From NCBI GenBank assembly GCA_013426015.1, contig CP058998.1:920142-984141 (forward strand): 64,000 nt of DNA, written 5' to 3'. Positions 1-64,000 of this stretch are shown here, piece by piece. Under the pieces are notes generated by a model. It ran no database searches. It was not told the DNA's origin and saw only the letters and a program-made list of their open reading frames with translations. The translations under genes were made by a program, and so were the position numbers. Within the stretch, counting starts at the first letter, position 1, and every line of letters starts with the position of its first letter. Source of the DNA: Candidatus Fermentimicrarchaeum limneticum. Lineage in GTDB: Archaea > Micrarchaeota > Micrarchaeia > Burarchaeales > Fermentimicrarchaeaceae.

Positions 1-183
1 CCCCTTCTGTTCAAAAGCCACGAGATTGAGCTTCTTGAATTCCTTCAGCAGCTTCGTTGTGTGGACGTATGTCGTACCGGATGCCAGTGCGAGGTTGGAA
101 GCGTACCACTCCTTCGAAGTGTCCTTAAGCTGCAGCAGTATTGAAAGCGGCTTGCTTCTGAATAACAACTCCCTCAGAGCCAT
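1..183 (-). CDS. winged-helix DNA-binding protein, partial (runs off the window start)
   Basis: Minus-strand ATG at 183-181 opens MALRELLFRSKPLSILLQLKDTSKEWYASNLALASGTTYVHTTKLLKEFKKLNLVAFEQKG with no stop before position 1. The pattern resembles a small archaeal wHTH. It is absent from the ORF track because it is open-ended. Confidence 0.45.
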   Translation of the reverse strand, partial: MALRELLFRSKPLSILLQLKDTSKEWYASNLALASGTTYVHTTKLLKEFKKLNLVAFEQKG

Positions 184-274
184 AGAGGACCTCGTAATTC
201 TATCTAGCTCACTTGTTAAAAACGTAAGCTTTTTAAATAGAAAAGTGAAAAAGTGAGTTGTAAGTGGTGATACA

Positions 275-568
275 ATGACTATGAGGCTCTCTCGGTTATA
301 TGGAATGGATATATACAGCGACGCAGGAAAATATCTCGGAAGAGTTATAGATCTGATTCTTGATCTGGAGAAAGGGGAAGTTGTAAGGATGACAATGCAG
401 CCTCTCACAACGGTGAGTAGAGAGGAAGCGAGGAAGATACTGAGGGAGGCCAGCGTGCTTTACAAGAATGTGAAGTCCGTTGAGGATGTCGTTGTTGTGA
501 CGAAGGGGACTGCCGCTGAGAAGCTGATGGAACTCCCCGAGGAAGAGGTAAGGGGTTACGGCAGGTAG
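275..568 (+). CDS. PRC-barrel domain protein
   Basis: 97-aa ORF. LYGMDIYSDAGKYLGRVIDLILDLEKGEVVRM resembles the core of small archaeal PRC-barrel proteins. Confidence 0.55.
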   Translation: MTMRLSRLYGMDIYSDAGKYLGRVIDLILDLEKGEVVRMTMQPLTTVSREEARKILREASVLYKNVKSVEDVVVVTKGTAAEKLMELPEEEVRGYGR

Positions 569-570
569 GC

Positions 571-1155
571 TCATTCTAAGTCGGCGTGGAGCTTCTTGAG
601 CTCGTCCTCACTTTTCTGGTAACGCAGCATTAGCTCGTCTATTATGGAGTCCAGAAACACCATTGCGGACAGTTCAAATAGGGTGCCGAGCGGAGTGAGC
701 GGCTCGTGGTTGCCTATGAGCTGCCTCGCCTCGTAATCCCTCTTTGCGTCCTCTGGGCGCCTTCCCTTTATCTGGACTATTACATCAGAAAGTTTGCCTA
801 TGTCCGAGTTAGGGTTTGAGGTGATGCTGACTATTTTCACACCCTTCTCCTTTGCGATCCTTGCGGCAACCACCACGGAGATTGTCTGGCCCGAACCTGA
901 AACGATGATGAGCAAATCCTCCTTGTTTATCGCTGGTGTGATGACCTCACCGATAACATAAACGGTGAAGCCCAGGTGCATCAGCCGCATGCCGAATGCT
1001 TTTGCGACAAGGCCGCTCCTTCCTGCACCGCCGATGAATATCCTCTTTGCGTTGGTGAGGGATTCGACAAGCTGGTCTATGCTCTTCCTGTCTATCGCAC
1101 TGAGTTGCTCCTCTATTTTCTGGGTGAGTTTTTCCATTCTTGTGTGTATTGTCAT
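571..1155 (-). CDS. phi: 6-phospho-3-hexuloisomerase (SIS domain, RuMP pathway)
   Basis: 194 aa. KRIFIGGAGRSGLVAKAFGMRLMHLGFTVYVIGEVITPAI...LLIIVSGSGQT is colinear with archaeal PHI proteins. Confidence 0.85.
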   Translation of the reverse strand: MTIHTRMEKLTQKIEEQLSAIDRKSIDQLVESLTNAKRIFIGGAGRSGLVAKAFGMRLMHLGFTVYVIGEVITPAINKEDLLIIVSGSGQTISVVVAARIAKEKGVKIVSITSNPNSDIGKLSDVIVQIKGRRPEDAKRDYEARQLIGNHEPLTPLGTLFELSAMVFLDSIIDELMLRYQKSEDELKKLHADLE

Positions 1156-1197
1156 ACTAACCCTCCCAATGAATGGAGGATATTTACCTTTTTAGGT
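1055..1197. repeat. left copy of an imperfect direct repeat (phi 5' end plus prs 3' remnant junction)
   Basis: Hand alignment of 1055-1173 with 5561-5679 gives 100 of 119 identical positions, including a 38-nt perfect run. Weaker similarity continues a few tens of nt further. Confidence 0.8.
1152..1197 (-). pseudogene. 3'-terminal remnant of a ribose-phosphate pyrophosphokinase gene
   Basis: The minus strand reads ...KVNILHSLGGLV* with its TGA overlapping the phi ATG (ATGA). This mirrors the C-terminus ...KINILDSLGGML* of the intact prs at 5659-6522. Stops appear further upstream. Confidence 0.6.
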
Positions 1198-1415
1198 TGA
1201 TTGTGTTTATTAAGGTAATCGCACTACTCAAAGCACGTCATCTAGCCATCAGCAGTTGGGAAAAAATAAAATCAGTATGGTGCACTGCTGGTTCTGATTG
1301 CAGTAATAGTTTGAGTAGCAGTCTGCAGTTGTTGTTCTACTTCTATATTCGCGCTTCTGAAAAATGACGCGAGACGCGTGAGAATATTATTTATATCTTC
1401 TGTCTAATTAATACT

Positions 1416-2273
1416 ATGGAAAAACACCTTCTTGTGAGCCCGAACTGCGCCGACCTATGCGCGCCAAATTTCGAAATAAAAAAATTCCCTGATTGCGAGA
1501 ACTACGTCTACATCCCAGATATCGACAAGCTCGAGGGCAAGGATGTCGTCCTTCTCCATAGGTGCTACCCGGATCAGGACTCGAGGTTATTCCAGTTATT
1601 TCATATTCTTGAGGTTGTCAGACCTCTCGCCGCGCGCGTAACCGCGCTAGTCCCGTATCTTCCCTACGCACGCAAGGACGAGAAAGTCCGGAAAGGCGAG
1701 GTGAAATCTGCGAGTTTGATATGTGGGATGCTCGCGAACGCAGGCCTGAACGAGCTCGTCACGTTCGACTGCCATTTCATGCAGGAGGGTGAGGGAAAGA
1801 AGAACTATGTAGGTTTGAACATAGACAACCGCTCGCTCGCGCCTGAGCTCCTCGCGTATGTGAAGCCGAAAGTGAGCAATCCTGTTTTTATATCTCCTGA
1901 TATCGGCACTGCGTATATGGTGAAAAAGGTCGGTGGGGTGAGTATGGAAAAAACCCTTGGCGATTATGTACACGGGCCAGTGACATTCAGACAGATAATC
2001 GAGGAGAAATTGGATTTCGATGTGACTGGGAGGGATGTCATCCTTATAGACGATATGATAATCGCGGGCGAGACGATGATACGCGCGGCGCAAGTGTGTA
2101 AGAAAGGAGGCGCGAAACGAATTATATGCGCTGCTGTTCACGGCCTGCTCGTGAGCTGCGCGTTCGACAAGATACGCGCCGCGGGCGCGAAGGAAATCGT
2201 TGTAAGCGACAGCATACTCGGACCCGCGGCAGTTGTGAGCGTGAAGAGAAGGCTCACGGACTATTTACCTTAA
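1416..2273 (+). CDS. prs: ribose-phosphate pyrophosphokinase (cassette copy)
   Basis: 285 aa. Motifs are HRCYPDQD, VPYLPYARKD, TFDCHF and the PRPP loop VILIDDMIIAGETM. It is homologous to, but clearly diverged from, the second prs at 5659-6522. Confidence 0.85.
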   Translation: MEKHLLVSPNCADLCAPNFEIKKFPDCENYVYIPDIDKLEGKDVVLLHRCYPDQDSRLFQLFHILEVVRPLAARVTALVPYLPYARKDEKVRKGEVKSASLICGMLANAGLNELVTFDCHFMQEGEGKKNYVGLNIDNRSLAPELLAYVKPKVSNPVFISPDIGTAYMVKKVGGVSMEKTLGDYVHGPVTFRQIIEEKLDFDVTGRDVILIDDMIIAGETMIRAAQVCKKGGAKRIICAAVHGLLVSCAFDKIRAAGAKEIVVSDSILGPAAVVSVKRRLTDYLP

Positions 2274-2319
2274 TATATTTTTTCATTCAATTATTTAACG
2301 CGTTATGCAGGATGGTTAG

Positions 2320-2979
2320 ATGGTTGAGGTCGTCCCTGCCATATTAGTAAAAAGCAGAGAGGAATTACTAGAGTGCATAGCGCGCGTTAGGGAAAGCGTT
2401 TCGGTCGTGCATATAGACATGATGGATAACGAGTTCGTGCCGAATAAAACCATCGGGCTCGAAAGCCTTGCTGAGCTGCCGAATGGCGTCTCGTACGAGT
2501 TTCACTGGATGGTGAAAAACCCGGAGAGATGGATCGCGAAAATAAACGGAAACCGTCTCCATCTCGTGCACGTGGAGACTATAAACAAAGAAAACTGGGG
2601 CGCGCTCAAAAAAATCTGCGCGAGGTCGGGTTGTCGGCTCGGGCTCGTGCTCAATCCGGAGACAACAATAGAAAAAATTATGCCATACATAAAAGATGTT
2701 TCACGCGTGTTGGTGATGGCCGTTCATCCTGGGTTTTATGGGCAGAAATACATCCCTGATGTTGAGGAGAAAATCCGCGCGCTGCGCGCTAGGTTCCCGA
2801 AATTGGAGATAGAAGTCGACGGCGGAGTGAACCCCGAGACTGCCGGGCGCGCGTGCGGCGCTGGCGCGAACGTTCTCGCCGCCGCGAGCGCGGTATACTC
2901 CGCAAAAAATCCGCTCGAGGCGATTAAAAACATATCCGCCGCCGGCGCGAGCGGTGCGAAAACTGTTACTGGTGAATAG
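2320..2979 (+). CDS. rpe: ribulose-phosphate 3-epimerase
   Basis: 219 aa. Carries the HIDMMDNEFVPN, MAVHPGFYGQKYIP and EVDGGVN motifs. Confidence 0.85.
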   Translation: MVEVVPAILVKSREELLECIARVRESVSVVHIDMMDNEFVPNKTIGLESLAELPNGVSYEFHWMVKNPERWIAKINGNRLHLVHVETINKENWGALKKICARSGCRLGLVLNPETTIEKIMPYIKDVSRVLVMAVHPGFYGQKYIPDVEEKIRALRARFPKLEIEVDGGVNPETAGRACGAGANVLAAASAVYSAKNPLEAIKNISAAGASGAKTVTGE

Positions 2980-3894
2980 ATGGTTGACGACACCTCAAAG
3001 CAAATGCTTCTTGAAACTGGCCAGCCGGGCGCGGGATTGAAGAAAATAAATGATATAAAAAAACTCCGCCTGATCGCGAATGGCGTGAGGCAGAGCGTCG
3101 TGAAAATGCTCCACCAGGCGAAATCAGGACATTCCGCAGGCTCCATCGGGCTCGCGGACATATTCACCGCTCTTTATTTCAACATACTAAATCATGACCC
3201 TAAAAATCCAACATGGCCTGGGAGGGACAGGCTTGTTCTCTCAAACGGCCACGTGTGCCCGGTGATGTACGCGGTGATGGCAGAGGCCGGTTATTTCCCG
3301 AAGGAGGAGCTCATGTCCCTGAGGAAACTGGGCTCGCGCTTGCAGGGCCATCCGCACCGCGGCTCGCTCCCGGGAATCGAGAACAGCTCAGGCCCTCTCG
3401 GTCAGGGACTCTCGATAGCCGTCGGAATGGCGCTCGTAGCGAAAAGGGAGAGAAAAAGCTGGAGGGTCTACTGCGTGTGCTCTGACGGCGAGCATGATGA
3501 GGGGCAGATATGGGAGGCAGTCCTTCTCGCATCGAAATTCAAGCTTGGAAATCTAACGGCGCTCATGGACAGGAACAACATACAGATCGATGGATTTACG
3601 GAGAATGTTCTCCCGCTCGAGCCGCTTGCGGAAAAATACCGCGCGTTCGGCTGGCACGTGCTCGAGGTTGACGGGCACAACATAGAACAGATTATAGGCG
3701 CGTGCAGCGAGGCGAAAAAAGTAATCGATAGGCCCACGATGATAATCGCGCATACCGTTCCCGGGAAGGACATCTCGTTTATGGAGTTCATCACAGATTG
3801 GCACGGCAAACCGCCCGGCGACAAGGAGACTACGACCGCGCTTGGCGACCTCGAGGAGGAGAGAAAGTTTTATGGGAGCGAGAGCGGTGTTTGA
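2980..3894 (+). CDS. tkt: transketolase, N-terminal (TPP-binding) subunit
   Basis: 304 aa. Contains SGHSAGSIGLADIFTALYF, GHPHR and CSDGEHDEGQIWEA. The split two-ORF arrangement is typical of archaea. Confidence 0.88.
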   Translation: MVDDTSKQMLLETGQPGAGLKKINDIKKLRLIANGVRQSVVKMLHQAKSGHSAGSIGLADIFTALYFNILNHDPKNPTWPGRDRLVLSNGHVCPVMYAVMAEAGYFPKEELMSLRKLGSRLQGHPHRGSLPGIENSSGPLGQGLSIAVGMALVAKRERKSWRVYCVCSDGEHDEGQIWEAVLLASKFKLGNLTALMDRNNIQIDGFTENVLPLEPLAEKYRAFGWHVLEVDGHNIEQIIGACSEAKKVIDRPTMIIAHTVPGKDISFMEFITDWHGKPPGDKETTTALGDLEEERKFYGSESGV

Positions 3895-4896
3895 ATGGCG
3901 AACTCGTCGAAAATAAACAAGGAGATGGCGCTGATAGACTCGATAGACGCGCCCCAAGCGAAAAAGCCGAGCAGGGACGGGTTCGGCAAGGCGCTTGTGG
4001 AGCTGGGCGCGGAAAATACGAATGTTTGGGTGATGACCGCGGACGTCTCGGAGAGCACGAGGACGCACTGGTTCGCGGAGAAATTTCCCGAAAGGTTTGT
4101 CCAGGTCGGCGTCGCCGAGCAGAACCTCGCCGGAGTGGCTGCAGGAATCGCGTCGTGCGGGAAAACCGTTTTTATTTCTGCTTACGGGGTTTTCTCACCC
4201 GGTAGAAACTGGGACCAGTTGCGCGTGGCGATATGCTACAACGACGTGCCAGTAAAGCTTCACGGCTCGCACACCGGAATAACTGTTGGACCCGACGGTG
4301 CGTCTCACCAGGCGCTCGAGGACATCGCAATTGTGCGCGTTCTTCCGAACATCACGGTAATCGTGCCCGCGGACGCAGAGGAGGCGAGGAAGGCGACTCT
4401 TGAAGTTGCGAAATGCGAGGGTCCTGCGTATATACGGACTTGCAGGGAAAAAATGCCGATATTCACCACCGCAGGGACGCCATTCGCGATTGGAAAGGCG
4501 AACGTTTACAGATTCGGCGATGACGTCGCAATTTTCGCGTGCGGTCCGCAGGTTTATGAATCAATTCTCGCAGCAGAGAAGCTCGAGAGCGAAGGCATCT
4601 CGTGCGCGGTTGTCGACTGCCACACGATAAAACCAATTGATGTTGAGGCTGTAAAATACTGGGCTGGGAAAACAAAATTTCTCGTGAGCGTTGAGGAGCA
4701 CCAGGTGAGCGGCGGGCTGGGGGGGGCGCTCGCCGAGGTTGTGAGCGAGTTCGCACGCGCGCATGCGTGCACGCTTAAGCGTCACGGGATAAACGATATT
4801 TTCTGCGAGTCGGGCGAGCCGCTCGAGCTCCTGAAAAAATACGGGCTCGATGCCGATGGGATAGCGCGCTTCGTGCGCGAGAATTGTATCCAATAA
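3895..4896 (+). CDS. tkt: transketolase, C-terminal (pyrimidine-binding) subunit
   Basis: 333 aa. Contains VGVAEQNLAGVAAGIASCGK. It starts at the codon after the N-subunit stop. Confidence 0.88.
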   Translation: MANSSKINKEMALIDSIDAPQAKKPSRDGFGKALVELGAENTNVWVMTADVSESTRTHWFAEKFPERFVQVGVAEQNLAGVAAGIASCGKTVFISAYGVFSPGRNWDQLRVAICYNDVPVKLHGSHTGITVGPDGASHQALEDIAIVRVLPNITVIVPADAEEARKATLEVAKCEGPAYIRTCREKMPIFTTAGTPFAIGKANVYRFGDDVAIFACGPQVYESILAAEKLESEGISCAVVDCHTIKPIDVEAVKYWAGKTKFLVSVEEHQVSGGLGGALAEVVSEFARAHACTLKRHGINDIFCESGEPLELLKKYGLDADGIARFVRENCIQ

Positions 4897-4911
4897 ATTG
4901 GAGGTGAAAAA

Positions 4912-5565
4912 ATGAAATTTTTTCTTGACACTGCGAACGTGGAACAGATAAAGAGGGCCGTAAAGGCAGGCGTTGTTGATGGGGTTACCACGAACCCGAC
5001 GCTAATTGCAAAGGAAGGGAGAAGCCAGCACGCGCTCATAAAGGAGATAGCCGCGCTCGTGAAAGGCCCCGTTTCAGTTGAGGGGAACGGGACAACGTGC
5101 GACGAGCTTGTGAAGGAGGCGGAGGTTTATTCGAAGTGGGCGCCGAACATCGTCGTCAAAATTCCAATGACCGAGGAGGGGATGAAGGCCGTGCGCGTTC
5201 TAGAGAAAAAAGGAATACGCACGAACGTGACGCTCGTCTTCAGCCCGAGCCAGGCGCTCATCGCCGCGAAGGCAGGCGCGAGCTTCGTCTCCCCCTTCAT
5301 AGGGCGGCTTGATGATAACTCAATGGATGGGATGGGGCTGGTGCGCGACATGATGCAAATCTACAAGAATTACGGCTTCAACACGCAGGTGATAGTCGCG
5401 AGCATACGTCATCCTCTTCACGTAGTCGAGGCCGCGAGGGCAGGCGCGCACATTGCCACAATACCGGCGGATGTCCTCGCGAAGATGTGGAATCATCCTC
5501 TCACGGACGCGGGCATAAAAAAGTTCAGGGAGGATTTCGCTAAGGTGGAGGGGAAATATTTGTGA
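4912..5565 (+). CDS. tal: transaldolase / fructose-6-phosphate aldolase family (short type)
   Basis: 217 aa. Contains [31 protein letters not shown] and [19 protein letters not shown] Shine-Dalgarno-like motif lies 8 nt upstream. Confidence 0.88.
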
Positions 5566-5662
5566 GCGCATCAACGAACTGGTCTATGCTCTTCCTGCCA
5601 ATTGCGCTGAGTTGCTCCTCTATTTTCTGGGTGAGTTTTTCCATCCGTATATGTATTGTCAC
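5561..5662 (-). pseudogene. 5' fragment (about 34 codons) of a 6-phospho-3-hexuloisomerase gene
   Basis: The minus strand reads (GTG)[34 protein letters not shown], against MTIHTRMEKLTQKIEEQLSAIDRKSIDQLVESLTN of intact phi. The start overlaps the prs stop (GTGA). Homology stops where the tal 3' end begins. Confidence 0.75.
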
Positions 5663-5702
5663 AGCATCCCTCCCAATGAGTCGAGTATGTTTATTTTCGA
5701 GG
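5561..5702. repeat. right copy of the imperfect direct repeat (phi 5' fragment plus prs 3' end junction)
   Basis: Aligns with 1055-1197 (see the left copy). It begins within 3 nt of the tal stop codon (5563-5565). Confidence 0.8.
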
Positions 5703-6522
5703 CGGTGGATTTTATTGAATTGCTTACGATAACTTCTTTTGCGCCAGCTCTTTTTAACCTTTTAAGCGAGCCGTGTAGGAACAGGCCATGCGATGCGCCG
5801 CAGCGGATTGAGTTCGCCCCGAGCTTCTTGCAGGCTGCTACTGCCTTGAGCATGGTGCTCCCTGTGCTGATCATGTCATCAATGATAACAACATCCTTTC
5901 CTTTCACGTCAAACCTCACCTCAACTTTGGGTTTCCTGTATATTGTTTTTCCTTTTGAGTAGGTTCCGCGCATCTTCTGCATAACCCCCCAGTCTGCTTC
6001 CTTTGCAACAAGATAGGATGCACCTTCATCTGGCGAAATTATCTTTGGGGAGTACAACCTTTTTTTGAAGTGCGAGAGAATTTTCTTTGAAAGCGAAATG
6101 TTCCTTATCCTCAAACCACCGTAGTTGAATGTTCCTTCTTTTTTGAGGAAGTGGCAGTCGAATGTTATAAGCTCGTCACAGCCGCTCTTCACCAGAAGAT
6201 TGCATATTATTTTTGAGCTGAGCGCCTCACCTTTCAGGAAGAGCTTATCCTGCCTTGCGTAGGGGAGATAGGGAACAATCGCCCTGACGCGGGATGCTCC
6301 GCCCTCTTTCAATGTCCGCAGTATGAGCAGGAGCTGGATAAGGGACCTGTCCTGCCCGGGGTAGCAGCGGTGGATGACAGTTACTGCCTTCCCGTGGAAT
6401 TGGGCGGGTATGCGCACGTAGTTCTCGCCATCTGGGAATTGCTTGATTATTATTTTTGAGCGTGAAGTTGGTTTGCTCATAAAATCGTAAGAATTAGGGG
6501 TCAGAAGCAATAGGTGCTCCAT
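5659..6522 (-). CDS. prs: ribose-phosphate pyrophosphokinase (resident copy)
   Basis: 287 aa. Contains HRCYPGQD, VPYLPYARQD, TFDCHF and VVIIDDMISTGSTM. Confidence 0.85.
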   Translation of the reverse strand: MEHLLLLTPNSYDFMSKPTSRSKIIIKQFPDGENYVRIPAQFHGKAVTVIHRCYPGQDRSLIQLLLILRTLKEGGASRVRAIVPYLPYARQDKLFLKGEALSSKIICNLLVKSGCDELITFDCHFLKKEGTFNYGGLRIRNISLSKKILSHFKKRLYSPKIISPDEGASYLVAKEADWGVMQKMRGTYSKGKTIYRKPKVEVRFDVKGKDVVIIDDMISTGSTMLKAVAACKKLGANSIRCGASHGLFLHGSLKRLKRAGAKEVIVSNSIKSTASKINILDSLGGML

Positions 6523-6574
6523 GAGTATATTTAGTGGGGCTTAAATAATATTCTTTTCGTTTGAAAAAATAAAG

Positions 6575-6784
6575 TTACTCAATTGAGGCGGTTTCGCCAA
6601 CAAGGTTGCTCCACTCCACCTTCTTTATAATGATGGATTTTTTCTTTGGGTCAAGTTTTATGACAACCGCGTCCTTCTCATCAAGCGGGAAATTCGGGTT
6701 CTTTATTACCTCGGTGGGAAAGTAGATATGAAGTCCACTGCCCTGCCTTCTAATCTTGCTAAGGAAGTGTTCCTCTTTATCCAT
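6575..6784 (-). CDS. small AbrB/SpoVT-like protein (hypothetical)
   Basis: 69 aa. GSGLHIYFPTEVIKNPNFPLDEKDAVVIKLDPKKKSIIIKK resembles the swapped-hairpin AbrB-type pattern. The call is weak. Confidence 0.35.
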   Translation of the reverse strand: MDKEEHFLSKIRRQGSGLHIYFPTEVIKNPNFPLDEKDAVVIKLDPKKKSIIIKKVEWSNLVGETASIE

Positions 6785-6838
6785 TAGCTACCACCTTCAC
6801 CTATTTACTTTCGTGCTTAGGTTATATAAATATGCGCT

Positions 6839-7288
6839 TTAGAGTAGAAGCTCGTTTGCCTCGAAAGCCATCTCGCAGAACCCGCAGCGGTATTTGCTGC
6901 TCTTGGAGTTCTCCATCCGGAAGATTGTCTCTATTGGCTCCAAGTTGGTGATGCACTGCGGGTTGGGGCATTTGGAAACCCCAAGCAGTTCCTTTGGGAG
7001 CTGCACGACCTTCTTCTCAACCACGTTGGCCTTCCTGATGATGTTCAATGTTGCATTTGGGGCAACAAGCGCGATTCTGTTGACTGCCTTCTCGTCAAGC
7101 TGTTTCCCTTCCACCTTCACTATGTCCTTCTTCCCAATCTTCTTGCTGGGAACGTTCATCATCAGTGCAACTCTGGCACCGTAGGTTCTGTCAATCTTCA
7201 ATATCTCAAGCACCTTCAGACCAAGCCCTGCGGGTATGTGGTCAATCACGGTTCCGTTCTCAATTTTTTCTACTACAAGAGGCATCAA
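6839..7288 (-). CDS. pyrI: aspartate carbamoyltransferase regulatory subunit
   Basis: 149 aa. N-terminal VEKIENGTVIDHIP, plus a C-terminal Zn site CPNPQC...CGFC. It overlaps the pyrB stop by 4 nt. Confidence 0.9.
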   Translation of the reverse strand: MMPLVVEKIENGTVIDHIPAGLGLKVLEILKIDRTYGARVALMMNVPSKKIGKKDIVKVEGKQLDEKAVNRIALVAPNATLNIIRKANVVEKKVVQLPKELLGVSKCPNPQCITNLEPIETIFRMENSKSSKYRCGFCEMAFEANELLL

Positions 7289-8208
7289 ACCACCATCGAA
7301 TCCATTATCGCCATCCTCACTGGTATCCCCATCCTCGCTTGTTCGTAATAATACGCGTATTTGCTCTGGTCGACTTCTGGGGCAACTTCATCAACTTTCG
7401 GGAGCGGGTGCATTATTATCAGGTCATCCTTCACCCCCTTTATTGCATCTGCGGTTATCCTGAACTCCTTCTGCACCTTCTCCGCTTCGTATTGGTCGGA
7501 GAAGCGCTCCTTCTGGATTCGGCAGAGGTAGAGCACATCTGCACCTGAGAAGTCCATCTTTGACTTCTCCTCTACTTTTGCGCCGAACCTGTCCTTGACC
7601 TCATTTATCACTTCCCTGCTCATCTCCAATCCTTTCGGTGCAATGAGGGTGACATTCGCACCGTACATTCCCAGCCCATGCATAAGGGAACGCATTGTTC
7701 TTGCATGCTTCAAATCCCCTAGTAGTGTGACGTTCAGTCCCTCAATCTTCTTCTTTGCTCGTTTTATTGTGTACATGTCAAGCAGCGTTTGTGTGGGGTG
7801 CTGGTTCCCGCCGTCCCCACCGTTTATGACAGGATGGTCGGCAAGCTGGGCTGCATACCTTGCTGAACCCTCGTTGGCATGCCTCACGACAATGAGGTCA
7901 GAGTAACCGTCCACCATGCGTATGGTATCTGAGAATGTTTCTCCCTTTACTATGGAGCTCACTCCTACGTTCTCGAAGCTCAGGACTTTGGCGCCAAGCC
8001 GCATTGCAGCGGACTGGAAGGACAGCCGGGTTCTGGTGCTCGGCTCGAAGAATAGTGTCGCTACAACCTTTCCCCCGAGTGAACTGAGTTTCTTCTTCTC
8101 TTTCAGCGCCTGCTCCATTTCGGAGGATTTTTTCAAAATCAGATCGATGTGTTTTTTCTCCAAATCCCTAATAGAAATCAGATCCTTGACAAATTCCATT
8201 GAACCCAA
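7285..8208 (-). CDS. pyrB: aspartate carbamoyltransferase catalytic subunit
   Basis: 307 aa. Contains FFEPSTRTRLSF, HPTQ and HPLP. The track start is TTG at 8208. The ATG at 8199 is an alternative start. Confidence 0.92.
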   Translation of the reverse strand: MGSMEFVKDLISIRDLEKKHIDLILKKSSEMEQALKEKKKLSSLGGKVVATLFFEPSTRTRLSFQSAAMRLGAKVLSFENVGVSSIVKGETFSDTIRMVDGYSDLIVVRHANEGSARYAAQLADHPVINGGDGGNQHPTQTLLDMYTIKRAKKKIEGLNVTLLGDLKHARTMRSLMHGLGMYGANVTLIAPKGLEMSREVINEVKDRFGAKVEEKSKMDFSGADVLYLCRIQKERFSDQYEAEKVQKEFRITADAIKGVKDDLIIMHPLPKVDEVAPEVDQSKYAYYYEQARMGIPVRMAIMDSMVV

Positions 8209-8212
8209 GTGG

Positions 8213-8240
8213 ATTATTTTAAAAAGCAGGATATATAAAT
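8213..8240. promoter_or_regulatory. back-to-back TATA-like elements in the divergent pyrB/tmk intergenic region
   Basis: TTTTAAAA (8217-8224) is centred about 30 nt upstream of the tmk ATG (8250). TTTATATA on the minus strand (8232-8239) lies about 27-36 nt upstream of the pyrB start candidates. The call rests on position only. Confidence 0.3.
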
Positions 8241-8249
8241 GTTAGTTTT

Positions 8250-8858
8250 ATGAGAGGCAAACTAATCTGTCTTGAGGGAATTGACGGCTCCGGCAAGGAG
8301 ACGCAGCTCAAGCTCGTTCTGAAGTTTTTGAAGGGGAGAAGGGTGAGGGTGTACAAATACCCTGATGTGAAGAGCATGTTGGGGAGGATAATTGGTGATT
8401 TTCTTAGGAAGAAGGTGGAACTCACTCCACTGTCACAGTTCTTCATCTACATGCTGGACATAGCGAAGGACCAGGGGGAGATTGAGAGGAAGCTGGAGAG
8501 CGGTGAAATCGTCGTGCTGAGCAGGTACATGTACTCGACAATTGCCTACCAATGCAGCAAGGGAGTCCCTTTTGAGAAGGGAGTTGAAATGATTGAGTCG
8601 ATGAATTTCGCCAAGCCCGACTTGGTTGTGCTGCTTGACGTCCTGCCTGAGGTTGCGATGGAGAGGAAGAGCAGGCAGAAGGAGATGGACAGGCACGAGG
8701 AGGACGCAGAACTTCTCAGAAAAGTCAGGGAGAACTATCTCACGCTATATGATATGAATTTTCTTTCTAAGAAGTGGGTGAAGGTTGAAGCGGAAGTAAA
8801 GCCCCAGGAAGTGTTCGAGATAGTGAAGGATTTTATAGCTCAATTGCTTAAAGAGTAG
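8250..8858 (+). CDS. tmk: thymidylate kinase
   Basis: 202 aa. Has the P-loop LEGIDGSGKET and the SRYMYSTIAYQ motif. Confidence 0.85.
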   Translation: MRGKLICLEGIDGSGKETQLKLVLKFLKGRRVRVYKYPDVKSMLGRIIGDFLRKKVELTPLSQFFIYMLDIAKDQGEIERKLESGEIVVLSRYMYSTIAYQCSKGVPFEKGVEMIESMNFAKPDLVVLLDVLPEVAMERKSRQKEMDRHEEDAELLRKVRENYLTLYDMNFLSKKWVKVEAEVKPQEVFEIVKDFIAQLLKE

Positions 8859-8863
8859 TCCTA

Positions 8864-8953
8864 GCTCCAGTCGTCTAGTCCGGTCAAGGATCTCGGCCTT
8901 TCGAACTCAGATGAAGAAAGCCGGCGACCCGGGTTCAAATCCCGGCTGGAGCA
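8864..8953 (+). tRNA. tRNA-Glu (anticodon TTC) with a 15-nt intron at 37/38
   Basis: Acceptor GCTCCAG/CTGGAGC, T-arm CCGGG-TTCAAAT-CCCGG, anticodon stem TCGGC/GCCGG and loop CTTTCG..A. The intron is 8904-8918. A 4-bp helix CTTT/GAAG flanked by 3-nt bulges gives BHB geometry. CCA is not encoded. Confidence 0.85.
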
Positions 8954-9628
8954 TCACACCAGATTCAGCAATTCCGTCAGGTTGTTTATTATGTAGTCAG
9001 GCTTCTCCTTCTCCAGCATTTCCCTCTTCTGCGGTCCTGTTGTGACACATGCCATTTTCACTCCCGCATTCCGGGCGAATTTTATATCCGAAACAGTATC
9101 TCCAATGTAAAGACATTTGTTTTTGTCCGTGATGTTCAGTTTTTTCAGTGTGAGATACATTGCATTGGGATATGGGCGCGGCTTATCTGCATCTTCAAAA
9201 GCAACCAGCACTGGGAAGTATTTCAGGATATTGAACTGCTTCAGCAAAACGCGAGCCTCGCTGCGCCCCATTCCGGTCTGGCATGCAGTCCTAACCCGTC
9301 TTGCGTTCAGCTCATCCAAGCATCTGTCCGCTCCGGGCATGATTCGGAACTTGCCCAGAAATTTGCGCGGGTATTCCTTTTCAAAAGATTTATAGCATCT
9401 CATAGTTACGGAATCTACATCCTTTCCCGTATAGGCCTCAGAAACCACGTTCCTCAATACGTTGAGGTGGCCTATCCCGAAATGGATGAATATCCTTTCA
9501 TCTGGTGGCACGGGCAACCGGCTCGTCTTCAGCGTGTCTTTTACTGCCTCCAGCAGCGCATCTTCTGTCCTTATGAGGGTGCCGCCTATATCGAAGATAC
9601 ATACCTCAATCATACCCTGTATATCCAA
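8954..9628 (-). CDS. HAD-superfamily hydrolase (variant motif I)
   Basis: 224 aa. Motif I reads FDIGGT (Asp+2 replaced by Gly). A C-terminal YIGDTVSDI motif is present. Confidence 0.7.
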   Translation of the reverse strand: MDIQGMIEVCIFDIGGTLIRTEDALLEAVKDTLKTSRLPVPPDERIFIHFGIGHLNVLRNVVSEAYTGKDVDSVTMRCYKSFEKEYPRKFLGKFRIMPGADRCLDELNARRVRTACQTGMGRSEARVLLKQFNILKYFPVLVAFEDADKPRPYPNAMYLTLKKLNITDKNKCLYIGDTVSDIKFARNAGVKMACVTTGPQKREMLEKEKPDYIINNLTELLNLV

Positions 9629-9665
9629 GGGAAAGTATATAACCCTGAATTGGTAAAGTTATTTT

Positions 9666-10553
9666 ATGAGGGAACAACTTGTACAAGAGGTAGCGGAGGT
9701 GCTTCTCAACTGCAACTACCTCTCTGTGTACTGCAGCCGGATACACAGCTGCTTTGATATGCTTGCGAAGAGGGAGAAGGAGGCGCTGCTTGTAAAGGTG
9801 CTGGAGAATATCGACGCATTCACAAAGCAGCAGGCAGAGGACATGAGGAAGATTGCTGGAATGCTTGCAGGCAACAGCTTCCTAGTGGGTGAGAAAAGCA
9901 ACGAGTACAAGTTGCAGGATGGGGTGCTCTACGAGAGGCACAAGGTTTCTACGGGCAATTTGAAAACATTCAAGGGAATTGTGGGTCGGGAGGAACTGCC
10001 AAAGATGAGGAAGTTCAGGGAATTGCTGGTTGATATCGACGAGGATAAGATGGTTAGGAGGAGGGGGGAGCTGAAGCTGAGTCTGGAGGGGCTTGCGAGG
10101 AAGTCCGGTATTTCTAAGGAGACGCTGTACAGGTATGAACATGGAAAGATTTATGCAAGCGAGGAGAACGCGAGAAGAATTGAGGAAATCTTAGGGATGG
10201 AAGTGAGGAAGTTCATAGACCCTTTCAGGGGAAGGCAGAAGTTCGTCAGTGAAGATACATTGATAAGCATGCTGGGCTTTGAGAGTGTGAAGATGATGAC
10301 AGCTCCCTTTGACATACTTGGGAAGGAGAGGAAGCTGCTCTTTGCGGGCGAGGAGGCGGACAGGAGGACCATGACGAAGAGGGCTGGGGTATATTCAAGT
10401 ATAATGGATGTGTTCGGCTCTGGCTCATGTTTCATTCTGAACAAATACAGCAAAGACAATATCGCAGGGATACCTGTTGTCAGAAAAAAGGAGATAAAGG
10501 AGATAAAAAAGGCAAAAGAGCTGATGAAGCTTATCGAGGAGAGGGGCGCTTAG
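9666..10553 (+). CDS. archaeal HTH-type transcriptional regulator (cro/C1-type HTH, MJ1164-like family)
   Basis: 295 aa. The N-terminal domain (CFDMLAKREKEALLVKVLENID...FLVGEKS...LQDGVLYERHKV) and the central HTH (LSLEGLARKSGISKETLYRYEHG) are colinear with the conserved archaeal family. Confidence 0.78.
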   Translation: MREQLVQEVAEVLLNCNYLSVYCSRIHSCFDMLAKREKEALLVKVLENIDAFTKQQAEDMRKIAGMLAGNSFLVGEKSNEYKLQDGVLYERHKVSTGNLKTFKGIVGREELPKMRKFRELLVDIDEDKMVRRRGELKLSLEGLARKSGISKETLYRYEHGKIYASEENARRIEEILGMEVRKFIDPFRGRQKFVSEDTLISMLGFESVKMMTAPFDILGKERKLLFAGEEADRRTMTKRAGVYSSIMDVFGSGSCFILNKYSKDNIAGIPVVRKKEIKEIKKAKELMKLIEERGA

Positions 10554-10977
10554 AGGACTTGAATCTTTTTGCCAGCCACGTTACAATTACTGAGAGAACT
10601 GCGGACAGCAGCGTGTTTTCGAGCATGATGAGTAGGAGCATCTGGAAGAGGGATTCCGCAGAGTCTGCAGCTGCACCAAGCACGGCTTTGCCGAAATAGT
10701 TCTTCCCAACCAAGCCGGATGCGCAGATTACGGAGGCAAACGTAAAACCTAGAACTGCACCGTTCAATGCAGATGTTTTTAATTCCTCATCCGCACGGGA
10801 GTATGCAACATAGGCGACTACCAGAAATGTTGCAAGAGTGAAGAGAAGGTTGCCTAGAGAGTAGGAGAAGATTGGTGGCAGGATACCTGAGATGATCAGC
10901 GCGGGTTCGAGTAATGAGAGGATGATAATCAGCAGAAGCGGCTGCGTCAGCGTCCTTTCCTTGGTTTTTTTCTTCAC
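10531..10977 (-). CDS. integral membrane protein, hypothetical
   Basis: 148 aa with about four hydrophobic spans. No recognisable motif. Confidence 0.5.
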   Translation of the reverse strand: MKKKTKERTLTQPLLLIIILSLLEPALIISGILPPIFSYSLGNLLFTLATFLVVAYVAYSRADEELKTSALNGAVLGFTFASVICASGLVGKNYFGKAVLGAAADSAESLFQMLLLIMLENTLLSAVLSVIVTWLAKRFKSSKRPSPR

Positions 10978-11110
10978 GACTGCATTTTGATTGTTTGTTT
11001 TAAATTACTTCCTGAAGGGGGAGGTTCTGGGAAATGTATTTAAATCTGTATGCATACATATATAGTAAAAATGCTGATTATATTAGTTGAAAATTTGGAG
11101 GTGTTTTTGA

Positions 11111-12778
11111 ATGGCAGGGGAAGCACAATTTGGCGGACAGTCTGTGCTCATTCTTCCGGAAGGAGCTCAGAGGCTTCTTGGTAGGGATGCGCAGAGGACG
11201 AACATAGCGGTAGCATGCGCGATTGGGAATATTGTGAGAACAACGCTGGGTCCAAGGGGAATGGACAAAATGTTGGTCAGTGAGATGGGCGACATCGTCA
11301 TAACCAACGACGGTGCTACAATTCTGGAGGAGATGAATGTGGAGCACCCGGCAGCGAAGATAATGGTGGAGATAGCGAAGACGCAGGACAAGGAAGTCGG
11401 CGATGGGACGACAACCGCTGTGATGCTTGGCGGTGAGCTGCTGAAGAGGGCTGGTGAGCTGCTTGATCAGGATATACACCCAAGCACCATCATAAGAGGT
11501 TACAAGCGCGCGGCAGGTTACTGCGAGAAAATACTGAGGAATATAAGCTACAAGGTGACCCTTGAGGACACGGAGACGCTGGAGAAGATTGCATCCATTT
11601 CGATGGGTTCAAAAACAGTTGGGTTCGGAAATGTGAAGGACAAGCTGGGGAAGTTGGTTGTGAGCGCAGTGAAGCAGGTCGCAGAGAGGAAGGATGGGAA
11701 GGTTGTTGTGGATGATGATTTCATAAAAGTGGAGAAGAAGGAGGGAGGCGACATAGACGACACCCAGCTTATAAATGGTGTGCTGATTGATAAGGAAGTG
11801 GTGCACCCCGGGATGCCGAAGAAGGTGGAGAACGCGAAAATTGCACTCGTGGATTCTGCATTGGAGATTGAGAAGACGGAGACGGATGCAAAGATAGAGA
11901 TTACGTCTCCTGAGCAGATGGAGGCTTTCCTGAAGCAGGAGGAGAAGATGCTGAGGGAGATGGTTGAGAAGATAGCCGCAAGCGGTGCGAATGTCGTCTT
12001 TTGCCAGAAGGGAATTGATGACGTCGCCCAACACTTCCTCGCGAAGAAGGGCTTGGTTGCGGTGAGGAGGGTGAAGAAGAGCGACATGGAGAAGCTTGCG
12101 AAGGCAACTGGTGCAAAGGTTGCAACCAGCTTGGATGACCTTACTGCAAAAGACCTGGGTTACGCTGGTCTGGTGGAGGAGAGGAAGATCGCGGGAGAGC
12201 AGATGGTCTTCGTTGAGAAGTGCAAAGACCCGAAGAGCGTCACCATATTCGTGAGGGCAAGCACAGAGCAAGTTGTGAATGAGGGGGAGAGGGCGATTGT
12301 CGACGGGATTGGTGCAGTGAGCAGCGCAGTTGAGGAAGGTGAGTACGTTGCAGGTGGAGGAAGCATTGAGATGCAGCTTGCAACAGAACTCAGGAAGTAC
12401 GCAACCGAGACCGGGGGCAGGGAGCAGCTTGCTATACAGGCATTTGCAGATACGCTGGAGATAGTCCCAAGGACTCTCTCAGAGAGCGCAGGGATGGATG
12501 TGATAGACACGCTGGCTGAGCTGAGGACAAGGCACAAGAGAGCGGATGGCAGGGATGCTGGAGTTGACGTCTACAACAGCAAGATCGCGGATATGAAGAA
12601 GCTTGGGGTGATAGAGCCGACCAAGGTGAAGACGCAGGCGATTGCAAGTGCAAGCGAGGCAGCTGCGATGCTGCTGAGGATAGACGACATGATAAGCGCA
12701 AAGGCGAGGATGCCGGCAGGAGGTCCTGGGGGACCAGGAGGAATGCCAGGCGGAATGGGTGGAGGGGATTACGAGTAG
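11111..12778 (+). CDS. ths: thermosome subunit (group II chaperonin)
   Basis: 555 aa. Contains [29 protein letters not shown] and a Gly/Met/Pro-rich C-terminal tail. GGAGGTG lies 8 nt upstream of the ATG. Confidence 0.95.
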
Positions 12779-12799
12779 TCTCTCCTCTTTTCCTTCTTT

Positions 12800-13552
12800 T
12801 TATTTTTCTACATATTTCAGAAGTTTTCTGCTTAGGGACTTGTTTGAAGCAATAATCGTCCTGTCAAATAACCCCCATGGTTTTCCTTTGAAGTTTATCA
12901 CTTCCCCTCCTGCCTCTTTTATGATGACGCAGGCTGCTGCAGCATCCCATGGTTGTATGTCGTTGTGAATGTATGCCTGCACCCTGTCCAATGCAACATC
13001 CGCAAGCCCTATGCTGGCGGAGCCCATGATGCGCACTGCCCTTGACACCGGAAGCAGCGCCTTCACCCTCTTCACTATGTGCCTGCTCCGCTCGTGCCCT
13101 AGGTCGGTTGCAACGATGCAGTTTATCAGTTTGTTTTCATTGCCGACCCTGGCCCGCCTTCCGTTAAGGTACGCGCCCTTCTTGTTTTCAGCATAGATGA
13201 ACTCGTTATGGTATGGATCGTAGATGACTCCTAAGAGAGGTTGCTTTCTGTAAGCAAGCCCTATTGAGATTGAGAAGCATGGAAGCCCTGCGGCGTAGTT
13301 CACTGTCCCGTCTATTGGGTCTATCACCCAGAGGTAGTTGGATTCCCCATGATGGCCGCCAGTCTCCTCCGCGAGTATGCCATGGTTGGGAAATTTCTTG
13401 TTTATTTCTTTTCTTATGAGATTTTCCACTTCCGTGTCGGCAGTCGTCACTATATCCTGCTTCGATTTCAGGCTGACCTTCATGCATCTCCTGAAGTGCT
13501 TCATCGCGATTGCTCCTGCCTTCTCAGCGGTTTTTAGTGCAAAGTCCATCAT
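12800..13552 (-). CDS. suhB: inositol monophosphatase / fructose-1,6-bisphosphatase family protein
   Basis: 250 aa. Contains LAEETG and WVIDPIDGTVNY motifs. Confidence 0.85.
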   Translation of the reverse strand: MMDFALKTAEKAGAIAMKHFRRCMKVSLKSKQDIVTTADTEVENLIRKEINKKFPNHGILAEETGGHHGESNYLWVIDPIDGTVNYAAGLPCFSISIGLAYRKQPLLGVIYDPYHNEFIYAENKKGAYLNGRRARVGNENKLINCIVATDLGHERSRHIVKRVKALLPVSRAVRIMGSASIGLADVALDRVQAYIHNDIQPWDAAAACVIIKEAGGEVINFKGKPWGLFDRTIIASNKSLSRKLLKYVEK

Positions 13553-13565
13553 AGTAACACCGAGA

Positions 13566-13652
13566 CGGGCCCGGGGGGATTCGAACCCCCAACCAACTGG
13601 TCCGAAGCCTTGCGAGTTTCCTAGTCGCGCTGTCCAGTTGCGCCACGGGCCC
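13566..13652 (-). tRNA. tRNA-Arg (anticodon TCG) with a 13-nt intron at the non-canonical position 29/30
   Basis: Acceptor GGGCCCG/CGGGCCC, D-arm GCGC-AACTGGACA-GCGC and T-arm GGGGG-TTCGAAT-CCCCC. Removing 13610-13622 (AGGAAACTCGCAA in the RNA sense) yields a perfect anticodon arm ACTGG-CTTCGGA-CCAGT. A 4-bp helix GCGA/TCGC is flanked by the 3-nt bulges CT|A and AA|G. Confidence 0.75.
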
Positions 13653-13679
13653 CAATAGATTTTGTAGCTGCATTAATAT

Positions 13680-14564
13680 TTACTTTGTTAGGACCCGGGC
13701 TGCATCCTTCTCAACAACCACGGTTAATTCGGCCTGCGAGACAAGCCCCTTCCCAGCATCCTTTAGTACGGGGTACTGGTGGAAAGAGCCGGAGAAGATG
13801 AGCTCCCGCAGAGCAGCGTGAAGAAGCAGTTTGGAGTGAAAGTCCTTGTACAACCATCTCTCCGCAAAGGGCAGGGTTCTGTAATTCTCCTCCACGTAGG
13901 TGAGCAGCCTCCTTGACTCCCTCATCCTTACCGGGAATTTTTCCTCAAGCGCGAATATCTCAACCTCGGGTGATTCCGATACTCTCCCCTCGCCGTTTGT
14001 TGCGAATGGTTCGATTGCAAGCACCATCCCTTCCTGCAGGGGATTCGGATCCTTGTTGTCGATGTTTGGGATTTCAACTCCTGCGTGCAGCTCATACTCG
14101 CCCAGGGAATGGCCGGTGAGGTTTGCTATTGGCTTGAAGCCGTATCCCTTTATTGCTGTTTCCACCTCTGCGCCAATCTCCCAGAGCTTGACCCCTGCGC
14201 GCACTGTGCATACCGCAGCATCCAAAGCTTTCTCCGCGGCCTCAACAAGCTTGCCGTTCTCGTTTGACAAATCCACGGTGAGGGCGTTGTCTCCGATAAA
14301 ACCGTCGATATGAACGCCAACATCCAGCTTCACAACGTCTTTCTCCCCGAAAACAAGCGTGCTGTCCTTCTCCGGCGTGAAGTGCGCCGCGGCCTCGTTT
14401 ATTGATATGTTTACCGGAAAGGCTGGTTTCGCCCCCTTCTCCCTTATCTTGCCCTCCGCAGCTTCAGCTAGCTCAAGCAGCTTCGCCCCTGGCTTGATTA
14501 ACTGCTTGCACTCCTGCAGCACTTCATATGCAATCCTGCCGGCTTTCTCGTATTTCTCAATCAT
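13680..14564 (-). CDS. map: methionine aminopeptidase, type 2 (archaeal)
   Basis: 294 aa. The layout is FPVNISINEAAAHFTP, LDVGVHIDGFIGD, GHSL and LAIEPF. Confidence 0.9.
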   Translation of the reverse strand: MIEKYEKAGRIAYEVLQECKQLIKPGAKLLELAEAAEGKIREKGAKPAFPVNISINEAAAHFTPEKDSTLVFGEKDVVKLDVGVHIDGFIGDNALTVDLSNENGKLVEAAEKALDAAVCTVRAGVKLWEIGAEVETAIKGYGFKPIANLTGHSLGEYELHAGVEIPNIDNKDPNPLQEGMVLAIEPFATNGEGRVSESPEVEIFALEEKFPVRMRESRRLLTYVEENYRTLPFAERWLYKDFHSKLLLHAALRELIFSGSFHQYPVLKDAGKGLVSQAELTVVVEKDAARVLTK

Positions 14565-15213
14565 TTTCCAGCCTCTCTATTATCGCGGGAAGCTCGCTGA
14601 TTTTATTTATTCGGTAATCCCCCTCCTTGCTGGGATGGGACGAAACAAGAACAGTGGTTATCCCAAGCTTCCTTGCTGGCCGTATGTCCTTCTCAATACT
14701 GTCTCCGACCATCATGATTTCTTGTGGTTTTAGTTTAAGCTTCGTGAGAACTGATCTGTAGAACTTTTCTGATTTCCTTGATGTTACGAAAACATCGTGA
14801 AATATATTATGCAAGCCAAGCCTTATGAGCTTATCCCACTGCTTCAGGGCTCTGCCTTCGGATGCGACGCAGATTCTGTATCCCTTCTCTCTGAGCTGGA
14901 TTATTGTTTTCGGTACGTCAGGATAGGGGAATATGCTGGCTTTTGCCTGGTGGTAGGCGACGATTCCAGCAGCTATTATCTTGGGGTCGTTCCCCATGCT
15001 GAGTTCCCGCAGAAGGGCATTGAAGTGCTTGGGGTAGTTCGGCCCGTACTTTTTGATAATCTTTTTCAGTTTTGCGTACGTTTCGGTTGCATCAGCATCC
15101 AGCCCTGCCTCAATCATCGCATTTATGGCATTTCTCCTTGCAAGCTCTGCAAACTCGCCTGATGGGAAGAGGGTGTTGTCAATGTCGAAGAGGATTGCCT
15201 TTATCAATGCCAA
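14557..15213 (-). CDS. HAD-superfamily hydrolase
   Basis: 218 aa. Motif I is ILFDIDNTL and motif IV is MVGDSIEKDI. It overlaps polB and map, consistent with one operon. Confidence 0.75.
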   Translation of the reverse strand: MALIKAILFDIDNTLFPSGEFAELARRNAINAMIEAGLDADATETYAKLKKIIKKYGPNYPKHFNALLRELSMGNDPKIIAAGIVAYHQAKASIFPYPDVPKTIIQLREKGYRICVASEGRALKQWDKLIRLGLHNIFHDVFVTSRKSEKFYRSVLTKLKLKPQEIMMVGDSIEKDIRPARKLGITTVLVSSHPSKEGDYRINKISELPAIIERLEND

Positions 15214-17585
15214 TCACCCAGGCTGGACTGCTTGCCCCCGAGCAGCAGGTCGTCCTTCTTCACTCCCAGTTCCTTCAGGATTTTCAGCACGGCAGGTATG
15301 ACTTGGTGGTTGATGTAGTAGTCCGCGTCGTAATCCTGAGCTTGATCCACGGGCACTGCTTTATCCGATATGCTCGTCCCCTTCCTTGTTATTACATAGC
15401 TTATGAGCGAGCCTTCCTCAACTAGCATGCCTGCCTTCATTGCCTTCTTTGCAGCTTCCAATTCGGGTGAGGTGATCTCATATTTTCCAATGCACTTCTT
15501 GAGTTGGGTGTATATCACAAGTTCATCAAGCGGGGTTTTGCCCGCCCTCAGTTCATCAATCTTGTCCATCACAATCTTCACCGCCTTCTCCTTACTGCCC
15601 TCCTTGAGGATTGCTCCAAGAACCTGCTCCTGGACACTCTTTGCGACGCCCGCCCAGTCCCTTCTAACCAGCTCGAAGCCGCGTATCTTTATCCTGCCGT
15701 CCTCCCCAATCATCGCATATTTCTTCTTTGCTCCTTTTGCCTCCGCCTTCTTGCTCACGAAAACTCCTCTTGTGTAGAACCCTTCAAGCTCCAGCTCCAT
15801 CTTCTCAGGCAGCTCGGAGTTTATCCTGTCGACAAACTCAAGCGCGTCCTTCTTCTTTTTGTCTCCGAGCAGCAGCATGAGGGAGTCAGTGTCTCCGTAA
15901 AGGACCTTGAAGCCTGCCTCTTCTGCCTTCTTCATTGTTTCCTGTATGTAGTGCCTGCCCCAGGCGGTTGTGCTCTCCCCGGCTTCCTTGGAGTACCAGC
16001 GCGAGCGCGGGTAGAGCAGGTAGCCGTAGAATGAGTTTGCGGTTATCTTCAGAGCCTGCTGCCTTGCGTCAAGCTGTATGTACTCATCACTGCCGGGCTG
16101 GAGTGCCTTCATCTTCTTTTTTATCTCCGCCCTTTTCTGCAGCAGTTCGCCAAGCACAGATGGGATAAGGCCTTTCTTCTTCCTGCAGAAGCGGTGCCCT
16201 ACTGGTGAAACGAACGCATCCTTGCAGCAGTCGCAGTTCAGGGTGAACGGGTCGATGTTGTGGGATATAATGATGGAGGGATACAGGGAGCGGAAGTCGA
16301 AAACAACCAGACTGTCGTAGATTCCCGGCTCCGGCATCTTGACGAACGCGCCGACTGCAGGCGATGCCGCCCGGGCGGTTATCTCCTCCTCCTTGGGTTG
16401 GTTCGGCACGACCATGTTCTCCCAATGCGCCCTGTTCATCAGGAGCTGCTCAACAATCGTTCCTGTGGAGGAGCCGCATATGTCGAAGAGCGGAACCTTT
16501 GACAGCTTGGAAATCTCGTATTCCATGGGGAGGAGCCTGTCTGCAAGCTCCTTTGTCGCAACCGCATCATTCAGGGAGTACTCGGCAAGCTCGCCACACT
16601 TCAGATGGTCATCCCAGTACCTCCATATCTCCAGTTTCGGCAGCACTTTCTTTTTCTTCCCAGTTATCTCGGAATAAACCTCTGTAAGGGTGTACTTGAA
16701 TGTTTTCAGAGAACCGATGGTTGCAAGGAAGCGTATTATGTGGAACAGGTCCATGTGAATTCTACCCGTAATTTTTGCCTTTGTTATGCGGCCCCTTCTC
16801 TGCAGCCTGAAGCTGGAGCCGTCCCTTCCAAGCGGGAGGGGAATTTTCAGAGCTGCTGCTCTGTCCTTCAGGTAGGGCAGGTCGAACTGGCTGGAGTTGT
16901 AGCCGATGAGGAGTTCAACGTTCTTCTCCTTGAGGAGGCTGCAGAACTTGCCTATCATCTCCTTCTCATCTGCGCATGCGTGAATGAATGGCTTGTCTAT
17001 CCGCCTTGTCGTGAGCACCCCCGCGGATTCATCTGCGTAGCTTATCATTATCACGGGGTCCTTGTTCGGGCGGGGCGCGCCCTGCGGGTTGTAGGTCTCA
17101 ATGTCAAAAGCCATTGTGTTGAATTTCAATGAGGGCGCGTCATGGATCTTTGTTATCTTCTTCAGTTCCCTGCCCTCCCTCTCGAATTCAACTACGCCAA
17201 GGGGGAGCAGCCCCTTGTCGATGATGTATCTTCTCGTGAAGGGGATGTTGTGTTCGTAGGTTGTCCCGAACTTCGTTATCTCCTCCCTGAGAACGGGAAC
17301 ATCCCTCGGGTGGTTGCATATTATTCTGAGAAGCTCCCTTTCCTTTCCGGATAGAAGCATCCTAGCCTTCTCAATTCTCTTCACCTTGAAAACGACGCCC
17401 TTCTCCTCAACCACGAGCTGCTCAATCTCTTTTTTGGCATCCTCCAGATCCTCGGTGTAGAGGTAGAAGTACGGCTCGAAAGAACGGTCGTATACCCTGA
17501 AGAATTTCTTCCCTTTGAGGAGTAGGGAAATAACCGGCTCGGAACCTTTCGTTTTGTAACTGACGTCAACGAGGATGCCCTTCAT
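15204..17585 (-). CDS. polB: DNA polymerase, family B
   Basis: 793 aa. Has the exonuclease motif FDIET and the polymerase motifs DFRSLYPSIII, KITANSFYGY and YGDTDS. No intein-sized insertion is present. Confidence 0.95.
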   Translation of the reverse strand: MKGILVDVSYKTKGSEPVISLLLKGKKFFRVYDRSFEPYFYLYTEDLEDAKKEIEQLVVEEKGVVFKVKRIEKARMLLSGKERELLRIICNHPRDVPVLREEITKFGTTYEHNIPFTRRYIIDKGLLPLGVVEFEREGRELKKITKIHDAPSLKFNTMAFDIETYNPQGAPRPNKDPVIMISYADESAGVLTTRRIDKPFIHACADEKEMIGKFCSLLKEKNVELLIGYNSSQFDLPYLKDRAAALKIPLPLGRDGSSFRLQRRGRITKAKITGRIHMDLFHIIRFLATIGSLKTFKYTLTEVYSEITGKKKKVLPKLEIWRYWDDHLKCGELAEYSLNDAVATKELADRLLPMEYEISKLSKVPLFDICGSSTGTIVEQLLMNRAHWENMVVPNQPKEEEITARAASPAVGAFVKMPEPGIYDSLVVFDFRSLYPSIIISHNIDPFTLNCDCCKDAFVSPVGHRFCRKKKGLIPSVLGELLQKRAEIKKKMKALQPGSDEYIQLDARQQALKITANSFYGYLLYPRSRWYSKEAGESTTAWGRHYIQETMKKAEEAGFKVLYGDTDSLMLLLGDKKKKDALEFVDRINSELPEKMELELEGFYTRGVFVSKKAEAKGAKKKYAMIGEDGRIKIRGFELVRRDWAGVAKSVQEQVLGAILKEGSKEKAVKIVMDKIDELRAGKTPLDELVIYTQLKKCIGKYEITSPELEAAKKAMKAGMLVEEGSLISYVITRKGTSISDKAVPVDQAQDYDADYYINHQVIPAVLKILKELGVKKDDLLLGGKQSSLGDWH

Positions 17586-17623
17586 GTTATTAATTTTTTA
17601 ATCTAACCATTAAAAAGATAATC

Positions 17624-18274
17624 ATGGGTGGGAGGTCAAACGCGGCAAAGAAGGCTCTGGAGTTTGTGAAAAGCGGCATGGTTGTGGGGTTAGGCACGGG
17701 CAGGACTTCCGAGATTTTCATAAAGCTGCTTGCCAAAAAGAAGCTGAGAATCATCTGTGTGCCCACCTCCAAAAGGAGCGAGAGAGTTGCAAGGAGGGCA
17801 GGGCTGGTTGTGAAGGAATTGAATGAAGTGAAGAGAGTGGACGTGGCGGTGGACGGAGCTGATCAGGTAGACAAAGGTTTGAACCTGATTAAGGGGTATG
17901 GCGGGGCGCTCTTCAGGGAGAAGATTGTGGACTACGCAGCGAAGAGGTTTGTCGTCATTGTTGATGAGAGCAAACTCAGAGATGAATTGGAGGGCTGGGT
18001 GCCGCTGGAAGTTTCCTCCTTTGCAGTCGAGCAGGTCAGGAGAGAGCTGGGGTGGCTGGGTGCGGATAGCAGGCTGAGAATGAAGGGAAAGAAGAGATTC
18101 ATAACTGACAACAGGAATGTGATTGTGGATGCATATTTTGAGAGGATAAACGGCCCGGAGAAGCTGCATGAGACGCTGAAAGACATTCCAGGGGTCATTG
18201 AGACTGGTATTTTTGCGGGCGGGGTTTGGAAAGTAATAATTGGTAGTGAAAAGGGAGTTAGATTGCTTAGTTGA
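17624..18274 (+). CDS. rpiA: ribose-5-phosphate isomerase A
   Basis: 216 aa. Contains GLGTGRTSE, DGADQVD and GYGGALFREK. Confidence 0.88.
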   Translation: MGGRSNAAKKALEFVKSGMVVGLGTGRTSEIFIKLLAKKKLRIICVPTSKRSERVARRAGLVVKELNEVKRVDVAVDGADQVDKGLNLIKGYGGALFREKIVDYAAKRFVVIVDESKLRDELEGWVPLEVSSFAVEQVRRELGWLGADSRLRMKGKKRFITDNRNVIVDAYFERINGPEKLHETLKDIPGVIETGIFAGGVWKVIIGSEKGVRLLS

Positions 18275-18326
18275 TGGAGCAACTGGCTTTCATCTGATAA
18301 CGGCTTTGACATAAATTCACCTTCAC

Positions 18327-19551
18327 TGGAAAGTTACCCCCCTTCAAGAGGTTTATAAAGGGAAAAATCGACGTAAATAACGTCTATGAGAGCTTACAAA
18401 TTTAGAATCTATCCTTCAAAAAAGCAAGAAGAAGAAATGTGCAGGCACTTGTGGATATCAAAAGAACTCTGGAATGAAATGCTTGCTTTTACAAAGGAGA
18501 TTTATAACAACTATGAAAAATTCCCAACAAAGAGAACATTAAGAGAGTTGGTTAAAGATAGCGGCTTGTTTTCACAAGTAGGGCAAGAACTTGTTGATAG
18601 ATTGGTTGATGCCCTTCATAGGAAAATAAGTATGAAGAAAAAAGGAGAGAAAGGCGGCTTCCCGCGCTTCAAATCTCTTGACAGGATGAAGAGCCTGCAG
18701 TATCCACAGTATGAAACTGGGTTTTGGTTGGATAAGAAACTCAAAGTCACCCCTTTTGGCGAGATTGCAATAAAGAGGCACAGGGATATCAAAGGAAGAA
18801 TCAAAACGCTGACTCTGAAGAGGGAATCTCCCGGAAAGTGGTTTGCTATATTCTGTGTTGAAACACCCAAAGAAGCTCCAAAAGAAAACAAAGGAGAAGC
18901 AGTTGGAATTGACTTGGGGCTGAAAACATTTGCAACATTATCAAACAGTCTGAAGATAGACAATCCAAGGCATCTCATGCAGCATGAGGAAGAGCTTGCA
19001 TTCATACAAAGAAAGTTCTCAAGGAAAAAGAAAGGAAGCATCAGCAGAAAGAAGGCAAGGCTGAATGTTGCACGGCTGCATGAGAAGATAGCGAATACGA
19101 GAGCAGACTTCCTTCATAAAACATCAACACAACTTGTCAATGATTATTCCATTATTGCATTGGAAAAACTTGCCTCACAGGAGATGGCAGAACAGAGATA
19201 TGGCAAGCAGATAAATGATGCGGGTTGGAATATGTTTGCAAACATGCTTGCATACAAGGCGGAGGGAGCTGGATGCAGAGTGGTGTTTGTAGACTCGGAG
19301 AATACAACTCAGGAGTGCAGCAACTGCCACCAGATAGTCCAGAAAGACCTGACAGAAAGGATGCACAACTGCCCTTTCTGCGGACTGAGTATGGACAGAG
19401 ACTTAAATGCTGCACGCAATATACTCATGAGAGCTACCCCTGGGCAAGGGGGAAGTAACGCCTGCAATTCCTTGCAGAAGGAGAGAGATGTTGCAGAAGC
19501 AACGTCAATGAAGCAGGAAGCCCACACCTATCCATAGGTGGAGTATGTCAC
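18327..19551 (+). mobile_element. IS200/IS605-family element carrying only tnpB (IS1341-like)
   Basis: The LE (starting TGGAAAGTTACCCCCC, just 3' of TTCAC) and the RE (ending in the hairpin CCCACACCTATCCATAGGTGG followed by AGTATGTCAC) are both repeated in the miniature element at 21759-21939. No tnpA is present. The ends are inferred from where copy similarity stops. Confidence 0.75.
18386..19537 (+). CDS. tnpB: TnpB (OrfB) RNA-guided endonuclease / IS605-family transposase accessory protein
   Basis: 383 aa. It has the N-terminal YKFRIYPSKKQ helix-turn-helix region and the RuvC-type acidic residues GIDLGLK, IALEKL and RDLNAARNI. The zinc ribbon is CSNCHQ...CPFCG. Confidence 0.9.
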   Translation: MRAYKFRIYPSKKQEEEMCRHLWISKELWNEMLAFTKEIYNNYEKFPTKRTLRELVKDSGLFSQVGQELVDRLVDALHRKISMKKKGEKGGFPRFKSLDRMKSLQYPQYETGFWLDKKLKVTPFGEIAIKRHRDIKGRIKTLTLKRESPGKWFAIFCVETPKEAPKENKGEAVGIDLGLKTFATLSNSLKIDNPRHLMQHEEELAFIQRKFSRKKKGSISRKKARLNVARLHEKIANTRADFLHKTSTQLVNDYSIIALEKLASQEMAEQRYGKQINDAGWNMFANMLAYKAEGAGCRVVFVDSENTTQECSNCHQIVQKDLTERMHNCPFCGLSMDRDLNAARNILMRATPGQGGSNACNSLQKERDVAEATSMKQEAHTYP

Positions 19552-19552
19552 G

Positions 19553-19562
19553 TATATATTAA
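19553..19562 (+). promoter_or_regulatory. TATA-like box of the dephospho-CoA kinase gene, immediately 3' of the IS right end
   Basis: TATATATTAA is centred about 26 nt upstream of the ATG at 19583. The call rests on position only. Confidence 0.3.
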
Positions 19563-19582
19563 TCCTGCTTCTTTATTTATTC

Positions 19583-20083
19583 ATGAGAAAACTGCCGGAG
19601 AGTTTGAGGCTGGAACTCAGGAGGCCTTTTGGAAGGGTTTTGAACAATAAACAGCTGATTTCAGAGCTTGGGAAGAGGAAGGGGATTCTCATATCTGTTG
19701 GCGACGAGTGCTCATATGATATTATAAAGGCGGGGATAATGCCGGATATTGTGGTTTACGACCTGAGGATAAAGAGGAAAGATGTGATCGGCGATATCCG
19801 GGATGTCCTTAGTAGATTTGATGATGGAGAGGTTATAGTGCACAACCCGCCTAGCGTTATAATGGATGAGTTGGTCGCAAGCGTGAAGGATGCGTTGGAG
19901 AAGGGGGCAGGGAAGATACTTGTGAACGGGGAGGAGGATTTGGCTGCGCTGGTTGTAATGATGTACGCTCCGGATGGGGCCCTTGTTGTCTACGGGCAAC
20001 CGGACGAGGGCGCTGTTCTTGTTGAGATGAATGACGAAGTAAGGGAGAGGGCAGTGAGGTCTTTTGAGAGTATGGAGGAATAA
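19583..20083 (+). CDS. GTP-dependent dephospho-CoA kinase (archaeal DUF359 family)
   Basis: Contains ISVGDECSYDIIKAGIMPDIVVYDLRIKR and NGEEDLAALVVMMYAPDGALVVYGQPDEGAVLV. The track start at 19538 lies inside the IS right end, so the ATG at 19583 is preferred. Confidence 0.75.
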   Translation: MRKLPESLRLELRRPFGRVLNNKQLISELGKRKGILISVGDECSYDIIKAGIMPDIVVYDLRIKRKDVIGDIRDVLSRFDDGEVIVHNPPSVIMDELVASVKDALEKGAGKILVNGEEDLAALVVMMYAPDGALVVYGQPDEGAVLVEMNDEVRERAVRSFESMEE

Positions 20084-21227
20084 GCCTGTGGATGAGCTGA
20101 GGATCATAAACTTCCTAGATGCGTTCATAACGAACGCCCTGTCGGTACTCATCCCTCTGCTTCTGGTTTCAAGGGGGGCGGATGTTGTCGAAATCGGGTT
20201 TATCGTCTCCATGTCGCCTGTGATTTTCGTCGTTTCAAGAAGCATATTCGCAGCCATGTCCGACCAAGTCGGCGTGAGGAGGTTCTTCATTCTGAACGGC
20301 GCCATGAATGTCGTATCCATTATGATATACATGGTCGCGAGCAGCCCCCTGACCTTCTCAGTCGGCAAGATGTTCGAAGGAGTGAGAAATGGCACTATAT
20401 GGGCGGTCAACAGGACTGCGGTTATGATCAAGAGGGGCAAAGGCAACGCGGCAGAGGAGATGTCAAAGGTGCAGGCGATCAGGACAGCGTCTGCGGCAAT
20501 GGGTATTGTGGCTGTGGGTGCGCTGCTTCAGGGGCACTCCTTTGAAGTGACGCTGTTGTTCTTCATGTTGTTGGGGTTTGTGCTGCTCGGCGCGAGTTTC
20601 CTTGTAGAGGGGAGGCGCAAGGCCAAGGTGAAGTTCGGGAAGATTTTCGAGCAGCTGGATTTCAGGAGTAAGAGCGATTTCCTGAAGAGGACGAGCCTCG
20701 TCCTCATACTGCAGTCGGTTGCGACCACGGTGCCACTCACACTGATACTCCCTCTTTTCCTGAATGAAATGGGGTATGATTATTGGCTGATCGGGCTGGT
20801 TGTTGCGGCGTATTACTTGGTGAGCGCGGTCGTTGCCTTCTTTCTTTCAAAGAAGGGTGAGATATACGTTTTTGTTTGTATGTGGGTGGGTGCTTTCCTC
20901 TTTCTCTTCGGCGCTGCGGCGGTCCCGTTCCTGCAGGGCGTCTGGGTGATTCCCTTCATACTCCTGATGGGCATTGGGGATGGGACGAGCGTGCCAGTTT
21001 GGGAGATATTAATATTCAACTCCGTGAGGAGCAAGAAGGACGTGTCGAGCGATATCGCGCTGCTCCACACGCCGCCGAACCTATCCAACGCCGTGGGGCT
21101 CATCCTGGGAGGTGTGTTGGTGAAGTCCGTGGGGTACTGGTCTGTCTTCCTCCTTTGTGGAGTATTGTTTGCGCTCTTCTCCTACTTCTCAACAAAACTC
21201 CTGAGGGAGGCGATGTATTTCGAGTAG
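20064..21227 (+). CDS. MFS-type transporter
   Basis: 387 aa with about 10-12 hydrophobic spans. An MSDQVGVRR loop motif follows TM2. Confidence 0.65.
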   Translation: MRVWRNKPVDELRIINFLDAFITNALSVLIPLLLVSRGADVVEIGFIVSMSPVIFVVSRSIFAAMSDQVGVRRFFILNGAMNVVSIMIYMVASSPLTFSVGKMFEGVRNGTIWAVNRTAVMIKRGKGNAAEEMSKVQAIRTASAAMGIVAVGALLQGHSFEVTLLFFMLLGFVLLGASFLVEGRRKAKVKFGKIFEQLDFRSKSDFLKRTSLVLILQSVATTVPLTLILPLFLNEMGYDYWLIGLVVAAYYLVSAVVAFFLSKKGEIYVFVCMWVGAFLFLFGAAAVPFLQGVWVIPFILLMGIGDGTSVPVWEILIFNSVRSKKDVSSDIALLHTPPNLSNAVGLILGGVLVKSVGYWSVFLLCGVLFALFSYFSTKLLREAMYFE

Positions 21228-21577
21228 AGCTCGTTCACCGCTTTCTCATCAATCCTATGGTCGAAATAGGCGTGCGGCCGGAGTGCGCCACTGAATGTTT
21301 TTGGGATGTGGATTAATTCGTGGATGATGACCTTGTCCTTTTGTTCTTCGGGTAAATTGTCAAAATGTTCGGAGAGGACTTCGATGATGTAGTATGTTTT
21401 TATGTCCAGCGCCTTCTGCCAGATTTGTGGGAAGTTCCATATGCGGGCGTAGGCGCGCGCTTCAGAGCCTTTGGAGCGCATGCAGATTATCCTCAATGAG
21501 TTGATGTACTCTAAATCAAGAGTGTGGATGATTTTGTTTACCCTCTCCTGCACGTCCGGGGCAAGCTCGGTTTGCAT
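21182..21577 (-). CDS. predicted zinc metallopeptidase (HExxH)
   Basis: 131 aa. HELIH sits in the context VIIHELIHIPKTFSG, which resembles small archaeal COG4900-like peptidases. Confidence 0.5.
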   Translation of the reverse strand: MQTELAPDVQERVNKIIHTLDLEYINSLRIICMRSKGSEARAYARIWNFPQIWQKALDIKTYYIIEVLSEHFDNLPEEQKDKVIIHELIHIPKTFSGALRPHAYFDHRIDEKAVNELYSKYIASLRSFVEK

Positions 21578-21668
21578 CAGTTATTTTGGGTGTTGGTATT
21601 TAATTATAGGGTGCACCCACCCCATACTTCCACTAATCTTGTTTTGTTGGTTCCTGTGGCTTAAAAAT

Positions 21669-21712
21669 TAGCAGAAGCGAGCGAGAAACCCCACACCATT
21701 TATAGGTGGGAT
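21669..21712 (+). repeat. solo right-end (RE) remnant of the IS605-family element
   Basis: GCAGAAGCGAGCGAGAAACCCCACACCATTTATAGGTGGGATG parallels the RE sequence GCAGAAGCAACG...CCCACACCTATCCATAGGTGGAG, including the terminal hairpin. Confidence 0.5.
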
Positions 21713-21758
21713 GAAAGCGAGCTATACAAAGAAAATATATGTTATTTCAGTCTTTCAC

Positions 21759-21939
21759 TGGAAAGTTACCCCCCTCCACGAGGTTTATAAACAGTAGTAA
21801 CTAAGTTTTGTAAAGAAAAAACTACCGAGGGGCACTCGGGAAGTAACGCCTGCAATTCCTTGCAGAAGGAGAGAGATGTTGCAGAAGCAACGTCTGTGAA
21901 GCAGGAAGCCCACATCCTTTAGGGGTGGGAGCATGTCAC
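21759..21939 (+). mobile_element. miniature non-autonomous derivative (LE + RE, no tnpB) of the IS at 18327-19551
   Basis: 21754-21791 matches 18322-18359 at 36 of 38 positions. 21838-21939 aligns colinearly with 19450-19551, including a 57-nt perfect run. A 46-nt unrelated linker replaces tnpB. Confidence 0.8.
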
Positions 21940-21992
21940 TGGTATCGTCTGAAGTTTCAGTTATTAAAGTAGTGGAAATATTTGTGGGTTTG

Positions 21993-22008
21993 AATAGTGG
22001 AATTGTGG
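21993..22008 (+). repeat. 16-nt direct repeat, copy 1 (AATAGTGGAATTGTGG)
   Basis: Matches 22298-22313 at 15 of 16 positions. Together the two copies bracket a TATA-rich stretch and the small ORF. Confidence 0.6.
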
Positions 22009-22056
22009 AAGTTTGGGGGGTTATATATATTATATATATGTAACCATAGTTACAAT

Positions 22057-22302
22057 ATGTTGTTGTATATGTATGATTTAAAAATAAAAGGAAAGAAACC
22101 ATACAACACACTCAAAAGGCGCTTCTACTACCAACTGAAAAACTCCCCAATTTCAGCGACGCCCTGGAAGACAAAATCCGTCCTCCTCGTGGATGATTAC
22201 CTAGAAAAAGAGGCGGATAACTTCTTCCTGAGATTCAGGGGGTATGTAGAAGTCTACAAGGCAAGGGTTGAGAGCATAGAAGAAGTGACCAAACCCAAAT
22301 AG
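22057..22302 (+). CDS. small hypothetical protein (beta-alpha-beta-beta-alpha-beta-like pattern)
   Basis: The ORF track gives 21997-22302. The internal ATGs at 22057 and 22069 lie about 25-35 nt downstream of the TATA-like run TTATATATATTATATATATG. The sequence is MYDLKIKGKKPYNTLKRRFYYQLKN...SVLLVDD...VEVYKARVESIEE. Confidence 0.4.
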   Translation: MLLYMYDLKIKGKKPYNTLKRRFYYQLKNSPISATPWKTKSVLLVDDYLEKEADNFFLRFRGYVEVYKARVESIEEVTKPK

Positions 22303-22313
22303 TGGAATTCTGG
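22298..22313 (+). repeat. 16-nt direct repeat, copy 2 (AATAGTGGAATTCTGG)
   Basis: See copy 1. This copy contains the stop codon of the small ORF. Confidence 0.6.
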
Positions 22314-22329
22314 TGTCCCACCCATTGAG

Positions 22330-22854
22330 TTACAATAACCCCCCTAACCTTTCAGCTTCCCTGATTTTATCCTCGCCGACCTCGCCGGTGGCGTATGCCT
22401 TCGCCTTCATCGTCGCAACCACCTCCATCAGCTGGCACTTGCAGAACAGCTTAATCGTCTCTATAGACCTCTCAACCAGCGCCGGATCCGCAGCCCCGAC
22501 CGCGATGATGCACACCTTCTTCCCCTTCATCTTCCTCCCTATACCCGCGGGGTTCAACCTATCAAGGAAATTCTTCATCGTTCCGCTGACATCACCAAAA
22601 TACGTGGGAGTTGCGAATATTATCGCATCCGCAGCCAGAATCTTCGTAATAATCTCCTTCATATAGTCATCTATCCCACACACACCTGTGGTGTCACACT
22701 TGCAGCATCCATCGCAGAACTCAACATCCTCCTCATGCAACCCGATGAACTCAGTCTCGGCTCCCTTCTCCCTTGCTTTTGCCAAGGCCGCCTTCAGGAG
22801 CATCTCGCAGTTTCCCCCTTTTCTTCGACTTCCGCATATACCTAGGATTTTCAT
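22330..22854 (-). CDS. iron-sulfur flavoprotein / NADPH-dependent FMN reductase family
   Basis: MKILGICGSRRKGGNCE plus the compact Cys cluster CDGCCKCDTTGVC. The start is placed at the MKILG Met rather than at the track start 22938. Confidence 0.7.
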   Translation of the reverse strand: MKILGICGSRRKGGNCEMLLKAALAKAREKGAETEFIGLHEEDVEFCDGCCKCDTTGVCGIDDYMKEIITKILAADAIIFATPTYFGDVSGTMKNFLDRLNPAGIGRKMKGKKVCIIAVGAADPALVERSIETIKLFCKCQLMEVVATMKAKAYATGEVGEDKIREAERLGGLL

Positions 22855-23228
22855 CCCAACCACCCTACACCCTGCCCTCCTTCCTGACCCTCGCCTCATT
22901 CGCAAGGCGCTGCGCCAACCCACTATCCCTGAGCTCATTCCTCTCCAGAAACTTCAGCAATGTCTCCGGGCCGCCCACATCCATTATCCTCACACCAACC
23001 TTAAAGGCAAACTTAAGGGAATTCAACCTCAGTTTCTTTGACTATCCCCCAGAGCACCTCGGGCTTGTCGCTTATCACGGCCTGAACCCCCAACCCAAAA
23101 GGTACGCCCTCCTCCGTATCCCTTCTCTTATCAACAACAAAACTCATGCAGTAGATGTTGCTCTTCATATTTAAATAACTGCGAGCGCTGCCCTCAAAAT
23201 TAATAACCCCCACGGCTAATTACTAATC

Positions 23229-24062
23229 ATGTACGTCACAAGAGGGTTCATAAAAACACACCTCAGAAAGAGGCTCATCATCTCCCACAAAGGGCAGAAT
23301 GGCAGAGTCCTTGTTGTAGGGGGAAGTAGACTCTACTTCGGCTCGCCCGTTCTTGTATCACTTGCTGCGTTCAGGACAGGGGCGGATTTGGTTTACCTAC
23401 TCACTCCAGAATATATTTCAAAATCAATCGCTTCCCAGCATCCCGACCTAATCGTCTGGGGTTACGGGGGCGAGTACCTGAATGAAAATGCCTTGCCAGT
23501 TTTTGAGGAGCTCCGCAACAAAACAGATGCGATGATCATCGGCAACGGCCTCACAAAACAACCAAGCGTTCTGAAAGTCGCTTCTGAATTGATTAAGAAA
23601 TGGAACAAGTCGCTTGTGGTAGACGCGGACTGCATCCAGCCGGATCTGAAAACAAGCTCAAAACAGATTCTTTACACGCCGCATGCAGCTGAATTCTCCC
23701 GCCTAACTGGTGTGAAGACGCCCAGTAACATGAGGGACAAAATAAAGCTCATTGAGAAGACCGCAAGGGAACTCTCCGCAACCATCCTGCTCAAGGGCGT
23801 GCCGGACATCATCTCAGACGGGGACAAACTGATGTTCAACAACATCCACAATGCAGGAATGACTGTCGGCGGGACTGGCGACACGCTTGCCGGCATCGCA
23901 TGCGCCCTGCTCTCCCAGAAGCACACCCCCTTTGAATCCGCCTGCATCGCGGCCTACATAAATGGAGCAGCAGGCAACCTCGCCATGAGGAAATACGGCT
24001 ACTCCTTGATTGCATCGGACTTGATTAATGAAGTACCCTCAATTATGAAACAATTCCAGTAG
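23229..24062 (+). CDS. nnrD: ADP/ATP-dependent NAD(P)H-hydrate dehydratase (YjeF C-terminal / carbohydrate kinase family)
   Basis: 277 aa. Contains GRVLVVGGSRLYFGSPVLVSLAAFRTGADLVYL, TPHAAEF and GGTGDTLAGI. Confidence 0.85.
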   Translation: MYVTRGFIKTHLRKRLIISHKGQNGRVLVVGGSRLYFGSPVLVSLAAFRTGADLVYLLTPEYISKSIASQHPDLIVWGYGGEYLNENALPVFEELRNKTDAMIIGNGLTKQPSVLKVASELIKKWNKSLVVDADCIQPDLKTSSKQILYTPHAAEFSRLTGVKTPSNMRDKIKLIEKTARELSATILLKGVPDIISDGDKLMFNNIHNAGMTVGGTGDTLAGIACALLSQKHTPFESACIAAYINGAAGNLAMRKYGYSLIASDLINEVPSIMKQFQ

Positions 24063-24070
24063 GTGGTTGG

Positions 24071-25036
24071 ATGAATTGGGACAAGATATTCAACGCATCG
24101 CTTTATCCGATAATAGCTATGCTCCTGCTGCAATTGGTGAGCTTCTGGAGCATAACTATGGATGTACAATACCTCCTTCTCCTGGCGGGATTGATTCTCA
24201 CTATTCTGCCGACTTTAATATATGCATACGCAGGTTATTCCGCGGTAAAAGACCGCAAATTCACCATTCAGGAAGCGGCAGCAACAGGCGTTTTGATAAG
24301 CATAATAAACACAGTCGCATCCACCATACTAATGCTGCAGATTGCAACGCTTAGAACGGGCGGATCTGGCGCTTACGAAAACACAATTTTCAGTGCAGTT
24401 GCACTAGTTTCTCTGGTTATAGGGCTCGTTTTCAATTCATTCTGGGGCGGGTTATTTGCGGCGATCGGGGGTGCCATAGCCCGCAAGCCCATAGAAGATG
24501 CACAGCAGAAGGCCAAAAAAATAGAAACAAAAACCAATTGGGTCCTTCTTGCAGCCTTGCCCGTAATCATAATCCTTGGATTTCTCTTCCTGCTATTCCT
24601 CTACCTGCCCCCAGTTGATCACCCCGTCTCATATCAATGCACCTTCCCCGCAGGCCTTACATGCACCACGTCCAAACTCCAAACAGGGAGCAGCAAACTA
24701 ACATTGCAAATCGGGCAGGGAACCGGCAAGACAATAAGAGTGACCGGCATTGCATGCACGCAGAACTCCAGTGGCGATTACACAACGAATGCCTACATCA
24801 ATTATGCCCCGGCAACCAACATCACGATGGAGTCTGGGACCACGGCATTCCTAGCGAAGATAGATGGTTCGGGTGCCGCAGCCAGCATAATTTGCACGGA
24901 TGAAAGTGGAAATCTGCCACCCAACACCGCTATCGGAAACTCATACAACGGAAGAGTATACATAAACTTCACTGAAGTCGAAACCGGCATCACTCGGATT
25001 GCCGTTGGAACGCTATCAACAAAATACGAAGCGTAA
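24071..25036 (+). CDS. membrane protein with a Thr/Ser/Gly-rich extracellular C-terminal domain, hypothetical
   Basis: 321 aa. Several N-terminal hydrophobic spans are followed by a beta-rich domain with paired Cys and N-x-S/T sequons. Confidence 0.5.
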   Translation: MNWDKIFNASLYPIIAMLLLQLVSFWSITMDVQYLLLLAGLILTILPTLIYAYAGYSAVKDRKFTIQEAAATGVLISIINTVASTILMLQIATLRTGGSGAYENTIFSAVALVSLVIGLVFNSFWGGLFAAIGGAIARKPIEDAQQKAKKIETKTNWVLLAALPVIIILGFLFLLFLYLPPVDHPVSYQCTFPAGLTCTTSKLQTGSSKLTLQIGQGTGKTIRVTGIACTQNSSGDYTTNAYINYAPATNITMESGTTAFLAKIDGSGAAASIICTDESGNLPPNTAIGNSYNGRVYINFTEVETGITRIAVGTLSTKYEA

Positions 25037-25038
25037 AC

Positions 25039-25674
25039 TCACCCAAAAATCTCAGGAACGGCGCTCACATCACTGAATATAAAGTCAGGCTTCTCCTTCA
25101 GCATCCATTCAAGCTTGTGGGTGCCGTTGCACACACAGCCCGTCATCATGCGTGCAGCCCTCCCGGCTTGGATATCCTCCACCCTGTCGCCGACATAGAT
25201 GCACTCTCCGCAATCCTTCTTTATTCTCTCAAGTGCAACCAGCAGGCTTTTCGGGGATGGCTTCCTCTCAATCGCATCCTCCCTTGTCATAACAACAGAG
25301 AAGAACCTTCCTATGTCAAACCTCACCAAATCCTCCCGTATCCTCAAACCCCTCCCGTCGCTTACCAGCCCCATTCCTACTTCCAATTCCCGCAGCTTCT
25401 CAAGGGCCGGGACAGTCTGCGGGAACAGCCTGATGTCGCCCCTCATCTCCTCCCAGCAATCCAGCCAAGCATCCTCAACCTCCTTCACTCTCCCCTCCCC
25501 TACACCCATCTTCTTGTACATTTCATCATGGTTCATGGAGAACTCCCTCCTGAAGAACTCCAGCCCCATGTCTCCATATCCCAACTCAGAAAAAGCCTTC
25601 CTAAAACTCTGGTATGTTATCTCCAGGGAATCAAGCAGTGTCCCATCATAATCAAAAATCACAAAATCCAGCAT
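25039..25674 (-). CDS. HAD-superfamily hydrolase (phosphoglycolate-phosphatase-like)
   Basis: 211 aa. Motif I is VIFDYDGTLLDS and motif IV is YVGDRVEDI. Confidence 0.78.
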   Translation of the reverse strand: MLDFVIFDYDGTLLDSLEITYQSFRKAFSELGYGDMGLEFFRREFSMNHDEMYKKMGVGEGRVKEVEDAWLDCWEEMRGDIRLFPQTVPALEKLRELEVGMGLVSDGRGLRIREDLVRFDIGRFFSVVMTREDAIERKPSPKSLLVALERIKKDCGECIYVGDRVEDIQAGRAARMMTGCVCNGTHKLEWMLKEKPDFIFSDVSAVPEIFG

Positions 25675-25724
25675 AGCATCGCACCCTCACTCTTACCACA
25701 ATATATTTATTAATACTAAATATA

Positions 25725-27359
25725 ATGAATTTGGGTGGGATTATGGGTGAAACTCTTGGGCACATTCTGTTTCTGATAATCGGTTTATTCATCGGCGCTT
25801 TGATAATCTTCCTTCTCTTCTGCACACTCAACAGACCCTGCGACTTTCTCTCCAACCTCATCAACCCACGGCCTGCAAACTGTGACGGCGGAACCTGCGC
25901 GCAGGCAGGCCAGCTGTGCGGGTATGGAACCTACCAGGTTTACGGGACGGACATACAGACGACTACAACTTACTACGGAAAGTGCTGCGAGGGGCTTGCC
26001 TGTATAGGCGGCTACTGCAAGGTCCCGACGGGGCAATGCATCGGTCTCCGCCAATTCTGCGGATACGGTCCGACAAATTTCTCCCACTACGAATCTCCTG
26101 CGTATTATGGGGAATGCTGTCAGGGTTACAAATGCATCGATGGCTACTGCGACATTCCCAGGGAATGTGCGTCTCAAGGCGGATCCTGTAGCTATGACTC
26201 GGACTGCTGCACAGGCTTCTCATGCGTTGATGGAAAATGCAGTGTAAAAGTCTGCCAGACCTCCGGTCCATGCACTTCAAGTAACGACTGCTGCTCTGGC
26301 TACTACTGCAACAAGGATACCTACCAATGCACCCCCGAATCATGCGGGTTACGCGGTTACTCCCCCTGCTACTCGGATGATGACTGCTGCACCGGGCTCG
26401 TATGCACCAATGGCACATGCACGGCCCCATGCATGACATCCGGCCCGTGCAATACAAGCACCGATTGCTGCCAACCTTATACGTGCATAAACGGCTACTG
26501 CAACATCCAGCCGACATGCACTTCAAGCGGAGGAGCCTGCAACAGCACATCGAGCTGTTGTTCCGGACTAGCATGCTCGGATGGGACGTGTAAAACTCCA
26601 TGCAAGACTTCTGGCACTTGCGGCACAGACTCAGATTGTTGTACTGGCTACTACTGCAGCGTGAACGGCTACTGCCTTGTCAGACCGACCTGCAGGTACG
26701 AATACGCCTCATGCAATTACAGCAGCGACTGCTGCCAGCCTTATGTCTGCACCAACGGATACTGCACTACTCAATGTCAGGACGCCACGTGCACTAACAG
26801 CTCAGACTGCTGTCCAGGACGTTACTGCAGCCAGGATGGCCACTGCACATCCACACCATGCGCATCGCAGGCAGGTTCATGCACAACAGACACGGGCTGT
26901 TGCTCGCCTTACAAATGCGTGAACGGCTACTGCAGCATACCCCCAACCTGCCAGACTTCGGGAAGGTGCAGCACGGATACCGACTGCTGCTCCAACTACT
27001 ACTGCAGCGCTAACTTCTACTGCACGGTATGTATGACCGCAGGAAGCTGCACAAAGAACTCACAGTGCTGCAACGGCTACTGCAATGGCGATGGCTACTG
27101 CAGCTCGCAGGTATGCAAGACAGCGCAGGGGACATGCACCAATACAACCGACTGTTGCTATGGCTTGCACTGCAACTACGGAATCTGCTCCAACTGCGCC
27201 ACTTCCGGGAGATGCACCAGCAACTCGGACTGCTGCGAGGGCTACCAGTGCTCCAACTACTACTGCACTGCATGCTCGACAGGCTACTGCGCAAGCAGTT
27301 ACGAGTGCTGCCAAGGTTACTACTGCAGCCAGAACCAGCAGTGCACACCATATACCTGA
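25725..27359 (+). CDS. membrane-anchored, extremely Cys-rich repeat protein (16 tandem six-Cys knottin-like modules)
   Basis: 544 aa. The N-terminal hydrophobic span ILFLIIGLFIGALIIFLLF is followed by 16 modules of C-x(4-7)-C-x5-CC-x(3-4)-C-x(4-6)-C. The first two modules have a 20-21-residue second loop. Many N-x-S/T sequons are present. Confidence 0.8.
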   Translation: MNLGGIMGETLGHILFLIIGLFIGALIIFLLFCTLNRPCDFLSNLINPRPANCDGGTCAQAGQLCGYGTYQVYGTDIQTTTTYYGKCCEGLACIGGYCKVPTGQCIGLRQFCGYGPTNFSHYESPAYYGECCQGYKCIDGYCDIPRECASQGGSCSYDSDCCTGFSCVDGKCSVKVCQTSGPCTSSNDCCSGYYCNKDTYQCTPESCGLRGYSPCYSDDDCCTGLVCTNGTCTAPCMTSGPCNTSTDCCQPYTCINGYCNIQPTCTSSGGACNSTSSCCSGLACSDGTCKTPCKTSGTCGTDSDCCTGYYCSVNGYCLVRPTCRYEYASCNYSSDCCQPYVCTNGYCTTQCQDATCTNSSDCCPGRYCSQDGHCTSTPCASQAGSCTTDTGCCSPYKCVNGYCSIPPTCQTSGRCSTDTDCCSNYYCSANFYCTVCMTAGSCTKNSQCCNGYCNGDGYCSSQVCKTAQGTCTNTTDCCYGLHCNYGICSNCATSGRCTSNSDCCEGYQCSNYYCTACSTGYCASSYECCQGYYCSQNQQCTPYT

Positions 27360-27373
27360 TTTTTTTCTTTTTC
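27360..27373 (+). terminator. oligo-T tract (archaeal-type termination signal) after the Cys-rich gene
   Basis: TTTTTTTCTTTTTC begins immediately after the TGA at 27357-27359. Confidence 0.4.
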
Positions 27374-27450
27374 ATCCAACTAACGTTAGGAGCGAAACTG
27401 CAAGCAATGACATTAATAAATATACTCGACCAAATAATTTTGGTGGACCT

Positions 27451-27675
27451 ATGGCAAAGTACAAGGTTGAGGTTACCTACAAGCCAGGCGTGCTCGACCC
27501 CGAAGGCAAATCAACCCTTGGCGCTTTGAAGACGCTCGGCTTCAATGTTTCTGACGTGAAAAGCCTGAAGGCATACATAATCGAATGCCAGTGCGACGAG
27601 AAGAAGGTTGACGAGATGTGCAGGAAGCTGCTCTCCAACCCGATTATCCAGAACTACTCCATCCATAAGTTGTGA
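27451..27675 (+). CDS. purS: phosphoribosylformylglycinamidine synthase subunit PurS
   Basis: 74 aa. MAKYKVEVTYKPGVLDPEGKSTLGALKTLGF... It forms the C-terminal part of track ORF 27085-27675, and its stop overlaps the purL start (GTGA). Confidence 0.88.
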   Translation: MAKYKVEVTYKPGVLDPEGKSTLGALKTLGFNVSDVKSLKAYIIECQCDEKKVDEMCRKLLSNPIIQNYSIHKL

Positions 27676-30050
27676 GGTGTGGGATGCTCTGCGGCAAATC
27701 CGATTTCCCATTCACACTTTACTTCATAAAGATACGCGAGGCCTCGGATCCTGAGCTGAGGAGAATAAGTTCTGAGAGAAGCCTCTCGCTTGACCTGGGT
27801 GAGATGAGGAGGATACGGGAGCACTACAGGAAGCTGGGGAGGGACGCAACTGATGTTGAGTTGGAGATGATTGCGCAGATATGGTCGGAGCACTGCTGCC
27901 ACAAGACTCTGAGAGGAGACTTCAAGGATTCGAAGGGAAGGATGGTTGCAAGCAAGCTGCTGAAGAACACAATAATGAAGGCAACAAAAGATTTGAATTT
28001 CTCTTGGTGCAAGCTCGTCTTCAAGGACAATGCAGGGATAGTTGACTTTGACGGCAGGCATTCTCTGGCTTTCAAGGTTGAGACGCACAACCATCCCTCT
28101 GCTTTGGAGCCTTTCGGCGGTGCTTCAACAGGAGTCGGCGGGGTCATACGAGACATTCTTGGTGTGTGGGCCGACCCGATTGCAAACACAGATGTCCTCT
28201 GCTTCGCTCCCCTGGACTTTCCCGAGAAAAAGATTCCAAAGGGAATAAAGCAGCCGCGCTACTTATACAACGGGGTCGTTGCGGGAATAGGCGCATACGG
28301 GAACAACATGGGCATCCCGACAGTGAACGGGTCAATCCATTTTGACGAGAGTTACTTGGGCAACCCGCTCGTATACTGCGGCTGCCTAGGCTTGCTGCCG
28401 ATGAAGAAATTTGTGAAGAACACCAAGCCAGGCGACTGCATACTGCTTGCAGGAGGGAGGACAGGAAAGGATGGAATTCACGGCGTGACATTCGCATCAG
28501 CCGAACTCACCGAAACTTCCGAGGAATTGTCGCGTTCCGCAGTCCAGATTGGGGACCCGATTGAGGAGGAGAAGCTGAAAAGAGCACTTCTGAGGGTGAG
28601 GGACGAGGGATTTGCGTCTGCCATAACCGATCTGGGGGGAGGGGGCGTTTCCTGCGCCGTCAGCGAGATGGCCGAACGTTCTGGTTGCGGTGCAAGCGTA
28701 GAGCTTGACAACGTTCCTCTGAAATACCCGATGGATGCTCCTTGGGAGATATGGGTTTCCGAATCGCAGGAGAGGATGCTTCTCTCCGTACCTGAAAACA
28801 AGGTGGAGAAGGCACTTCAGGCATTTGAGGATGAGGACGTTGAGGCAACCGTGATAGGCCGCTTCAACGACTCAAAGCAGATATTCGTCCTCTACAAGGA
28901 CAAACCAGTTGCGAACCTATCAAACCACTTCTTATATGAGCTTCCCGTTGCAACCACAATTGTCAGGAAGCCCAAGACAAGGCAAAAGGAACCGGACTTC
29001 AAGCAACCGAAAAATCTCGGAGAAATCCTGCTTAAACTTCTTTCTTTGCCCTGCACTGCCAGCAAGGAGAGCGTCATACGCACCTACGACCACGAAGTCA
29101 AGGGTCACACTGTTGTGAAACCGTTGCAAGGTGAATTCCTTGACGGGCCCGGTGACGCCTGCGTGCTCAAACCGCTTCCCGGCTCATGGAAAGGAGTTGC
29201 GCTTTCAAACGGCTTCAACCCCAACTACGGCAAGATAGACTGCTACGCGATGGCTGCCTCTGCAGTCGACGAGGCAATCAGGAACAACATTGCCGTCGGA
29301 GGGAGGAGAATCGCGCTGCTGGACAACTTCTGCTGGGGTCCTCCGAAGAAGCCGGAGCTTGCCTATGGGTTGGTGGAAGCGTGCAATGCCTGCAGGGACA
29401 TGGCGCTCGCGTTCAAAACTCCATTCATCTCAGGCAAGGACAGCTTATACAACGAATACGCGGGCAGGCCCATAACGCCCTCCCTCCTCATCTCAGCTCT
29501 CGGCATAGTGCCGGATGTGAGAAAAACAATAACAATGGATGCAAAGAAGGCAGGCAGCCTCATCTACCTGATTGGCGAAACTCGCAGGGAGCTTGGAGGC
29601 TCGTCATACTATTCATTATTCAAACAATTGGGAGCTTCTGTTCCAAGGGTGAACCCAACAAAGGCAAGAGTGATTTTCAGCAAAGTTACGTCTGCAATCG
29701 ACAGAGGGATGCTCCTCTCCTGCCATGACCTGTCAGAAGGCGGGCTGGGGGTTGCTGCAGCCGAGATGGCTTTCTCGGGCAACACAGGTATGGAGCTTGA
29801 CCTGGGGCAGCTCAACTCAAAGGAGAGGAGTGACTTCCTTCTCTTCTCAGAATCTAACTCGCGTTTCCTGATTGAAATTTCCCCTGCAAAGCAGAAGAGC
29901 TTTGAAAAGCTCATGCGGGGTGTGCCTTTCTCAAGAATTGGCAGGACAACCAACCTAAAACAATTCGTAGTGCTTGGCGCAAACGGCGATGTCCTGATAG
30001 CAGAGCAGCTTGACAAACTGAGGAACACCTGGAAGGAGCCCCTGAAGTGA
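27672..30050 (+). CDS. purL: phosphoribosylformylglycinamidine synthase subunit PurL
   Basis: 792 aa. Contains WSEHCCHKT and VETHNHPSALEPFGGASTGVGGVIRD. The start may be the GTG at 27672 or the ATG at 27684. Confidence 0.93.
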   Translation: MRCGMLCGKSDFPFTLYFIKIREASDPELRRISSERSLSLDLGEMRRIREHYRKLGRDATDVELEMIAQIWSEHCCHKTLRGDFKDSKGRMVASKLLKNTIMKATKDLNFSWCKLVFKDNAGIVDFDGRHSLAFKVETHNHPSALEPFGGASTGVGGVIRDILGVWADPIANTDVLCFAPLDFPEKKIPKGIKQPRYLYNGVVAGIGAYGNNMGIPTVNGSIHFDESYLGNPLVYCGCLGLLPMKKFVKNTKPGDCILLAGGRTGKDGIHGVTFASAELTETSEELSRSAVQIGDPIEEEKLKRALLRVRDEGFASAITDLGGGGVSCAVSEMAERSGCGASVELDNVPLKYPMDAPWEIWVSESQERMLLSVPENKVEKALQAFEDEDVEATVIGRFNDSKQIFVLYKDKPVANLSNHFLYELPVATTIVRKPKTRQKEPDFKQPKNLGEILLKLLSLPCTASKESVIRTYDHEVKGHTVVKPLQGEFLDGPGDACVLKPLPGSWKGVALSNGFNPNYGKIDCYAMAASAVDEAIRNNIAVGGRRIALLDNFCWGPPKKPELAYGLVEACNACRDMALAFKTPFISGKDSLYNEYAGRPITPSLLISALGIVPDVRKTITMDAKKAGSLIYLIGETRRELGGSSYYSLFKQLGASVPRVNPTKARVIFSKVTSAIDRGMLLSCHDLSEGGLGVAAAEMAFSGNTGMELDLGQLNSKERSDFLLFSESNSRFLIEISPAKQKSFEKLMRGVPFSRIGRTTNLKQFVVLGANGDVLIAEQLDKLRNTWKEPLK

Positions 30051-30054
30051 TAAT

Positions 30055-30852
30055 ATGAAGCGCATATGCGTGATGAGGGTTGCCGGAACGAACCGGGATT
30101 ATGATACCATGGAAATCCTCTCCTACCTCGGGGCACATGCAGAAACAATCCACATGAACGAGTTCCTTAGAGGAAGGAAGAGTCTGCTCGACTACGATGC
30201 ATTCATCTTCCCGGGCGGCTTCTCATACGGTGACAGGATACGCTCCGGAGCAATCTGGGCGAAGCAGCTCATCTACAAGCTCTCGGATGACTTCAGGAAA
30301 ATTGCAGATGAAGGCAGGCCAATCCTCGGCATATGCAACGGGATGCAGGTTGTCGTTGAGGCAGGTCTGATTCCAGGTATGGAGGGCATAAGCGAATACC
30401 CCGAGGCAGCAATGGGAGTGAACGTATCATCAAGATTCGAGTGCAGGTGGGTTTACCTCAAGAACTTCTCAAGAGGCAGCTGCCTCTTCGCCAAGGAAAT
30501 TCCCAGAAACACAGTCATACGTGTGCCTGTTGCGCACGAGGAGGGAAGGTTCACCCTGCCGAAGAAGAAGGAAAAAGAACTGCTCCGCACATTTGAGAGG
30601 AACGACCAGATAGTCTTCCGCTACTGCGATGAGAAAGGAGAAGTTGCAAACGGAAAATACCCGCTCAACCCAAACGGCGCATTCTCAGACATAGCAGGCG
30701 TGTGCAACCCAGAGGGCAATGTTCTTGCCTTCATGCCCCATGCGGAGGACGCATGTTTCTACTACCAGCATCCAGACTGGACAAGAAAAGGGCTGAAAGG
30801 GGAGATGGGTGGCATCCTGCTTTTCAAGAGCCTACTCTCATACCTAAAATAA
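30055..30852 (+). CDS. purQ: phosphoribosylformylglycinamidine synthase subunit PurQ (glutaminase)
   Basis: 265 aa. Contains PGGFSYGD, GICNGMQ and MPHAED. Confidence 0.9.
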   Translation: MKRICVMRVAGTNRDYDTMEILSYLGAHAETIHMNEFLRGRKSLLDYDAFIFPGGFSYGDRIRSGAIWAKQLIYKLSDDFRKIADEGRPILGICNGMQVVVEAGLIPGMEGISEYPEAAMGVNVSSRFECRWVYLKNFSRGSCLFAKEIPRNTVIRVPVAHEEGRFTLPKKKEKELLRTFERNDQIVFRYCDEKGEVANGKYPLNPNGAFSDIAGVCNPEGNVLAFMPHAEDACFYYQHPDWTRKGLKGEMGGILLFKSLLSYLK

Positions 30853-30853
30853 G

Positions 30854-31669
30854 TCACCTCACACGATACACACGAACAAAATAGTTGCTGATGGGAATCC
30901 TCTCCACATTAAATCTATCCGCCACCTTCTCATTAAAATCCCCCCAGCACATTACATAACCACCCTCCTTTGTGCTCTCTATTAAATTTCCTAGGTATGC
31001 TTCCTCAGAGGATACCGAACCACCATATATGAATGAGAAAGTTATATCTGCTTTAACAGGTGCAGGACCTTTCTCTATATCCAATGGTTTTGGGCAGACT
31101 ATTCTTTCCCTATATTCTTTGGGTATCTTTACAGATACAACTCGCCAGAAACCCTTTTCCTCCTTCCCATGAAACTCAGGAAAAAATCTTTTAAAATACT
31201 CGCCATCCCCTCCTGCTAATCTAATTTTCAGCACTTTACTAGATTTCACAGCCAGCAGCACATCCTGCCTTATATCCATCGCATACAGAGTGAACTCCTC
31301 AGGCGTTATCCCTGCATTTCTAATCTGATTCAGTAGCTCAAAAGGCTCAAAGGAGATATTAACCCTTTTAACACCTCTTTCTATCAAACTGAGCTTCTCT
31401 ACAACTCCACTTTCTTTTATAAGTTCATCAAGTTTATTTCTCTCCTCAATACCCAACCCTATCTCGTTTATTATTACTCTCTCCCCCTTATCCTTAAACT
31501 CCAGCAGTCTTCTCCCAAACTCCTCCATTGCAAGGTGGTTTCTCCCGAAAGAGGTCACTATTGGTTTCTGCGGATGCTCCCTAAAATGGTCAGCGAATCT
31601 TTCCCAAGGTCTGGCTTTCACTTCCTTGAAATCAGGCTTCTCCTCCAGAGGTTTCCTAGCCCAAACCAT
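30854..31669 (-). CDS. hypothetical protein (possible Rossmann/methyltransferase-like fold)
   Basis: 271 aa. Only weak motif-I-like (VIINEIGLG) and GG-loop (KEGGYVMC) strings are present. Confidence 0.4.
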   Translation of the reverse strand: MVWARKPLEEKPDFKEVKARPWERFADHFREHPQKPIVTSFGRNHLAMEEFGRRLLEFKDKGERVIINEIGLGIEERNKLDELIKESGVVEKLSLIERGVKRVNISFEPFELLNQIRNAGITPEEFTLYAMDIRQDVLLAVKSSKVLKIRLAGGDGEYFKRFFPEFHGKEEKGFWRVVSVKIPKEYRERIVCPKPLDIEKGPAPVKADITFSFIYGGSVSSEEAYLGNLIESTKEGGYVMCWGDFNEKVADRFNVERIPISNYFVRVYRVR

Positions 31670-31767
31670 ACCTAATTTTATGCCTTTTCTTGCTTAAAAA
31701 CATCTATCTCCTCGAAGGAGGCTAGGTATTAAAATCTCTCCTTCATAACTATACCGAAGCTGGTTTT

Positions 31768-32352
31768 ATGGCTAACGATGGAAAGATTATCATATCCGTT
31801 CATTGCGACGTTATCTGGAACGCCGCCCATGTAAAATTCGTCAGGAAAAGGAGACGTCGATATTACGAAGGCAACCTTGATAATGTCGTATGTGTAGGGG
31901 CAGTCCTGCGCTCCGTCATGCCGCGCGTGAGGGACAGGAGGGTCAAGTTCTACTTCACCAATGCAGAAGAAACTAACATGCTTGGGGCAAAGAAGGTGAT
32001 GCGCAGGGAGGGGCGTGCCCTCTACATACCGATAGACGTCACCCAAGCATCAAGAAACTCAGACGTTAATGTAGAGTGGATGCAACACTTGAATAAGAAG
32101 GTGCTGAAAAAGGTGCTTGGCCGCATCCCCAAGCTGAAGGTTGGTTTCAAGACAGGACATCCTGACGAGACAAGAATTTATGGGACGAAATACCCCACAT
32201 TCTCCCTGACTCTTCCACTTAAAGGTCGGATGCATGGAAAATCACGCGTCTCATTTTGGAAAGTAAAGCGCTTCGGGCTTTCTATAGTTGAGATACTGAG
32301 GAGAATAAGGATGAACTACGACAAGATATGCGAGTTCAAAGAGCGGTCCTGA
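31768..32352 (+). CDS. putative metallohydrolase (M28/M42-like ligand pattern), hypothetical
   Basis: 194 aa. The ordered ligand pattern is SVHCD, GNLDN, NAEETNMLGA, IDVT and MHGK. The call is weak. Confidence 0.35.
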   Translation: MANDGKIIISVHCDVIWNAAHVKFVRKRRRRYYEGNLDNVVCVGAVLRSVMPRVRDRRVKFYFTNAEETNMLGAKKVMRREGRALYIPIDVTQASRNSDVNVEWMQHLNKKVLKKVLGRIPKLKVGFKTGHPDETRIYGTKYPTFSLTLPLKGRMHGKSRVSFWKVKRFGLSIVEILRRIRMNYDKICEFKERS

Positions 32353-32797
32353 ATAGTAGGAAGAACCCCAACCCCACGAGAAAACTTGCCAAGTTATTTA
32401 TCAAGCTCATTGCAACAGCGTCATTCAGCTTCATCCTCTTCCTGTTGAGCAGGAATATCACTGTCGCTTCGAATGCAAAAACCATAATCTCCCCCACAGC
32501 AACTGGAATCCAGTAGTCAACATACCAGCTGACTATCACCACAAAAATCCAGAACAGAGGGACTGAAATGATGTTTGAAAGGATGGCACTCAACAATATC
32601 CACTTGCTCAGCTTCCTGAAGTGCAGGTACAATAAAGAGGTTACCAATTCCACTGCAACTGTTCCTACAAATGCAAGCAGCAGAACCACAAGAAAAGCGA
32701 CTCCTGCAAACAGCATAACGGGAAATGGGCTTATGTCCGCGTATACAATACCCGTGAGACATGCCAGAAGAAGAACGAGAATCAAGAGTTTTTTCAT
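32336..32797 (-). CDS. integral membrane protein, hypothetical
   Basis: 153 aa. A signal-like N-terminus is followed by about four hydrophobic spans. Confidence 0.5.
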   Translation of the reverse strand: MKKLLILVLLLACLTGIVYADISPFPVMLFAGVAFLVVLLLAFVGTVAVELVTSLLYLHFRKLSKWILLSAILSNIISVPLFWIFVVIVSWYVDYWIPVAVGEIMVFAFEATVIFLLNRKRMKLNDAVAMSLINNLASFLVGLGFFLLFRTAL

Positions 32798-32830
32798 ATC
32801 TTGCCTACCCCTTTGCGTATATAATACCTC

Positions 32831-34165
32831 TCAGTACAGATACCCCCAAGTATACAGCATATCGCTGTCAAGGTTCCATCTTTCCCCAATATCCGTCCTG
32901 TAGAACATGTTGGGAATCATCACATTCTTCACCCTTGAATATGCCTGCTTTCTTGCGTCATCCATGGTAACTCCTGAGCCGGTAACAATCAAGGCATAGC
33001 CGGACTGCCCAGCCAGTCGCCAGTCATCCTCCACAAGCTTCACATCACCAAGATGTATCCCATCAAGGTTTGACTTCTTGAACAGGATAGTTGCATCTTC
33101 TGAATACTTCTTGAAAGCATCCGGGTCGCTGAATGGGAATGGCGGGACTGCCACCACCACGCAAATCTGGAACCCCTTCTTCGTTTTAACTTCTTTTGCC
33201 TGCCCAGCAGCCAGCTCTTTGAGGAAGCTGCTCCACTCACTGGTAATCCCCTCAATCTGCAGGCTTATCGTGGGGTAACCCGGTCTCGCAGTGAACTCAA
33301 GTGGGAATATGCCTCTCGAATTGACGATACAATTTAGGTCGAAATATCCTGAATAACCAGATGCTTCCAGCACCGGCTTCATCTTCAGAAGGGTTTCATT
33401 GAAAAGCTTGTTCGGTGGACACCAGAAACTTGAAGTGCCCATTTCTCCCGTGTTTGGGCCAAGTCCGCCCGGAAACATCTTCTTATGTTCGAAATTTATG
33501 AATATTGGCTGCACGAACTCCTTCCCGTTGAAGAAAGTGCCTATTGCAACCTCCACACCCTGCACGAACTTCTGAAGCTGTAGGCTCATCTTCTTTGACC
33601 AACTCTTCTTGTAGTGCTCCAGAACATTTATCACGTCATTCCCGTCCTCCTCCTGCCCTATGAAGACCAACTCCTTCTCGTTCTGTGCCCTGCCACTGGG
33701 CTTTATCACATACCTATCAGGGTTCTTCTTCACAAACTCTACAGCATCATCAAACCCCACAAAATCCCAGTGTGGCAGCGTGTTGACTCCGGCCTTGTTC
33801 AGCTCGTCCTGACCGAACTCCCTGTCATCCTCCAGCCTGTCCGTGTAGAGAGAACCGCCGACAACCAGCTTCCCGTCCTTCCTCAAATCCTCCGCAATCT
33901 GCCCGAAGCCCACATCGTCAAGAATTATCACGTCCGCCCAGTCCTTGAACTCCTTCCAGTCATCGCACTTGTCAACAAACCCATCGCAAATATCTTTTTC
34001 AGACTTGTCCCGGATGTAATACTTCACCTCGCTTCCTTCCTTCTTCACCTGCCAGGCCAAATCCCCAATTAAACCTTCATAGGAAACGAAAAGGAATTTC
34101 AGCGGCTTCTTCTCCTCTTTTTTCTCTTCGGCTGCAACTACAGTTCCATTTGAGTTGGGAGACAT
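32831..34165 (-). CDS. ATP-grasp enzyme, phosphoribosylamine-glycine ligase (PurD)-like
   Basis: 444 aa. It has a PurD-like N-domain (FLFVSYEGLIGDLAWQVKKEG) followed by an ATP-grasp core (YVIKPSG...E). It is divergent from canonical PurD. Confidence 0.5.
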   Translation of the reverse strand: MSPNSNGTVVAAEEKKEEKKPLKFLFVSYEGLIGDLAWQVKKEGSEVKYYIRDKSEKDICDGFVDKCDDWKEFKDWADVIILDDVGFGQIAEDLRKDGKLVVGGSLYTDRLEDDREFGQDELNKAGVNTLPHWDFVGFDDAVEFVKKNPDRYVIKPSGRAQNEKELVFIGQEEDGNDVINVLEHYKKSWSKKMSLQLQKFVQGVEVAIGTFFNGKEFVQPIFINFEHKKMFPGGLGPNTGEMGTSSFWCPPNKLFNETLLKMKPVLEASGYSGYFDLNCIVNSRGIFPLEFTARPGYPTISLQIEGITSEWSSFLKELAAGQAKEVKTKKGFQICVVVAVPPFPFSDPDAFKKYSEDATILFKKSNLDGIHLGDVKLVEDDWRLAGQSGYALIVTGSGVTMDDARKQAYSRVKNVMIPNMFYRTDIGERWNLDSDMLYTWGYLY

Positions 34166-34217
34166 GAATTGATTTGATATTCAACTAGTTATAAACTTTT
34201 CTAAAAATTCATCTGGC

Positions 34218-35039
34218 TCAATTCAAATTCTTGAAACTCTTGCTCACACCTTCGCTCCAGAAGCTCGGAAGCCCATTCTCAACGACCCCCCTCAACTCAT
34301 CCGAGTACACATAGGTGGCTTCTGCCCCGGCATCCTTCCCCAGGCTCCTCTCCGCCTCCTCGTATATGTCGCGTATCCTCTTCCTCTCAAAATCCTTCTG
34401 CAGCAGGGATGACTTTTTGAGCAGCAGGTAATCTGCCTGCCTTATCGCATTCACGTCAAGGTTTGCCGAATTCTGCGAGATGAATAGTATGCTCAAGTCC
34501 TTGTGCCTCGCAACCACTAGCAGGGCCGAGAGAAGCTTGTTTGCATCCGACATTGAATCCCTGGATGAGAACAACACTCCTCCTTCGTCAACGAGCACGA
34601 ACGAGCCGTTCTTCACTTCCTCGATTCTCCTCACAGCCTTTACCCATCCCGGCAGCTTATCCTCCGCGAACCCCATCGCGCATACCGCCCTTCCACTTTT
34701 TGCATGGACATTCTCCAAAATCCTCATTCCGAGTGCGCTCTTCCCGCTGCCCCTTGCCCCCAGAATCAAGCCTACAGTGCTCTTCGAGCCGAGCAGCTTT
34801 TCCTCAAAACTTTCAACAGACCCCTCGACAACCTTGACCGGCCTAAGCTCCAAATAGCCAGGCTTAACCCTCGGCTTCCTCACTCCTTTCAGGGCTGCGT
34901 TTGCGGAAGCACGGAACAAATTATAAATCCATGCAAACGTGCTGCCAGCTAGCCCCCAAATAAATCCCAGCATGCCAGCAACAGAACCCCAGAAACCCCT
35001 TCTATTCGCCATGTTAGTAAGATGGATGCGCATCAACAA
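34218..35039 (-). CDS. membrane-anchored P-loop NTPase, Zot-like
   Basis: 273 aa. It has an N-terminal hydrophobic span, Walker A GARGSGKS, Walker B FVLVDEGG, and ARHKDLSILFISQNSANLDVNAIRQADYLL, which is reminiscent of Zot/pI-type NTPases. Confidence 0.45.
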   Translation of the reverse strand: MLMRIHLTNMANRRGFWGSVAGMLGFIWGLAGSTFAWIYNLFRASANAALKGVRKPRVKPGYLELRPVKVVEGSVESFEEKLLGSKSTVGLILGARGSGKSALGMRILENVHAKSGRAVCAMGFAEDKLPGWVKAVRRIEEVKNGSFVLVDEGGVLFSSRDSMSDANKLLSALLVVARHKDLSILFISQNSANLDVNAIRQADYLLLKKSSLLQKDFERKRIRDIYEEAERSLGKDAGAEATYVYSDELRGVVENGLPSFWSEGVSKSFKNLN

Positions 35040-35087
35040 AAATCTTTGCTCTGTTCCGAAAACAGCCCTCCAATTTTGTGTGGATTG

Positions 35088-35645
35088 TCATGCACCAAAA
35101 GCGATTTTCCTGTATACTTCGGACACTTCGCTCCTCGCTATTTTTTCAATTTTTTCGTCAGCTTCCTTTACCGCCTTGCCGAACGCGTCCTCGGCCTCAG
35201 AATCGCTCATATTGGAGAACCCCCCTCCCCTCCCAGCATCCCTCAGGCAGTACGCGACAGCAAGAATCTTCCTCGCCTGCTTTGACATAGAGTCAATAAT
35301 ACCTGCCTTCCTGACCACACCGTCCCTCGCCCTGCTCACCTTTCCCATATCATCCGCGTTGTCCAGCGCATCCACCCACTCCTTCTTCATCTGCGCAAGA
35401 ATAAGCGAGAGTTCAGCCGCAACCTCCTTTTCCAGGAATAGGGCGAATTCCCGCTCATTGACGCCTGCACGCCCAAGCTTCCTGCCAAGGCCGGCCAGCA
35501 GATTCTTCGCGCCCTCCTTACCGCCGAGTTCCTGTTGCAATCCTTCGAATAGGTTCTTCATCTTTCTCTGCTGCAAACTGTCAATCTCCTCCCGCATGCC
35601 CTCTGGCTTAGCAGCTGAAACATGGTGCATGCAGGAATTATGCAC
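35088..35645 (-). CDS. hypothetical helical protein
   Basis: 185-aa ORF, charged and helical, with no recognisable motif. It is co-oriented and adjacent to the Zot-like NTPase. Confidence 0.4.
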   Translation of the reverse strand: MHNSCMHHVSAAKPEGMREEIDSLQQRKMKNLFEGLQQELGGKEGAKNLLAGLGRKLGRAGVNEREFALFLEKEVAAELSLILAQMKKEWVDALDNADDMGKVSRARDGVVRKAGIIDSMSKQARKILAVAYCLRDAGRGGGFSNMSDSEAEDAFGKAVKEADEKIEKIARSEVSEVYRKIAFGA

Positions 35646-35667
35646 TTAAAAATATTTAAATCAACAG

Positions 35668-36336
35668 CTACTCAAACCCCTTCTTCTTGCCCCACCCTGC
35701 CGTATCCTGCGTCCACTCCAGCACCACTCCCTCCTGCTCCTTGCTTATTATCTTCTTTGCAGTCGCCCTTTTCACCAAAGTGGTTATGTCCGTTAACGGA
35801 ATGAGCTCCACCCCCTCTGCCTTGAAACCTTCCACTGACTTGGGCATCTGGTAGGTGAATATCACCACACAGTGCGTGGGCTTCGCACCTGCCGCCTTCG
35901 CTGCTTTCACTGCATTCAGAGAACTGCCCCCTTGGCTCACCAAATCCTCTATGACGACAACTCTGGCATTCTTCTCCAATCGCCCCTCAATCAGGTTCTG
36001 CTTCCCGTGCTCCTTCTCCTCCTTCCTCACATACACCATCGGTTTTTTTATCCTTTCAGCAAGCCAGGCTGCGTGCGGTATCCCCGAAGAGGCAACCGCT
36101 GCCAGGCAATCAACGTTCTGCAGCCCAACTCCTTCCCTCAGCACCTTCTCGAAGGCATCTATAACTTCCTCCCTTTCCTTCACATGCGACATCAGCAGCC
36201 TGCAGTCCGTGTAAATGGGGCTGAGTATCCCGGATGCATACCTGTAAGGCTTCTGCGGACTCAGCGTCACAGCCCCTATGTCCAGCAGGATGTCGGCAAT
36301 CCTCTCCTTGCTCATGCAATCACCTACTCCCTCCAC
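35668..36336 (-). CDS. pyrE: orotate phosphoribosyltransferase
   Basis: Contains the PRPP loop VVVIEDLVSQGGS. The likely true start is the Met of MSKERIADILLDIGAV at 36315. Confidence 0.88.
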   Translation of the reverse strand: MEGVGDCMSKERIADILLDIGAVTLSPQKPYRYASGILSPIYTDCRLLMSHVKEREEVIDAFEKVLREGVGLQNVDCLAAVASSGIPHAAWLAERIKKPMVYVRKEEKEHGKQNLIEGRLEKNARVVVIEDLVSQGGSSLNAVKAAKAAGAKPTHCVVIFTYQMPKSVEGFKAEGVELIPLTDITTLVKRATAKKIISKEQEGVVLEWTQDTAGWGKKKGFE

Positions 36337-37136
36337 GCATAATACTCGCTCAGACCAACTTTCTTCCCGTACTTCAACCTTGCAAACCTCCCAAACTCAC
36401 TCATTCTTGAAAGCTGTTTTGATGAGAAGACAGGCCCGTCAACACATACCCTGTAACCATCCACAGCGCAGCTCCCGCACACACCCAAACCGCAGTGCAT
36501 ATACCTCTCCAGCGAGAGCTGGCATTCCACCCTGTTTTTTCTGCATATTTCAAAAACCCTCTTCAGCATCATCTCTGGCCCGCACCCATAAACAACATCA
36601 ACCCTGCATTTTTCGATAACCTCCTCAAGAATATCGCTTGCGAAGCATTTCCTGCCGCACGAGCCGTCATCAGTGGTGTGTTCCACCTTGCAAACCTTCT
36701 CCATCCTCTCCCTGAAAATGAGCTTCTCCTTTGTTGCCGCGCCCATTATGATGATAGGCTTCTTCCTTGCAAGCTTCTCTGCGAGAGGGGCAAGCGGTGC
36801 GATTCCAATACCACCAGCGATTATGCACGGCCTCTTGCATACGTCAACATCAAAACCATTCCCGTAAGGGCCCCCCACCCCGATATAGTCGCCTTTCTTC
36901 AGTTTGAAAATCTCATCCGTGAACTTCCCCCTCCTCTGCACTGTTACAGCCGCTTCTCCATCCATGTAGGAAAGCGCATATGGTTTCTCATCCACTCCCG
37001 GCAGCCACACCATCACGAACTGGCCGGGTATCGCCCCAGGCACGTTATCCTCTAGGAAAATCGTCCTGACTTCCTCACTCTCCTTCACAACCTTTCTCAC
37101 TCTGTTTGAAACTGGCATGTCACTCATGAGCCACAC
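36324..37136 (-). CDS. pyrK: dihydroorotate dehydrogenase electron-transfer subunit
   Basis: 270 aa. It has an FAD/NAD-binding fold (KPYALS, GGIGIAP) and the C-terminal 2Fe-2S motif CGLGVCGSCAV. Confidence 0.88.
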   Translation of the reverse strand: MWLMSDMPVSNRVRKVVKESEEVRTIFLEDNVPGAIPGQFVMVWLPGVDEKPYALSYMDGEAAVTVQRRGKFTDEIFKLKKGDYIGVGGPYGNGFDVDVCKRPCIIAGGIGIAPLAPLAEKLARKKPIIIMGAATKEKLIFRERMEKVCKVEHTTDDGSCGRKCFASDILEEVIEKCRVDVVYGCGPEMMLKRVFEICRKNRVECQLSLERYMHCGLGVCGSCAVDGYRVCVDGPVFSSKQLSRMSEFGRFARLKYGKKVGLSEYYAWRE

Positions 37137-38040
37137 CGATCAATTTTTTCACATCCTTGTAGCCGTTCTCCTTCATCCAGATTTTCATCTCCTCGCAAAC
37201 CTTTTTGAAAACATCAATCCCCCTGTAGTAAATCCCGCTTCCAATCCCAACCGCGGTTGCACCTGCCTGCATCAGCTCAATCACATCCCTCCCCTCAGTG
37301 ACTCCGCCTATCCCGAGGATTGGTATGTCAACCACCTCGTAAATATCATAGACGCATCTCACTGCAATCGGCCTTATCGCGGGACCGGAAATTCCTCCCC
37401 TCTTGTAATCTAGCACAGGCTTTTTTGCTTCAATGTTAATCAGCATGCCCGGCCCCACGGTGTTTATGGCGGCAATCGCATCCGCACCTGCCTCCTCGCA
37501 TGCCTTTGCAACCCTGCCAACATCCAATGCCTGCGATGTCAGCTTCGGCATTACAGGAACCTTGCCTGCAACATCCTTTACCGCGGCAACAACTTCAGCA
37601 GAATGCTTCTCGCTGCAACCGAAAACCATACCCTCTGCCTTCGTGTTCGGGCAGGAGACGTTCAGTTCAATAACCGCGGGGTTGTATCCTGCAACAGCCT
37701 CTGCAACCTCTCGGAACTCCTCAACCGATGCCCCATAGATGCTCACAAAGACAGGAGCGCCAACCTCCTTCATCCTTGCAAGCTCTCCTTCCATATCCTT
37801 GTAACCCGGCGATGGCAGCCCCACGGCGTTTATCATTCCCCACTCATAAGCTAAGACAGTGGGGTTCCTGTGCCCGCTCTTCACCTTCGGACCGATTGAC
37901 TTGAAAGTTACGGCTCCAGCCCCCTCCTGGACGACCCGCTTCAGCATTTCAACATTGACGCCAAGGAAGCCTGAGGAAAGAACAGTGGGATTCCTCATCC
38001 TCGCCCCGCAAAATGAGACCGAAATATCCACTAAGTTCAC
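37120..38040 (-). CDS. pyrD: dihydroorotate dehydrogenase 1B, catalytic subunit
   Basis: 306 aa. Contains NVSCPN, GGISGPAIRPIAV and GIGGV. Confidence 0.9.
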   Translation of the reverse strand: MNLVDISVSFCGARMRNPTVLSSGFLGVNVEMLKRVVQEGAGAVTFKSIGPKVKSGHRNPTVLAYEWGMINAVGLPSPGYKDMEGELARMKEVGAPVFVSIYGASVEEFREVAEAVAGYNPAVIELNVSCPNTKAEGMVFGCSEKHSAEVVAAVKDVAGKVPVMPKLTSQALDVGRVAKACEEAGADAIAAINTVGPGMLINIEAKKPVLDYKRGGISGPAIRPIAVRCVYDIYEVVDIPILGIGGVTEGRDVIELMQAGATAVGIGSGIYYRGIDVFKKVCEEMKIWMKENGYKDVKKLIGVAHE

Positions 38041-38082
38041 CCCTTAGACTTACAGAAGTAGGGAATAAAAGCTTACCGCAGC

Positions 38083-38283
38083 TCAAAGTTCCGCGTACCT
38101 GAGAACTTCCTGCTTCTCCTCATTTGTCAGCTTCTTGCTCTGCAGCACATTTTCCTTAAAATCAGCATCGAACTGCTCCTCCTGAGTTGCATTGCTACTG
38201 AGGAACTTTAGGCGTATATCATGCTTTTCTATGTGTCCGTCCCACATTTCAATTATGCGCTGCTTCTCATCAGAACTCATCAA
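38083..38283 (-). CDS. small hypothetical protein
   Basis: 66-aa acidic helical ORF with no motif. Confidence 0.35.
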   Translation of the reverse strand: MMSSDEKQRIIEMWDGHIEKHDIRLKFLSSNATQEEQFDADFKENVLQSKKLTNEEKQEVLRYAEL

Positions 38284-38335
38284 CTAGCCTCCATGGACAA
38301 GTTATGGACGTCGAACAATATAATACAATGCCTCA

Positions 38336-38881
38336 TCAGATATCGTAAGGCCTTACTTCCTCAAAGCTGACCACGAACTTCTTCTTCGGGCATTTCTCAA
38401 CAGTATCCCTTGCCCTTCCCCCGAGGCTCCTCAATGAGGCGATGAATAAAACCAATTCTCTTCCCCTACCCCTCTTCTCAGCCTCAGCAGCCCTGCCTAT
38501 CAGCGACTCCACCTCGCTCTCAGTAACCTCCTCACCCCATTTCACTTCTCCCAGAATAAGGTACTTTGAGCTTACTCCTATCGCGTCAAAGCAGGCATCA
38601 CCCCAAGTTATTCCGGCGACCTCAGAGGGAGGGACAATAAAACCAGCGTGAACCAATGCATCCCTCACCCTGTCCCTTGCGAATTTTTCCATCTTCTCCA
38701 CTTCGGCAATCTTCCCGTTCTCAAGCAGGACTTCCTGATAGTTGCCTGTGTACTCCAGAGCAGAAATGATTTTTCTCTTAAGAACAGAAATAGGGTCGTC
38801 TATCTCCGCCTTTACCTTATTGAATACTTTCTCAGGCTCCTCCCTCGCCACCCTGCTCTTCAGCACGGCAAGCAGACCCAA
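38336..38881 (-). CDS. hypothetical protein with a PD-(D/E)xK nuclease-like C-terminal half (DUF234-like)
   Basis: 181 aa. FDAIGVSSKYLILGEVKWGEEV fits a D...E-x-K motif as found in the C-terminal domain of archaeal DUF234 ATPases. Confidence 0.35.
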   Translation of the reverse strand: MGLLAVLKSRVAREEPEKVFNKVKAEIDDPISVLKRKIISALEYTGNYQEVLLENGKIAEVEKMEKFARDRVRDALVHAGFIVPPSEVAGITWGDACFDAIGVSSKYLILGEVKWGEEVTESEVESLIGRAAEAEKRGRGRELVLFIASLRSLGGRARDTVEKCPKKKFVVSFEEVRPYDI

Positions 38882-39044
38882 CCTACCACCCCCTTCAAGC
38901 GACCTTCCTGCCGCTGCAGCTTAGAATATAGCGAAAGGTATATATATAACTTTCGTTTCTTTAGACTAATTACAGTTTATTATACGCAATACACCCCAAT
39001 ATACAGAATAGTATTTAAAATACAGAAACCATAACCTATTCAGG

Positions 39045-39395
39045 GTGAATATGGGGAGACAGGCAAACAACCAGGGTGAGCATAAATGGCGCCATCTCAG
39101 GGTGCTGGTGAAGCCCCAGAACCAGGCGATAATACATTTGCTTAGCGACGGCAAGCCCCGCATGCCTGTCGAGATATGCCGGGAGCTGAAGGAGTTCCCC
39201 AAGGCCACTCTGTATATAGCGATGAGGGAGCTTGTGATGAAGAAGATTCTCATACCGAAGATAATTGTGGAAAAGGGAAAAAAGAGGAAGACGCTTACCG
39301 ACATACTGGGCTACACACTGGACCCGGATGTCTCTGAATTGATAAAACTGCTGAATGAGGCCGACAAGCTGGCTGAGAACATATCCATGAGGTAG
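39045..39395 (+). CDS. winged-helix DNA-binding protein (ArsR/TrmB-like), first gene of the V4R operon
   Basis: 116 aa. NQAIIHLLSDGKPRMPVEICRELKEFPKATLYIAMRELVMKKIL is present. The ATG at 39051 is an alternative to the GTG at 39045. Its TAG abuts the next ATG (TAGATG). Confidence 0.6.
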   Translation: MNMGRQANNQGEHKWRHLRVLVKPQNQAIIHLLSDGKPRMPVEICRELKEFPKATLYIAMRELVMKKILIPKIIVEKGKKRKTLTDILGYTLDPDVSELIKLLNEADKLAENISMR

Positions 39396-39905
39396 ATGGG
39401 TTTGAAAGGAATGATATCAATTGAAAAGGGCCTTGTCGTGGTTGCAGGAGAGAGGTCAGTCCTCATACCTCCCAGCTTCATAACACTGCTCCAGGATAGG
39501 GTGATGAAGGAGAAAGGAGAGAAATGGAGGGAGATATTCTACGAAGCGGGAAAGAAGGCGATGGACAATCTGGCACCGACTTACAAACTAATTATGCTCA
39601 TCCCGAGGAATTCTGCTTCGAAGAAAAAATTGATTGAAGAGCTGGTCGAAATCTGGTCTTGGATGAGCTGCGGAAGACCGGAAGTTACGAAAATTGACCT
39701 GAGAAACAACCACTTCACCTTCAGAGTCTACGGCTCCACTATTGCTAAACCATATCTAGGTAGAGGAGAAATGATGTGCGACTACCTGGCAGGGATGGTG
39801 GCTGGAGGATTTGGAAGTATAATCGGGGAGTCTTTGAAATGCAGGGAGGTTAAATGCATCGCAAACGGAAATGAATTCTGTGAGTTTGAAGTAACAGGTG
39901 TATGA
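39396..39905 (+). CDS. stand-alone V4R-domain protein, paralog 1
   Basis: 169 aa. The C-terminus is MCDYLAGMVAGG...KCREVKCIANGNEFCEFEV and the N-terminal segment is GEKWREIFYEAGK. Confidence 0.65.
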   Translation: MGLKGMISIEKGLVVVAGERSVLIPPSFITLLQDRVMKEKGEKWREIFYEAGKKAMDNLAPTYKLIMLIPRNSASKKKLIEELVEIWSWMSCGRPEVTKIDLRNNHFTFRVYGSTIAKPYLGRGEMMCDYLAGMVAGGFGSIIGESLKCREVKCIANGNEFCEFEVTGV

Positions 39906-39906
39906 C

Positions 39907-40473
39907 ATGGCTGACTACGTCCAGAAGAAACGGAAGGAGCTGTTCCTCTTCGGCGAGCAGCTTTCTGTGCTGGATGTCCGAAGCTTCTACTATCTCAAAA
40001 AGGAGCTTGGAAGGAGTGTCAGAAATTCCAACGAGCTTCTCTATGATGCTGGGAAAGACGCGGTTCAGAAGATGCAGTCCAGCTTCGTCAAGTTCCTAGG
40101 GGACAGCGCCAGAGTGCTGATGTCAGATCCAGAGAATGCCTTGAACGAGTTTGTAGAAGTTCTGAACTATCTAGGATTGGGAGAAATATCCATCCCAGAA
40201 TCCGGCCTCAAAACAATTAAGTTCGTGGTGAGGCATTCTGCAGAGGCGCAGGAATATGTGAATCTGAAGGAGAGGAGCAAGTCTCCGGTGTGTTATGCTC
40301 TTGCAGGAATTTTTGCGGGAGTTTGTGAGGGGATACTGCAAAATCCAGTTGAATGCAAAGAGACAAGATGCATTGCTTGTGGAGAGGAGGTTTGCGAGTT
40401 TGTCATTCCGAGTGGTGATGACATAATACTTACACGAGGTGGTGGGGATGATAGACAAGGACATAAAGCATGA
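39907..40473 (+). CDS. stand-alone V4R-domain protein, paralog 2
   Basis: Contains SPVCYALAGIFAGV...ECKETRCIACGEEVCEFVI. The ATG lies 1 nt after the paralog 1 TGA. The track start is the GTG at 39898. Confidence 0.65.
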   Translation: MADYVQKKRKELFLFGEQLSVLDVRSFYYLKKELGRSVRNSNELLYDAGKDAVQKMQSSFVKFLGDSARVLMSDPENALNEFVEVLNYLGLGEISIPESGLKTIKFVVRHSAEAQEYVNLKERSKSPVCYALAGIFAGVCEGILQNPVECKETRCIACGEEVCEFVIPSGDDIILTRGGGDDRQGHKA

Positions 40474-40978
40474 GGTAATTATTGAGGATGGGAAGACGAC
40501 TATTGCTGGGCAGAGAGCAATGCTGCTTTCTGTCAAGACAATAGCCACCCAGCAGAAGGAGCTGGAAAGGCTTGTTGGCGAAAAGTGGGGCGAAGTAGTT
40601 TACGAAGCAGAGAGGAAGGCAATACAGGAGGCAGCCCTGCAGATTTTCGGTCTGAAGCAGCTGGATTCCTTCACGAAGGGCAAAACATTCGACAAGAAGA
40701 GAATGGTTGATACCCTAGTTGATATATTCAACTGCGCCGGCTATGGTGTTTTAAAACTGAAGAAATTTGATGAGAAGAAGCCCTACGCACTTGTGACTAT
40801 GGAGAAGTCAACAATCCCTCAGGAGTATGAGAAGAGGAACTCTCCAGTCTGCTTCAGGGTTGCAGGCATACTCGCCGGAGGTGCCGAAGCGGTGTTCATG
40901 GTGCCCATGAAGTGCAAGGAGACGAAATGCATGTCGATGGGCGATTCGCATTGTGAGTTTGAGATAAGCAGAAGGTGA
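40448..40978 (+). CDS. stand-alone V4R-domain protein, paralog 3
   Basis: Contains SPVCFRVAGILAGG...KCKETKCMSMGDSHCEFEI. The ATG at 40448 is preceded by GAGGTGGTGGGG. The track start is the GTG at 40439. It overlaps the 3' end of paralog 2. Confidence 0.65.
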   Translation: MIDKDIKHEVIIEDGKTTIAGQRAMLLSVKTIATQQKELERLVGEKWGEVVYEAERKAIQEAALQIFGLKQLDSFTKGKTFDKKRMVDTLVDIFNCAGYGVLKLKKFDEKKPYALVTMEKSTIPQEYEKRNSPVCFRVAGILAGGAEAVFMVPMKCKETKCMSMGDSHCEFEISRR

Positions 40979-41538
40979 ATAAATTGAAAGACATGGCAGA
41001 AACCATAAAGTTGGAAGAAGGGAAAGTTACCATGTGCGGTATGCCCATAGTATTTGTCTTCACAAAGTCTGTCTACTACATGCAGAAAGAGTTGGAAAGA
41101 GCGCTAGGTGAGAAGTGGAAGAGAATGATGTACGAATGCGGCAAGAATGATGCAATGATTACCGTATCGGGCTTTTTTTCGCTGTTCCAGAATGAGAATA
41201 AGATAAAAGAACTGCTGCTTGTTGGCAAACCAGACCCCCTGAATAAAGCCGAATCTATGCAGTTCTTTACGAACCAATTCAATAAAATGGGTCTCGGTAG
41301 AGTGGAGATGGCAGAAACAGATGTCAACAAACTATCTTTTATCCTGAGATTCCATTTCAGTCCAGTTGCACAGGCCTATCTGGAACATGAGAAAGGCACT
41401 GAACCAGTATGCCACTATTTCTCGGGTTTGTGGTCCGGTGCATCCTCAACTTTCTACCCTGGCCTAGAAGCTGTTGAAAAGAAGTGCATTTCACGAGGAG
41501 ACCCCTACTGTGAGTTTGAAGTAAAGATGAGGCGATGA
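40975..41538 (+). CDS. stand-alone V4R-domain protein, paralog 4
   Basis: Contains EPVCHYFSGLWSGA...EKKCISRGDPYCEFEV. Start candidates are GTG 40975 (GTGA overlap), TTG 40984 and ATG 40993. The N-terminus aligns with paralogs 5 and 6. Confidence 0.65.
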   Translation: MNKLKDMAETIKLEEGKVTMCGMPIVFVFTKSVYYMQKELERALGEKWKRMMYECGKNDAMITVSGFFSLFQNENKIKELLLVGKPDPLNKAESMQFFTNQFNKMGLGRVEMAETDVNKLSFILRFHFSPVAQAYLEHEKGTEPVCHYFSGLWSGASSTFYPGLEAVEKKCISRGDPYCEFEVKMRR

Positions 41539-41539
41539 T

Positions 41540-42079
41540 GTGAAACATATGGTTGAATTAATGAAACTTAATGAAGGAAAAATTACGTTGTGTGAGGTAC
41601 CTATAATATTCACCTTTACAAAATCAATGTATTACATGCAAAAAGAACTTGAAAAAATGGCAGGAGAAGCCTGGAAGAGAATATTCTACGATTGCGGCAA
41701 GATTGATGGGATAGGTTGCAATTCAAACTATGTAGGTATTTTCCATAACGACCCAGAATTTCAGAAAATAGCGGCCGATAAATTTAATGCCTTTAGCTTT
41801 TGTGTTGATGAGTTCAACAAGCTTGGAAAAGGAAGATTAGAGATAATAACCACAGATAAGGACAAGCCCCTCTTTGTATTGCGATATTATTTTAGTCCCA
41901 TAGCACTAGCCTACTTAGAACATGAGAGAGCTAACAAACCAGTTTGTTACCATTTTGCAGGAGTATTTGCAGGAGCAGCAAATGTTGTCTATCCAGGCAT
42001 AGAGGTAATCGAAACTAAATGCTTCGCGAAGGGAGATCCCTATTGCGAGTTTATTTTTGAAATACCTAAGAACAGGTGA
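41540..42079 (+). CDS. stand-alone V4R-domain protein, paralog 5 (AT-rich block)
   Basis: 179 aa. Contains KPVCYHFAGVFAGA...ETKCFAKGDPYCEFIF. It is closely related to paralog 6. Confidence 0.65.
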   Translation: MKHMVELMKLNEGKITLCEVPIIFTFTKSMYYMQKELEKMAGEAWKRIFYDCGKIDGIGCNSNYVGIFHNDPEFQKIAADKFNAFSFCVDEFNKLGKGRLEIITTDKDKPLFVLRYYFSPIALAYLEHERANKPVCYHFAGVFAGAANVVYPGIEVIETKCFAKGDPYCEFIFEIPKNR

Positions 42080-42083
42080 TTGT

Positions 42084-42620
42084 ATGAAGCACATGATTGA
42101 CACTCTCAAAATAGAGGAAGGGAAAGTTATGATGTGCAATATGCCCTTCATTATCACATTTACAAAATCAATCTACTATATGCAGAAAGAATTACAAAAA
42201 GTAGCTGGAAATTCTTGGAAGAGAATAGTATACGAATGTGGAAAACTGGATGTAACTGTCTTGCAATCAAATTATTTTGCTATGTTCCATGATGACCCGG
42301 CAGTTAAAAAACTGATTTCTGATAGACGCGCTAGTTTTAAATTCTGTGTTGACGAATTCAATAAAATGGGGAAAGGAAAGCTCGAAATAATCGAAGAAGA
42401 TGCAGACAAATTCAGATTCGTTTTGAGGTTGCATTTCTGTGGGATTGCTCTTGCTTACTTAGAACATGAGACAGTCAGAGAGCCCGTTTGTTATCACTTT
42501 GCAGGTATATTCGCAGCTGGAACAAACACATTCTTTCCGGGTGTTGAAGCAGTTGAAACCAAGTGCGTGGCTAAAGGCGATCCATATTGCGAATTCGTTA
42601 TAGAAGTACCTAAGAACTAA
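42084..42620 (+). CDS. stand-alone V4R-domain protein, paralog 6 (AT-rich block)
   Basis: Contains EPVCYHFAGIFAAG...ETKCVAKGDPYCEFVI. The start is placed at MKHMIDTLK by analogy with paralog 5 (MKHMVELMK). The track start is 42057. Confidence 0.65.
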   Translation: MKHMIDTLKIEEGKVMMCNMPFIITFTKSIYYMQKELQKVAGNSWKRIVYECGKLDVTVLQSNYFAMFHDDPAVKKLISDRRASFKFCVDEFNKMGKGKLEIIEEDADKFRFVLRLHFCGIALAYLEHETVREPVCYHFAGIFAAGTNTFFPGVEAVETKCVAKGDPYCEFVIEVPKN

Positions 42621-42650
42621 CACTTGTTACATAACCCGGCATAAGAATTT

Positions 42651-43796
42651 TTAAATGGACTCTATCATTTTAAGTGTCAATAAAAATAGCCTAGGATTAC
42701 TCAAAAAAACACTAATCAGCTTTACTTTATTATTCATAACAATCTCCTTATTAGAGTGATTGAAGTCTACGCAGTCATCCTGCAGTTTCCTCGCTACTCT
42801 CAGAATTAAATCTAAATCATTATTATCCAACTTCTCCAAAATTCTTTTATTGAACTCTCCTCTTCGTATACTAGGATAAATAGTGTTCTTAACCTGTTCT
42901 TCATAATGTCCCAAATCTTCATTTTCTAAGATACTCTTTCCAGCCAAATATGATGAAATTATAGCGTATTTAAAACCAAAACCAAAACAAGGATCTATGA
43001 GACCTGCCGCTTCGCCAACCAATAATATATTATCTCGTGTTATACTCCTTCTCAGACCACTAATGTTACCTTTACCTTGAAAGTAATTTAATATCCTACC
43101 TCTAGGACGAACCGTATTAATGAATTTTTGGTAGCATAATTTTGCATCCCCCCCGGATACTGCACAAATAGTAGTCAGTTTGTCTGATGCTATGTAAACA
43201 TATCCGCTTTGTAACAAGTCTCTATTAAAGTATAGCTGCGGTGCGGAGTCTCTAAGATTCTCAAATTTTCCAGTAGCTCCGTACGCATATAAATACTTCA
43301 TTCTACTTGCCTCAGGATCTACGAAATACGCAGTCCTCGAGTCTCCACCATCCGCCCCAACAATTACATCTGCCTTATCCTCAAAAGTCCTTCCCCCTTT
43401 ATGATAAATCACTTTACCATCATTTATTCTAACAAAACTAGCATTTGTTATCAGTTCACAACCATTATCTAAAGCTTCCTCACTAAGTTGCATTTCAAGG
43501 AGTGGTCTTTCAAACAAAAAATAATCGATTTCACTCAACCTCAGTCTAAATTCCTCATTCTTTGAATGCCATACCGACTGTCTCCCTATACAAGACGGCT
43601 TTATTCTTAATTTTTCCAGAACCTTATCCAAATTACCTGAATTTTCAACCAGATCTATCTTTCTCTTTACAAACCCAACTTTATTTTTTCTCTCTATAAC
43701 TTTAACTTTCATCCTTTTGGATAATATCCGAGATAGCACTAGCCCAGACAAGCCAGCTCCAACAATAAACACTTCCCCCTCCTTAGCCATACTCAT
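42651..43796 (-). CDS. FAD-dependent oxidoreductase, geranylgeranyl-reductase-like
   Basis: 381 aa. It has the N-terminal dinucleotide fold VFIVGAGLSGLVLSRIL...VKVIERK, a later VIVGADGGDSR, and a GEAAGLIDP motif. Confidence 0.55.
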   Translation of the reverse strand: MSMAKEGEVFIVGAGLSGLVLSRILSKRMKVKVIERKNKVGFVKRKIDLVENSGNLDKVLEKLRIKPSCIGRQSVWHSKNEEFRLRLSEIDYFLFERPLLEMQLSEEALDNGCELITNASFVRINDGKVIYHKGGRTFEDKADVIVGADGGDSRTAYFVDPEASRMKYLYAYGATGKFENLRDSAPQLYFNRDLLQSGYVYIASDKLTTICAVSGGDAKLCYQKFINTVRPRGRILNYFQGKGNISGLRRSITRDNILLVGEAAGLIDPCFGFGFKYAIISSYLAGKSILENEDLGHYEEQVKNTIYPSIRRGEFNKRILEKLDNNDLDLILRVARKLQDDCVDFNHSNKEIVMNNKVKLISVFLSNPRLFLLTLKMIESI

Positions 43797-43938
43797 AGAT
43801 TAATTTAACTTCTTTAAATTATATATGGTGATAAATACTACTCTACGATAGATTTGAATAATACCACTCAAAGTCGTTATCGATTCAATAAGAAACATTT
43901 ATATGTAAAGTTCATATATACTTATAGGTGCGACCACA

Positions 43939-44313
43939 ATGTCCGAAGAAACTATGCTAAGTGTATTAGAAGACCTGCTCAAAGAAGAAGATGTACTAGC
44001 GATAATGTTAGCCCGAAAAAATGAAATCTCGGTGAGTCCACCACCAGACAAGTTCAAATTGAAAAATCCCTCGATATTTTCTCTTCTTCAATCAACAATG
44101 AATGAGTTTTTTGTTGTAATAGAAAAATTTTCTTCACAAGGATTAGATAAGATATATTTCGAACTAGGAGAATACGAACTCATGTTCTTTCTTATAGGTG
44201 GCGATACTGCATTAGTGTCAATAATACCCGCTCTAGCTAATAAAGGTCTCTTAGAGGTTGAGATGGAAAATGCGAGACTAAAAATAAGAGAACTTATACA
44301 AAAAGGAGTCTAA
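43939..44313 (+). CDS. Roadblock/LC7 (MglB-like) domain protein
   Basis: 124 aa. The alpha-beta-beta-alpha-beta-beta-alpha pattern, with VLAIMLARKN...IYFELGEYELMFFLIGGDTALVSIIP, is typical of Robl/LC7. Confidence 0.5.
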   Translation: MSEETMLSVLEDLLKEEDVLAIMLARKNEISVSPPPDKFKLKNPSIFSLLQSTMNEFFVVIEKFSSQGLDKIYFELGEYELMFFLIGGDTALVSIIPALANKGLLEVEMENARLKIRELIQKGV

Positions 44314-45561
44314 ATGTTTAGTGCAAGTGTCGGACTATCCAGAAATTGGGAACCTTTCGATGCGGGAGAAGAGATAGTAATAAATACCCTAGAAAAATTG
44401 GAGGGAGAACCGAAATTTTTTCTCTTATTCCCGACAATCCACTTCGAAAAAAACAATGGCTTTCAAAAATTACTTGATGGAGTTTTTTCGCAACTAAATA
44501 GGAGTACCCCACTACTTGGGTGCAGTGTTGCTGGCTTTATTAATCCAAAAGGATGCTATACGAGAGGCGTTACCAGCCTCGCAATTGCTGATCCAGACAT
44601 GCAGGTTACCATTGCCTTAGGTAAAAATGCGAAAAAGACCCCCCAGAAGGCTGCAGAAGAATTTGCCAATATGATTAAGAAAGAAAAATCAAAAAACAAT
44701 AGTGGTGTTCTTTTCCTAATATTGCCGGGATCAACTCTTCCTAAAGACATTTTTCATAGAACACGACGTATTAGCAATCCACTGTTATCGTCACTTTTTG
44801 ATAAATTTTTTCCACTCTATCTAGCACTATCTAAAGAGGGAGTGGCGAAAGAATCGGAATTCATAGACAAATTATATTCACGTATATCCGAAAAAATGAT
44901 CGGCATCTCTGCTTGGGATAATAACTTAGGTTTTAGTAACTATCAATTTTTTGGTAATCGAGTTCTACAAAATAGTGCGGTTGGCCTATATCTAAGTTTT
45001 AGTGGAGAAATAACAATAAAATATGCCACACCACTAAAGATTTTTTCAGAAAAATTACGGGTAACAAAAAAGGATAACTCTAACTATCTTATAAATGAAA
45101 TAAACGGTCTAAATGCGCCGGACCTTTTCTTCAAAGAACTAAAACTTGAAAAAAAATATCTCACCGAGGAGCTACTTAGAAAAATAACATTGGGCTTCCC
45201 TATAAGCGCATACTGCGGTAATATATTTTTCAATAGAGTTATTGGTCTATACTCTGATAAATTTTTAGGTCTAACTACTGCTCTAAATACCCCCGAAATC
45301 TACATCTCGACAGCAAGTGGCAGTTCTATAATTAATTCCTTCGATAAAGTTACAGATGGTGGAGAAAAAACCAATTTCGTTTTTGGCGTGAGCTGTGCAG
45401 TTCTTTTAGAAGAAGTAGGCAGTAAAATTTTTGAAGTAAAAAATATTCTAGAAAAAAAACAGATTAAGAATTTTCTATTTTTGTTTGGCGGTTCTGAACA
45501 TTTTATGACCGAAGTAACTCCGATTTCTAGTCAAGAGAGTTCAGTAACTACCTTTTTTTAA
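44314..45561 (+). CDS. FIST-domain-like sensor protein (FIST_N + FIST_C layout)
   Basis: 415 aa. PKFFLLFPTIHFEK...STPLLGCSVAGFINPKGCYTRGVTSLAIA resembles the FIST N-domain. It starts at the codon after the Robl stop (TAAATG). Confidence 0.4.
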   Translation: MFSASVGLSRNWEPFDAGEEIVINTLEKLEGEPKFFLLFPTIHFEKNNGFQKLLDGVFSQLNRSTPLLGCSVAGFINPKGCYTRGVTSLAIADPDMQVTIALGKNAKKTPQKAAEEFANMIKKEKSKNNSGVLFLILPGSTLPKDIFHRTRRISNPLLSSLFDKFFPLYLALSKEGVAKESEFIDKLYSRISEKMIGISAWDNNLGFSNYQFFGNRVLQNSAVGLYLSFSGEITIKYATPLKIFSEKLRVTKKDNSNYLINEINGLNAPDLFFKELKLEKKYLTEELLRKITLGFPISAYCGNIFFNRVIGLYSDKFLGLTTALNTPEIYISTASGSSIINSFDKVTDGGEKTNFVFGVSCAVLLEEVGSKIFEVKNILEKKQIKNFLFLFGGSEHFMTEVTPISSQESSVTTFF

Positions 45562-45649
45562 TTAAATCCCCAGACACTCCTCAAACCAATACACCCACTA
45601 AACAAGATACTTTTAATATGCTAACATTCAACACACCTATGGGATCTGC

Positions 45650-46891
45650 ATGAGTAAATATATAATCGCGGGAGGAGGACTGGCGGGTCTAGCTGCGGCT
45701 TATGCTATGCAGAACACCAAGAATAACATCTCATTATTAGAAGCTGAAAATAGAGTCGGCGGGAGGATACTCACTATACCCCATCATGGTCGATTCATGG
45801 ACCTAGGTGCTCAGTTCTACTGTAGAGGAAATCATAATTTTTGGAATCTTGCAACCGCGGTTGGTTGCTCACCCCCGAAGATCATCAAAGGTCTCGTCCC
45901 AAATATCTATCATCAGGATCGTAGACTTCTACTAACACTAAAGAATATCCTGCTGAACACCTCACTTAAAGAAAAGATAGAACTGTCAAAACTACGTTAT
46001 AAATTAAATAGGTTTGATTATAACTCCGATTTTAATATAGACAATGACACTACTTTTAGTGAGTGGTACTACAAGCATATTGGCAACGAAATGCTATGGC
46101 TTTGTGATGCCCTCCTACGCGGTATTTGCTTCTCATACTCTAATAAAATATCAGCCGGTTATGCATTAAGAATACTCAAGGCTATACTTGCAGATAACCT
46201 TTATACATTCAACGAAGGAATGGGGGAGATAAACACAAAACTTGAGAATTTTTTAAATAGAAGAAAAAACGTACATCTTATCCTGAAGGCTGATATAAAA
46301 AAAATAAATATAGAGAATGACGCCGTATCTGACTGCACCTATGAATTTCAAAATAATTTAGTTAATGTAAATACGAATAAATTAATTTCAACAGTACCCG
46401 CTCCGATCTTATACAAGGTATTAAATCAAAAGATAAAACCACTAAATGAGATCGAATACAGCCCCGTGGTATATCTCCTGCTCCTCTTTAACAAACATAT
46501 GCGAGGGGACTTAGACATCTTCTTCTCGGACCCGAAATTCCCCATAAGCGGAACTGCAAATGAGATGTATAAATTTCAAGGTGGTATGGGTGCACTGGGT
46601 GTTATCTTCCCAGATTGTGGAAAAATTATCAAAAAGACAAATGACCAGATAACTAACCTAGCCATCAATCTGCTTTCCGACAAATTACCTATTAATGAAA
46701 AACACATCACAGGAAGCATAGTTCTACGTTGGCATTATGGTATGCCGGTACCATCACCGCAATTTTTCATTAATCAAAATGCAATAAAAAATCATGGAAT
46801 TGACGGTTTGTATATATGCGGTGATTTTATGAATATGCCATGTCTAGAAGGGGCCATAGTAAGTGTGTATGACTCGCTTAATCTAAAATAA
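45650..46891 (+). CDS. FAD-dependent oxidoreductase, amine-oxidase / phytoene-desaturase / protoporphyrinogen-oxidase superfamily
   Basis: 413 aa. It has N-terminal IIAGGGLAGLAAAYAM...LLEAENRVGGRI...DLGAQF and the C-terminal motif LYICGDF...EGAIVS. Confidence 0.65.
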   Translation: MSKYIIAGGGLAGLAAAYAMQNTKNNISLLEAENRVGGRILTIPHHGRFMDLGAQFYCRGNHNFWNLATAVGCSPPKIIKGLVPNIYHQDRRLLLTLKNILLNTSLKEKIELSKLRYKLNRFDYNSDFNIDNDTTFSEWYYKHIGNEMLWLCDALLRGICFSYSNKISAGYALRILKAILADNLYTFNEGMGEINTKLENFLNRRKNVHLILKADIKKINIENDAVSDCTYEFQNNLVNVNTNKLISTVPAPILYKVLNQKIKPLNEIEYSPVVYLLLLFNKHMRGDLDIFFSDPKFPISGTANEMYKFQGGMGALGVIFPDCGKIIKKTNDQITNLAINLLSDKLPINEKHITGSIVLRWHYGMPVPSPQFFINQNAIKNHGIDGLYICGDFMNMPCLEGAIVSVYDSLNLK

Positions 46892-46971
46892 TATACAGTA
46901 AATTTTTCAAAAAAAGTTTATTAGTCGGTATAAAATTTTTAACAAAGATCAACTAGTAATTGTTTGCTTTT

Positions 46972-47094
46972 TCACACCTTATCTTTATTCTCAATAACTA
47001 CAGTACGAACTCCTAACTTAGCCAATTTCAATGCAGCAGTACCTCCAGCCGGCCCGGCCCCAACAACCAGCACGTCACAATTCTGAGTTACCAT
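46972..47094 (-). pseudogene. truncated 5' fragment (40 codons) of a geranylgeranyl-reductase-family gene
   Basis: The minus strand reads MVTQNCDVLVVGAGPAGGTAALKLAKLGVRTVVIENKDKV* and then breaks off into AT-rich non-coding DNA. Its ATG overlaps the stop region of the upstream membrane-protein gene. Confidence 0.7.
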
Positions 47095-47722
47095 TGAACA
47101 ACCCATTTGAAGCAGTGCCAACCCGCCTCACAATAATCTCATCCGGCGTGTCCATCACTATGAACTCGTACATCCCCCTTATAATCCTGTTGGCATACCC
47201 TCCAACCATGTGGTAAGACAAATCAAACAGAAAGAATGCCAAGAAATAAATCGGCTCGAATACACCAGCAATAACCAGTAGCAGCATTACTACCTGCATG
47301 CTGAACCTGAAGTGGAAGAATGTCTTCCAAAAAGGCGAGTTTATCAGCCCCAGATCAGCCCTGTTGTTCCCCATCTCATCAATTATCCCACCGAAAACCA
47401 AAGCCGCAATTGGGAGCCAGTTCAGCATTATCGAGTTCGCAAGGAATATCGGAATTGCAAATGCAACAACAGTTGCAACCATGAAAACCGGCGTGTCTAT
47501 CTTTCTGCTTATTGCAACACCAATCACAACTGCAATTCCTATTGAGGATGCAGTCCTGTCTGTAGCTATGATATAACCGCCCAGCAACCCGCACATTACT
47601 CCAAGTGCAATCGCAACCCTCTTGTCAAACACTCCTTCGTCATACACGCAGTCAATGTACTTCAACCCGGCCCCGAGGAAGGCGAAGCTAACAAGCAGCA
47701 AGTAATACTCCATCTCTACCAC
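47075..47722 (-). CDS. polytopic membrane protein, hypothetical
   Basis: 215 aa with about 6-7 hydrophobic spans. It is translationally coupled to the truncated reductase fragment. Confidence 0.5.
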   Translation of the reverse strand: MVEMEYYLLLVSFAFLGAGLKYIDCVYDEGVFDKRVAIALGVMCGLLGGYIIATDRTASSIGIAVVIGVAISRKIDTPVFMVATVVAFAIPIFLANSIMLNWLPIAALVFGGIIDEMGNNRADLGLINSPFWKTFFHFRFSMQVVMLLLVIAGVFEPIYFLAFFLFDLSYHMVGGYANRIIRGMYEFIVMDTPDEIIVRRVGTASNGLFNGNSEL

Positions 47723-47764
47723 ATCTGGTCGCAGTTTTTCTTTCCATCCCCGGCTATTTATACT

Positions 47765-48214
47765 TTATGCCTTAGTCACCCTGAAACCTTCAGTAACCTT
47801 CTTCACAAGTTGGTGGAAGACGAAACCCCTGTGCTTCAGATCAAGGAAGAGCTGCACGGAATTGTCGCTCCTTATCAGGTCAAATACCTTCACCCTGTCC
47901 CTCACAGGGGCAAGCAGAACGTCAATGTCAATGGGATGCCCCCTCTCACCACCTGAAATGGTAATCATGCCAATCCCCCTTGTGACATAGAACTCCACGT
48001 CCCCCTTCGCAACCTTGTCAAGTATCTTCAAGGCCCTCTCGTACTCAGTCTCCTTAACGTAGAACTTCAGCTTATCCTTCTCAAGCATTATACCGTAGAT
48101 GCTTATGCCGGCCTTCCCCAATGAGCCAAGTACGTTGACAAGCACCCTGTGGCTCTTAGGGTTGCCTTTAACGACAACATTCGCAAGCGCGTGCTTCAGC
48201 ATCTTCAGTTCCAT
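47765..48214 (-). CDS. tandem ACT-domain-like protein
   Basis: 149 aa. It has two beta-alpha-beta-beta-alpha-beta-like halves (VLVNVLGSLGKAGISIYGIM... and GMITISGG...), as in aspartokinase-type ACT pairs. Confidence 0.4.
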   Translation of the reverse strand: MELKMLKHALANVVVKGNPKSHRVLVNVLGSLGKAGISIYGIMLEKDKLKFYVKETEYERALKILDKVAKGDVEFYVTRGIGMITISGGERGHPIDIDVLLAPVRDRVKVFDLIRSDNSVQLFLDLKHRGFVFHQLVKKVTEGFRVTKA

Positions 48215-48264
48215 GCCTAGTTATTTCTAATAATAAGTATTTAAAAATAACAGAAAGAACAGGC

Positions 48265-48984
48265 CTATTTCTCTACAACTATACCTTTTGGCCCTATGCT
48301 CATCGTCCTTGCAAGGAAATCGTGCTTGGTCAGCCTCATCTTCTCCACAACCATCGTTCTCTTGCCAAGCGCCTCTATCTTCGTCATCTTTATCACGCCG
48401 TCAACTAGATACTCACATGTTTCTTTGGCGCTCTCGAACGTCCTCTCCTCGTAGACATACACCACCGTGCTCGTGCCTGCCTCCCTCACCCTTCTTATGA
48501 ACCTTGTTGTCAATGCCCTCAGAAGCATGTCCTCAGAGATAGGTATGCCGCCAACCTTCTTTATCGCCTCGAATATCTGGTCAGCTACAAACTCCTCCCT
48601 GCTGAGAGGAAGCTTGCTCAGGAAAGAAGTAAGTGAGTCGACAACAACCCTTGTTGGCTTGAATGTCTTTATATCCGAAACAATCAACCCCTCCATGTCA
48701 GGCTCCCGGGTAATATCGTAATTCTTGAACTCGACTGGCAGCCCATCAAACTTCCACCCGAACATGTCTGCCTGCTGCCTCAAGCTGTCTTCTCCCTGCG
48801 TGAAGGAGACGTACATCCCTTTATCCTTGTACTGCTTTGCGCCGTTGTAGAGAAACTGCAGTCCAAAAATAGTCTTCAAAGTGCCTGGGGAGCCCTTCAC
48901 AAGTATGGCGGAACCCTCTGGGAATCCGCCTTCAACAATCTTATCCAGCTCTTCCATACCCGTCGCAATCCTCTTGAACGCCAT
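48265..48984 (-). CDS. KaiC/RadA-like ATPase with an atypical Walker A
   Basis: 239 aa. It has GMEELDKIVEGGFPEGSAILVKGSPGTLKT, where GxxGxGKT is expected and the Gly before Lys is Leu. Walker B is RVVVDSLTS. Confidence 0.65.
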   Translation of the reverse strand: MAFKRIATGMEELDKIVEGGFPEGSAILVKGSPGTLKTIFGLQFLYNGAKQYKDKGMYVSFTQGEDSLRQQADMFGWKFDGLPVEFKNYDITREPDMEGLIVSDIKTFKPTRVVVDSLTSFLSKLPLSREEFVADQIFEAIKKVGGIPISEDMLLRALTTRFIRRVREAGTSTVVYVYEERTFESAKETCEYLVDGVIKMTKIEALGKRTMVVEKMRLTKHDFLARTMSIGPKGIVVEK

Positions 48985-49046
48985 TTCCCCACCTCATTAC
49001 TGAGAGAGATTAGTGCATGAGGGTATTTATAAGTTTATGTAAGAAG

Positions 49047-49136
49047 TAGCGGGGCGTGGATTTGAACCACGGATCTCTGGGTTTCCCACGAAGGAGATAT
49101 GAGCCCAGCGGGCACTCCATGCTACCCTACCCCGCT
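49047..49136 (-). tRNA. initiator tRNA-Met (anticodon CAT) with a 15-nt intron at 37/38
   Basis: A1:U72 acceptor AGCGGGG/CCCCGCT, and three G:C pairs at the end of the anticodon stem CTGGG/CCCAG. The loop is CTCATA..A and the T-arm is CGTGG-TTCAAAT-CCACG. The intron is 49083-49097. The helix CTCA/TGGG with flanking 3-nt bulges gives BHB geometry. Confidence 0.85.
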
Positions 49137-49148
49137 GCAGAATATATT

Positions 49149-50009
49149 CTACTTCTCAACCTTTAAAAACTCAACTATGGGTTCGACGTTCCATCCCAAC
49201 TCCAACTTCCTTATCTTCTTTAAATCCACCCACATCGCAATGCTGTGCTCCATGCCGAACTTCACCTTCCCCTCTCCTTTTCCCTCAAATACGATATAAA
49301 CAGAATGCTTGTCCAGCTTACCTTTTTTATACACCTTGGAAGTTGTGCAGAGCAGCTTCATATTCTTAATTTTCAACCCAGTCTCCTCTTCAACCTCCCT
49401 TCTCACAGCCTTCTCAGGGGACTCACCCCACTCCACCCCTCCGCCAGGGAACTCCCACACCTTCGGCTCCCTTCTTTTCATAACAAGAATCCTCCCTTTC
49501 GAATCCCTCAAGACAGCGTAAACGTTCAGCTCCTGCACCCTACCCCTCATGGCATCAACCTCTTGTATCAGCTTAACCATCCTCTCATAAGCGGCATTCC
49601 TCCCAAGCAGCCTTTCAATCCTTTCTATCTTATCTTTATCTGAAAGCTTGTCAGCATAGCAGATAATCTTTTCTTCTAATGTCTCAGGAATGAAATTCTT
49701 GGCAGGCATTCCCATCCTCCCAGCTTCCTCTTTGCTTATCCCGCCAAGCACATGCCTCTCCGCAATCCTGGCAACCTCCTCCCCTTCCCCCTCCTTCCTG
49801 AGGATCCTCCCTCCAATATAACCATGCTCCAACCCATGCGTCATGCTTCTTCCTATATCATGAAGCAAAGCACCCTTCCCAACAAGCTTCAAATCAACCC
49901 CAAGCCCATTCTCTTCAAGCTCCTTTGCAACCTCAAGAGCAATCTTTCTAACCTTCTTTGAATGGGCAACAACACTCTTCGACACTTTGTACTTCAGAAA
50001 CAGGTCCAT
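49149..50009 (-). CDS. HD-domain / NUDIX hydrolase fusion protein
   Basis: The N-terminal HD domain carries VVAHSKKV...GALLHDIGR. The C-terminal Nudix box is PGGGVEWGESPEKAVRREVEEETGL. The start is placed at MDLFLKYK. The track start is 50030. Confidence 0.75.
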   Translation of the reverse strand: MDLFLKYKVSKSVVAHSKKVRKIALEVAKELEENGLGVDLKLVGKGALLHDIGRSMTHGLEHGYIGGRILRKEGEGEEVARIAERHVLGGISKEEAGRMGMPAKNFIPETLEEKIICYADKLSDKDKIERIERLLGRNAAYERMVKLIQEVDAMRGRVQELNVYAVLRDSKGRILVMKRREPKVWEFPGGGVEWGESPEKAVRREVEEETGLKIKNMKLLCTTSKVYKKGKLDKHSVYIVFEGKGEGKVKFGMEHSIAMWVDLKKIRKLELGWNVEPIVEFLKVEK

Positions 50010-50030
50010 GCAGAAATTATAAAACAGCAA

Positions 50031-50666
50031 TTATTTAGATATTTCCTTCTTTTTCTCAACAAAAGCAAGCGGAGCGCCACAGTCAAGACATTTGAACTTA
50101 TTCTCAAACGCAACCTCAAAAGGAATCAGGACGCCCTCACCCTTCTTGCAGGAACTGCAACTGTAGAAGTCAAAGCTCTCCTCACCGACTTCCTTCAGGG
50201 GCAGCTCCTTCTTTTTCTCAAAAAGCTTGTCAGCATTCTGCAGGGACATCCTCCATATGTAGGAATACCATCCGCTGTCCTTGTCTCTCGTCCTCTCGTA
50301 GGAAGTCAGCCCCAACGAATGCAGCTTGTTCAGGACCGCCCTCACCTCGCTCAGTTTTATCCTGCACGCGTTAGCCAGATCCTCATCGCTCAACGGCTCC
50401 TCAAGAGCTTCTGCGACTGCGATGGCCTTCTCGCCGGCAACCTGCAGAATCAGATTCCTGATATGCTCCTCGGCAAGCTTTCCTGAAATAACCCTTCTTC
50501 TGGTTCTCTTCCTTCTAACTGGTCTAATCCCCAGAATTGGCTTCCTTGCAAACTTTCTGCGTATTCTTCTGGCAACCCCTGTCCTGCGCTTCCTTGCCGC
50601 AGCCACCGTTCTCCTCGCAGCCCTCTTCCTGACTCTGGAGCGCACCTTGCGCTTCCTCATCTTCAT
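50031..50666 (-). CDS. tfe: transcription factor E (TFE-alpha) with an Arg/Lys-rich N-terminal extension
   Basis: Residues 65-211 have the TFE wHTH (IAVAEALEEPLSDEDLANACRIKLSEVRAVLNKLHSLGLTSYERTRD...GWYSYIW) and the Zn ribbon CSSC...CLDCG. Residues 1-64 are about half Arg/Lys. Confidence 0.75.
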   Translation of the reverse strand: MKMRKRKVRSRVRKRAARRTVAAARKRRTGVARRIRRKFARKPILGIRPVRRKRTRRRVISGKLAEEHIRNLILQVAGEKAIAVAEALEEPLSDEDLANACRIKLSEVRAVLNKLHSLGLTSYERTRDKDSGWYSYIWRMSLQNADKLFEKKKELPLKEVGEESFDFYSCSSCKKGEGVLIPFEVAFENKFKCLDCGAPLAFVEKKKEISK

Positions 50667-50689
50667 GGGTAATATTATGGAGGAGATAA

Positions 50690-50697
50690 TATTTATA
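50690..50697 (-). promoter_or_regulatory. TATA-like box upstream of tfe
   Basis: The minus strand reads TATAAATA, centred about 27 nt upstream of the ATG at 50666. This supports that ATG, and hence the basic extension, as the real start. It overlaps the trm56 stop codon. Confidence 0.35.
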
Positions 50698-51214
50698 CAT
50701 TAGCGTCAATCTGCTTGCCATGAGCCTGCGGCACTATCCTTAACTTTGCCTTTGGGAACCGCTTTTCAAGCTCCTTTCCTTCAAAAAACCTGTCTAGGAA
50801 AACTGCAAGCGCGGCAACCTCGGAATGAGGCTGGCCGGAAACAGATACGTTGAAATCAGCATTTTTGTATACCTCTGAAGGCACCTTCTCAGCCCCCACA
50901 ATGACGAGCAAATCCTTCTCTTTCCTCAAAACACCTATCCTGTCGTTCAAAGGCTCCCCGTACATGGTGAGATGCACGGTTTTGCCCTTCCAGCTCTTCA
51001 TAACGGAACGCCAGTCCTTCCTGTACTCAACCTCAAACTTTCCCCCCCATCTTTTGACAACCCCTCCGATACTCTTTATTATCGATTCATCCTTCTCACC
51101 GGAGAGGAATACTTTGTCAGCCCCCATGGCTCTGGCTGCCAAGCATATATGTGTAGTTATCCTGACGTCCCTCCCTACACGATGACCAAGCCTGAGAACG
51201 GCAAGCATAGTCAA
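50693..51214 (-). CDS. trm56: tRNA (cytidine56-2'-O)-methyltransferase (aTrm56, SPOUT)
   Basis: 173 aa. LRLGHRVGRDVRITTHICLAARAMGAD...KRWGG...VHLTMYG...IVGAEKVP...GQPHSEVAALAVFLDR is colinear with archaeal Trm56. Confidence 0.9.
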   Translation of the reverse strand: MTMLAVLRLGHRVGRDVRITTHICLAARAMGADKVFLSGEKDESIIKSIGGVVKRWGGKFEVEYRKDWRSVMKSWKGKTVHLTMYGEPLNDRIGVLRKEKDLLVIVGAEKVPSEVYKNADFNVSVSGQPHSEVAALAVFLDRFFEGKELEKRFPKAKLRIVPQAHGKQIDANV

Positions 51215-51253
51215 ACTTTTATATTATGCTGGCTATAAAGATTACCTTGCTGT

Positions 51254-51339
51254 GGGCCCGTAGCTCAGCTTGGCAGAGCGGTTGGCTCTTAAAAACTAGG
51301 GAAACCAATAGGTCGCGCGTTCAAATCGCGCCGGGCCCG
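51254..51339 (+). tRNA. tRNA-Lys (anticodon CTT) with a 12-nt intron at 37/38
   Basis: Acceptor GGGCCCG/CGGGCCC, D-arm GCTC-AGCTTGGCA-GAGC and anticodon stem GTTGG/CCAAT. The loop is CTCTTA..A and the T-arm is GCGCG-TTCAAAT-CGCGC. The intron is 51292-51303. The helix CTCT/AGGG is flanked by 3-nt bulges. Confidence 0.88.
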
Positions 51340-51353
51340 TTTACGGTGATTCT

Positions 51354-52106
51354 GTGGAGATTACTTTTCTGGGAACAAGGGGATGGTATTCCAAGAAAGG
51401 GCAGACCTCCTGCATCTTGGTGGAGACGAAAGGGGGCAACTACCTTCTGGATGCGGGGACAGGCATATACTGGATAAACGAAATACTGGATTTTAGGAAG
51501 CCCACGTGCCTTCTGCTCTCCCACTTCCATCTGGACCATATTCTTGGGATAACAACGTTCCAAAAAACCTTCAAAGGAAAGGAGATCACGATATACGGAG
51601 AAAAAGGGGTGAAGAAAGCAGTCGACAGGATAATGAGAAAGCCCTTCTACCCATACTACTTCGACTCTGCCCTTTTTGACTTCAAGGTTAGGTTCAAGGA
51701 GCTGAAGAGAGAGCAGGAGATACTCGATTCAACCATAAAGACGGCGCACCTCTCCCATTCGGATCCGGTGCTTGGAATAAGAATTGAAAATGGCGGAAGG
51801 AGCTTCGTTTACGCAACTGACACCCTGCCCTGCAAAGCAACTTCCAAGCTTGCAAGGAACTGCGACGTGCTTGTCCACGAAACGTATTTCTCCGACCAAG
51901 ACTTGAAGAATGTGAAAATAAACACAGGGCACTCCTCACCGAAAGGGGCTGCGAGGATTGCTCTTGAGGCGAATGCAGGGAAGCTATTCCTCTTCCACAT
52001 AAATCCAGAATATGATAATGAGACAATCTCAAGGATGGTGAGGGATGCGAGAGGAGTTTTTAAGAACACCTTCGCGTCAAAAGATTTCATGAAGCTGAAG
52101 CTGTGA
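51354..52106 (+). CDS. metallo-beta-lactamase-fold hydrolase (RNase Z-like)
   Basis: 250 aa. Contains LLLSHFHLDHILG and later H/D ligands. The GTG start lies 15 nt after tRNA-Lys. The RNase Z assignment itself is tentative. Confidence 0.6.
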   Translation: MEITFLGTRGWYSKKGQTSCILVETKGGNYLLDAGTGIYWINEILDFRKPTCLLLSHFHLDHILGITTFQKTFKGKEITIYGEKGVKKAVDRIMRKPFYPYYFDSALFDFKVRFKELKREQEILDSTIKTAHLSHSDPVLGIRIENGGRSFVYATDTLPCKATSKLARNCDVLVHETYFSDQDLKNVKINTGHSSPKGAARIALEANAGKLFLFHINPEYDNETISRMVRDARGVFKNTFASKDFMKLKL

Positions 52107-52110
52107 TTGC

Positions 52111-53637
52111 ATGGAGAAGGAACCTAGGCACTGGGTTGAAATCCTCAGTGACAGGATTGTCGCAGAGAAGGAGGAGCCTTACATAATAACCTCCGGCATA
52201 ACAACCAGCGGCAGCCTGCATGTCGGTACTCTCTGTGAGTTCCTCTTCTCATCCGCAATAGAACGATACCTGAAAGATAAAGGCTACCAGACCGAGTTTC
52301 ATTTCATAGCAGACATATACGATGCATTCGACGCGGTGCCAATCAACCTGATGAAATACGAAAAACAACTCACCCCGCATCTTGGAAAGCCGCTCTGCAA
52401 TGTTCCTGACCCAGAGGGATGCCACGAATCATACGGCGAGCACTTCTTCAGCGAGGCAATAGATGTCATGAAGATTCTAGAGGTCTCCCCAAAGCTGGAA
52501 AGGGCGAACCAGCTTTATTCAGAAGGGAGATTCGACTCTCTTGCGAAATTCTTCCTGAAAAACCACGAGGAGGCGAAGAAGGCTGTTTCCGAGTCTTCCC
52601 TGAAGCAGGAGCTTCCCGCAGAATGGAATGCATCAATGCCAGTGTGCCAGAACTGCGGCAGGATTGCGACCACAGTTGTGACCGAATTTGATGAGAACTC
52701 CTATTCCTACAAGGATACAAGGGATGTGGGTTACACGAAAGGATGCGGCTATGAAGGCGAGAACAAGCTCTCAGAGCACAAATACAAGCTCACCTGGAGG
52801 CTGCACTGGCCGTCCTGGATGGAGGTGTTCCACACATCTGTCGAAGGTGCAGGGGTTGACCACCACACAAGGGGAGGCTCGTGGGACACCGCGCTTGCGG
52901 TTTACAAAGACCTGTTCAAAAAAGAGCCGCCGATCGGCTACAAGTTCGGCTTCATCCTCCTAAAAGGAAAGAAGTACTCCAAGTCAAAAGGCATAGGTCT
53001 GGGTGTTACAGACATACTGGACTTAATCCCGCCAGAACTGATAAAATACACCTTGTTCAGGCCAGACATACAAGAGAACAAGGACATCGACCCGACCGGA
53101 TATAACTTGATGAGGGCGTTTGACGATTACGCCTATGCATCAAGAATTGACATATCAGGCAAGGAAGTCAGCCGGGCGGACAGGAAGAAGGCAATTGCAT
53201 TCTCCCTCTCAACAGATAGGATGAAATGGAAGGCTTCGTTTGCAGACCTGCTGATGTACAAGCAGCTCTACGGCGACTGGAGGAAGGTGGGCGAGCTGCT
53301 CCAAGATTCTGAGGGAGTGGAATACCTCAAACCATACGTCGAGAAGTGGATTGCAGAGGAGTTCGCCCCTGAGGAGTATGTCTTCTCCTTCCAGCCGACG
53401 AAGCAGAGCGATATGGCGTTGGTGAAGGAATTTGCAGGCAGGCTTCAGGATGCTATGAAAGCAATTGAAATACACAACCTCGTCTTTGAATTCGCAAGGG
53501 AGAAGGGAGTCAAGCCGGAGGACTTGTTCATGCAGCTCTACAGAGTGCTTCTCAACAAGGAGAAAGGCCCTCGCATGGGTAAGCTTATAGAGGCCATTGG
53601 AGTAAACAGAGTCAGGAGGACTATCGAGGGAATGTGA
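52111..53637 (+). CDS. lysK: lysyl-tRNA synthetase, class I
   Basis: 508 aa. It has the HIGH-type TSGITTSGSLHVGTLCEF, the KMSKS-type KYSKSKG, and the Cys cluster CQNCG. Confidence 0.88.
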   Translation: MEKEPRHWVEILSDRIVAEKEEPYIITSGITTSGSLHVGTLCEFLFSSAIERYLKDKGYQTEFHFIADIYDAFDAVPINLMKYEKQLTPHLGKPLCNVPDPEGCHESYGEHFFSEAIDVMKILEVSPKLERANQLYSEGRFDSLAKFFLKNHEEAKKAVSESSLKQELPAEWNASMPVCQNCGRIATTVVTEFDENSYSYKDTRDVGYTKGCGYEGENKLSEHKYKLTWRLHWPSWMEVFHTSVEGAGVDHHTRGGSWDTALAVYKDLFKKEPPIGYKFGFILLKGKKYSKSKGIGLGVTDILDLIPPELIKYTLFRPDIQENKDIDPTGYNLMRAFDDYAYASRIDISGKEVSRADRKKAIAFSLSTDRMKWKASFADLLMYKQLYGDWRKVGELLQDSEGVEYLKPYVEKWIAEEFAPEEYVFSFQPTKQSDMALVKEFAGRLQDAMKAIEIHNLVFEFAREKGVKPEDLFMQLYRVLLNKEKGPRMGKLIEAIGVNRVRRTIEGM

Positions 53638-54629
53638 TGGACATAACGGAGTACATTGCATCGCGCGGTTCTGAGGTTGACAGGGAGATAGAGAAGGTCA
53701 TTCCCCGTAACAAGGAGCCCCAGGCAGTCTACGGAGTGATATGGGATCTGCTGGGCAGGGGAGGCAAGAGGTTCAGGCCTGTCATGTGTATGCTATCCTG
53801 CGAGGCGGTGGGAGGCGACTCGAAAAAGCTGCTTCCCATAGCGGCGTCAATTGAGATGTTCCACAACTTCACGCTTTCGCATGACGACATTGAGGACGAT
53901 TCCGAGATGAGGAGGGGGAAGCCCTGCCTGCACAAAATATACGGTGTGCCGCTTGCGGTAAACGCCGGCGATGGCTTATTTGCAATGGTATGGGAGACCT
54001 CCTTGCTGCTGGAAATGTCGCCCAAGAAAATTTTCGAGTCGCAGAAGATCCTCTCCGATACATTCAGAAGGGTGCTGGAGGGGCAGGGCATAGAGATAGA
54101 ATGGTACAGGAAGAACACCTTTGATGTCACGGAAGAGGATTACCTCAACATGGTTGCAGGCAAGACCGGTGCGTTGATTGCCGCATCATGCGACGTCGGC
54201 GCCTTCCTTGGCGGGGGAAAGAAGAGGCAGAGGAGGATACTGAGGGAGTTCGGCAATGCAGTGGGAATAGCCTTCCAGATTCAGGACGATGTTCTGAACA
54301 TAGTCGGGAAGGAGGAGAAATACGGGAAGGAGATAGGCGGCGACATAAGTGAGGGAAAGAGGACGCTGCTTGTCATACATACCCTAAGCAAAGCATCCCC
54401 AGAAGACCGGAAAAAGCTCATCTCAATTCTTTCCGAGAGGACAAAGGACCAGTCAAAAGTGCGGGAAGCAATAGAACTGCTGAAGAAGCACAACTCTCCG
54501 GAATACGCAAGGAAGAGGGCAGAAGACATTGTGAAGAAAGCAAAGAAGGGACTGGAGAAGCTGCCTCAGACGGACGCAAGGGAGAAGCTGCTGCAGCTTG
54601 CGGACTTCTTCATAAACAGGGAATTTTAG
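53634..54629 (+). CDS. idsA: polyprenyl (geranylgeranyl) diphosphate synthase
   Basis: 331 aa. FARM is LSHDDIEDDSEMRRGKP and SARM is FQIQDDVLN. Product chain length cannot be inferred. Confidence 0.85.
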   Translation: MMDITEYIASRGSEVDREIEKVIPRNKEPQAVYGVIWDLLGRGGKRFRPVMCMLSCEAVGGDSKKLLPIAASIEMFHNFTLSHDDIEDDSEMRRGKPCLHKIYGVPLAVNAGDGLFAMVWETSLLLEMSPKKIFESQKILSDTFRRVLEGQGIEIEWYRKNTFDVTEEDYLNMVAGKTGALIAASCDVGAFLGGGKKRQRRILREFGNAVGIAFQIQDDVLNIVGKEEKYGKEIGGDISEGKRTLLVIHTLSKASPEDRKKLISILSERTKDQSKVREAIELLKKHNSPEYARKRAEDIVKKAKKGLEKLPQTDAREKLLQLADFFINREF

Positions 54630-55714
54630 CCAATAGTCTTCTTGAATTTGTCAAAGAAATACTTAGAGTCCAGCGGGCCCGGGTTTGCCTCTGGGTGATA
54701 CTGGACTGAGAAGACAGGAAGTTCCTTGTGCCTCATACCCTCAACCGTCCCGTCATTGCAGTTTCTGTGCGTGACGATAAACTCTTTCGGCAGGCTCCTC
54801 TCGTCAACTGCATATCCATGGTTCTGGCTTGTTATGTAAACCCTTCCGCTTTCCAGATCCTTCACAGGATGATTGCTCCCCCTGTGGCCGAACTTCAGCT
54901 TGAATGTTCTGCCTCCAACCGCATGGGCAATTACCTGATGGCCTAAACATATCCCGAATACGGGGAGCCTTTCCGCAAGCTCCCTGACAGTTTTTGCAAG
55001 GTATGTAAGAAGCATTGGGTCCCCCGGACCGTTTGAAACAACAATCCCGTCAGGTTCCATTGCAAGAATCTCCTTCGCAGCTATCCTCGGAGGAACGCTT
55101 ACAACCGAGAGATCCCTCTCCACCAGCTCCCTCACTATGCTCATCTTCACCCCGCAGTCAATAAGGGCAACTTTTTTACCGCCGGCTTTGTATTCCTTCC
55201 TCTCCCTTGAGGCGACACGCTCAACAAAATCAATTTTTGAATAATCCAATCCTTTTGCTCGGTCAAGCAGCTCCCCGTAATCCGGCTCCCTGCCGGAATA
55301 CACAGAAAGGCATGCAGGCATCACCCCCGCATTCCTTATCCTCCTCACAATCATTCTTGTGTCAACATCACTGATTCCCGGAATGTTGAAGCGTGTCAGG
55401 AATTCATCCAACTTCTCTTTTGATTTCATGTGCTGGGGCTCTCCGCAGACCTCCCTTACGACAAAACCCATCACCTGAATCCTCCCAGACTCAAAATCCT
55501 CGCTGTTCACTCCGTAGTTTCCAATCAATGGATATGTAAGGGTGAGAATCTGCCCTGCGTATGAGGGGTCTGTAAGCGCCTCCTGGTAGCCGCAGAAGCT
55601 GGTGTTGAAGACCAGCTCGCCTTCTGAAACCGCCTCCGCCCCGAAACCCTTTCCGCGGAAGCAGGAGCCGTCACGCAGCACCAGCAGGGCTTTCTTCTCA
55701 GGCATGGCGAACAC
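54626..55714 (-). CDS. carA: carbamoyl-phosphate synthase small (glutaminase) subunit
   Basis: 362 aa. Contains GICLGHQ and SVQYHPEA. Confidence 0.92.
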   Translation of the reverse strand: MFAMPEKKALLVLRDGSCFRGKGFGAEAVSEGELVFNTSFCGYQEALTDPSYAGQILTLTYPLIGNYGVNSEDFESGRIQVMGFVVREVCGEPQHMKSKEKLDEFLTRFNIPGISDVDTRMIVRRIRNAGVMPACLSVYSGREPDYGELLDRAKGLDYSKIDFVERVASRERKEYKAGGKKVALIDCGVKMSIVRELVERDLSVVSVPPRIAAKEILAMEPDGIVVSNGPGDPMLLTYLAKTVRELAERLPVFGICLGHQVIAHAVGGRTFKLKFGHRGSNHPVKDLESGRVYITSQNHGYAVDERSLPKEFIVTHRNCNDGTVEGMRHKELPVFSVQYHPEANPGPLDSKYFFDKFKKTIG

Positions 55715-58700
55715 CCTTAATCTTCGAAGTGTAGTATCTCAACGGCTCAATCGTCAGCTCGTTCCTCTTTACGCATTCAATCGCCTCTGCAATCCCAAAA
55801 GCAGCCTCAATGCTCGTTATACAAGGTATGTTTGCCTCAATTGCAGACCTTCTTATCTTGAAGCCATCAGTCAGCGAATCCTTTCCTTTCTTCGGGGTGT
55901 TCACCACCAGGCTGATTCTCCCGCCGAGAATCTCCGTCCTTATGTTCGGCTCACCCTCGCTGACCTTCTTGACAACCTCCGCGGAATCCCCTATTGCCTT
56001 TGCAGTCCCTTCGGTTGCAACAAGCTCAAATCCTAGGCTTCTGAACCTCTCAGCCAGCTTCCTTGCGTGCTTCCTGTCCTCAGGCCTCAGGCTCAGCGCA
56101 ATCCTGCCTTTTGTGTAAACATCCAGGTTCGCCCCAAGCAGTGCCTTGTAGTAAGCCCTGCCGAAATCCCTGTCTATCCCCATGCTCTCCCCCGTGCTTT
56201 TCATCTCAGGTCCAAGCACGAAATCTGTGCCGGGAAGCTTCAGGAACGGGAAAACAACGCTCTTCACTGCATAGTAGGGAAGCTTTGGCGTGTCAAGCAG
56301 TCCATACTCCCCCAGCTCATGGCCAAGCGCAATTTTCGTCGCAATCTTCGCGAGAGGTATCCCTGTCGCCTTGCTCAGGTATGGCACTGTCCTGCTCGCT
56401 CTGGGGTTTGCCTCAAGCACGAAAACCCTCTCTCCCTGCACCGCGAACTGAATGTTTATCGCTCCGATATTGTTAAGGGCTGATGAAATCCTTCTTGAGT
56501 AGCCAACAATCTTCTTTTGAATCTTCCTACTAAGCTTCACCGGGGGAGTCACGCAGCTCGCATCCCCGGAATGGACGCCCGCCTTCTCAACGTGCTCCAT
56601 CATCCCTCCGATGAACAGTCTTTTCCTGTCAGAAATCCCATCAATCTCGCATTCAATCGCATCCTCAACGTATTTGTCAATCAGCACAGGTCTTTTCTCC
56701 GAAACGTCAACAGCCTCGTGGATATACCTGTTCAACTCCTCAGCGTTGTAGACAATCTGCATGCCCCTTCCAGCAATCACATAGCTCGGCCTCACAACTA
56801 CCGGGTAGCCTATCCTCTCGGCAACCTCAAACGCAACCTCAAAGCTTCTTGCAGTCCCATTCCTAGGCTGCGGAATTTCAAGTTCCTTCAGCAGCTTCCT
56901 GAACCTCTCCCTGTCCTCTGCAATGTCTATCCCCTCAACTCCTGTGCCAAGAATTCTGACTCCCTGCTCGGCAAGCGGCATTGCCAAGTTAATGCTGGTC
57001 TGCCCCCCGAACTGCACTATCACGCCGTCAGGCTCCTCCCTCTCGATTACGTTCATCACATCCTCGAATGCCAATGGTTCAAAGTACAGCTTGTCGCTTG
57101 CGTCAAAGTCAGTGCTAACCGTCTCAGGGTTGTTGTTAATCATTATCGACTGAACCTTCTCCTCCCTCAATGCGAAGGAGGCGTGGCAGCAGCAGTAGTC
57201 AAACTCTATTCCCTGCCCGATTCTTATTGGACCTGCGCCTATCACAATCACTTTCCTCACTCCCTGTGGATTCGCCTCGTCCTCCTGCTCGTAGGTTGAA
57301 TAATAGTAAGGAGTTGACGCCTCGAACTCTGCAGCGCATGTGTCGACGATCTTGTAAACAGGTTTTATCCCTGCAGCCTTCCTGCCTCTCCTCACCTCAA
57401 TTTCCCGAGAGCCAATCAGCTCCGCAATCTGCCTGTCCGAGAAGCCGTATTTCTTTGCTTCTGCAAGGACTTCATCCTTGTAAATTCCCTTTCCAGCCTT
57501 CCTTATCTCCTCCTCCATCTCACAGATGTTCCTAATCTTTCTTATGAACCAAGGATTGATCCCTGAAAGCTCCGCAATCCTTTCAGGCTTCACACCATGC
57601 TTCAGTGCCGCGTATATTGCAAAAAGCCTCAAATCTGTCGGCTTCTCTATATGCTCAAGAATCTCTTTCAAATCCTTGAACCTGCAGTCTGCCAGGCTGC
57701 TCTTCTTCACCTCCCAGCTCCTCACTGCCTTCTGTAAAGCTTCCTCAAAATTCCTCCCTATTGCCATAACCTCCCCTGTGCTCTTCATCTGCGTCCCTAT
57801 CCTCCTGTCAGCTTCCGGCATCTTGTCAAACGGCCAGCGGGGGATTTTAACGACAACATAATCAAGCGCAGGCTCGAAGCTTGCAGGAGTTTTCTTCGTT
57901 ATCGCATTGGGGATTTCATCCAAAGTGTAACCCAACGCAATCTTCGCGGCAACCCTTGCGATGGGGTATCCTGTTGCCTTGCTTGCAAGTGCAGAACTCC
58001 TTGAAAGCCTTGGGTTGACCTCGATAACGTAATACTCCCCAGTCTGCTGGTTCAATGCAAATTGTATGTTGCATCCTCCCTCTATGTTCAGTGCGTTTAT
58101 TATTTTCAGGGAGGCGCTCCTCAGCATCTGGTGGTCGTCATTTGAAAGGGTCTGGGAAGGAGCAACAACAATGCTCTCGCCTGTGTGGATGCCCATCGGG
58201 TCGATGTTCTCCATGTTGCATATCGTTATGCAGTTCCCCCTTCCATCCCTCATAACCTCGTACTCGAATTCCCCCCAGCCGATGACGCTTTCCTCAATCA
58301 ACACCTGCCCTATCCTGCTCAGCCGCATCCCGAACTTCATTCTCTCAACTAGCTCATCCTCGCTGCGGGCCACCCCTCCGCCCGTCCCTCCGAGTGTGTA
58401 TGCCGGCCTAAGGATAAGCGGGTAGCTGTGCGTTCTTGCGAACCCAACCGCCTCCTCAACGCTGTTTGCTGCAACGCTGTCCAGCGCAGGCTCCCCTATC
58501 CTGTTCATCAGCTCTGAGAACTTGCCCCTCTCCGATGCAGTCTCTATAGCATCCACCCCTGTCCCCAGCACCTCCACATCAAACTGCTTCAGGAAGCCCC
58601 TCTCGTAGAGCTGCATCGTCAGATTCAGGCCGGTCTGCCCGCCCATCGTGCCTATTATGCCGTCGGGCTTCTCCTTCTCAACAATCTTCGCAAGCACTCC

Positions 58701-58913
58701 AGGCCTGAGCGGCTCTATGTAAACAACATCCGCAATTTCGTAGTCGGTCTGTATTGTGGCGGGGTTGGAGTTGACCAATACGACCTCAACCCCCTCCTCC
58801 CTAAGCGAGGTGCATGCCTGGGAGCCGGAATAGTCAAACTCAGCGGCCTGTCCTATCACGATGGGACCGCTCCCTATGACAAGCACCTTTTTCAGCTCTT
58901 TTCTCCTTGGCAT
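55698..58913 (-). CDS. carB: carbamoyl-phosphate synthase large subunit
   Basis: 1071 aa. It has two ATP-grasp halves (IGQAAEFDYSGSQA and IGQGIEFDYCCCHA) and a C-terminal MGS-like domain. Confidence 0.95.
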   Translation of the reverse strand: MPRRKELKKVLVIGSGPIVIGQAAEFDYSGSQACTSLREEGVEVVLVNSNPATIQTDYEIADVVYIEPLRPGVLAKIVEKEKPDGIIGTMGGQTGLNLTMQLYERGFLKQFDVEVLGTGVDAIETASERGKFSELMNRIGEPALDSVAANSVEEAVGFARTHSYPLILRPAYTLGGTGGGVARSEDELVERMKFGMRLSRIGQVLIEESVIGWGEFEYEVMRDGRGNCITICNMENIDPMGIHTGESIVVAPSQTLSNDDHQMLRSASLKIINALNIEGGCNIQFALNQQTGEYYVIEVNPRLSRSSALASKATGYPIARVAAKIALGYTLDEIPNAITKKTPASFEPALDYVVVKIPRWPFDKMPEADRRIGTQMKSTGEVMAIGRNFEEALQKAVRSWEVKKSSLADCRFKDLKEILEHIEKPTDLRLFAIYAALKHGVKPERIAELSGINPWFIRKIRNICEMEEEIRKAGKGIYKDEVLAEAKKYGFSDRQIAELIGSREIEVRRGRKAAGIKPVYKIVDTCAAEFEASTPYYYSTYEQEDEANPQGVRKVIVIGAGPIRIGQGIEFDYCCCHASFALREEKVQSIMINNNPETVSTDFDASDKLYFEPLAFEDVMNVIEREEPDGVIVQFGGQTSINLAMPLAEQGVRILGTGVEGIDIAEDRERFRKLLKELEIPQPRNGTARSFEVAFEVAERIGYPVVVRPSYVIAGRGMQIVYNAEELNRYIHEAVDVSEKRPVLIDKYVEDAIECEIDGISDRKRLFIGGMMEHVEKAGVHSGDASCVTPPVKLSRKIQKKIVGYSRRISSALNNIGAINIQFAVQGERVFVLEANPRASRTVPYLSKATGIPLAKIATKIALGHELGEYGLLDTPKLPYYAVKSVVFPFLKLPGTDFVLGPEMKSTGESMGIDRDFGRAYYKALLGANLDVYTKGRIALSLRPEDRKHARKLAERFRSLGFELVATEGTAKAIGDSAEVVKKVSEGEPNIRTEILGGRISLVVNTPKKGKDSLTDGFKIRRSAIEANIPCITSIEAAFGIAEAIECVKRNELTIEPLRYYTSKIKGVRHA

Positions 58914-59082
58914 CTATCCACCTAGAACGGAGCTTCCGCTGGATTCAAAGTTAAATGGGATACGCCTCGCCAGAACCGGAATCCATCTGCCTGCCTGCAA
59001 AAAACCCACCAGAAATTTGAATGCTTCTCTTTTTAAACCTTGCTAGCTTCTGCTATGCAAAACTGCATTTGAGAATAAGGAA

Positions 59083-60420
59083 TTACTTTTTTGCAGGGTA
59101 CTTAGCCAGAAACTCTGAAATCACTTGCTCTATCCCGTAGCTTCCCTTCTCCTTCAGCTCGTACCTTGCCCTCACCATCGGCTTGTCAACAACGAGCACC
59201 CTTCTCAGGTCAATCGGGGTTGCAGACAGCACCGTATCGCAGTCCGCCGCGTTAATAGTCGCCTCAAGCTCCTTGACCTGCTTCCTCCCGTACCCCATTG
59301 CAGGAAGCACGTTGCTCAGGTGGGAGTATTTCTGGAACGTCTTCTTTATTGACCCGACCGCATATGGTCTTGGGTCAATTATCTCCTTCGCCCCAATCCT
59401 CTTCGCGACAACAAACCCTGCACCGTATTTCATTTCACCGTGAGTCACTGTGGGTCCATCCTCAATTACGAGCACTCTCTTCCCCTTCACCATGCTCGGG
59501 TTGTCCACGGTGATTTCTGAATCCGCCTCAATTATCTTTGCGTGGGGGTTCAGCATCTTAACATTATCTTTCACAAGCTCGATATTCTTCTTCTCAGCGC
59601 TGTCCACCTTGTTTATCACAACAACATCGGCAAGCCTCACGTTTGTTTCACCAGGATAGTAGAGCAGCTCATGCCCCGCCCTGTGGGGGTCTGCCACAAC
59701 TATGCTCAGGTCAGGCTTTATGAAGCTCGTATCATTGTTCCCCCCATCCCAAACAATCACGTCAGCTTCTTTCTCTGCTTCTCTCAGAATCTTCTCATAA
59801 TCCACCCCTGCAAAAACAACCGTGCCATTGTCTATGTGCGGCTCGTACTCCTCCCTCTCTTCAATTGTCGTCTTGTGCTTGTCCAGATCCTTGTACGTCT
59901 CGAACCTCTGCCAGGTCTGCTCCTTCAAATCACCATATGGCATGGGATGCCTTATGGCAACAGCCCTCAACCCCTTCTGCTTCAGCACTTTACATACCTT
60001 CCTAGAAGTCTGGCTCTTGCCACTGCCTGTCCTGACTGCGCACACTGAAATAACAGGCTTTGTTGACCTCAGGTAAGTTCTCTCAACCCCGATAATCTTG
60101 AAATCCGCTCCTGCTGCGTTGGCTATGCTGGCCTTGTGCATCACAGTAACGTAATTCAGGTCACTGTAAGCCAAATCAACCTGCTCAACTTTGTTTTTCT
60201 TTATCAAATCCGTAAGCTCGCTCTCGGCGTAAATGGGAATCCCCTTCGGGTAGTTCTTCCCCGCCAGCTCGGGAGGGTAAATCCTACCTTCAATATCCGG
60301 TATCTGTGCAGCTGTGAAAGCCACAACCTCATACCTGTCGTCATTCCTGTACAGCAAATTGAAGTTGTGGAAATCGCGGCCCGCAGCCCCGACGATAATG
60401 ACTTTGGTCTTCTTCTCCAT
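59083..60420 (-). CDS. COG2403-type predicted GTPase (cyclic 2,3-diphosphoglycerate-synthetase-like family)
   Basis: It has the MEKKTKVIIVGAAGRDFHNFN N-terminus and the P-loop AVRTGSGKSQTS. The start is placed at Met31 of the track ORF, which leaves an 88-nt divergent intergenic region. Confidence 0.55.
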   Translation of the reverse strand: MEKKTKVIIVGAAGRDFHNFNLLYRNDDRYEVVAFTAAQIPDIEGRIYPPELAGKNYPKGIPIYAESELTDLIKKNKVEQVDLAYSDLNYVTVMHKASIANAAGADFKIIGVERTYLRSTKPVISVCAVRTGSGKSQTSRKVCKVLKQKGLRAVAIRHPMPYGDLKEQTWQRFETYKDLDKHKTTIEEREEYEPHIDNGTVVFAGVDYEKILREAEKEADVIVWDGGNNDTSFIKPDLSIVVADPHRAGHELLYYPGETNVRLADVVVINKVDSAEKKNIELVKDNVKMLNPHAKIIEADSEITVDNPSMVKGKRVLVIEDGPTVTHGEMKYGAGFVVAKRIGAKEIIDPRPYAVGSIKKTFQKYSHLSNVLPAMGYGRKQVKELEATINAADCDTVLSATPIDLRRVLVVDKPMVRARYELKEKGSYGIEQVISEFLAKYPAKK

Positions 60421-60508
60421 AAACTCACCGAATATCTTTATGCCGTAAAAGTTAATAACTCTTCCCAGACTGAAACGCATATTAACTCCGGATGAGAAAA
60501 AAATAAGC

Positions 60509-61612
60509 ATGGAGAAAGAGCTACAGCCGAATAAGCCAATGAAGGATGCACTAGCCAGCTACGGACCCAAAACAGAGCACGCATTGGCATCAAGGCTTGG
60601 CGAGAAAAGGCTGGAGCTCCATGGGGCAGCTGCGAAAATCATAAATGCCGATAATAAGGATTTGACGATTTTTTACCCTGCGTCTGGTCCAGATGTTGCG
60701 AATGTGCTGCCATCAACGCACGCAACCAAGATAATACTAGCAGATAAAGACCAGCACACATCGAACATAATAAAAGAAATAAAGGATATTGGGGGAAGCA
60801 TCCAAAAAGTATCCTATTCAGGGAATAAAAGTGAGATAGATTTCGAATGGGAGGGGAAGAGCAGGAAAGTCATTTTCTACCACCTTGAGATTGACAAGAA
60901 CTCTATTGACAAGCTGATGGGAGAAGTTGGGCATTATGATGTGTACTTTGAGAAGAAATCCCAGGATCTTGGCAGTCCCGAAATCCTGGAGAAGTTCATG
61001 GGCAATCTTAAGAATGGAGGTCATGCAGTCCTGGATTATGATGCTGACAATCACATAGGACTTGAGAAAGAGCCGCTTGACAAGAAGTATGATGGAGAAG
61101 ATTACTGGTATGGTCATCACAGGATGAAAATATACCGCAAACAAAGGAACGTGCGGGGCATGGGGCTAAGGCTGAACCTAAATAGGACATTATCTGATGC
61201 GGAATACACGCGAAATGGGGGGTATATTGGAATAGACGAGAAAGCTTACGAACCTACATTTAAGGTCTACAGGCAGCAACTGATGGAATTGAAGAATGTA
61301 TTTGATGCAATTCAAGCTGAGAGCAAGGAAGAACTGCAGGAAAAAGTGAGTATTAAAGCAGAGATTATAGAACGGCTTTACAAGGCGAAGGGCGATATGT
61401 CAATGGTTTTGGATTCCCCTGAGAACCTACAGAAGCAATTAAAACATCTAATTCAAATGAGAGCAATTTCAGCCGAGTCGCACGAGATTTTTGCGGAAAG
61501 AATCAGAGAGGCGTACAACTCTCCTGACAGGCCAACAGAGCAACAGCTCGAGAAATTTATAGAAGATGGAAGAAAAATCTTCAGAGAAGTCTTCATTGAT
61601 TGGGTTGTTTAG
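60509..61612 (+). CDS. hypothetical protein (possible Rossmann-like N-terminal half)
   Basis: 367-aa ORF. LTIFYPASGPD...ILADKD...NLKNGGHAVL is faintly methyltransferase-like. The C-terminal half is helical. Confidence 0.4.
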   Translation: MEKELQPNKPMKDALASYGPKTEHALASRLGEKRLELHGAAAKIINADNKDLTIFYPASGPDVANVLPSTHATKIILADKDQHTSNIIKEIKDIGGSIQKVSYSGNKSEIDFEWEGKSRKVIFYHLEIDKNSIDKLMGEVGHYDVYFEKKSQDLGSPEILEKFMGNLKNGGHAVLDYDADNHIGLEKEPLDKKYDGEDYWYGHHRMKIYRKQRNVRGMGLRLNLNRTLSDAEYTRNGGYIGIDEKAYEPTFKVYRQQLMELKNVFDAIQAESKEELQEKVSIKAEIIERLYKAKGDMSMVLDSPENLQKQLKHLIQMRAISAESHEIFAERIREAYNSPDRPTEQQLEKFIEDGRKIFREVFIDWVV

Positions 61613-62049
61613 GCAGGCCCCTGCTTATCAGATTTCTCAGGTTTCTTTTTCTTCTCCTTCCCCTCAGGCGCCATCTCCACCCTCACTCTTGGCAACTGCA
61701 TAGGCGGAGTCAGTCTTACGGGCTGAACAACAAACGTGCCGTTCACCCCGCAGGTGTAGTTTATCGTGTTGAGCACAACCTCGGCGAAGTCCTCAGGAAG
61801 CTTCTTTGACTTCTTCCACATTTCCTCAATCTCCTTCGCCTTGTTCTTCTCCTCGCTTGCGTAAAGCACCCCCATCATCTTGAGTTTGCCTATTTTATCC
61901 AAGTAATCCACGATGAACGTGTACTGAATTGTTATCTCATCCCCTCTCACAGCCACATCATCCACTCCTATGTTTATGCTCAGACCTTCCACTGGACCCT
62001 CCTTGTCTCTCTTTGCCTCGGCATAGACAATCTTTCCACCCGTTATCAT
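61609..62049 (-). CDS. hypothetical protein with a Lys-rich C-terminal tail
   Basis: 146-aa ORF with no recognisable motif. Confidence 0.4.
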   Translation of the reverse strand: MITGGKIVYAEAKRDKEGPVEGLSINIGVDDVAVRGDEITIQYTFIVDYLDKIGKLKMMGVLYASEEKNKAKEIEEMWKKSKKLPEDFAEVVLNTINYTCGVNGTFVVQPVRLTPPMQLPRVRVEMAPEGKEKKKKPEKSDKQGPA

Positions 62050-62058
62050 TTTCTCACC

Positions 62059-62736
62059 TCAAATTTGTATTCTACCGCCAACTTTCATCAGAATTGGCTT
62101 GACCTTCTTGCTCTCAATCTCTCTGATGAATTCACTCACGTTCTGCCTTATCTTTTCAGAAGTGTTATAATGCATTGGTATAATATACTTGCAGTTCAGC
62201 TCCTTTGCAGCCTTTTCTGCAGAGTACACATCCATTGTATACGTGCCACCTATGGGGATGAGCGCATAATCCGCATAAATATCAAACATCCCCCCGAACT
62301 CGTAGGTATCTCCTGCGTGATATACGCTTCTGCCGCCCTTCTTTATGATGTAGCCGACCGGGCATTCCGACTGCGGGTGGACCGCCTGCACCACCTTCAC
62401 TTCAACTCCTTTAACAACAAAATTCTCTCCCGCAACCGCCTCCATTTTATTCGAGCTTGGAATATCCAGCTCCTTCAGCACTGCGTGCGGCGCAATCACC
62501 AGCGCGTTTGTCCTGCCCACAATCGTCTCAACGGTGCTCTTCTCAAAATGGTCTCTGTGCTCATGCGTTATCATTATGAGGTCCGCCTTGTCCACCTCGC
62601 CTGGCCTGAGCGGAGCTGCTATCTCCCTGCGCATTCCGCCGACTTCGGTTCCCTCCAGAAATGGGTCTATGTATATGACTACACCTCCAAGCTCCACTTC
62701 AAACCCGGAGTGACCCAGATACCATATAGAGCCCAT
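62059..62736 (-). CDS. metallo-beta-lactamase-fold hydrolase (UPF0173-like)
   Basis: 225 aa. Contains WYLGHSGFEVE...IYIDPF and ITHEHRDH. Confidence 0.75.
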   Translation of the reverse strand: MGSIWYLGHSGFEVELGGVVIYIDPFLEGTEVGGMRREIAAPLRPGEVDKADLIMITHEHRDHFEKSTVETIVGRTNALVIAPHAVLKELDIPSSNKMEAVAGENFVVKGVEVKVVQAVHPQSECPVGYIIKKGGRSVYHAGDTYEFGGMFDIYADYALIPIGGTYTMDVYSAEKAAKELNCKYIIPMHYNTSEKIRQNVSEFIREIESKKVKPILMKVGGRIQI

Positions 62737-62798
62737 AAACTCCCTGCATTTATAAAGCAGGTTGAAAATTTAAATATACATACTGTTTAAATGACTTT

Positions 62799-63575
62799 AT
62801 GAGGAAATTGGGCGTTTTACTCGCTTTACTGCTGTTAGCGGTTGCCGTGAAGGCAGACTTCTACGATCTTTCGCTTAATGTAACAGCCAAGGTCAACCTC
62901 AACGGCTCTTTGCACGTCACCGAGTTAGTGAAGCTTTCGATGGACCCGAGTTCCGAAGACTTATACACGAGGAGCTTCTACTCCACAGAACTGACGATAA
63001 TGGACTGGCAGCAGATAACGAAGAGCCAGTACCTCCGGCAGCACATCCTCTCATCTTACGCAACGAGGAACTTCAGGGTCGCACCCGAAGACCTGACACG
63101 CTACTCATTTTCAGAGCTTTCAACAGCAGTAATAAAACTGGAGTACGATGTGGATGGGGTGGTGCTGGTAAATCAGACCGGACCCCGGACTCTCAGCTAT
63201 ACGTTTAACAGATCCGCCTTATCCTTCCAACCATCTCCGAGCGGGCAGATGCTTCCAAAGAACAATGCACTCGCTATAATCATACCCCCGGATTCGATAG
63301 TGACCAGCATCTCACCAGACCCGACAGAGCCCGCAATAACAAGGGACTACCTTGACCAGGTTAGGGGGGTGAGCGCGTTCGCGTGGAAGGGAACGGTTCC
63401 AATAAATGATTTCACACTGGTTTTCGTTCGCGAGGAGCCAATTGACGTTGAAGTCAGGAGCTTCTTTGAAAATGTCGAGAGCGGTTTCCTAAACTTCATA
63501 CTCTCAGCCCCCGGAATAATCATAACGCTGCTGGTACTGCTGACTGTCGCTTACTTGGCTCTGAGCAAGAGGTAA
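62799..63575 (+). CDS. secreted protein with a C-terminal membrane anchor, hypothetical
   Basis: 258 aa. It has the N-terminal signal-like LGVLLALLLLAVAVKA, N-x-S/T sequons and the C-terminal span IIITLLVLLTVAYLAL. Confidence 0.5.
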   Translation: MRKLGVLLALLLLAVAVKADFYDLSLNVTAKVNLNGSLHVTELVKLSMDPSSEDLYTRSFYSTELTIMDWQQITKSQYLRQHILSSYATRNFRVAPEDLTRYSFSELSTAVIKLEYDVDGVVLVNQTGPRTLSYTFNRSALSFQPSPSGQMLPKNNALAIIIPPDSIVTSISPDPTEPAITRDYLDQVRGVSAFAWKGTVPINDFTLVFVREEPIDVEVRSFFENVESGFLNFILSAPGIIITLLVLLTVAYLALSKR

Positions 63576-63579
63576 GCTT

Positions 63580-64000
63580 ATGCTGCATCAGTATGAAAGG
63601 CTCGTCCTGCTCTCGCTCAGACAGGGCGGCAAGACACTTGAGGAAATCTCGCATGACACGAAACTCAACAGAGATTCCGCCAGCAGGGCTTGCTACTGGT
63701 TGAAGGAGAAGGGAGCTGTTGACATCCACGAGACCTCAGAGCAGAGCTTCAGGCTTGGAGAGGAGGGGAAGAGATTCCTGCAGTACGGCTTTCCCGAATT
63801 CAACCTTATAAAAAAGGTCAGGGAAGGCAAGAGCTTTGAGAAGCTTAGCGAGGAGGAGAAGAGAGTAGGCCTTTCCTGGGCGAAGAGAAAAGGATGGGTT
63901 GACATTAAGGAAGGCAGGCTCGCTCTGGCGAGCGAGGGGGAGAGAGCGCTGAAGGAAGGACATCCTGAGGAAACTGTGCTTCGCAAGGTTTCTGAAAATA
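63580..64000 (+). CDS. pheS: phenylalanyl-tRNA synthetase alpha subunit, N-terminal part (runs off the window end)
   Basis: The ATG at 63580 opens MLHQYERLVLLSLRQGGKTLEEISHDTKLNRDSASRACYWLKEKGAVDI...GFPEFNLIKKV...RKGWVDI. This is the repeated wHTH N-terminal region of archaeal PheRS alpha. It is open to the window end and absent from the ORF track. Confidence 0.6.
   Translation, partial: MLHQYERLVLLSLRQGGKTLEEISHDTKLNRDSASRACYWLKEKGAVDIHETSEQSFRLGEEGKRFLQYGFPEFNLIKKVREGKSFEKLSEEEKRVGLSWAKRKGWVDIKEGRLALASEGERALKEGHPEETVLRKVSEN

Follow-up and report, generated by a model that had tools for sequence, protein, structure and literature searches.

The six V4R genes that follow a winged-helix gene in this small-genome archaeon form, as judged by sequence comparison, a tandem expansion specific to one lineage: within a subgroup of Micrarchaeota, a stand-alone V4R protein of DPANN type has multiplied. 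This expansion is genuine, and no paper describing such V4R arrays was found in the literature that we searched. The array occupies positions 39051–42620 of the window (the whole stretch of 64 000 nucleotides that was analysed) and consists of seven tightly packed plus-strand ORFs, namely ORF1 and the V4R paralogs V1–V6 (Table 1). All seven head-to-tail ORFs of the initial annotation were confirmed in the sequence, and every reading frame of the array is intact. The junctions TAGATG (39393–39398), TGA-c-ATG (39903–39909) and GTGA (40975–40978) were likewise located as described, but that between V2 and V3 is an overlap of 26 nt (V3 ATG at 40448, V2 stop at 40471–40473), rather than of 4 nt or less, with a 20-residue C-terminal tail of V2 overlapping the V3 start. 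Spacers of 1 and 4 nt separate V4 from V5 and V5 from V6, respectively. Start codons were chosen using Shine–Dalgarno-like GGTG/GAGG motifs and the N-termini of orthologs. The tight packing is consistent with a single transcript for the seven genes, and the V4R genes probably use the promoter of ORF1.

Table 1. Features of the V4R array and of its surroundings (window coordinates).
Feature	Position	Strand	Description
Divergent 181-aa gene	38336–38881	-	Function unassigned; always accompanies ORF1
GAAAGGTATATATATAAC	38933–38950	.	AT-rich element, intergenic, between the divergent 181-aa gene and ORF1; candidate promoter element
GTATTTAAAATAC	39011–39023	+	6+1+6 palindrome with TTTAAAA TATA-like box, about 28 nt 5' of the ORF1 start codon; candidate promoter and/or operator
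ORF1	39051–39395	+	114 aa, winged helix-turn-helix, HxlR/ArsR-SmtB type; opens the operon; ATG at 39051
V1	39396–39905	+	169 aa, stand-alone V4R, class A
V2	39907–40473	+	188 aa, stand-alone V4R, class A
V3	40448–40978	+	176 aa, stand-alone V4R, class A
V4	40975 or 40993 to 41538	+	181–187 aa, stand-alone V4R, class B
V5	41540 or 41549 to 42079	+	176–179 aa, stand-alone V4R, class B
V6	42084–42620	+	178 aa, stand-alone V4R, class B
Geranylgeranyl-reductase-family FAD protein	42651–43796	-	381 aa; transcribed towards the array; belongs to the conserved block
Roadblock/LC7/MglB-fold protein	43939–44313	+	124 aa
FIST-domain protein	44314–45561	+	415 aa, adjoins the Roadblock gene; Pfam FIST_N E = 8e-17
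Amine-oxidase/phytoene-desaturase/protoporphyrinogen-oxidase-family flavoprotein	45650–46891	+	413 aa; Pfam Amino_oxidase E = 1e-20
Three conserved genes	47075–48984	-	215-aa hydrophobic protein, 149-aa protein, 239-aa single-domain KaiC-like ATPase

The V4R assignment made from the letters alone was borne out by a Pfam HMM search, in which all six paralogs exceeded the gathering score of 31 bits (V1, 46.4; V2, 54.3; V3, 56.8; V4, 31.5; V5, 41.3; V6, 36.3 bits). V4 is barely over the cut-off, and scores 265 bits with the family HMM. Six consecutive significant matches to one family cannot be due to chance. Positions 8–168 of the family profile align with residues 32–191 of MopR (E = 4e-6), and MJ1460 and PoxR were also matched; read from these alignments, each paralog is a complete sensor fold of the MopR/PoxR type, with an XylR_N-like N-terminal half and the V4R domain. 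V1–V6 are indeed stand-alone proteins without an output domain. The proposed C-terminal signature is real, its columns C, G (+5), E, C, G, C, E and F being invariant in all six, and the N-terminal motif holds for V2–V6 and is matched in part by V1. The conserved Cys and CEF string, named earlier as the hallmark of the V4R domain, is not in itself a mark of ligand binding: the putative zinc-site residues Cys-Glu-Cys-Cys, unchanged across the 26 array paralogs that were compared, fall in the profile alignment on three of the four positions of the structural zinc site of MopR. A structural zinc site has been described for PoxR as well (PMC10933270). The three conserved cysteines are spaced as are the redox-relevant cysteines of MsvR (Cys206, Cys232 and Cys240 in MaMsvR) and could be a redox switch rather than a purely structural site (cf. 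PMC3729527).

The paralogs share 23–60% identity with one another and 53–94% with their own orthologs. As proposed, V4–V6 are closer to each other (48–60%) than to V1–V3 (23–31%). Orthogroups and gene order are kept in the related Micrarchaeota contigs L001, L002, L004 and L006 (related loci carry L numbers), and all six paralogs are under purifying selection (dN/dS 0.04–0.19). V3 is the most conserved, with orthologs of 92–94% identity in L002, L004 and L006 (dN/dS 0.04–0.05); the corresponding values for the others are V4 (L006_4, 92%; 0.14), V1 (L001_1, 87%, and L006_1, 77%; 0.14), V6 (L004_4, 85%; 0.074), V5 (L006_7, 82%; 0.075) and V2 (L001_2, 73%, and L006_2, 53%; 0.19). By these comparisons the six paralogs are old, and each has been kept as a separate ortholog, the gene order being constant.

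Among the loci surveyed, arrays of at least four V4R genes are confined to this narrow Micrarchaeota lineage; one relative has nine, and class-B copy number ranges from 1 to 5 between relatives. Just 31 of 1.84 billion representative proteins reached E < 1e-30. Many of the best outside matches are fused double-V4R proteins of 350–480 residues, and adjacent V4R gene pairs occur at other loci (L037, L044, L059, L068 and L074–L076); V4R pairs are a typical feature of cyanobacterial and pre-PcyA clusters (PMC10151467). In L001, V3 carries a frameshift. In L089 the array is deleted and the neighbouring block retained, and in one relative with the winged-helix gene a 47-residue V4R remnant is left after deletion.

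ORF1 has weak Pfam matches to HxlR and HTH_20 (E of about 0.1), and its AlphaFold model (pLDDT 80, pTM 0.68) has YodB, SqrR, SmtB, CzrA and HxlR as top Foldseek matches (TM 0.57–0.73). It has 13 homologs, the named ones all from Micrarchaeota, and a dN/dS of 0.07. The earlier description of a dedicated DNA-binding gene therefore stands as regards the winged helix but not the dedication, since orthologs of 57–82% identity persist in the array-less Micrarchaeota contigs L085, L087 and L089, in the same position and beside the same divergent gene; ORF1 is thus independent of the array. Its product would be an older regulator that is not specific to the V4R genes. Orthologs of the divergent 181-aa gene, which found no family match in Pfam and NCBIfam searches, adjoin ORF1 in L001, L006, L085, L087 and L089. 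The intergenic element GAAAGGTATATATATAAC hardly differs between the window, L001, L006, L085 and L087, where the ORF1 proteins are 57–92% identical, and is a candidate archaeal TATA/promoter element; GTATTTAAAATAC, a candidate operon promoter and/or operator, has the same sequence in the window as in L001 and L006.

The V4R proteins had been described as having no enzymatic or output domain attached; the array is nevertheless not isolated from enzymes, as a conserved block with flavoprotein genes adjoins it and a PLP-dependent enzyme gene sits within the arrays of relatives. The 381-aa protein matches Pfam FAD_binding_3 and, below the cut-off, NCBIfam GG-red-SF (E = 1.8e-24); its paralogs in L089 match GGR_cat, one of them passing the TIGR02032 cut-off. 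Every NCBIfam match of the 413-aa flavoprotein is below the cut-off. The Roadblock protein had no Pfam match in the library searched; its AlphaFold model (pLDDT 92) resembles Asgard Roadblock proteins (9jue and 7f8m) and MglB (Foldseek TM 0.65–0.78), and it has more than 184 homologs. In L002 and L006 its gene shares the strand of the array and comes directly after the final V4R gene; array and block are separated by a convergent gene in the window. The 215-aa protein is probably a membrane protein, judged by reading its sequence, and the 149-aa protein weakly resembles the C-terminal region of aspartate kinases. The Roadblock–FIST pair and the 215-aa, 149-aa and KaiC-like genes are all kept in L002, L004, L006, L085, L086 and L089; in L001 the Roadblock, FIST and GGR genes are absent beside the array. 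L089, which lost the array and kept the block, shows that the block does not depend on the array. A low GC content (0.37) is common to V5, V6 (0.37 and 0.38 individually) and the downstream block, both in the window and in L006, which points to a history of V5 and V6 shared with the block.

A putative link to isoprenoid metabolism comes from neighbouring genes. The window and its relatives have, beside the array, between one and three genes of the GGR family together with an oxidase that resembles desaturases, and the genes after the L001 array are a HAD gene and, next, PcrB/GGGP synthase. The nearest single-copy V4R relatives, from other DPANN archaea, are in KaiC-like/V4R/UbiA-prenyltransferase operons. 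A UbiA-family gene adjoins the closest single-copy V4R gene in L010, L013, L014 and L087 and is within about 1.2 kb in L017, and the order in L010 is KaiC-like, UbiA, V4R, GGR and a homolog of the 215-aa protein. Across 77 genome loci, KaiC-like genes are about sevenfold enriched at distances of up to 1.5 kb from V4R genes. No UbiA match reaches its curated cut-off, and the matches are intermediate between the DGGGP-synthase and chlorophyll-synthase types. The tie of UbiA and GGR to V4R is suggested through guilt by association at a handful of loci.

MsvR is a winged-helix protein fused to V4R, and the abutting stop and start codons of the separate genes here recall a split version, in which a V4R Cys/zinc thiol switch would act in trans on winged-helix or other factors in oxidant-responsive transcription. 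MsvR is the best named NCBIfam match of V1–V3 (E of about 1e-7), the cysteine spacing is that of MaMsvR residues that modulate redox-dependent DNA binding (PMC3729527), and the nearest structural matches of ORF1, YodB, SqrR and SmtB, are thiol- or metal-sensing repressors. We consider this unlikely, however: the paralogs score 16–32 bits against an MsvR cut-off of 220, ORF1 is kept without the array, a single redox signal poorly explains six to nine diverged paralogs, and the matching cysteines in the ligand sensor MopR bind structural zinc. The full-length alignment with the MopR domain might instead indicate sensors of phenol or other aromatic pollutants, of the XylR/DmpR/MopR kind, separated from their output domains; given the low identity to MopR, the lack of an AAA+/sigma-54 output domain in the V4R proteins and of aromatic-catabolism genes in the window segment or related loci, this is highly improbable. 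We know of no sigma-54 in archaea.

Loss of the V4R protein BchJ makes divinyl-protochlorophyllide be excreted, for which reason a chaperone role was suggested (PMC7242693), and clusters of bilin reductase and heme oxygenase carry V4R pairs (PMC10151467). That the paralogs similarly carry a scavenged or synthesized heme, bilin or chlorophyll-like precursor would agree with weak profile matches to H-NOX heme domains (E of about 0.02), with the associated UbiA proteins scoring similarly to chlorophyll synthase, and with sub-threshold matches of the 413-aa oxidase (best in NCBIfam) to protoporphyrinogen oxidase and of the FIST protein to the nitric-oxide sensor NosP. The scores are nevertheless far under the cut-offs (BchJ, 12–21 against 74 bits; protoporphyrinogen oxidase, 58 against 98; NosP, 38 against 450), no heme or bilin enzymes were seen in related loci, and the V4R alignment has no evident conserved His or axial ligand besides the zinc-site cysteines, which leaves tetrapyrrole carriage distinctly unlikely. 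V4R is also homologous to Bet3/TRAPPC3, a family of diverged paralogs that homo- or heterodimerize in TRAPP (PMC2253512), and an Ignicoccus V4R protein was found at membranes and putative fusion sites (PMC5468417). Together with the Roadblock-fold gene immediately 3' of the array in L002 and L006 and with conserved paralogs in fixed order whose coupled translation suits a stoichiometric complex, this would fit a hetero-oligomeric, membrane-associated scaffold for membrane or lipid traffic. Such a scaffold is very unlikely: there was no match to Pfam TRAPP_Bet3 at E ≤ 1, no small-GTPase-like ORF in the window (simple motif scan) or called in related loci, and no longin-domain gene identified; Roadblock–FIST pairs exist without V4R arrays, and the variable class-B copy number is unusual for a fixed complex. 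The differing copy number, the V3 frameshift in L001 and the array deletion in L089 might finally suggest decaying or selfish duplicates that are individually functionless. This is barely credible, being contradicted by the selection analysis (dN/dS 0.04–0.19 in every paralog), by orthologs of up to 94% identity, by the invariant putative zinc ligands and by the intact frames in the window.

Our preferred reading, offered tentatively and with a little less than even confidence, is that the V4R set comprises dimer-forming proteins that carry or sense hydrophobic ligands of the isoprenoid type. The proteins would be soluble and would bind a small hydrophobic molecule, for which an isoprenoid or a prenylated lipid or cofactor is the likeliest candidate, in a chaperone role akin to the putative one of BchJ. 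They may act as homo- or heterodimers; PoxR and Thor-TRAPPC3 form homodimers and eukaryotic TRAPPC3–TRAPPC6 a heterodimer (PMC10933270), and putative hetero-oligomers with combinatorial sensing by the paralogs are plausible. The V4R proteins would pass substrates to the adjacent geranylgeranyl-reductase-type and desaturase-type flavoenzymes or report substrate level to these enzymes; alternatively, they may signal through the conserved Roadblock/FIST/KaiC-like module. Separate paralogs would then serve separate ligands or partner proteins.

An ORF scan of positions 39045–42620 found seven co-directional plus-strand ORFs in the window (see the table), whose starts were picked by Shine–Dalgarno-like motifs together with the N-termini of orthologs. 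The first, ORF1, is a predicted winged-helix gene and the six behind it (V1–V6) are stand-alone V4R paralogs. All six score above the Pfam V4R (PF02830) gathering threshold of 31 bits (46.4, 54.3, 56.8, 31.5, 41.3 and 36.3 bits for V1–V6, respectively), which bears out the domain call of the initial annotation; V4 is barely over the threshold, yet it reaches 265 bits with an HMM built from the array family. The C-terminal signature described in that annotation is likewise present, with the columns C, G, E, C, G and C-E-F of the alignment invariant across V1–V6, and V4–V6 are closer to one another (48–60% pairwise identity) than to V1–V3 (23–31%), as had been noted. The observation of six paralogs is confirmed by these scores, columns and identities. 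The original reading of the TAGATG, TGA-c-ATG and GTGA junctions is correct, and spacers of 1 and 4 nt lie at V4/V5 and V5/V6; the sole error in the junction list is at V2/V3, where a 26-nt overlap is found against a claimed 4 nt or less. The genes would be expressed as a single transcript driven from the ORF1 promoter, with translational coupling.

Features of the array, its flanks and other parts of the window
Feature	Position	Strand	Remarks
tRNA gene	8864–8953		
tRNA gene	13566–13652		
Gene divergent from ORF1	38336–38881	−	181 aa
AT-rich element	38933–38950		upstream of ORF1
TATA-containing palindrome	39011–39023		upstream of ORF1
ORF1	39051–39395	+	114 aa
V1	39396–39905	+	169 aa
V2	39907–40473	+	188 aa
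V3	40448–40978	+	176 aa
V4	40975/40993–41538	+	181–187 aa
V5	41540/41549–42079	+	176–179 aa
V6	42084–42620	+	178 aa
Low-GC segment	41549–46891		V5, V6, GGR-like, Roadblock, FIST, amine oxidase
Geranylgeranyl reductase (GGR)-family flavoprotein	42651–43796	−	
Roadblock/LC7/MglB-fold protein (predicted)	43939–44313		124 aa
FIST protein	44314–45561		
Amine-oxidase/phytoene-desaturase-family flavoprotein	45650–46891		
Hydrophobic protein	47075–47722		215 aa
Protein weakly like C-terminal region of aspartate kinases	47765–48214		149 aa
KaiC-like ATPase	48265–48984		
tRNA gene	49046–49136		missed by Rfam
TFIIE-alpha homolog	50031–50666	−	N-terminal extension
tRNA gene	51253–51340		no anticodon assigned by ARAGORN

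The family profile matches solved proteins, namely MJ1460 (E = 4e-7), MopR (E = 4e-6) and PoxR. Its positions 8–168 align to residues 32–191 of MopR, nearly the whole phenol-sensor domain. Because the alignment runs along the full MopR domain, beyond the 62-residue Pfam core, each of V1–V6 is predicted to be a complete sensor-type fold. The XylR_N half is matched weakly by Pfam in V3 alone (E = 0.07). A Cys...Glu-x2-Cys-x7-Cys cluster is invariant in V1–V6 and in every one of the 26 array paralogs taken from relatives. Its first Cys, the Glu and the second Cys align with zinc ligands 1–3 of MopR, and the fourth conserved residue, a Cys, lies three columns after the fourth MopR ligand; the Cys-Glu-Cys-Cys residues constitute a putative zinc site of the MopR/PoxR type. 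Zinc sites of this kind in PoxR and Thor-TRAPPC3 link the β-sheet with a helix and give rise to the ligand cavity (PMC10933270).

In the trees, V1, V2, V3 and V4 form separate orthogroups and the V5/V6 clade varies in copy number, with two super-classes, A (V1, V2, V3) and B (V4, V5, V6). The gene order of the array is identical in all relatives, the orthologs of V1–V6 are 53–94% identical, and dN/dS is 0.04–0.19 for every paralog (compared with locus L006 or L004; L numbers denote the fetched loci), with V3 the most constrained. By these comparisons V1–V6 are old genes, each maintained individually. The whole array clade is sister to the single-copy V4R genes of other DPANN archaea, and the nearest public genome to the window, in a genome scan made with the V4–V6 clade, is a Micrarchaeota MAG (L006; 83% identity). 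When all fetched loci were scanned with the HMM built from the array family, arrays of at least four V4R genes were confined among them to close relatives: L001 has four intact genes plus a frameshifted one, L002 and L004 show four apiece at loci cut by a contig end, and L006 has nine, arranged as two, a gene for a PLP-dependent enzyme and then seven. The other fetched loci contain V4R genes singly, in pairs or in triples, or encode fused double-V4R proteins. Among 1.84 billion representative proteins, just 31 have E-values under 1e-30, and the best-scoring ones include many two-domain fusions.

Two-V4R-domain fusions of 350–480 aa (L007 9668–11843, L016 9827–11074 and L054 2–1186) are among the closest outside relatives, and L007 carries two such genes in tandem (four domains). 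The V3 ortholog of L001 (9358–9992) is split between two overlapping frames (9358–9669 and 9612–9992), which points either to a pseudogene with a frameshift or to a mistake in the assembly. The PLP-dependent enzyme gene, of the PALP family and weakly threonine/cysteine synthase-like, lies between V2 and V3 in L006 (2354–3442), immediately before V3 where L002 (2–847) and L004 (1–546) are cut, and upstream of ORF1 in L089 (8799–9821); it is missing from this position in the window.

ORF1 has weak, sub-threshold Pfam matches (HxlR, 12.9 bits against 20.8; HTH_20, 12.1 against 27), and a sequence-profile search of the PDB returned nothing significant, so that fold searches were needed. An AlphaFold model built with 12 homologs (pLDDT 80) was matched by Foldseek (probability 1.0, TM 0.57–0.73) to YodB, SqrR, SmtB, CzrA and HxlR; on this model ORF1 is predicted to be a winged-helix protein of the kind found among small dimeric repressors, in agreement with the winged-helix call originally made for the first gene. 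The source-named homologs are all from Micrarchaeota. Its description as a DNA-binding protein dedicated to the array was not sustained, and the role of dedicated regulator was rejected, since orthologs (57–82% identical) exist in L085, L087 and L089 without a V4R array behind them. Each of these orthologs adjoins a counterpart of the divergent gene (about 180 aa), and in L085 and L089 the two genes also adjoin pyrD. Directly after the ORF1 stop of L089, an in-frame 47-residue V4R remnant, IPVRHAIAGILAGVCEGVLRNSVECTETKCMAKGDPYCEFVIEIPKKQ, is found (about 10346–10490, corresponding to L020 10001–10141). Its start is V2-like and its end is like the last class-B paralog, and it is the scar of a recombinational deletion of the whole array. 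Such a scar implies that the array can be lost and that ORF1 has a role of its own. Two AT-rich elements upstream of ORF1, including the TATA-containing palindrome, are conserved between relatives and are candidate promoter or operator sites. The gene divergent from ORF1 matches none of the family models; by eye, the C-terminal half of its product has a D...E-V-K pattern (FDAIG...LGEVKWG) resembling PD-(D/E)xK nuclease motifs.

Downstream of the array is a block of genes, from the GGR-family flavoprotein to the KaiC-like ATPase, that is kept in L002, L004, L006, L085, L086 and L089; HAD and PcrB (GGGP synthase) genes follow the array of L001 instead. For the 124-aa neighbour, the Pfam library searched gave no match and a sequence-profile search of the PDB nothing significant. 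Its predicted model (pLDDT 92) has TM scores of 0.65–0.78 to Asgard Roadblock proteins and MglB, which assigns it at the level of modelled structure to the Roadblock/LC7/MglB fold. In L002 and L006 about 50 nt separate the final V4R gene from the Roadblock gene, which follows it co-directionally. The GC content of V5 and V6 (0.37) is like that of the block, compared with 0.46–0.48 for V1–V3 and about 0.50 for the flanks, and the step recurs at the same genes in L006; this pattern links the class-B copies to the block in their history. The low-GC segment, which takes in these copies, may have been acquired horizontally or may be a recombining module; genes flanking it have a GC content of 0.46–0.54 and the whole window 0.485.

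The low-GC segment itself ranges over 0.35–0.38. Roadblock (119–124 aa) followed by FIST, adjacent or slightly overlapping, is a conserved pair in the window and in the six loci that keep the block, and no partner GTPase gene was found near it. Database homologs of the Roadblock protein number more than 184 and include sequences from Iainarchaeota and Thermoplasmata. Between the window and L006 (FIST at 7636–8922), FIST identity is just 35%, compared with 77% for the Roadblock proteins, and the amine oxidase of L006 matches that of the window at near self level (phmmer 1.7e-245; 2.5e-286 for the window's own copy); the divergence of FIST amid conserved neighbours suggests mosaic replacement inside the block. 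Elsewhere in the window, a TFIIE-alpha homolog is extended at its N terminus by ∼60 residues with an extremely high Arg/Lys content (MKMRKRKVRSRVRKRAARR...). The four tRNA genes are 87–91 nt long, and introns are a likely cause of the ARAGORN and Rfam failures on two of them.

Single-copy V4R genes lie beside KaiC-like genes in Iainarchaeota, Micrarchaeota, Aenigmatarchaeota, Bathyarchaeia and Methanomethylicia, and abutting or overlapping ORFs are frequent at these loci. KaiC-like, V4R and UbiA prenyltransferase ORFs abut or overlap in L013 (9234–11388) and L014 (503–2657), both from Iainarchaeota; KaiC-like, UbiA, V4R and GGR genes are followed by a homolog of the 215-aa protein in L010 (8265–12291); a KaiC-like gene adjoins V4R–UbiA in L087 (3992–6257; Micrarchaeota); both KaiC-like and UbiA genes are within about 2.2 kb of V4R in L017; and KaiC-like genes are beside V4R in L024, L048, L056, L063 and L084. 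Across 77 genome loci, a small and partly redundant sample, the density of KaiC-like genes is ∼7-fold higher within 1.5 kb of V4R than in the remaining flanks, and all four UbiA matches are that close to V4R as well. In score, these UbiA proteins are intermediate between the DGGGP-synthase and chlorophyll-synthase types and under all curated cut-offs. We found no description of the V4R/KaiC-like/UbiA linkage in the literature; a 2017 paper in mBio by Makarova and colleagues, which is said to present archaeal KaiC-like ATPases as signal-transduction hubs, may already list the KaiC link. All major Micrarchaeota lineages have been reported to have GGGPS and DGGGPS. V4R is nowhere mentioned in a 2025 comparison of 163 Micrarchaeota genomes (PMC12892359).

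From this context we favour, with confidence slightly short of even, a reading of V1–V6 as dimeric binders of a hydrophobic ligand, probably an isoprenoid, that serve as carriers or chaperones or as sensors. Dimers, heterodimers among the paralogs probably included, are suggested by the fused double-V4R relatives, by bacterial V4R pairs (PMC10151467) and by the dimeric PoxR, Thor-TRAPPC3 and TRAPPC3/C6 (PMC10933270). As carriers or chaperones they would act for the neighbouring enzymes, as has been suggested but not verified for BchJ, a V4R protein whose catalysis is unproven (PMC7242693). Alternatively, they might supply the sensor input of a KaiC-like/Roadblock/FIST module. Bacteriochlorophyll synthesis, too, involves a prenyltransferase of the UbiA type (BchG) and a geranylgeranyl reductase (BchP), and these are the enzyme families found beside V4R genes here. 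Tetrapyrrole carriage by V1–V6 is distinctly unlikely; identity with BchJ (TIGR02019) was rejected at 12.3–21.4 bits against a cut-off of 74.3, with no photosynthesis context. The cyanobacterial slr0144–slr0149 and pre-PcyA bilin clusters keep two diverged V4R paralogs (clades A and B) together (PMC10151467), and the bacterial loci L037, L074 and L075 have adjacent V4R pairs resembling them, but the pairs of the slr0144–slr0149 and pre-PcyA clusters are accompanied by bilin enzymes, a globin and an Fe–S protein, and the array of six has none of these beside it. A split redox switch like Methanosarcina MsvR would account for the winged-helix and V4R elements and for three conserved Cys residues spaced as C206, C232 and C240, which affect redox-dependent DNA binding in MsvR (PMC3729527), and MsvR is the best named NCBIfam match for V1–V3. 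However, MsvR, confined to methanogens, is a single fused chain, whereas ORF1 is a separate gene with six V4R genes behind it and is also found without them; the MsvR model (NF053755) was rejected at 15.7–31.9 bits against a cut-off of 220, with its C-terminal half alone covered, and we consider this switch unlikely.

The full-length fold is shared at the sequence-profile level with the sensor domains of MopR, PoxR and DmpR (XylR_N plus V4R; PDB entries 5kbe and 5fru), of which PoxR forms homodimers and encloses a ligand cavity (PMC10933270). V1–V6 differ in being archaeal, stand-alone and six in a row; at 169–188 aa they have no further domains, and XylR/DmpR-type transcription activators were rejected because both the AAA+ sigma-54 interaction domain and a fused C-terminal HTH are absent. 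Nothing here points to phenolic ligands, and a role in sensing such compounds is very improbable. Bet3/TRAPPC3 has a fold homologous to V4R, with diverged paralogs that homodimerize or heterodimerize, palmitate is found in mammalian TRAPPC3/C6, and the zinc site of Thor-TRAPPC3 is of the Cys4 type (PMC2253512, PMC10933270). A TRAPP-like scaffold is nevertheless highly doubtful, as a simple motif scan (P-loop, DxxG and NKxD) found no GTPase-like ORF in the window. TRAPP_Bet3 (PF04051) has no Pfam match at E ≤ 1 among V1–V6, the zinc-ligand pattern is of the PoxR/MopR type, unlike Cys4, and a TRAPP context was rejected since neither a TRAPP_Bet3 match, a longin nor a GTPase partner was found. 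Functionless duplicates are extremely improbable; recent duplicates and pseudogenes or junk were rejected on the dN/dS values. A role in anti-phage defence was also rejected, with zero PADLOC matches for ORF1, V1–V6 and the Roadblock, FIST and KaiC-like proteins.

Stand-alone archaeal V4R proteins (COG1719, such as MJ1460; PDB entries 2osd and 2oso) are single-domain like V1–V6, and we found no function assigned to them in the literature; in our alignment MJ1460 has Ile where V1–V6 have Cys at the first zinc-ligand position. Such proteins, the bacterial pairs and an expansion of 7–9 V4R proteins in Ignicoccus hospitalis, called unusual for a small genome, were known before (PMC2253512, PMC2614490). 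The fetched loci of I. pacificus and other Desulfurococcales have V4R ORFs singly or in divergent pairs, and those of the Desulfurococcales MAGs are longer (about 250–290 aa) than the six to nine short co-directional paralogs here. In the literature we came across no account of six to nine diverged V4R paralogs arrayed co-directionally in a DPANN genome. The array is real, unusual and testable.

The Bet3 subunits of eukaryotic TRAPP have been proposed to descend from the V4R fold. A bolder proposal, to which we assign a slight probability, is that the Bet3-fold paralogs, six to nine in number, form a defined hetero-oligomer that follows the order of their genes, possibly with the Roadblock protein and the KaiC-like ATPase, for lipid or isoprenoid transfer or membrane tethering. 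If true, it would be an analogue of the TRAPP core in a prokaryote, made up of multiple paralogs, and may bear on how small archaea build membranes or acquire host lipids. The locus is a compact test bed, with six to nine paralogs that are each conserved and under purifying selection in a genome with a largest contig of about 1.2 Mb, and natural controls exist in relatives with four copies, nine copies, none or a deletion scar. The recurring link of the nearest single-copy relatives to UbiA, GGR and KaiC-like genes gives a testable hypothesis of isoprenoid binding, pairwise assembly and KaiC-like signalling. Should V1–V6 be ordinary homodimeric sensors, the array would be a lineage-specific gene-family expansion of local interest; if the hypothesis is confirmed, it would provide a function for a widespread domain and add to what is known of membrane-lipid handling or signalling in DPANN archaea.
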